Source of the DNA: Nemertoderma westbladi
Taxonomy: Eukaryota; Animalia; Xenacoelomorpha
NCBI GenBank assembly: GCA_032718475.1
Contig: JAUCBJ010003389.1
Span: forward strand, 1 to 32,514
Direction: 5' to 3'
Length of the DNA: 32,514 nt
The notes beneath the pieces were generated by a model. The model ran no database searches and was not told the DNA's origin. It saw only the letters and a program-made list of their open reading frames with translations. Every line of letters begins with the position of its first letter. Position 1 is the first letter of the stretch. Shown here one piece after another: positions 1 through 32,514 of the stretch. A program made the translations under genes and the position numbers.

Positions 1-3000
1 AGGGGTGGGCGCTACTCCTATCTGTTACCCGAAGGTAGGGGTGGGCGCCACTCCTATCTGCTACCCGAGGGTAGGGGTGGGCGCTACTCCTATCTGATAC
101 CCGAGGGTAGGGGTGGGTGCTACTCCTATCTGTTACCCGAGGGTAGGGGTGGGCGCTACTCCTATCTGTTACCCGAAGGTAGGGGTGGGCGCTACTCCTA
201 TCTGCTACACGAAGGTAGGGGTGGGCGCTACTCCTATCTGCTACCCGAGGGTAGGGGTGGGCGCTACTCCTATCTGCTACCCGAAGGTAGGGGTGGGCGC
301 TACTCCTATCTGCTACCCGAGGGTAGGGGTGGGTGCTACTCCTATCTGCTACCCGAGGGTAGGGGTGGGCGCTACTCCTATCTGCTACCCGAGGGTAGGG
401 GTGGGCGCCACTCCTATCTGCTACCCGAGGGTAGGGGTGGGTGCTACTCCTATCTGCTACCCGAGGGTAGGGGTGAGCGCTACTCCTATCTGCTACCCGA
501 GGGTAGGGGTGGGTGCTACTCCTATCTGCTACCCGAGGGTAGGGGTAGGCGCTACTCCTATCTGCTACCCGAGGGTAGGGGTGGGCGCTACTCCTATCTG
601 CTACCCGAGGGTAGGGGTAGGCGCTACTCCTATCTGCTACCCGAGGGTAGGGGTGGGCGCTACTCCTATCTGCTACCCGAGGGTAGGGGTGGGCGCCACT
701 CCTATCTGCTACATGAGGGTAAGGGTGGGCGCTACTCCTATCTGCTAGCCGACGGTAGGGGTGGGCGCTACTCCTATCTACTACCCGAAGGTAGGGGTGG
801 GCGCTACTCCTATCTGCTACCCGAGGGTAGGGGTGGGAGCTACTCCTATCTGCTACCCGAGGGTAAGGGTGGGCGCTACTCCTATCTGCTAGCCGACGGT
901 AGGGGTGGGCGCTACTCCTATCTACTACCCGAAGGTAGGGGAGGGCGCTACTCCTATCTGTTACCCGAGGGTAGGGATGGGCGCTACTCCTATCTGTTAC
1001 CTGAAGGTAGGGGTGGGTGCTACTCCTATCTGTTACCCGAGGGTAGGGGTGGGAGCTACTCCTATCTGCTACCCTAGGGTAGGGGTGGGTGCTACTCCTA
1101 TCTGCTACCCGAAGGTAGGGGTGGGAGCTACTCCTATCTGCTACCCTAGGGTAGGGGTGGGAGCTACTCCTATCTGCTACCCGAAGGTAGGGGTGGGCGC
1201 TACTCCTATCTGCTACCCGAGGGTAGGGGTGGGCGCTACTCCTATCTGCTACCCGAGGGTAGGGGTGGGCGCTACTCCTATCTGCTACCCGAAGGTTGGG
1301 GAGGGCGCCACTCCTATCTGCTACCCGAAGGTAGGGGTGGGCGCTACTCCTATCTGCTACCCGAGGGTAGGGGTGGGCGCTACTCCTATCTGCTACCCGA
1401 GGGTAGGGGTGGGCGCTACTCCTATCTGCTACCCGAGGGTAGGGGTGGGCGCTACTCCTATCTGCTACCCTATGGTAGGGGTGGGCGCTACTCCTATCTG
1501 CTACCCGAGGGTAGGGGTGGGTGCTACTCCTATCTGCTACCCTAAGGTAGGGGTGGGCGCTACTCCTATCTGCTACCCGAGGGTAGGGGTGGGCGCTACT
1601 CCTATCTGCTACCCGAAGGTAGGAGTGGAGCGCTACTCCTATCTGCTACCCGAAGGTAGGGGTGGGCGCTACTCCTATCTGCTACCCGAGGGTAGGGGTG
1701 GGCGCTACTCCTATCTGCTACCCGAGGGTAGGGGTGGGCGCTACTCCTATCTGCTACCCGAAGGTAAGGGTGGGCGCTACTCATATCTGCTACCCGAGGG
1801 TAGGGGTGGGAGCTACTCCTATCTGCTACCCGAAGGTAAGGGTGGGCGCTACTCATATCTGCTACCCGAGGGTAGGGGTGGGCGCTACTCCTATCTGCTA
1901 CCCGAAGGTAGGAGTGAGCGCTACTCATATCTGCTACCCGAAGGTTGGAGTGGGCGCTACTCCTATCTGCTACCCGAGGGTAGGGGTGGGAGCTACTCCT
2001 ATCTGCTACCCGAGGGTAGGGGTGGGCGCTACTCCTATCTGCTACCCGAAGGTATGGGGTGGGCGCTACTCCTATCTGCTACCCGAGGGTAGGGGTGGGA
2101 GCTACTCCTATCTGCTACCCGAGGGTAGGGGTGGGCGCTACTCCTATCTGCTACCCGAGGGTAGGGGTGGGCGCTACTCCTATCTGCTACCCGAAGGTAT
2201 AGGGGTGGGCGCTACTCCTATCTGCTACCCGAAGGTAGGGGTGGGAGCTACTCCTATCTGCTACCCGAGGGTAGGGGTGGGCGCTACTCCTATCTGCTAC
2301 CCGAAGGTAGGGGTGGGCGCTACTCCTATCTGCTACCCGAGGGTAGGGGTGGGCGCTACTCCTATCTGCTACCCGAGGGTAGGGGTGGGCGCTACTCCTA
2401 TCTGCTACCCGAGGGTAGGGGTGGGCGCTACTCCTACATGCTACCCGAAGGTATAGGGGTGGGCGCTACTCCTATCTGCTACCCGAAGGTATAGGGGTGG
2501 GCGCTACTCCTATCTGCTACCCGAGGGTAGGGGTGGGAGCTACTCCTATCTGCTACCCGAGGGTAGGGGTGGGAGCTACTCCTATCTGCTACCCGAGGGT
2601 AGGGGTGGGCGCTACTCCTATCTGCTACCCGAAGGTTAGGGGTGGGCGCTACTCCTATCTGCTACCCGAGGGTAGGGGTGGGAGCTACTCCTATCTGCTA
2701 CCCGAGGGTAGGGGTGGGAGCTACTCCTATCTGCTACCCGAAGGTAGGGGTGGGCGCTACTCCTATCTGCTACCCGAAGGTAGGGGTGGGCGCTACTCCT
2801 ATCTGCTACCCGAGGGTAGGGGTGGGAGCTACTCCTATCTGCTACCCGAAGGTAGGGGTGGGCGCTACTCCTATCTGCTACCCGAGGGTAGGGGTAGGCG
2901 CTACTCCTATCTGCTACCCGAGGGTAGGGGTGGGCGCTACTCCTATCTGCTACCCGAGGGTAGGGGTGGGAGCTACTCCTATCTGCTACCCGAGGGTAGG

Positions 3001-3815
3001 GGTGGGCGCCACTCCTATCTGCTACCCTAGGGTAGGGGTGGGCGACTACTCCTATCTGCTACCCGAGGGTAGGGGTGGGCGCTACTCCTATCTGCTACCC
3101 GAGGGTAGGGGTGGGAGCTACTCCTATCTGCTACCCGAGGGTAGGGGTGGGCGCTACTCCTATCTGCTACCCGAGGGTAGGGGTGGGAGCTACTCCTATC
3201 TGCTACCCGAAGGTAGGGGTGGGCGCTACTCCTATCTGCTACCCGAGGGTAGGGGTGGGAGCTACTCCTATCTGCTACCCGAGGGTAGGGGTGGGCGCCA
3301 CTCCTATCTGCTACCCTAGGGTAGTGGTGGGCGACACTCCTATCTGCTACCCGAGGGTAGGGGTGGGCGCTACTCCTATCTGCTACCCGAGGGTAGGGGT
3401 GGGAGCTACTCCTATCTGCTACCCGAGGGTAGGGGTGGGCGCTACTCCTATCTGCTACCCGAGGGTAGGGGTGGGCGCCACTCCTATCTGCTACCCTAGG
3501 GTAGTGGTGGGCGACTACTCCTATCTGCTACCCGAGGGTAGGGGTGGGCGCTACTCCTATCTGCTACCCGAGGGTAGGGGTGGGAGCTACTCCTATCTGC
3601 TACCCGAAGGTATAGGGGTGGGCGCTACTCCTATCTGCTACCCGAGGGTAGGGGTGGGAGCTACTCCTATCTGCTACCCGAGGGTAGGGGTGGGCGCTAC
3701 TCCTATCTGCTACCCGAGGGTAGGGGTGGGCGCTACTCCTATCTGCTACCCGAGGGTAGGGGTGGGCGCTACTCCTATCTGCTACCCGAGGGTAGGGGTA
3801 GGCGCTACTCCTATC
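1..3815. repeat. Minisatellite array 1, 36-bp unit, about 106 copies, truncated at the window start
   Basis: The consensus GGGTAGGGGTGGGCGCTACTCCTATCTGCTACCCGA repeats continuously to ...CTCCTATC at 3815. Variants are few (GAAGGT/GAGGGT, GGGAGC/GGGCGC/GGGTGC), with occasional 1-2 bp insertions. Confidence 0.98.
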
Positions 3816-3955
3816 ACAAGTTTTTCTCCCAGTAATTCAACTGGTCCTCATTATATCGACCCCAGTGGATGAAAAGCCGAGTGAACCCTGGCGGGGCTGA
3901 ACCTACAACCAATAGATTGAGGGCCCGGCGCCTCAACCATCTGAGCTACCCCGCC
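3781..3955 (-). mobile_element. tRNA-derived SINE (head and central domain) whose body runs into array 1
   Basis: The minus strand reads GGCGGGGTAGCTCAGATGGTTGAGGCGCCGGGCCCTCAATCTATTGGTTGTAGGTTCAGCCCCGCCAGG, a tRNA-like head with A and B boxes. It continues GTTCACTCGGCTTTTCATCCACTGGGGTCGATATAATGAGGACCAG (3886-3841), which resembles the CTCAGCCTTTCATCC..GAGGTCGATAAAATGAGTACCAG central domain recalled from widespread animal SINEs. The superfamily name is not verified. Confidence 0.85.
3893..3948 (-). promoter_or_regulatory. RNA polymerase III type 2 internal promoter (A and B boxes) of the SINE
   Basis: A box TAGCTCAGATGG at 3948-3937. Degenerate B box GGTTCAGCCCC at 3903-3893 (consensus GGTTCGANNCC). 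The spacing is tRNA-like. Confidence 0.7.
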
Positions 3956-4316
3956 TATAATTAATTACATCGAAGATTGTTATTGGCCTTCAAATATTTG
4001 GCAACAAGGGCCAACAAAGGTTGAAATGGCGGTGACCGTTATGCTAAACTATAGCCAACTACTCACTCTGTACTGTAGATACTATATGTGAAAGAACAAA
4101 ACTACACACAACACTGCGAAGCAGGGCTTTTTTTTCAAAATGTCCGCTGTGAAAAGTTTCTAAACGGTGAGGAAAAATTTAGAAAATCTCTAATTTGTTT
4201 AGAAAACCAAAATAATTTGCCCAATGACGAATTTGAAAAATTTGAATTTGAATTTTGAAAAGTAGGCCATGTATTAGTTCCTGTATTGCTTTGTTTTCTA
4301 CTTTATTCAACCATAA

Positions 4317-4735
4317 GGTATTGTACTGGTAAGTCGTATGTCGTATATGTCATAAGTCAAAATAAATTATGGAACACATTGGTTTCAATTAAATGGGAGC
4401 GCTTCCACTGGTATGTCATAAGTCGTTTGTTACGACTCATGAGTCGAAAGTGATTATGTCCCATGTTCCATCTTTTGACATACGACTCATGAGTTATATC
4501 CGGCAAGAGGCCTGTCATTAGTTCTTTGGGTACCAGCAAGCCAGAAAATATTGTACAGCAATTTATGGTGTTCCATTAAATGTTAGGCGCATCTTATATT
4601 TTTTAAGAAAGGACTTATGACTTACCAGTATAGAGCACGGGAGATATATGCCTACTTTTGACATCAACGGACTTGACAATATCTGAAAGCGACTTATGAC
4701 ATACGACTCATGAGTTACCAGTGGTGCGCGGGCCT
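4317..4735. mobile_element. Degenerate palindromic non-autonomous DNA transposon (MITE-like, possibly PIF/Harbinger type)
   Basis: Nested perfect inverted repeats: TACTGGTAAGTC 4324-4335 / GACTTACCAGTA 4619-4630; TATGTCATAAGTC 4346-4358 / 4691-4703; GTATGTCATAAGTCG 4411-4425 / 4690-4704; CCACTGGTA 4405-4413 / 4716-4724. A 14-bp palindrome CGACTCATGAGTCG lies at 4433-4446. The right end ...GCGCGGGCC resembles GGCC-starting TIRs. The left terminus is degraded and there is no clean TSD. Confidence 0.55.
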
Positions 4736-7700
4736 ACGTAATGAGTTACCAGTGGAGCGCGGGCCTACGTAATGAGTTACCAGTGGGGCGCGGGCCTACG
4801 TAATGAGTTACCAATGGAGCGCGGGCCTACGTAATGAGTTACCAATGGAGCGCGGGCCTACGTAATGAGTTACCAATAAGGCGCGGGCCTACGTAATGAG
4901 TTACCAATGAGGCGCGGACCTACGTAATGAGTTACCAATAAGGCGCGGGCCTACGTAATGAGTTACCAATGAGGCGCGGACCTACGTAATGAGTTATCAA
5001 TGAGGCGCGGGCCTACGTAATGAGTTACCAATAAGGCGCGGGCCTACGTAATGAGTTACCAATGAGGCGCGGACCTACGTAATGAGTTACCAATAAGGCG
5101 CGGGCCTACGTAATGAGTTACCAATGGAGCGCGGGCCTACGTAATGAGTTACCAGTGGGGCGCGGGCCTACGTAATGAGTTACCAATGAGGCGCGGGCCT
5201 ACGTAATGAGTTACCAATGATGCGCGGGCCTACGTAATGAGTTACCAATGAGGCGCGGGCCTACGTAATGAGTTACCAATGAGGCGCGGGCCTACGTAAT
5301 GAGTTACCAATGAGGCGCGGGCCTACGTAATGAGTTACCAATGAGGCGCGGGCCTACGTAATGAGTTACCAATGAGGCGCGGGCCTACGTAATGAGTTAC
5401 CAATGAGGCGCGGGCCTACGTAATGAGTTACCAATGAGGCGCGGGCCTACGTAATGAGTTACCAGTGGGACTCGGGCCTACGTAATGAGTTACCAGTGGG
5501 GCGCGGGCCTACGTAATGAGTTACCAGTGGGGCGCGGGCCTACGTAATGAGTTACCAGTGGGGCGCGGGCCTACGTAATGAGTTACCAGTGGGGCGCGGG
5601 CCTACGTAATGAGTTACCAGTGGGACGCGGGCCTACGTAATGAGTTACCAGTGGGGCGCGGGCCTACGTAATGAGTTACCAGTGGGGCGCGGGCCTACGT
5701 AATGAGTTACCAATGGAGCGCGGGCCTACGTAATGAGTTACCAGTGGGGCGCGGGCCTACGTAATGAGTTACCAATGAGGCGCGGGCCTACGTAATGAGT
5801 TACCAATGATGCGCGGGCCTACGTAATGAGTTACCAATGAGGCGCGGGCCTACGTAATGAGTTACCAATGAGGCGCGGGCCTACGTAATGAGTTACCAAT
5901 GAGGCGCGGGCCTACGTAATGAGTTACCAATGAGGCGCGGGCCTACGTAATGAGTTACCAATGAGGCGCGGGCCTACGTAATGAGTTACCAATGAGGCGC
6001 GGGCCTACGTAATGAGTTACCAATGAGGCGCGGGCCTACGTAATGAGTTACCAGTGGGACTCGGGCCTACGTAATGAGTTACCAGTGGGGCGCGGGCCTA
6101 CGTAATGAGTTACCAGTGGGGCGCGGGCCTACGTAATGAGTTACCAGTGGGGCGCGGGCCTACGTAATGAGTTACCAGTGGGGCGCGGGCCTACGTAATG
6201 AGTTACCAGTGGGACGCGGGCCTACGTAATGAGTTACCAGTGGGGCGCGGGCCTACGTAATGAGTTACCAGTGGGGTTCGGGCCTACGTAATGAGTTACC
6301 AGTGGGGCGCGGGCCTACGTAATGAGTTACCAGTGGGACGCGGGCCTACGTAATGAGTTACCAGTGGGGTTCGGGCCTACGTAATGAGTTACCAGTGGGG
6401 CGCGGGCCTACGTAATGAGTTACCAATAAGGCGCGGGCCTACGTAATGAGTTACCAATGAGGCGCGGGCCTACGTAATGAGTTACCAATGAGGCGCGGGT
6501 CTACGTAATGAGTTACCAATGAGGCGCGGGCCTACGTAATGAGTTACCAATAAGGCGCGGGCCTACGTAATGAGTTACCAATGAGGCGCGGGCCTACGTA
6601 ATGAGTTACCAATAAGGCGCGGGCCTACGTAATGAGTTACCAATGAGGCGCGGGCCTACGTAATGAGTTACCAATGAGGCGCGGGCCTACGTAATGAGTT
6701 ACCAGTGAGGCGCGGGCCTACGTAATGAGTTACCAGTGAGGCGCGGGCCTACGTAATGAGTTACCAGTGGGGCGCGGGCCTACGTAATGAGTTACCAGTG
6801 GGGCGCGGGCCTACGTAATGAGTTACCAATGAGGCGCGGGCCTACGTAATGAGTTACCAATGAGGCGCGGGCCTACGTAATGAGTTACCAATGAGGCGCG
6901 GGCCTACGTAATGAGTTACCAATGGAGCGCGGGCCTACGTAATGAGTTACCAATGAGGCGCGGGCCTACGTAATGAGTTACCAATGAGGCGCGGGCCTAC
7001 GTAATGAGTTACCAATGAGGCGCGGGCCTACGTAATGAGTTACCAGTGGGGCGCGGGCCTACGTAATGAGTTACCAATGAGGCGCGGGCCTACGTAATGA
7101 GTTACCAATGAGGCGCGGGCCTACGTAATGAGTTACCAATGAGGCGCGGGCCTACGTAATGAGTTACCAGTGGGGCGCGGGCCTACGTAATGAGTTACCA
7201 ATGGAGCGCGGGCCTACGTAATGAGTTACCAATGAGGCGCGGGCCTACGTAATGAGTTACCAATGAGGCGCGGGCCTACGTAATGAGTTACCAATGAGGC
7301 GCGGGCCTACGTAATGAGTTACCAGTGGGGCGCGGGCCTACGTAATGAGTTACCAATGGAGCGCGGGCCTACGTAATGAGTTACCAATGAGGCGCGGGCC
7401 TACGTAATGAGTTACCAGTGGGGCGCGGGCCTACGTAATGAGTTACCAATGGAGCGCGGGCCTACGTAATGAGTTACCAATGAGGCGCGGGCCTACGTAA
7501 TGAGTTACCAATGAGGCGCGGGCCTACGTAATGAGTTACCAGTGGGGCGCGGGCCTACGTAATGAGTTACCAATGGAGCGCGGGCCTACGTAATGAGTTA
7601 CCAGTGGGGCGCGGGCCTACGTAATGAGTTACCAGTGGGGCGCGGGCCTACGTAATGAGTTACCAATGAGGCGCGGGCCTACGTAATGAGTTACCAATGA

Positions 7701-10289
7701 GGCGCGGGCCTACGTAATGAGTTACTAATGAGGCGCGGGCCTACGTAATGAGTTACCAGTGGGGCGCGGGTCTACGTAATGAGTTACCAATGGGGCGCGG
7801 GCCTACGTAATGAGTTACCAATGAGGCGCGGGCCTACGTAATGAGTTACCAATAAGGCGTGGGCCTACGTAATGAGTTACCAATAAGGCGCGGGCCTACG
7901 TAATGAGTTACCAATGAGGCGCGGGCCTACGTAATGAGTTACCAATGGGGCGCGGGCCTACGTAATGAATTACCAATGAGGCGCGGGCCTACGTAATGAG
8001 TTACCAATGATGCGCGGGCCTACGTAATGAGTTACCAATGAGGCGCGGGCCTACGTAATGAGTTACCAATGAGGCGCGGGCCTACGTAATGAGTTACCAA
8101 TGAGGCGCGGGCCTACGTAATGAGTTACCAATGAGGCGCGGGCCTACGTAATGAGTTACCAATGAGGCGCGGGCCTACGTAATGAGTTACCAGTGGGACT
8201 CGGACCTACGTAATGAGTTACCAATGAGGCGCGGGCCTACGTAATGAGTTACCAATGAGGCGCGGGCCTACGTAATGAGTTACCAATGAGGCGCGGGCCT
8301 ACGTAATGAGTTACCAATGAGGCGCGGGCCTACGTAATGAGTTACCAATGAGGCGCGGGCCTACGTAATGAGTTACCAATGAGGCGCGGGCCTACGTAAT
8401 GAGTTACCAATGAGGCGCGGGCCTACGTAATGAGTTACCAATGAGGCGCGGACCTACGTAATGAGTTACCAATGAGGCGCGGGCCTACGTAATGAGTTAC
8501 CAATGAGGCGCGGGCCTACGTAATGAGTTACCAGTGGGGCGCGGGCTACGTAATGAGTTACCAATAAGGCGCGGGCCTACGTAATGAGTTACCAGTGGGG
8601 CGCGGGCATACGTAATGAGTTACCAATGATGCGCGGGCCTACGTAATGAGTTACCAATGAGGCGCGGGCCTACGTAATGAGTTACCAATGATGCGCGGGC
8701 CTACGTAATGAGTTACCAATGATGCGCGGGCCTACGTAATGAGTTACCAGTGGGGCGCGGGTCTACGTAATGAGTTACCAATAAGGCGCGGGCCTACGTA
8801 ATGAGTTACCAATGGAGCGCGGGCCTACGTAATGAGTTACCAATGATGCGCGGGCCTACGTAATGAGTTACCAATGATGCGCGGGCCTACGTAATGAGTT
8901 ACCAGTGGGGCGCGGGCCTACGTAATGAGTTACCAATGATGCGCGGGCCTACGTAATGAGTTACCAATGATGCGCGGGCCTACGTAATGAGTTACCAATG
9001 AGGCGCGGGCCTACGTAATGAGTTACCAATGAGGCGCGGGCCTACGTAATGAGTTACCAATGATGCGCGGGCCTACGTAATGAGTTACCAATGATGCGCG
9101 GGCCTACGTAATGAGTTACCAGTGGGGCGCGGGCCTACGTAATGAGTTACCAATGATGCGCGGGCCTACGTAATGAGTTACCAATGATGCGCGGGCCTAC
9201 GTAATGAGTTACCAATGAGGCGCGGGCCTACGTAATGAGTTACCAATGAGGCGCGGGCCTACGTAATGAGTTACCAATGAGGCGCGGACCTACGTAATGA
9301 GTTACCAATGAGGCGCGGGCCTACGTAATGAGTTACCAATGAGGCGCGGGCCTACGTAATGAGTTACCAGTGGGGCGCGGGCTACGTAATGAGTTACCAA
9401 TAAGGCGCGGGCCTACGTAATGAGTTACCAGTGGGGCGCGGGCATACGTAATGAGTTACCAATGATGCGCGGGCCTACGTAATGAGTTACCAATGAGGCG
9501 CGGGCCTACGTAATGAGTTACCAATGATGCGCGGGCCTACGTAATGAGTTACCAATGATGCGCGGGCCTACGTAATGAGTTACCAGTGGGGCGCGGGTCT
9601 ACGTAATGAGTTACCAATAAGGCGCGGGCCTACGTAATGAGTTACCAATGGAGCGCGGGCCTACGTAATGAGTTACCAATGATGCGCGGGCCTACGTAAT
9701 GAGTTACCAATGATGCGCGGGCCTACGTAATGAGTTACCAGTGGGGCGCGGGCCTACGTAATGAGTTACCAATGATGCGCGGGCCTACGTAATGAGTTAC
9801 CAATGATGCGCGGGCCTACGTAATGAGTTACCAATGAGGCGCGGGCCTACGTAATGAGTTACCAATGAGGCGCGGGCCTACGTAATGAGTTACCAGTGGG
9901 GCGCGGGCCTACGTAATGAGTTACCAGTGGGGCGCGGGCCTACGTAATGAGTTACCAGTGGGGCGCGGGCCTACGTAATGAGTTACCAATGATGCGCGGG
10001 CCTACGTAATGAGTTACCAATGATGCGCGGGCCTACGTAATGAGTTACCAGTGGGGCGCGGGCCTACGTAATGAGTTACCAATGATGCGCGGGCCTACGT
10101 AATGAGTTACCAATGATGCGCGGGCCTACGTAATGAGTTACCAATGAGGCGCGGGCCTACGTAATGAGTTACCAATGAGGCGCGGGCCTACGTAATGAGT
10201 TACCAGTGGGGCGCGGGCCTACGTAATGAGTTACCAGTGGGGCGCGGGCCTACGTAATGAGTTACCAGTGGGGCGCGGGCCTACGTAAT
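4710..10289. repeat. Minisatellite array 2, 31-bp unit, 180 copies
   Basis: Consensus ATGAGTTACCAATGAGGCGCGGGCCTACGTA. Variation is concentrated in the ~7 nt after TTACCA (ATGAGG, GTGGGG, ATGGAG, ATAAGG, ATGATG, GTGGGA). Both ends are sharp. Confidence 0.98.
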
Positions 10290-10508
10290 CTTAAATATCA
10301 ACGAAATATTAAACTAATAAAGACCTATATTTTTGACTGACTATTAATTTGTTGTCACAAATTCCACAATGGAATCCTAAGTAAATGAAATGCCCATCTC
10401 CATCAATACCAGTAAATCACGAAGGGGAGCGAAGAGCGGCAGTGCGACTGGAGCAATATTGGTAATTTATGTAGAAGACTTGGGAGCGAATATAAAAAAA
10501 ATAACATA

Positions 10509-11751
10509 ATTAGCAAGTCGTAAGTAAGACTTGATTACTAGAGGGGTCTACTATTGAATTCTATTGAATAGGCCGAAACTGCAGAGAAGTATACTAGAGA
10601 CGGGCCTAGAGGCCCGTGAAGCAAGTCGTAGGAGACAGTACGAGTCAAGTAAAAGCTTTTTGTTCTGTCTGATAATCAATTAGTGTGAGGGTAGTCCCGG
10701 TGGTCTACGAGAAATTTTCTAGACAACTTCAAACTGTAATTATTATGTTGTAATCATCTAATGAATTATAAAAGCTGTTGTGATTATAGAAGATAGAGAG
10801 CAGTTAGCGAAATGATTATTTTGTTCTATCGGATAGAGTAGTCAGAGAGGAGTCGAGGTGTCAATTGATTAATAATAATAACATCAGTTGTCATGAATTC
10901 AATACAATCGCGCACAAGAAGTGAGAAGACAAATTTGTTCTTATTTTTGTAATAAATAAAACAAGTTGAGATGTTTCAATGTAAACCGCGATTATCAATA
11001 ATTTACACTGTTCAATGTAAACCACGATATTAATTAAATACAACAATTATATTATTATTATAGCAGATTTTTATATTTCAAACTCTCCGCTACAACTGTA
11101 TTACAATTCATTAGATAATTACAACATAATAATTATGGTTTGAAGCTTTTTTGTATAAATTGCTCCTACACCGGGCTACGATCAGACTAATTTATCGGAC
11201 AGAACAAAAAGCTTAACTTAACTCGTTATGTCTTATCCTTTGAATGGTGGAACAGTTTGTAATTGGACAAGTTCTTCTCAAACTCTTATCAACTAACCAA
11301 TTAAGTGTGCGAAGGCCCGCCATGAAAATGTAATTTGTAAAATTTGAATATGCTATTGAATGACTACATATGTATCAAGTAGGGTTTAATTTCATCAACG
11401 ATTGACCGAGTTAATAGGGATCAAAACTTTGACGACGACTGCTACAGACAACCCGATATTGGAACCACTATGCTAAGACCTTGTTCACTTCGTGGCTCGC
11501 CCTACAATAAGTATTAGCATTCATAGACCATTGGCTTCGCCAAGATAATAAAAATTTATCCATGGTCCGATGCGTAGCAGTCATTCTCTAAAATATTATT
11601 TGAGGCGCTGAATATTTCTGCCAATTACTAACCACATGTGTGCTACATAATAAAAATATTTGTTTACCAATTGAGGGAAAGGAGTACTTTATTGTAGAAT
11701 TTTATGTGACTTTACGACTTGTTTAATGGCGTCTTGACGCCGTCTCTAGTA
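10509..11751. mobile_element. Cluster of non-autonomous Helentron/DINE-1 (HINE)-like fragments
   Basis: Two related ends in opposite orientation, each TACTAGAGACGG + hairpin + CAAGTCGTA (10592 on +, 11751 on -). An internal IR at about 10653-10683 / 11188-11217 (AAGCTTTTTGTTCTGTC). A GACGACGAC..ACAGACA microsatellite-like tract at 11431-11450. A short hairpin TTGGC-TTC-GCCAA at 11531-11543. The family is inferred from architecture only. Confidence 0.45.
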
Positions 11752-12562
11752 AATAGGGAGGTGAAACTATCTCTGTTACAAATTTCTTGCAATCTCATTG
11801 GACACAGATAATCAGAAAGACACACTGCCGCGTACTGTAGGTATACCATTATTCCCGTACCGTATCATTGCGGGCAAATCAGATGGTTTTTTGCATTTTT
11901 CTTAAAAACGATACTTTTAGGAAAGTGATGTTATGGCGCTATGGTCTCGAATATCAACTCAACATGTCTAATAAAATAGAAAATTAATCGTCTTTTATTT
12001 GACTATAATTTATTATTAGGTTTGCCAACAAAGAAACAACAGGAACTTATAGATTCCTCTATTCCCGTTGTCATTCCATCTCTAAAGAGTCCACCCTTCA
12101 GTAGTGGGGCGAATAAACCCCATAGCAAACCTATGGATAATGGATCTTCATTGCCCGGTTAGTATAGCTAACTGCCCTACTATTACTGATACTCTAGACA
12201 TAGACATACCACCTTTATTGTAAGTGTTGATTATTTCCACGCCTTGACCTAAAATTATCACACAATTCGACAAGACTTAAATGTTCATAAATATTGGTAA
12301 ACGTCCAAGAAAGGTTGGAGGTACATCAAAATTAATCTCTCCTCACGGGAAAATCGCGCATAACTAATTACCAAAATTGTAAACTGCTCTATAATAGACT
12401 CGCGTTTATTGTTTTGGTTATAATAACGTATCACTATAGACTTATACACACTGTATGTAGACAATACATACAGTACATACAATACATACAGACTGTAAGT
12501 ACACTGTGTGTATGTAGACGATGTGCACGTGGTGTATACGTTGTCGTCTTACTTATTACCAG

Positions 12563-12868
12563 GTGTATCAAATCTGCGCCCTACTCCGGCCTCTACTGCT
12601 GATACCACGTATTACCCTCGTCACGCGGTTCCCAGGGTAACAGCCACCAAAATCCGCCCCCCACCGGTCCAACCAGAACCCGCCATCATCAACCAACCAA
12701 TAGGAGGTGATGCTCTGTTTGTAAGGAGACATAAATTCCCTGAGTTGACCAATGAGAGCAGCGCTAGCAGGGAGTACCTTGCTGCCGCTGATACCTTGAA
12801 ACAACTCGGCAGTATGGCAAGAAACCTGGCCACTCCGGATTTCTGTATGGATAACACCATACCTAGAG
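12563..12868 (+). CDS. Candidate internal coding exon (306 nt, phase 1-1) of an unidentified gene: VSNLRPTPAS...NQPIGGDALFVRRHKFPEL...LATPDFCMDNTIPR
   Basis: A GC-richer open frame within AT-rich DNA. It is preceded by a pyrimidine-rich acceptor TTGTCGTCTTACTTATTACCAG (AG at 12561-12562) and ends at donor AG|GTTTGT (GT at 12869). Its length is a multiple of 3. The protein family is not recognised and no upstream exons were identified. Confidence 0.65.
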
Positions 12869-15800
12869 GTTTGTTTATGTATGGATAACAGATAACACCA
12901 TACCTCGAGGTTTGTTTATGTATGGATAACAGAACACCATACCTAGAGGTTTGTTTATGTATGGATAACACCATATCTCGAGGTTTGTTTATGTATGGAT
13001 AACACCATACCTAGAGGTTTGTTTGGATAACACCATACCTAGAGGTTTGTTTGGATAACACCATATCTCGAGGTTTGTTTCTGTATGGATAACACCATAC
13101 CTCGAGGTTTGTTTATGTATGGATAACACCATATCTCGAGGTTTGTTTATGTATGGATAACACCATACCTCGAGGTTTGTTTATGTATGGATAACACCAT
13201 ATCTCGAGGTTTGTTTATGTATGGATAACACCATATCTCGAGGTTTGTTTATGTATGGATAACACCATACCTAGAGGTTTGTTTGGATAACACCATATCT
13301 CGAGGTTTGTTTATGTATGGATAACACCATATCTCGAGGTTTGTTTATGTATGGATAACACCATATCTCGAGGTTTGTTTATGTATGGATAACACCATAT
13401 CTCGAGGTTTGTTTATGTATGGATAACACCATACCTAGAGGTTTGTTTGGATAACACCATACCTCGAGGTTTGTTTATGTATGGATAACGCCGTATCTCG
13501 AGGTTTGTTTATGTATGGATAACACCATATCTCGAGGTTTGTTTATGTATGGATAACACCATATCTCGAGGTTTGTTTATGTATGGATAACACCATACCT
13601 AGAGGTTTGTTTGGATAACACCATACCTCGAGGTTTGTTTATATGTATGGATAACACCATATCTCGAGGTTTGTTTATGTATGGATAACACCATACCTAG
13701 AGGTTTGTTTGGATAACACCATACCTCGAGGTTTGTTTATATGTATGGATAACACCATATCTCGAGGTTTGTTTATGTATGGATAACACCATATCTCGAG
13801 GTTTGTTTATGTTTGGATAACACCATACCTAGAGGTTTGTTTATATGTATGGATAACACCATATCTCGAGGTTTGTTTATGTATGGATAACACCATACCT
13901 AGAGGTTTGTTTGGATAACACTATATCTCGAGGTTTGTTTATGTATGGATAACACCATACCTCGAGGTTTGTTTATGTATGGATAACACCATACCTAGAG
14001 GTTTGTTTGGATAACACCATATCTCGAGGTTTGTTTATGTATGGATAACACCATATCTCGAGGTTTGTTTATGTATGGATAACACCATATCTCGAGGTTT
14101 GTTTATGTATGGATAACACCATATCTCGAGGTTTGTTTATGTATGGATAACACCATACCTAGAGGTTTGTTTGGATAACACCATACCTCGAGGTTTGTTT
14201 ATGTATGGATAACACCATATCTCGAGGTTTGTTTATGTATGGATAACACCATACCTAGAGGTTTGTTTGGATAACACCATACCTCGAGGTTTGTTTATGT
14301 ATGGATAACACCACATCTCGAGGTTTGTTTATGTATGGATAACACCATACCTAGAGGTTTGTTTGGATAACACCATACCTCGAGGTTTGTTTATGTATGG
14401 ATAACACCATATCTCGAGGTTTGTTTATGTATGGATAACACCATATCTCGAGGTTTGTTTATATGTATGGATAACACCATATCTCGAGGTTTGTTTATAT
14501 GTATGGATAACACCATACCTCGAGGTTTGTTTATGTATGGATAACACCGTATCTTGGGGTTTGTTTATGTATGGATAACACCATACCTCGACGTTTGTTT
14601 ATGTATGGATAACACCATACCTAGAGGTTTGTTTGGATAACACCATACCTCGAGGTTTGTTTATGTATGGATAACACCATATCTCGAGGTTTGTTTATGT
14701 ATGGATAACACCATATCTCGAGGTTTGTTTATATGTATGGATAACACCATATCTCGAGGTTTGTTTATATGTATGGATAACACCATACCTCGAGGTTTGT
14801 TTATGTATGGATAACACCGTATCTCGGGGTTTGTTTATGTATGGATAACACCATACCTCGACGTTTGTTTATGTATGGATAACACCATACCTAGAGGTTT
14901 GTTTGGATAACACCATACCTCGAGGTTTGTTTATGTATGGATAACACCATATCTCGAGGTTTGTTTCTGTATGGATAACACCATACCTCGAGGTTTGTTT
15001 GGATAACACCATACCTCGAGGTTTGTTTATGTGTATGGATAACACCATATCTCGAGGTTTGTTTATGTATGGATAACACCATACCTCGAGGTTTGTATAT
15101 GTTTGGATAACACCATACCTAGAGGTTTGTTTATGTATGGATAACACCATATCTCGAGGTTTGTTTATGTTTGGATAACACCATATCTCGAGGTTTGTTT
15201 ATGTTTGGATAACACCATATCTCGAGGTTTGTTTGTATGGATAACACCATATCTCGAGGTTTGTTTCTGTATGGATAACACCATATCTCGAGGTTTGTTT
15301 ATGTATGGATAACACCATACCTCGAGGTTTGTTTATATGTATGGATAACACCATATCTCGAGGTTTGTTTATGTATGGATAACACCATACCTCGAGGTTT
15401 GTTTATATGTATGGATAACACCATATCTCGAGGTTTGTTTATGTATGGATAACACCATACCTCGAGGTTTGTTTGTATGGATAACACCGTATCTCGGGGT
15501 TTGTTTATGTATGGATAACACCTTATCTCGAGGTTTGTTTCTGTATGGATAACACCATATCTCGAGGTTTGTTTATGTATGGATAACACCATACCTCGAG
15601 GTTTGTTTATATGTATGGATAACACCATACCTCGAGGTTTGTTTATATGTATGGATAACACCATATCTCGAGGTTTGTTTATGTATGGATAACACCATAC
15701 CTCGAGGTTTGTTTATATGTATGGATAACACCATATCTCGAGGTTTGTTTCTGTATGGATAACACCATATCTCGAGGTTTGTTTCTGTATGGATAACACC

Positions 15801-18800
15801 ATACCTAGAGGTTTGTTTGGATAACACCATATCTCGAGGTTTGTTTCTGTATGGATAACACCATATCTCGAGGTTTGTTTCTGTATGGATAACACCATAT
15901 CTCGAGGTTTGTTTCTGTATGGATAACACCATATCTCGAGGTTTGTTTCTGTATGGATAACACCATATCTCGAGGTTTGTTTCTGTATGGATAACACCAT
16001 ATCTCGAGGTTTGTTTATGTATGGATAACACCATACCTAGAAGTTTGTTTGGATAACACCATATCTCGAGGTTTGTTTCTGTATGGATAACACCATATCT
16101 CGAGGTTTGTTTCTGTATGGATAACACCATACCTCGAGGTTTGTTTCTGTATGGATAACACCATATCTCGAGGTTTGTTTCTGTATGGATAACACCATAT
16201 CTCGAGGTTTGTTTATGTATGGATAACACCATACCTAGAGGTTTGTTTGGATAACACCATACCTCGAGGTTTGTTTATGTATGGATAACACCACATCTCG
16301 AGGTTTGTTTATGTATGGATAACACCATACCTAGAGGTTTGTTTGGATAACACCATACCTCGAGGTTTGTTTATGTATGGATAACACCATATCTCGAGGT
16401 TTGTTTATGTATGGATAACAGAACACCATACCTAGAGGTTTGTTTGGATAACACCATACCTCGAGGTTTGTTTATATGTATGGATAACACCATATCTCGA
16501 GGTTTGTTTATGTATGGATAACACCATATCTCGAGGTTTGTTTATGTATGGATAACACCATACCTCGAGGTTTGTTTGTATGGATAACACCGTATCTCGG
16601 GGTTTGTTTATGTATGGATAACACCATATCTCGAGGTTTGTTTCTGTATGGATAACACCATATCTCGAGGTTTGTTTATGTATGGATAACACCATACCTC
16701 GAGGTTTGTTTATATGTATGGATTACACCATACCTCGAGGTTTGTTTATATGTATGGATAACACCATATCTCGAGGTTTGTTTATGTATGGATAACACCA
16801 TACCTAGAGGTTTGTTTGGATAACACCATATCTCGAGGTTTGTTTCTGTATGGATAACACCATATCTCGAGGTTTGTTTCTGTATGGATAACACCATATC
16901 TCGAGGTTTGTTTCTGTATGGATAACACCATATCTCGAGGTTTGTTTATATGTATGGATAACACCATACCTCGAGGTTTGTTTATGTATGGATAACACCA
17001 TATCTCGAGGTTTGTTTCTGTATGGATAACACCATATCTCGAGGTTTGTTTCTGTATGGATAACACCATACCTCGAGGTTTGTTTGGATAACACCATATC
17101 TCGAGGTTTGTTTATGTATGGATAACACCATATCTCGAGGTTTGTTTATATGTATGGATAACACCATACCTCGAGGTTTGTTTATGTATGGATAACACCA
17201 TATCTCGAGGTTTGTTTATGTATGGATAACACCATACCTCGAGGTTTGTTTATGTATGGATAACACCATATCTCGAGGTTTGTTTATGTATGGATAACAC
17301 CATATCTCGAGGTTTGTTTATGTATGGATAACACCATACCTAGAGGTTTGTTTGGATAACACCATATCTCGAGGTTTGTTTATGTATGGATAACACCATA
17401 TCTCGAGGTTTGTTTATGTATGGATAACACCATATCTCGAGGTTTGTTTATGTATGGATAACACCATATCTCGAGGTTTGTTTATGTATGGATAACACCA
17501 TACCTAGAGGTTTGTTTGGATAACACCATACCTCGAGGTTTGTTTATGTATGGATAACACCATATCTCGAGGTTTGTTTATGTATGGATAACACCATACC
17601 TAGAGGTTTGTTTGGATAACACTATATCTCGAGGTTTGTTTATGTATGGATAACACCATACCTCGAGGTTTGTTTATGTATGGATAACACCATACCTAGA
17701 GGTTTCTTTGGATAACACCATATCTCGAGGTTTGTTTATGTATGGATAACACCATATCTCGAGGTTTGTTTATGTATGGATAACACCATATCTCGAGGTT
17801 TGTTTATGTATGGATAACACCATATCTCGAGGTTTGTTTATGTATGGATAACACCATACCTAGAGGTTTGTTTGGATAACACCATACCTCGAGGTTTGTT
17901 TATGTATGGATAACACCATATCTCGAGGTTTGTTTATGTATGGATAACACCATACCTAGAGGTTTGTTTGGATAACACCATACCTCGAGGTTTGTTTATA
18001 TATGGATAACACCACATCTCGAGGTTTGTTTATGTATGGATAACACCATACCTAGAGGTTTGTTTGGATAACACCATACCTCGAGGTTTGTTTATGTATG
18101 GATAACACCATATCTCGAGGTTTGTTTATGTATGGATAACACCATATCTCGAGGTTTGTTTATATGTATGGATAACACCATATCTCGAGGTTTGTTTATA
18201 TGTATGGATAACACCATACCTCGAGGTTTGTTTATGTATGGATAACACCGTATCTTGGGGTTTGTTTATGTATGGATAACACCATACCTCGACGTTTGTT
18301 TATGTATGGATAACACCATACCTAGAGGTTTGTTTGGATAACACCATACCTCGAGGTTTGTTTATGTATGGATAACACCATATCTCGAGGTTTGTTTATG
18401 TATGGATAACACCATATCTCGAGGTTTGTTTATATGTATGGATAACACCATATCTCGAGGTTTGTTTATATGTATGGATAACACCATACCTCGAGGTTTG
18501 TTTATGTATGGATAACACCGTATCTCGGGGTTTGTTTATGTATGGATAACACCATACCTCGACGTTTGTTTATGTATGGATAACACCATACCTAGAGGTT
18601 TGTTTGGATAACACCATACCTCGAGGTTTGTTTATGTATGGATAACACCATATCTCGAGGTTTGTTTCTGTATGGATAACACCATACCTCGAGGTTTGTT
18701 TGGATAACACCATACCTCGAGGTTTGTTTATGTGTATGGATAACACCATATCTCGAGGTTTGTTTATGTATGGATAACACCATACCTCGAGGTTTGTATA

Positions 18801-21800
18801 TGTTTGGATAACACCATACCTAGAGGTTTGTTTATGTATGGATAACACCATATCTCGAGGTTTGTTTATGTTTGGATAACACCATATCTCGAGGTTTGTT
18901 TATGTTTGGATAACACCATATCTCGAGGTTTGTTTGTATGGATAACACCATATCTCGAGGTTTGTTTCTGTATGGATAACACCATATCTCGAGGTTTGTT
19001 TATGTATGGATAACACCATACCTCGAGGTTTGTTTATATGTATGGATAACACCATATCTCGAGGTTTGTTTATGTATGGATAACACCATACCTCGAGGTT
19101 TGTTTATATGTATGGATAACACCATATCTCGAGGTTTGTTTATGTATGGATAACACCATACCTCGAGGTTTGTTTGTATGGATAACACCGTATCTCGGGG
19201 TTTGTTTATGTATGGATAACACCTTATCTCGAGGTTTGTTTCTGTATGGATAACACCATATCTCGAGGTTTGTTTATGTATGGATAACACCATACCTCGA
19301 GGTTTGTTTATATGTATGGATAACACCATACCTCGAGGTTTGTTTATATGTATGGATAACACCATATCTCGAGGTTTGTTTATGTATGGATAACACCATA
19401 CCTCGAGGTTTGTTTATATGTATGGATAACACCATATCTCGAGGTTTGTTTCTGTATGGATAACACCATATCTCGAGGTTTGTTTCTGTATGGATAACAC
19501 CATACCTAGAGGTTTGTTTGGATAACACCATATCTCGAGGTTTGTTTCTGTATGGATAACACCATATCTCGAGGTTTGTTTCTGTATGGATAACACCATA
19601 TCTCGAGGTTTGTTTCTGTATGGATAACACCATATCTCGAGGTTTGTTTCTGTATGGATAACACCATATCTCGAGGTTTGTTTCTGTATGGATAACACCA
19701 TATCTCGAGGTTTGTTTATGTATGGATAACACCATACCTAGAAGTTTGTTTGGATAACACCATATCTCGAGGTTTGTTTCTGTATGGATAACACCATATC
19801 TCGAGGTTTGTTTCTGTATGGATAACACCATACCTCGAGGTTTGTTTCTGTATGGATAACACCATATCTCGAGGTTTGTTTCTGTATGGATAACACCATA
19901 TCTCGAGGTTTGTTTATGTATGGATAACACCATACCTAGAGGTTTGTTTGGATAACACCATACCTCGAGGTTTGTTTATGTATGGATAACACCACATCTC
20001 GAGGTTTGTTTATGTATGGATAACACCATACCTAGAGGTTTGTTTGGATAACACCATACCTCGTGGTTTGTTTATGTATGGATAACACCATATCTCGAGG
20101 TTTGTTTATGTATGGATAACAGAACACCATACCTAGAGGTTTGTTTGGATAACACCATACCTCGAGGTTTGTTTATATGTATGGATAACACCATATCTCG
20201 AGGTTTGTTTATGTATGGATAACACCATATCTCGAGGTTTGTTTATGTATGGATAACACCATACCTCGAGGTTTGTTTGTATGGATAACACCGTATCTCG
20301 GGGTTTGTTTATGTATGGATAACACCATATCTCGAGGTTTGTTTCTGTATGGATAACACCATATCTCGAGGTTTGTTTATGTATGGATAACACCATACCT
20401 CGAGGTTTGTTTATATGTATGGATTACACCATACCTCGAGGTTTGTTTATATGTATGGATAACACCATATCTCGAGGTTTGTTTATGTATGGATAACACC
20501 ATACCTAGAGGTTTGTTTGGATAACACCATATCTCGAGGTTTGTTTCTGTATGGATAACACCATATCTCGAGGTTTGTTTCTGTATGGATAACACCATAT
20601 CTCGAGGTTTGTTTCTGTATGGATAACACCATATCTCGAGGTTTGTTTATGTATGGATAACACCATACCTAGAGGTTTGTTTGGATAACACCATATCTCG
20701 AGGTTTGTTTCTGTATGGATAACACCATATCTCGAGGTTTGTTTCTGTATGGATAACACCATACCTCGAGGTTTGTTTGGATAACACCATATCTCGAGGT
20801 TTGTTTATGTATGGATAACACCATATCTCGAGGTTTGTTTATATGTATGGATAACACCATACCTCGAGGTTTGTTTATGTATGGATAACACCATATCTCG
20901 AGGTTTGTTTCTGTATGGATAACACCATATCTCGAGGTTTGTTTCTGTATGGATAACACCATATCTCGAGGTTTGTTTCTGTATGGATAACACCATACCT
21001 AGAGGTTTGTTTGGATAACACCATATCTCGAGGTTTGTTTCTGTATGGATAACACCATATCTCGAGGTTTGTTTCTGTATGGATAACACCATATCTCGAG
21101 GTTTGTTTCTGTATGGATAACACCATATCTCGAGGTTTGTTTATGTATTGATAACACCATACCTAGAGGTTTGTTTGGATAACACCATATCTCGAGGTTT
21201 GTTTCTGTATGGATAACACCATATCTCGAGGTTTGTTTCTGTATGGATAACACCATACCTCGAGGTTTGTTTCTGTATGGATAACACCATATCTCGAGGT
21301 TTGTTTCTGTATGGATAACACCATATCTCGAGGTTTGTTTATGTATGGATAACACCATACCTAGAGGTTTGTTTGGATAACACCATATCTCGAGGTTTGT
21401 TTCTGTATGGATAACACCATACCTCGAGGTTTGTTTCTGTATGGATAACACCATATCTCGAGGTTTGTTTCTGTATGGATAACACCATATCTCGAGGTTT
21501 GTTTCTGTATGGATAACACCATATCTCGAGGTTTGTTTCTGTATGGATAACACCATACCTCGAGGTTTGTTTCTGTATGGATAACACCATATCTCGAGGT
21601 TTGTTTCTGTATGGATAACACCATATCTCGAGGTTTGTTTCTGTATGGATAACACCATATCTCGAGGTTTGTTTATGTATGGATAACACCATACCTAGAA
21701 GTTTGTTTGGATAACACCATATCTCGAGGTTTGTTTCTGTATGGATAACACCATATCTCGAGGTTTGTTTCTGTATGGATAACACCATACCTCGAGGTTT

Positions 21801-24800
21801 GTTTATGTATGGATAACACCATACCTCGAGGTTTGTTGATTATGAATAACACCATACCTCGAGGTTTGTTTCTGTATGGATAACACCATACCTCGAGGTT
21901 TGTTTCTGTATGGATAACACCATATCTCGAGGTTTGTTTCTGTATGGATAACACCATATCTCGAGGTTTGTTTATGTATGGATAACACCATACCTAGAGG
22001 TTTGTTTGGATAACACCATACCTCGAGGTTTGTTTATATGTATGGATAACACCATATCTCGAGGTTTGTTTATGTATGGATAACACCATACCTCGAGGTT
22101 TGTTTGTATGGATAACACCGTATCTCGGGGTTTGTTTATGTATGGATAACACCATATCTCGAGGTTTGTTTCTGTATGGATAACACCATATCTCGAGGTT
22201 TGTTTATGTATGGATAACACCATACCTCGAGGTTTGTTTATATGTATGGATTACACCATACCTCGAGGTTTGTTTATATGTATGGATCTCGAGGTTTGTT
22301 TATGTATGGATAACACCATACCTAGAGGTTTGTTTGGATAACACCATATCTCGAGGTTTGTTTATATGTATGGATAACACCATATCTCGAGGTTTGTTTA
22401 TATGTATGGATAACACTATATCTCGAGGTTTGTTTATGTATGGATAACACCATACCTAGAGGTTTGTTTGGATAACACCATATCTCGAGGTTTGTTTATA
22501 TGTATGGATAACACCATATCTCGAGGTTTGTTTATATGTATGGATAACACTATATCTCGAGGTTTGTTTATGTATGGATAACACCATACCTAGAGGTTTG
22601 TTTGGATAACACCATATCTCGAGGTTTGTTTATATGTATGGATAACACCATATCTCGAGGTTTGTTTATATGTATGGATAACACTATATCTCGAGGTTTG
22701 TTTATGTATGGATAACACCATACCTCGAGGTTTGTTTGTATGGATAACACCGTATCTCGGGGTTTGTTTATGTATGGATAACACCGTATCTCGGGGTTTG
22801 TTTCTGTATGGATAACACCATATCTCGAGGTTTGTTTATGTATGGATAACACCATACCTAGAGGTTTGTTTGGATAACACCATACCTCGAGGTTTGTTTA
22901 TATGTATGGATAACACCATATCTCGAGGTTTGTTTATGTATGGATAACACCATACCTCGAGGTTTGTTTGTATGGATAACACCGTATCTCGGGGTTTGTT
23001 TATGTATGGATAACACCATATCTCGAGGTTTGTTTCTGTATGGATAACACCATATCTCGAGGTTTGTTTATGTATGGATAACACCATACCTCGAGGTTTG
23101 TTTATATGTATGGATTACACCATACCTCGAGGTTTGTTTATATGTATGGATCTCGAGGTTTGTTTATGTATGGATAACACCATACCTAGAGGTTTGTTTG
23201 GATAACACCATATCTCGAGGTTTGTTTATATGTATGGATAACACCATATCTCGAGGTTTGTTTATGTATGGATAACACCATACCTCGAGGTTTGTTTGTA
23301 TGGATAACACCGTATCTCGGGGTTTGTTTATGTATGGATAACACCATATCTCGAGGTTTGTTTCTGTATGGATAACACCATATCTCGAGGTTTGTTTATG
23401 TATGGATAACACCATACCTCGAGGTTTGTTTATATGTATGGATTACACCATACCTCGAGGTTTGTTTATATGTATGGATAACACCATATCTCGAGGTTTG
23501 TTTATGTTTGGATAACACCATATCTCGAGGTTTGTTTCTGTATGGATAACACCATACCTCGAGGTTTGTTTATGTATGGATAACACCATATCTCGAGGTT
23601 TGTTTCTGTATGGATAACACCATATCTCGAGGTTTGTTTATGTATGGATAACACCATACCTCGAGGTTTGTTTATATGTATGGATAACACCATATCTCGA
23701 GGTTTGTTTATGTATGGATTACACCATACCTCGAGGTTTGTTTATATGTATGGATAACACCATACCTAGAGGTTTGTTTGGATAACACCATACCTCGAGG
23801 TTTGTTTATGTATGGATAACACCATATCTCGAGGTTTGTTTATGTATGGATAACACCATATCTCGAGGTTTGTTTATGTATGGATAACACCATACCTCGA
23901 GGTTTGTTTATATGTATGGATTACACCATACCTCGAGGTTTGTTTATATGTATGGATAACACCATATCTCGAGGTTTGTTTATGTATGGATAACACCATA
24001 CCTCGAGGTTTGTTTATATGTATGGATTACACCATACCTCGAGGTTTGTTTATATGTATGGATAACACCATATCTCGAGGTTTGTTTATGTATGGATAAC
24101 ACCATACCTAGAGGTTTGTTTGGATAACACCATACCTCGAGGTTTGTTTATATGTATGGATAACACCATATCTCGAGGTTTGTTTCTGTATGGATAACAC
24201 CATATCTCGAGGTTTGTTTATGTATGGATAACACCATATCTCGAGGTTTGTTTATGTATGGATAACACCATACCTCGAGGTTTGTTTATGTATGGATAAC
24301 ACCATATCTCGAGGTTTGTTTATGTATGGATAACACCATACCTCGAGGTTTGTTTGTATGGATAACACCGTATCTCGGGGTTTGTTTATGTATGGATAAC
24401 ACCATATCTCGAGGTTTGTTTCTGTATGGATAACACCATATCTCGAGGTTTGTTTATGTATGGATAACACCATACCTCGAGGTTTGTTTATATGTATGGA
24501 TTACACCATACCTCGAGGTTTGTTTATATGTATGGATAACACCATATCTCGAGGTTTGTTTATGTTTGGATAACACCATATCTCGAGGTTTGTTTCTGTA
24601 TGGATAACACCATACCTCGAGGTTTGTTTATGTATGGATAACACCATATCTCGAGGTTTGTTTCTGTATGGATAACACCATATCTCGAGGTTTGTTTATG
24701 TATGGATAACACCATACCTCGAGGTTTGTTTATATGCATGGATTACACCATACCTCGAGGTTTGTTTATATGTATGGATAACACCATACCTAGAGGTTTG

Positions 24801-27800
24801 TTTGGATAACACCATACCTCGAGGTTTGTTTATGTATGGATAACACCATATCTCGAGGTTTGTTTATGTATGGATAACACCATACCTCGAGGTTTGTTTA
24901 TGTATGGATAACACCATATCTCGAGGTTTGTTTATGTATGGATAACACCATACCTCGAGGTTTGTTTGTATGGATAACACCGTATCTCGGGGTTTGTTTA
25001 TGTATGGATAACACCATATCTCGAGGTTTGTTTCTGTATGGATAACACCATATCTCGAGGTTTGTTTATGTATGGATAACACCATACCTCGAGGTTTGTT
25101 TATATGTATGGATTACACCATACCTCGAGGTTTGTTTATATGTATGGATAACACCATATCTCGAGGTTTGTTTATGTATGGATAACACCATACCTAGAGG
25201 TTTGTTTGGATAACACCATATCTCGAGGTTTGTTTCTGTATGGATAACACCATATCTCGAGGTTTGTTTATGTATGGATAACACCATACCTCGAGGTTTG
25301 TTTATGTTTGGATAACACCATATCTCGAGGTTTGTTTCTGTATGGATAACACCATATCTCGAGGTTTGTTTCTGTATGGATAACACCATATCTCGAGGTT
25401 TGTTTATGTATGGATAACACCATACCTAGAGGTTTGTTTGGATAACACCATATCTCGAGGTTTGTTTCTGTATGGATAACACCATATCTCGAGGTTTGTT
25501 TCTGTATGGATAACACCATATCTCGAGGTTTGTTTATATGTATGGATAACACCATACCTCGAGGTTTGTTTATGTATGGATAACACCATATCTCGAGGTT
25601 TGTTTCTGTATGGATAACACCATATCTCGAGGTTTGTTTCTGTATGGATAACACCATATCTCGAGGTTTGTTTCTGTATGGATAACACCATACCTAGAGG
25701 TTTGTTTGGATAACACCATATCTCGAGGTTTGTTTCTGTATGGATAACACCATATCTCGAGGTTTGTTTCTGTATGGATAACACCATATCTCGAGGTTTG
25801 TTTCTGTATGGATAACACCATATCTCGAGGTTTGTTTATGTATGGATAACACCATACCTAGAGGTATGTTTGGATAACACCATATCTCGAGGTTTGTTTC
25901 TGTATGGATAACACCATATCTCGAGGTTTGTTTCTGTATGGATAACACCATACCTCGAGGTTTGTTTCTGTATGGATAACACCATATCTCGAGGTTTGTT
26001 TCTGTATGGATAACACCATATCTCGAGGTTTGTTTATGTATGGATAACACCATACCTCGAGGTTTGTTTCTGTATGGATAACACCGTATCTCGGGGTTTG
26101 TTTCTGTATGGATAACACCATATCTCGAGGTTTGTTTCTGTATGGATAACACCATATCTCGAGGTTTGTTTATGTATGGATAACACCATACCTAGAGGTT
26201 TGTTTGGATAACACCATACCTCGAGGTTTGTTTATATGTATGGATAACACCATATCTCGAGGTTTGTTTATGTATGGATAACACCATACCTCGAGGTTTG
26301 TTTGTATGGATAACACCGTATCTCGGGGTTTGTTTATGTATGGATAACACCATATCTCGAGGTTTGTTTCTGTATGGATAACACCATATCTCGAGGTTTG
26401 TTTATGTATGGATAACACCATATCTCGAGGTTTGTTTATGTATGGATAACACCATATCTCGAGGTTTGTTTATGTTTGGATAACACCATACCTAGAGGTT
26501 TGTTTATATGTATGGATTACACCATACCTCGAGGTTTGTTTATATGTATGGATAACACCATACCTCGAGGTTTGTTTATATGTATGGATAACACCATATC
26601 TCGAGGTTTGTTTATGTATGGATAACACCATACCTCGAGGTTTGTTTATATGTATGGATAACACCATATCTCGAGGTTTGTTTCTGTATGGATAACACCA
26701 TATCTCGAGGTTTGTTTCTGTATGGATAACACCATACCTAGAGGTTTGTTTGAATAACACCATATCTCGAGGTTTGTTTCTGTATGGATAACACCATACC
26801 TCGAGGTTTGTTTGTATGGATAACACCGTATCTCGGGGTTTGTTTATGTATGGATAACACCATATCTCGAGGTTTGTTTCTGTATGGATAACACCATATC
26901 TCGAGGTTTGTTTATGTATGGATAACACCATATCTCGAGGTTTGTTTATGTATGGATAACACCATATCTCGAGGTTTGTTTATGTTTGGATAACACCATA
27001 CCTAGAGGTTTGTTTATATGTATGGATTACACCATACCTCGAGGTTTGTTTATATGTATGGATAACACCATACCTCGAGGTTTGTTTATATGTATGGATA
27101 ACACCATATCTCGAGGTTTGTTTATGTATGGATAACACCATACCTCGAGGTTTGTTTATGTTTGGATAACACCATACCTAGAGGTTTGTTTATATGTATG
27201 GATTACACCATACCTCGAGGTTTGTTTATATGTATGGATAACACCATATCTCGAGGTTTGTTTCTGTATGGATAACACCATATCTCGAGGTTTGTTTATG
27301 TATGGATAACACCATATCTCGAGGTTTGTTTATGTATGGATAACACCATATCTCGAGGTTTGTTTATGTTTGGATAACACCATACCTAGAGGTTTGTTTA
27401 TATGTATGGATTACACCATACCTCGAGGTTTGTTTATATGTATGGATAACACCATACCTCGAGGTTTGTTTATATGTATGGATAACACCATATCTCGAGG
27501 TTTGTTTATGTATGGATAACACCATACCTCGAGGTTTGTTTATATGTATGGATAACACCATATCTCGAGGTTTGTTTCTGTATGGATAACACCATATCTC
27601 GAGGTTTGTTTCTGTATGGATAACACCATACCTAGAGGTTTGTTTGAATAACACCATATCTCGAGGTTTGTTTCTGTATGGATAACACCATACCTAGAGG
27701 TTTGTTTGAATAACACCATATCTCGAGGTTTGTTTATATGTATGGATAACACCATACCTCGAGGTTTGTTTATATGTATGGATAACACCATACCTCGAGG

Positions 27801-28367
27801 TTTGTTTCTGTATGGATAACACCATATCTCGAGGTTTGTTTCTGTATGGATAACACCATATCTCGAGGTTTGTTTATGTATGGATAACACCATACCTAGA
27901 GGTTTGTTTGGATAACACCATACCTCGAGGTTTGTTTATATGTATGGATAACACCATATCTCGAGGTTTGTTTATGTATGGATAACACCATATCTCGAGG
28001 TTTGTTTCTGTATGGATAACACCATATCTCGAGGTTTGTTTATGTATGGATAACACCATACCTCGAGGTTTGTTTCTGTATGGATAACACCATATCTCGA
28101 GGTTTGTTTATGTATGGATAACACCATATCTCGAGGTTTGTTTATGTATGGATAACACCATATCTCGAGGTTTGTTTGTGTATGGATAACACCATATCTC
28201 GAGGTTTGTTTATGTATGGATAACACCATACCTAGAGGTTTGTTTCTGTATGGATAACACCATATCTCGAGGTTTGTTTATGTATGGATAACACCATATC
28301 TCGAGGTTTGTTTATGTATGGATAACACCATATCTCGAGGTTTGTTTATGTATGGATGGATAACACC
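12840..28367. repeat. Minisatellite array 3, modal 34-bp unit with 26, 32 and 36-bp variants, about 460 copies
   Basis: Consensus TATGGATAACACCATA(T/C)CT(C/A)GAGGTTTGTTT(A/C)TG. Length variants come from the TT(ATATG/ATG/G)TATGG segment. The array ends at TATGGATGGATAACACC (28367). Confidence 0.98.
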
Positions 28368-28461
28368 TACTGAAATCATTTAAATTCAGCTTGTGATCGA
28401 GTCAATCTAGCAAAAAAATGTAATTAGTTTTGGGTTTTTATGCTGATTGACTTGAATACAG
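12869..28461 (+). other. Candidate 15.6-kb spliceosomal intron made almost entirely of array 3
   Basis: Donor GTTTGT at 12869. About 95 bp of unique sequence follows the array, with a T-rich tract, branch-like CTGAT/TTGAC at 28443-28451 and acceptor TACAG ending at 28461. The flanking exons join in frame. Confidence 0.5.
13845..20650. repeat. Higher-order duplication in array 3: about 13845-16949 repeated at about 17546-20650 (offset 3701 bp)
   Basis: Rare variants recur at +3701 (ACACTATATC near 13918/17619, GTATCTTGGGG, CTCGACGTT, CCTAGAAGTT, AACAGAACACC). The ORF track shows identical ORFs offset by 3701. Confidence 0.9.
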
Positions 28462-28529
28462 GTGTTTGTGGAGATGTTAACTTGGTTAATAATATAAATG
28501 GCGATGTGCGTCCTTTTGTAACTATATAA
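28462..28529 (+). CDS. Candidate terminal coding exon (G)VCGDVNLVNNINGDVRPFVTI*
   Basis: It follows TACAG in phase 1, matching the upstream exon, and stays open for 22 codons to TAA at 28527-28529. A possible ATTAAA polyA signal lies near 28587. The exon is short, so chance cannot be excluded. Confidence 0.4.
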
Positions 28530-28787
28530 ATGAGAAAATATATTCTAGAATTCCCGCAATGGAATAGTATAGAATATAAGCCAAAAATTAAAAAATAATG
28601 TTATTTTAAAAAAATAGCTACCACAAAAAATTACTTGCTGACACTAAATTGAATGCAAGCGAACCAGATTTAAGATGAAAGATGTCAACTAATGATGTAT
28701 TTTAAGGGAACTAATTGGTTCATCAAAAATAATCACTCACTCATGCGACAGTTTACTGCCAGGTCTGCAATTGATAGAATTTAACTT

Positions 28788-28882
28788 GCAACAGGATTCA
28801 TAATATGGATAGCAACAGGAGACATAGTTTGGATAGCAACAGGAGACATAGTTTGGATAGCAGCGGGAGAGATAATTTAGAT
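28788..28882 (+). repeat. 24-bp tandem repeat overlapping the kinase start codon (DSNRRHSL units)
   Basis: Two exact copies of TGGATAGCAACAGGAGACATAGTT, one degenerate downstream copy, and one degenerate upstream partial copy (GCAACAGGATTCATAATA). Confidence 0.85.
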
Positions 28883-29944
28883 GCTAAGTACCGGTACCCG
28901 ATTTCCCCATTGACTGCTCTTGCATGTTGCCATAACAGATACAAGTATGTAGGGGAGTGTACGCCTCGGAGTACAACGGTAGGTTTTAAAGCTAAGCTAA
29001 CTATAAATAGTGTGAAACGGATTTGTTTACCATTCGAATTGAAACTCGTCAGTAAATTGGGTTTTGGAACTTACGGATATGTTAATAAGTACCGATATAC
29101 ACCACTTAACAAAGACCTAGTGATAAAGCGAATCTCTTGCAACGTCGATGATATGTCACTTAAGGAGATACTAACTGTGGTGGGACTTCACAATATAATG
29201 CGAAAGGCATTCCTCGTCGAAGACAATGAGTCTATTTCTCCTTACATAGTAACCTACTATGGCTCGTGGCCTTCCTATATCAGGAGCAGTGGTGAAATAT
29301 GGGTTTGCATGGAAACTATGTTGACTTCAATGGATAAGTTCGTAGTACAGGCCAACGAGCATAACCTGGTTATCGATGAATGCTTTATGGGGTGGGTTGC
29401 TTATTCGTTGCTCGAGGCTGTTCACTATCTCGATACTATTTCGCTATTCTATCGAGACGTTAAACCCTCCAATGTTCTCATCAATTTCTCTGGGTCTATC
29501 AAGTTGGGTGACTATGGTATTTCTACATTCATTACTAATAACGTTCTACCTAAACCTAAAGAAACAATGAGCTTTGAGTGCAAGTTCGACGGAGCGTGGG
29601 AGAGGGATATGGAGGGACTGGGGAATACTATGATAGAACTGACGCTTTCTAAGTTCCGCAGTTCGGCCTGGTGGCTCCAGTTGACCTCCCCTGCTTTGCC
29701 CCACATTGCGCACCAGTCGACCCCAGAGCTATTGCTTTTCATTGCTAAATGTATTGACAAGAGAAAGCAGTGTAGATATTCGGCTATGTCGTTGGATAAA
29801 TTCATCCTACAACACCAAAAACCCCCGATGAATATTTCCGAAATGGTGGCGGCAGTCCGATCACCACACGGTATATTCTACACCAACCTTGTTTGGGCGT
29901 CTATAATTTTTGTTTTTCTGTGTTTTTTTTTTGGCCTTCAATAG
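28805..29944 (+). CDS. Intronless divergent STE7-family MAP kinase kinase (MKK3/6-like), possible pseudokinase or retrogene, 379 aa
   Basis: Gly loop LGFGTYGYV, VIKRI (beta3 Lys), SPYIVTYYGS, GEIWVCMETMLTSMDKF (MKK6: GDVWICMELMDTSLDKF), YRDVKPSNVLIN (MKK3/6: HRDVKPSNVLIN), KLGDYGIS, LGNTMIELT. The ORF is uninterrupted. Confidence 0.9.
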   Translation: MDSNRRHSLDSNRRHSLDSSGRDNLDAKYRYPISPLTALACCHNRYKYVGECTPRSTTVGFKAKLTINSVKRICLPFELKLVSKLGFGTYGYVNKYRYTPLNKDLVIKRISCNVDDMSLKEILTVVGLHNIMRKAFLVEDNESISPYIVTYYGSWPSYIRSSGEIWVCMETMLTSMDKFVVQANEHNLVIDECFMGWVAYSLLEAVHYLDTISLFYRDVKPSNVLINFSGSIKLGDYGISTFITNNVLPKPKETMSFECKFDGAWERDMEGLGNTMIELTLSKFRSSAWWLQLTSPALPHIAHQSTPELLLFIAKCIDKRKQCRYSAMSLDKFILQHQKPPMNISEMVAAVRSPHGIFYTNLVWASIIFVFLCFFFGLQ

Positions 29945-30568
29945 ATCAATCCTAACACAGCTAGGGGGGGGGGGGGTGTCTGTTTGTGTATAGTGGCCCA
30001 TATGGGCAAGATTTTTCTGGTTCAATCTATTACAATTTTGTCTTGTTTGGAATTTTGAATTTTGTCCTGTTTGGAAATTTTTGCAATTTTTTTTAAATAT
30101 ACTAAAATTTTTTGGTTTGGACACAGGGTTTGGGGTTTGTAATTAGTATTTTAGAAATGTTAAAAAATCTCAAAAATTTTCTAGAACAAAAAATATTTGT
30201 TACTCAAACATAATTTTAATTCATATTAACAGCTAATATCAGCAGCTCCATGTTCGTTACCAAGTGGGGTGCAGAAAACAGGTTAGAGCCAAAAAATTAT
30301 TATACAATAATATTCAACGATAATATGTTGAAACTTGAATGAAACAAATTAATTATTTATTACATGAGAAAAAAAGTACTTTTTTCACTATTCTCTAGGC
30401 ATTTTATTTACCGAGCGCCAGCGGGGTTAATAAAGGGTCGAGAGAATATTGAAAAAAAATGTTTTACGTTTCTTTCCATGTAATAGGTAATTTTATTGTT
30501 AATGGGCACTTTTTTGTCGCTTCCCCCCTTCCAATAAACCTCCCCCTTAATTTGTTTCAAATTTTAAC

Positions 30569-31503
30569 CATATGCTACGAAATTTGGTATGATGATGGTT
30601 CGACAACTTTTTTACTACAGCTATTTCGATACAACAAGCCGTTAAATAGTTTTCAGATTCGGAATCATCTGAAAGGATGGTATGCTTGAGTATGTGGACG
30701 ACTTCTATTACCTGGGATCATGGATCCGGAAGTCAGGTGAGGACCTTCGAATACGTAAGGGAAAGGCATGGGCAGCCTTGAATAGGCTTTCCAGGATTTG
30801 GAAGTCACCGAGAATTAATCGGAAACTTAAGGTCCGATTATTTAGAGCAGTAGTAGTTCCAGTACTCCTCTATGGGAGTCCATGCTGGGTTCTAACTGCT
30901 GAGGACACCAAATCTCTGGATGGCACATTCATAAGAATGCTACGCCGGGTTCATTGTGTCAAGTACAATGCACACATCTCCAACCAGACACTATATAACA
31001 TTGGAGGTGTCTCATTGGTTCCCCCAAGCTTGACACTAGAACAAAATCGCCTCCGCTTTGCAGGACATTGCTTTCGCCGTGAGGACCAGCCAGTGCATAA
31101 TCTTGTATTTTGGCAGCCTCATGGAGTGAATAAGCATGGTGGACAGCCCATGACTTTCTTGAGACGCATCTTAAAAGGACACTGGCCTTGAAGATGCGGG
31201 TGATCTAGCAAATGTCATGGGTGATAGGGAGTTGTGGCGGAGCAATTTTGTCGATTATGGCGCTTAAAAATGCAGCTGCAATGCAGCATGCCGATCCTAG
31301 TAGTAGTGCAGATGAAGGCGGTTCTAATGATTTCTAGATTACATTCAAAATAATATTTAGCCGGCGGAGATATCCCAATATTTCCAAATAGACGATTTTT
31401 AACGGTTTGTTTTATCAAAATAGCTCACAAATTGAAAAAACCGGCCCTGCCAGCAGAAACAAAAGTTCTCGAACTATCATCATACCAAATTTCGTAGCAT
31501 ATG
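30569..31503. mobile_element. Non-autonomous element with 43-bp inverted repeats, interrupted by an RTE LINE
   Basis: CATATGCTACGAAATTTGGTATGATGATGGTTCGACAACTTTT (30569-30611) matches the reverse complement of 31461-31503 at 41 of 43 positions. The true termini and TSD were not identified. Confidence 0.6.
30672..31308 (+). mobile_element. 5'-truncated RTE-clade non-LTR retrotransposon (region C-terminal to the RT core, with one frameshift)
   Basis: LEYVDDFYYLGS...RKGKAWAALNRLSRIWKS...KVRLFRAVVVPVLLYGS..W...MLRR...RLRFAGHCFRR is typical of the RTE ORF C-terminus. After a frameshift near 31176 it continues DTGLEDAGDLANVMGDRELWRSNFVDYGA* (stop at 31265-31267). A short (TAG)3 tail lies at 31298-31306. 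Confidence 0.9.
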
Positions 31504-32481
31504 ATAGGTATTATAAAGAATTAGTTAACTGATTTCAGATTTGCTAAAATGGTCCTTGTATTGAGGGAGATGGTAGAAATTGAACTGTAGTATTTTACTA
31601 TATTGTTTCTTTCTGCGATTCCAATTATTGTACTCTTCAACTCCTGATGGTGCTTTACTCAATGTTAAATAATTTAGTGTTCTCGAATATTTATTACGTA
31701 ACTAGAGAACCGCTTAACTACATAAACCAATATTGGATATTGAGTTCAGTTTTGGAGTACACCATGTAGACACTAAAGTTGCAATAACTGTCAATGGGTT
31801 TTGCATAAATTACGTTTCAACATTTTCTACTTAAGATGCTATTTCAACAAATGTAATTTTAATTTAGGAGATTCCTCCCAAAATATTATTCTTAAATTGT
31901 AACTTTTTCGCTCGAATATACTCCCCAATCAGGTTAAAGATTTCTTTTTTCCCAGCGAAAAAAAGTAAAATATATTATTTTTGGCGGAACGACTTAAATT
32001 TTATTACATGTGTTGAAAGAGCATCGATCTAGAAAAGGTTTGTAAGTGATTTGAGCAAAATCCATTCACACACTCAAAAGTTATTCCAACTTCTTTGTAT
32101 TTACTGAAAATCATATTACCTACTAAAATCACAAATCATTTACCATGTACTATCATGCAGGATTCAGTGAAAAACGGCATTATAATATAATGAATAATTA
32201 TAAAAAAGATGCAATTAATAGTAAATGCAATAATAACATAAACAACATAAACTTTGTTATTTTTTTTTATTAACGCTATTAACCTGCAAGAGAGTTAAGT
32301 AAAAGCGGAATAGTGAAATCCGAAAGGTCGGAAAGGTATAGAACGTATAGAAGGTGATAATGATGGGAGGTGAAACCTAGTCAAAAATATCAACTGAGAA
32401 GCAGCACCATAAACTTACACCAATCGTTTCAGATAAATTGGGTCTGTATTCGACAGCGACTGTAGAGTCCAAAAGGTCTAT

Positions 32482-32514
32482 GGGGGCGTTCATAAAGTAT
32501 GTCACGCAAATTTT
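32482..32514 (+). mobile_element. Possible left TIR of a DNA transposon or MITE (Zator-like), truncated by the window end
   Basis: GGGGGCGTTCATAAAGTATGTCACGC resembles recalled GGGGCCRTTCATAAA.TACGTCACGC TIRs. The partner end is not in the window. Confidence 0.3.

What the first reader, a model, noticed from the sequence alone, without database searches (positions are those of the whole stretch)
12840..28529. A 15.6-kb intron built from about 460 copies of its own exon end and 5' splice site
Seen: the first unit of array 3 is the end of the candidate exon (TTC TGT ATG GAT AAC ACC ATA CCT AGA G, encoding FCMDNTIPR) plus the donor GTTTGT. Nearly every later unit keeps GAG|GTTTGT with the same ~25 nt of exon-like context. 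An in-frame TAA lies at 12886-12888, so any donor other than the first gives a truncated product. Past the array, TACAG at 28461 opens a phase-matched exon (PRG-VCGDVNLV...*). Inference: correct expression requires choosing the first of hundreds of near-identical donors. This would be a natural test of co-transcriptional first-come or exon-definition splicing, or of U1 decoy and NMD-coupled regulation that could depend on array length.
Basis: partly seen in the sequence, partly recalled or inferred. Interest (0 to 1): 0.8.

Follow-up and report, generated by a model that had tools for sequence, protein, structure and literature searches.

The report
Giant splice-donor minisatellite, unconfirmed exon
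A 34-base piece carrying a splice-donor-like motif is repeated 463 times over 15.5 kb, starting at the end of what is likely an exon of an unidentified gene, so this is likely a large, tolerated example of a repeat type already known from human and lancelet genes.

Summary
The array is real: 463 units at 12840-28368, all keeping GT and 435 reading GAG|GTTTGT; the TAA and TACAG are where stated. The motif alone means little: 17-27% of random 34-mers give one as good, and the minus strand carries a better one. The upstream exon (12563-12868) has fair support from sequence alone: best acceptor of 144 in the spacer, a GC step from 35% to 54%, an open frame, codon periodicity, and a phase-matched upstream candidate. 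No homologue was found, and a stronger donor sits inside it at 12707. The proposed downstream exon is weak. Most likely this is a junction-spanning ('mirage') minisatellite spliced at the first donor, as shown for human F7. The proposed test has been run on human ABCA7 (25-bp units, up to 9.7 kb): one-unit leak is NMD-sensitive but length-independent. The scan has already noted this pattern in more than a dozen identified genes of this genome, which are better test cases. New member of a known kind; low interest.

The parts
12840..28368 (+). Minisatellite array 3: 463 units (305 of 34 nt, 76 of 36, 61 of 28), each 29 nt of exon-end-like sequence plus 5 nt from the GT on; a partial unit at the right end
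12563..12868 (+). Candidate coding exon B, 306 nt, phase 1-1, proline-rich first half; no homologue found
   Evidence: acceptor rank 1 of 144 in the spacer; GC step, open frame and periodicity; searches blank
12869..12874 (+). First donor-like site, GAG|GTTTGT; 6 of 9 matches to the U1 consensus; rank 43 of 418 GTs in unique DNA
12707..12712 (+). Rival phase-1 donor inside exon B (GAG|GTGATG), rank 7 of 418 by matrix, 5 of 9 matches to the U1 consensus
12886..12888 (+). In-frame TAA in unit 2, 21 nt before the donor-2 junction (GT at 12910)
12020..12157 (+). Candidate upstream exon A, 138 nt, phase 1-1, donor CCG|GTTAGT (rank 9 of 418); coding signal weak; no homologue found
13876..16944 (+). 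3,069-nt block of 92 units repeated at 17577-20645 with 3 mismatches (recent large duplication within the array)
   Evidence: score 80 against a best of 6 in 50 shuffles of unit order
25864..25869 (+). The one internal unit with a nearer-consensus donor, GAG|GTATGT (unit 390); predicted leak site
28462..28529 (+). Proposed downstream terminal exon: 21 codons then TAA, GC 32%; ATTAAA at 28587; weakly supported

Best explanation
A 34-nt segment covering the last 29 nt of a likely coding exon and the first 5 nt of its likely intron has been amplified head-to-tail to 463 copies, and the gene is predicted to keep splicing at the first donor. SHOWN: the array, its donor motif in every unit, its start at the end of a GC-rich open frame behind a strong acceptor, and ongoing turnover (42 unit types, a 3-kb internal duplication). 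INFERRED: the segment is an exon. The array grew by slippage and unequal exchange with no selection on the extra donors. U1 is placed at donor 1 because only that site pairs across a normal-sized exon with the 12563 acceptor and is transcribed first (exon definition or oriented scanning, as in F7). A few percent of transcripts would leak to donor 2, or to the GTATGT variant at 25864, and end at the TAA in unit 2, as in ABCA7. The acceptor that closes the intron is unknown: 28462 is the nearest plausible phase-matched one (my estimate about 35-40% given the rest).
For: Acceptor 12563 ranks 1 of 144 AGs in the spacer under two matrices and 4 of 421 in all unique DNA. GC rises from 35% to 54% with the change point at 12574 (interval 12488-12580; 0 of 500 permutations as strong). 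One + frame is stop-free over 92 codons: chance 2.1% for a given frame, 6.3% for any + frame. Codon-position chi-square is 16.9, above all 28 control windows, and the open frame scores best of six under a model trained on this window's kinase and RT frames (4.6, next 3.0). The part after the rival donor stays open and at 51% GC, above all 2002 spacer windows. Of 5 visible array edges only this one has a long open exon between a good acceptor and a donor in unit 1. The array holds none of 11 poly(A) hexamers, which disfavours a 3' end inside it. First-donor use is documented for F7, LMNB2 and PDGF (PMC1557585) and for lancelet mirages (PMC3087553, PMC3902484).
Against: No homologue was found for exon B or exon A; the one hit, P0012, is a low-complexity repeat match. 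This counts little, since the neighbouring kinase also finds only 29-35% relatives. GTTTGT is a modest donor (rank 43 of 418), and a higher-scoring phase-1 donor lies at 12707. The open-frame chance is 12.5% if all six frames are allowed, and the region was chosen after the fact. Taken separately, neither half of the exon shows significant periodicity (p 0.18 and 0.11). Exon A's coding signal is weak. The downstream exon is weak. The splice matrices are recalled, human-like approximations, not trained on this organism.
Confidence: 0.55

Rival explanations
1. The exon is real but the array does not sit on its working donor. Either the exon ends at the stronger donor 12707 and the array starts 133 nt inside the intron, or it is the last coding exon, ending at TAA 12886-12888 with the array in or beyond the 3' UTR.
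For: 12707 outranks 12869 (7 against 43 of 418) and is also phase 1; 12563-12706 is the top-scoring + exon in the window. The frame closes naturally 6 codons past the GT. The downstream exon is weak.
Against: 12707-12839 stays open and GC-rich (51% against 34.5%; binomial p 6e-5) with first-position purine bias. No poly(A) hexamer occurs in 15.5 kb of array, so a terminal exon would need a satellite-long UTR or a non-canonical signal.
Confidence: 0.22
2. There is no gene here: the satellite was amplified from arbitrary, slightly GC-rich non-coding DNA (or a decayed element), and the donor motif and phase match are coincidence.
For: Donor-like 9-mers arise in 17-27% of random units. The minus strand has better ones. 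61 of 463 units lose 6 nt of the exon-like part. Array 2 grows out of an inverted-repeat-rich, transposon-like stretch, so arrays here can start from non-exonic DNA. No homologue was found.
Against: The best acceptor, the GC step, the open frame and the periodicity all coincide at this one edge. The protein databases lack close relatives even of the adjacent kinase.
Confidence: 0.15
3. One reading: the array is a functional device whose length tunes output, by titrating U1 or by diverting transcripts to NMD.
For: All 463 units keep GT. ABCA7 VNTR length does change skipping of the next exon, 3.2-fold between extremes (PMC5954066, section 21).
Against: GT invariance is at chance level, with 15 of 34 columns unsubstituted, and 26 units carry changes at -1 or -2. 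In ABCA7, use of the second donor and the response to NMD inhibition did not depend on length (PMC5954066). Here the stop is 21 nt from the donor-2 junction, and the predicted protein loss is a short tail. Donor 1 is not more accessible than the others (rank 290 of 463).
Confidence: 0.08

Closest known systems
Human F7 intron 7 37-bp VNTR, with IFI6 (6-16), CBS, LMNB2 and PDGF as cited there (PMC1557585; seen: abstract, introduction, discussion)
   Same: The first monomer spans the exon-intron boundary, identical donors follow, and only the most upstream is normally used (the next one or two leak in 6-16 and CBS).
   Different: 5-25 copies there against 463 here. The F7 unit is mostly intronic (4 exon + 33 intron nt); this one is mostly exon-like (29 + 5). 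Splicing was measured there and not here.
Human ABCA7 intron 18 25-bp VNTR (PMC5954066; seen: passages and section 21. PMC13747324; seen: passages)
   Same: A multi-kilobase donor-bearing array (alleles to 9,711 bp, about 390 units by my arithmetic). Use of the second donor adds one unit and a premature stop that is subject to NMD.
   Different: The ABCA7 unit starts at the GT and carries no exon end. The gene, alleles and RNA are known there. Length changed skipping of the next exon, not use of the internal donor.
Lancelet 'mirage' minisatellites: Adh3, troponin C, globins BflGb6/BflGb9, PGBD5 (PMC3087553 and PMC3902484; seen: passages)
   Same: Tandem copies of an exon-intron boundary in an invertebrate, length-unstable, reported not to disturb normal splicing.
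   Different: A few copies in the globin and PGBD5 cases read (3-6), with units of 10-160 bp; here 463 copies fill 99% of the presumed intron, and the host gene is unidentified.

Membership tests
Junction-spanning ('mirage') minisatellite | Head-to-tail array of a short unit | tested here: met
   463 units of 26-41 nt
Junction-spanning ('mirage') minisatellite | First unit spans a real exon-intron boundary of a transcribed gene | tested here: inconclusive
   Acceptor, GC step, open frame and periodicity support an exon; no homologue; rival donor at 12707
Junction-spanning ('mirage') minisatellite | Later units keep the splice signal | tested here: met
   463 of 463 keep GT; 435 of 463 have the first unit's 9-mer
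Junction-spanning ('mirage') minisatellite | Mature RNA uses the original (first) donor | not testable with these tools
Junction-spanning ('mirage') minisatellite | Length instability and repeat turnover | tested here: inconclusive
   A 3,069-nt internal duplication with 3 mismatches and 42 unit types show turnover; no second allele was available
Intron gain by tandem duplication of an AG|GT proto-site (Rogers model, as cited in PMC3087553) | The last unit's AG serves as acceptor and restores the coding frame | tested here: not met
   The AG at the donor position is preceded by G in an A/C-rich context with no pyrimidine tract; the 64 units with an extra TAG put it 2 nt earlier, out of phase
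ABCA7-type length-dependent splicing VNTR | Isoform ratios change with array length | not testable with these tools
   Needs alleles of different length with matched RNA

The most novel reading that the evidence does not exclude
This animal lineage amplifies its own splice junctions into satellites genome-wide by a junction-biased process. Here an orphan gene splices correctly across 462 decoy donors, while exchange between units (8 exact copies of unit 1, 42 variants) can rewrite the exon's last ten codons and array length tunes the output.
Probability: 0.1. Interest if true: 0.6.

Novelty: new member of a known kind. Interest (0 to 1): 0.2.

Why it matters
If the exon is real, the locus adds one more case of a spliceosome picking the first of hundreds of near-identical donors, at a copy number slightly above the longest ABCA7 allele I read of. 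What could be new is the genome-wide density of such arrays in this animal, which would point to a mutational bias at splice junctions. I did not find that described in six searches or in passages of two xenacoelomorph genome papers. This locus is a poor vehicle for that question, because its gene is unidentified and both exons are unconfirmed. The identified genes noted elsewhere in the same genome serve better.

Tried and rejected
No whole genome is held. Sequencing runs: none was listed for 10400-12850; this is no evidence either way, and it left no run to lay. Homologue searches for exon B were blank: Pfam, PDB sequences, longer proteins (0 of 178 candidates), the Atlas and metagenome contigs (0 of 435 pattern matches confirmed). 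The 1.84-billion representative search gave one hit, P0012, which I rejected as a low-complexity repeat match. Exon A: 0 of 26 candidates. A second Atlas look gave no answer. RNA structure as the reason for first-donor choice was rejected: donor 1 ranks 290 and 315 of 463 in predicted accessibility. Array pieces fold better than base shuffles (z -3.8 to -5.1), but shuffles are not a fair control for a tandem palindromic unit. Selection to keep GT was rejected. A minus-strand gene entering array 3 from the right was rejected: the 40-nt candidate there has stops in all three frames by my reading, and the best open alternative scores -6. Joining exon B to the kinase is not supported: the kinase's upstream acceptor at 28795 is phase 2, and the phase-1 acceptors in its frame fall mid-domain. 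The kinase and exon A frames were mis-set, so I dropped its codon log-odds and those two positional tables and redid them. ARAGORN and Rfam found nothing at the tRNA-like piece. No structure prediction was run, and no paper supplements were read.

Full report
Setting. Three unrelated arrays make up about 77% of the window: 36-nt units at 1-3815, 31-nt units at 4710-10289 and 34-nt units at 12840-28357. To the right lies an intronless MKK3/6-like kinase frame whose best relatives are only 29-35% identical. The DNA is therefore from an animal poorly represented in the databases. No whole genome is held. Earlier notes call the organism a probable xenacoelomorph worm; I did not test that.

The observation. 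Array 3 has 463 full units in 42 types and a partial unit ending at 28368. All 463 keep GT, 435 read GAG|GTTTGT, and 373 match at least 25 of the candidate exon's last 29 bases. The GT at 12869, the in-frame TAA at 12886-12888, TACAG at 28457-28461 and the phase match are as stated. A 3,069-nt block occurs twice with 3 mismatches, which shows recent large-scale unequal exchange, or possibly an assembly duplication.

The motif alone is not evidence. With recalled, approximate splice matrices, GAG|GTTTGT ranks 43 of 418 GTs in the unique DNA. A random 34-mer made tandem has an equal donor in 17% of draws on one strand and 27% on either. Array 3's minus strand has higher-scoring donors in 193 units. 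GT invariance is at chance level, since 15 of 34 columns are unsubstituted, and 26 units have changes at -1 or -2.

Is 12563-12868 an exon? For: its acceptor is the best of 144 in the spacer under two matrices. GC steps from 35% to 54% at 12488-12580 (0 of 500 permutations). One + frame is open over 92 codons (chance 2% for a given frame, 6% for any + frame, 12.5% for any of six). Codon-position bias exceeds all 28 control windows. The open frame scores best of six. A phase 1-1 candidate exon lies upstream at 12020-12157. Only this one of five visible array edges shows such an exon. Against: no homologue in seven searches, the single hit being spurious, though the kinase control makes that blank weak. 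A higher-scoring phase-1 donor at 12707 would end the exon before the array. However, the 133 nt after it remain open and at 51% GC, above all 2002 spacer windows. A terminal exon ending at the TAA is possible but would face 15.5 kb with none of 11 poly(A) hexamers. My estimates are about 75-80% that the exon is real and about 55-60% that 12869 is its working donor.

The downstream exon is the weakest link. 28462 ranks 51 of 421 overall and 2nd or 4th of 21 local AGs. Its 21 open codons arise by chance 14% of the time and the following ATTAAA 46% of the time. Its GC is 32%. The real acceptor could lie beyond the window, with the kinase nested in the intron.

Mechanism. Most likely the junction segment was duplicated and then expanded neutrally, and the first donor is used because it alone is defined across a normal exon and is made first. 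This step is inferred. RNA structure does not single out donor 1 (rank 290 of 463). That replaces 22 residues by 6, and for donor 2 the stop is 21 nt from the junction, too close for junction-dependent NMD by the recalled 50-55 nt rule; donor 3 is at 60 nt. One internal unit at 25864 has GTATGT and is the predicted deep leak site.

What is known. Human F7 intron 7 repeats its donor 5-9 times and only the most upstream site is used, by oriented scanning; 6-16, CBS, LMNB2 and PDGF are cited as similar (PMC1557585). Lancelet 'mirages' duplicate boundaries without disturbing splicing (PMC3087553; PMC3902484). The ABCA7 VNTR repeats a donor in 25-bp units up to 9,711 bp. One-unit retention occurs at low level (the paper gives 14% and 2% for its two frameshifting isoforms; by their order the retention is the 2%). 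It rises with cycloheximide and does not depend on length, whereas skipping of the next exon does (PMC5954066). A later study could not correlate splicing with length in its cohort (PMC13747324, passage). I found no paper on genome-wide giant donor satellites in an invertebrate (passages of PMC9911081 and PMC10565955); supplements were not read.

Earlier notes. The scan lists the same pattern in PRPF8, TFCP2, GALNS, MEMO1, CstF-77, CLUAP1 and other genes of this genome, several with RNA said to use the first donor. These are unchecked AI notes. They raised my prior and gave me the F7 and mirage papers, which I then read; they are not evidence for this locus. No note overlaps this window or resembles its sequence.

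Verdict. A real and large array, probably a junction-spanning minisatellite, with an unconfirmed host exon and a weak downstream exon. New member of a known kind; interest 0.2.

Noticed in passing
window 1-3815: Array 1 (36-nt units, about 106 copies) carries AGG|GTAGGG x68 and AAG|GTAGGG x18 on +, phase 1 in a frame that is open over the first 72 codons. It may be a second donor satellite of the same gene, with its first unit left of the window.
   Followed up: partly
window 4710-10289: Array 2 (31-nt units, 180 copies). On the minus strand its unit starts right after an AG and equals a 24-nt micro-exon candidate (10266-10289) plus GTAACTC. Its other end merges into an inverted-repeat-rich, transposon-like stretch at 4324-4724. 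Origin ambiguous.
   Followed up: partly
window 28805-29944: Intronless, divergent MKK3/6-like kinase frame, 29-35% identical to its best hits, with YRD and DYG where HRD and DFG are usual (motif names recalled) and a shortened activation segment against MKK6.
   Followed up: partly
window 28788-28882: Four 24-nt repeats at the kinase start begin 7 nt before an acceptor-like AG (exon start 28795) and lie in frame: a small acceptor-type mirage candidate.
   Followed up: no
window 30552-31520: Inverted-repeat element (60-nt and 28-nt arms) enclosing a LINE reverse-transcriptase-like 3' fragment at 30673-31191 (family assignment recalled; Pfam DUF6451).
   Followed up: no
window 10653-11214: MITE-like element with nested inverted arms of 23, 28 and 45 nt in the spacer before exon A.
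   Followed up: no
window 3882-3955 (-): tRNA-like piece with A- and B-box-like motifs by eye, not called by ARAGORN or Rfam; probably a SINE head or pseudogene.
   Followed up: partly
window 28340-28368: Array 3 both starts and ends with the same 19-nt portion of the unit, and the last copy has a 4-nt duplication that removes the in-frame TAA. The origin of this long terminal overlap is unexplained.
   Followed up: no
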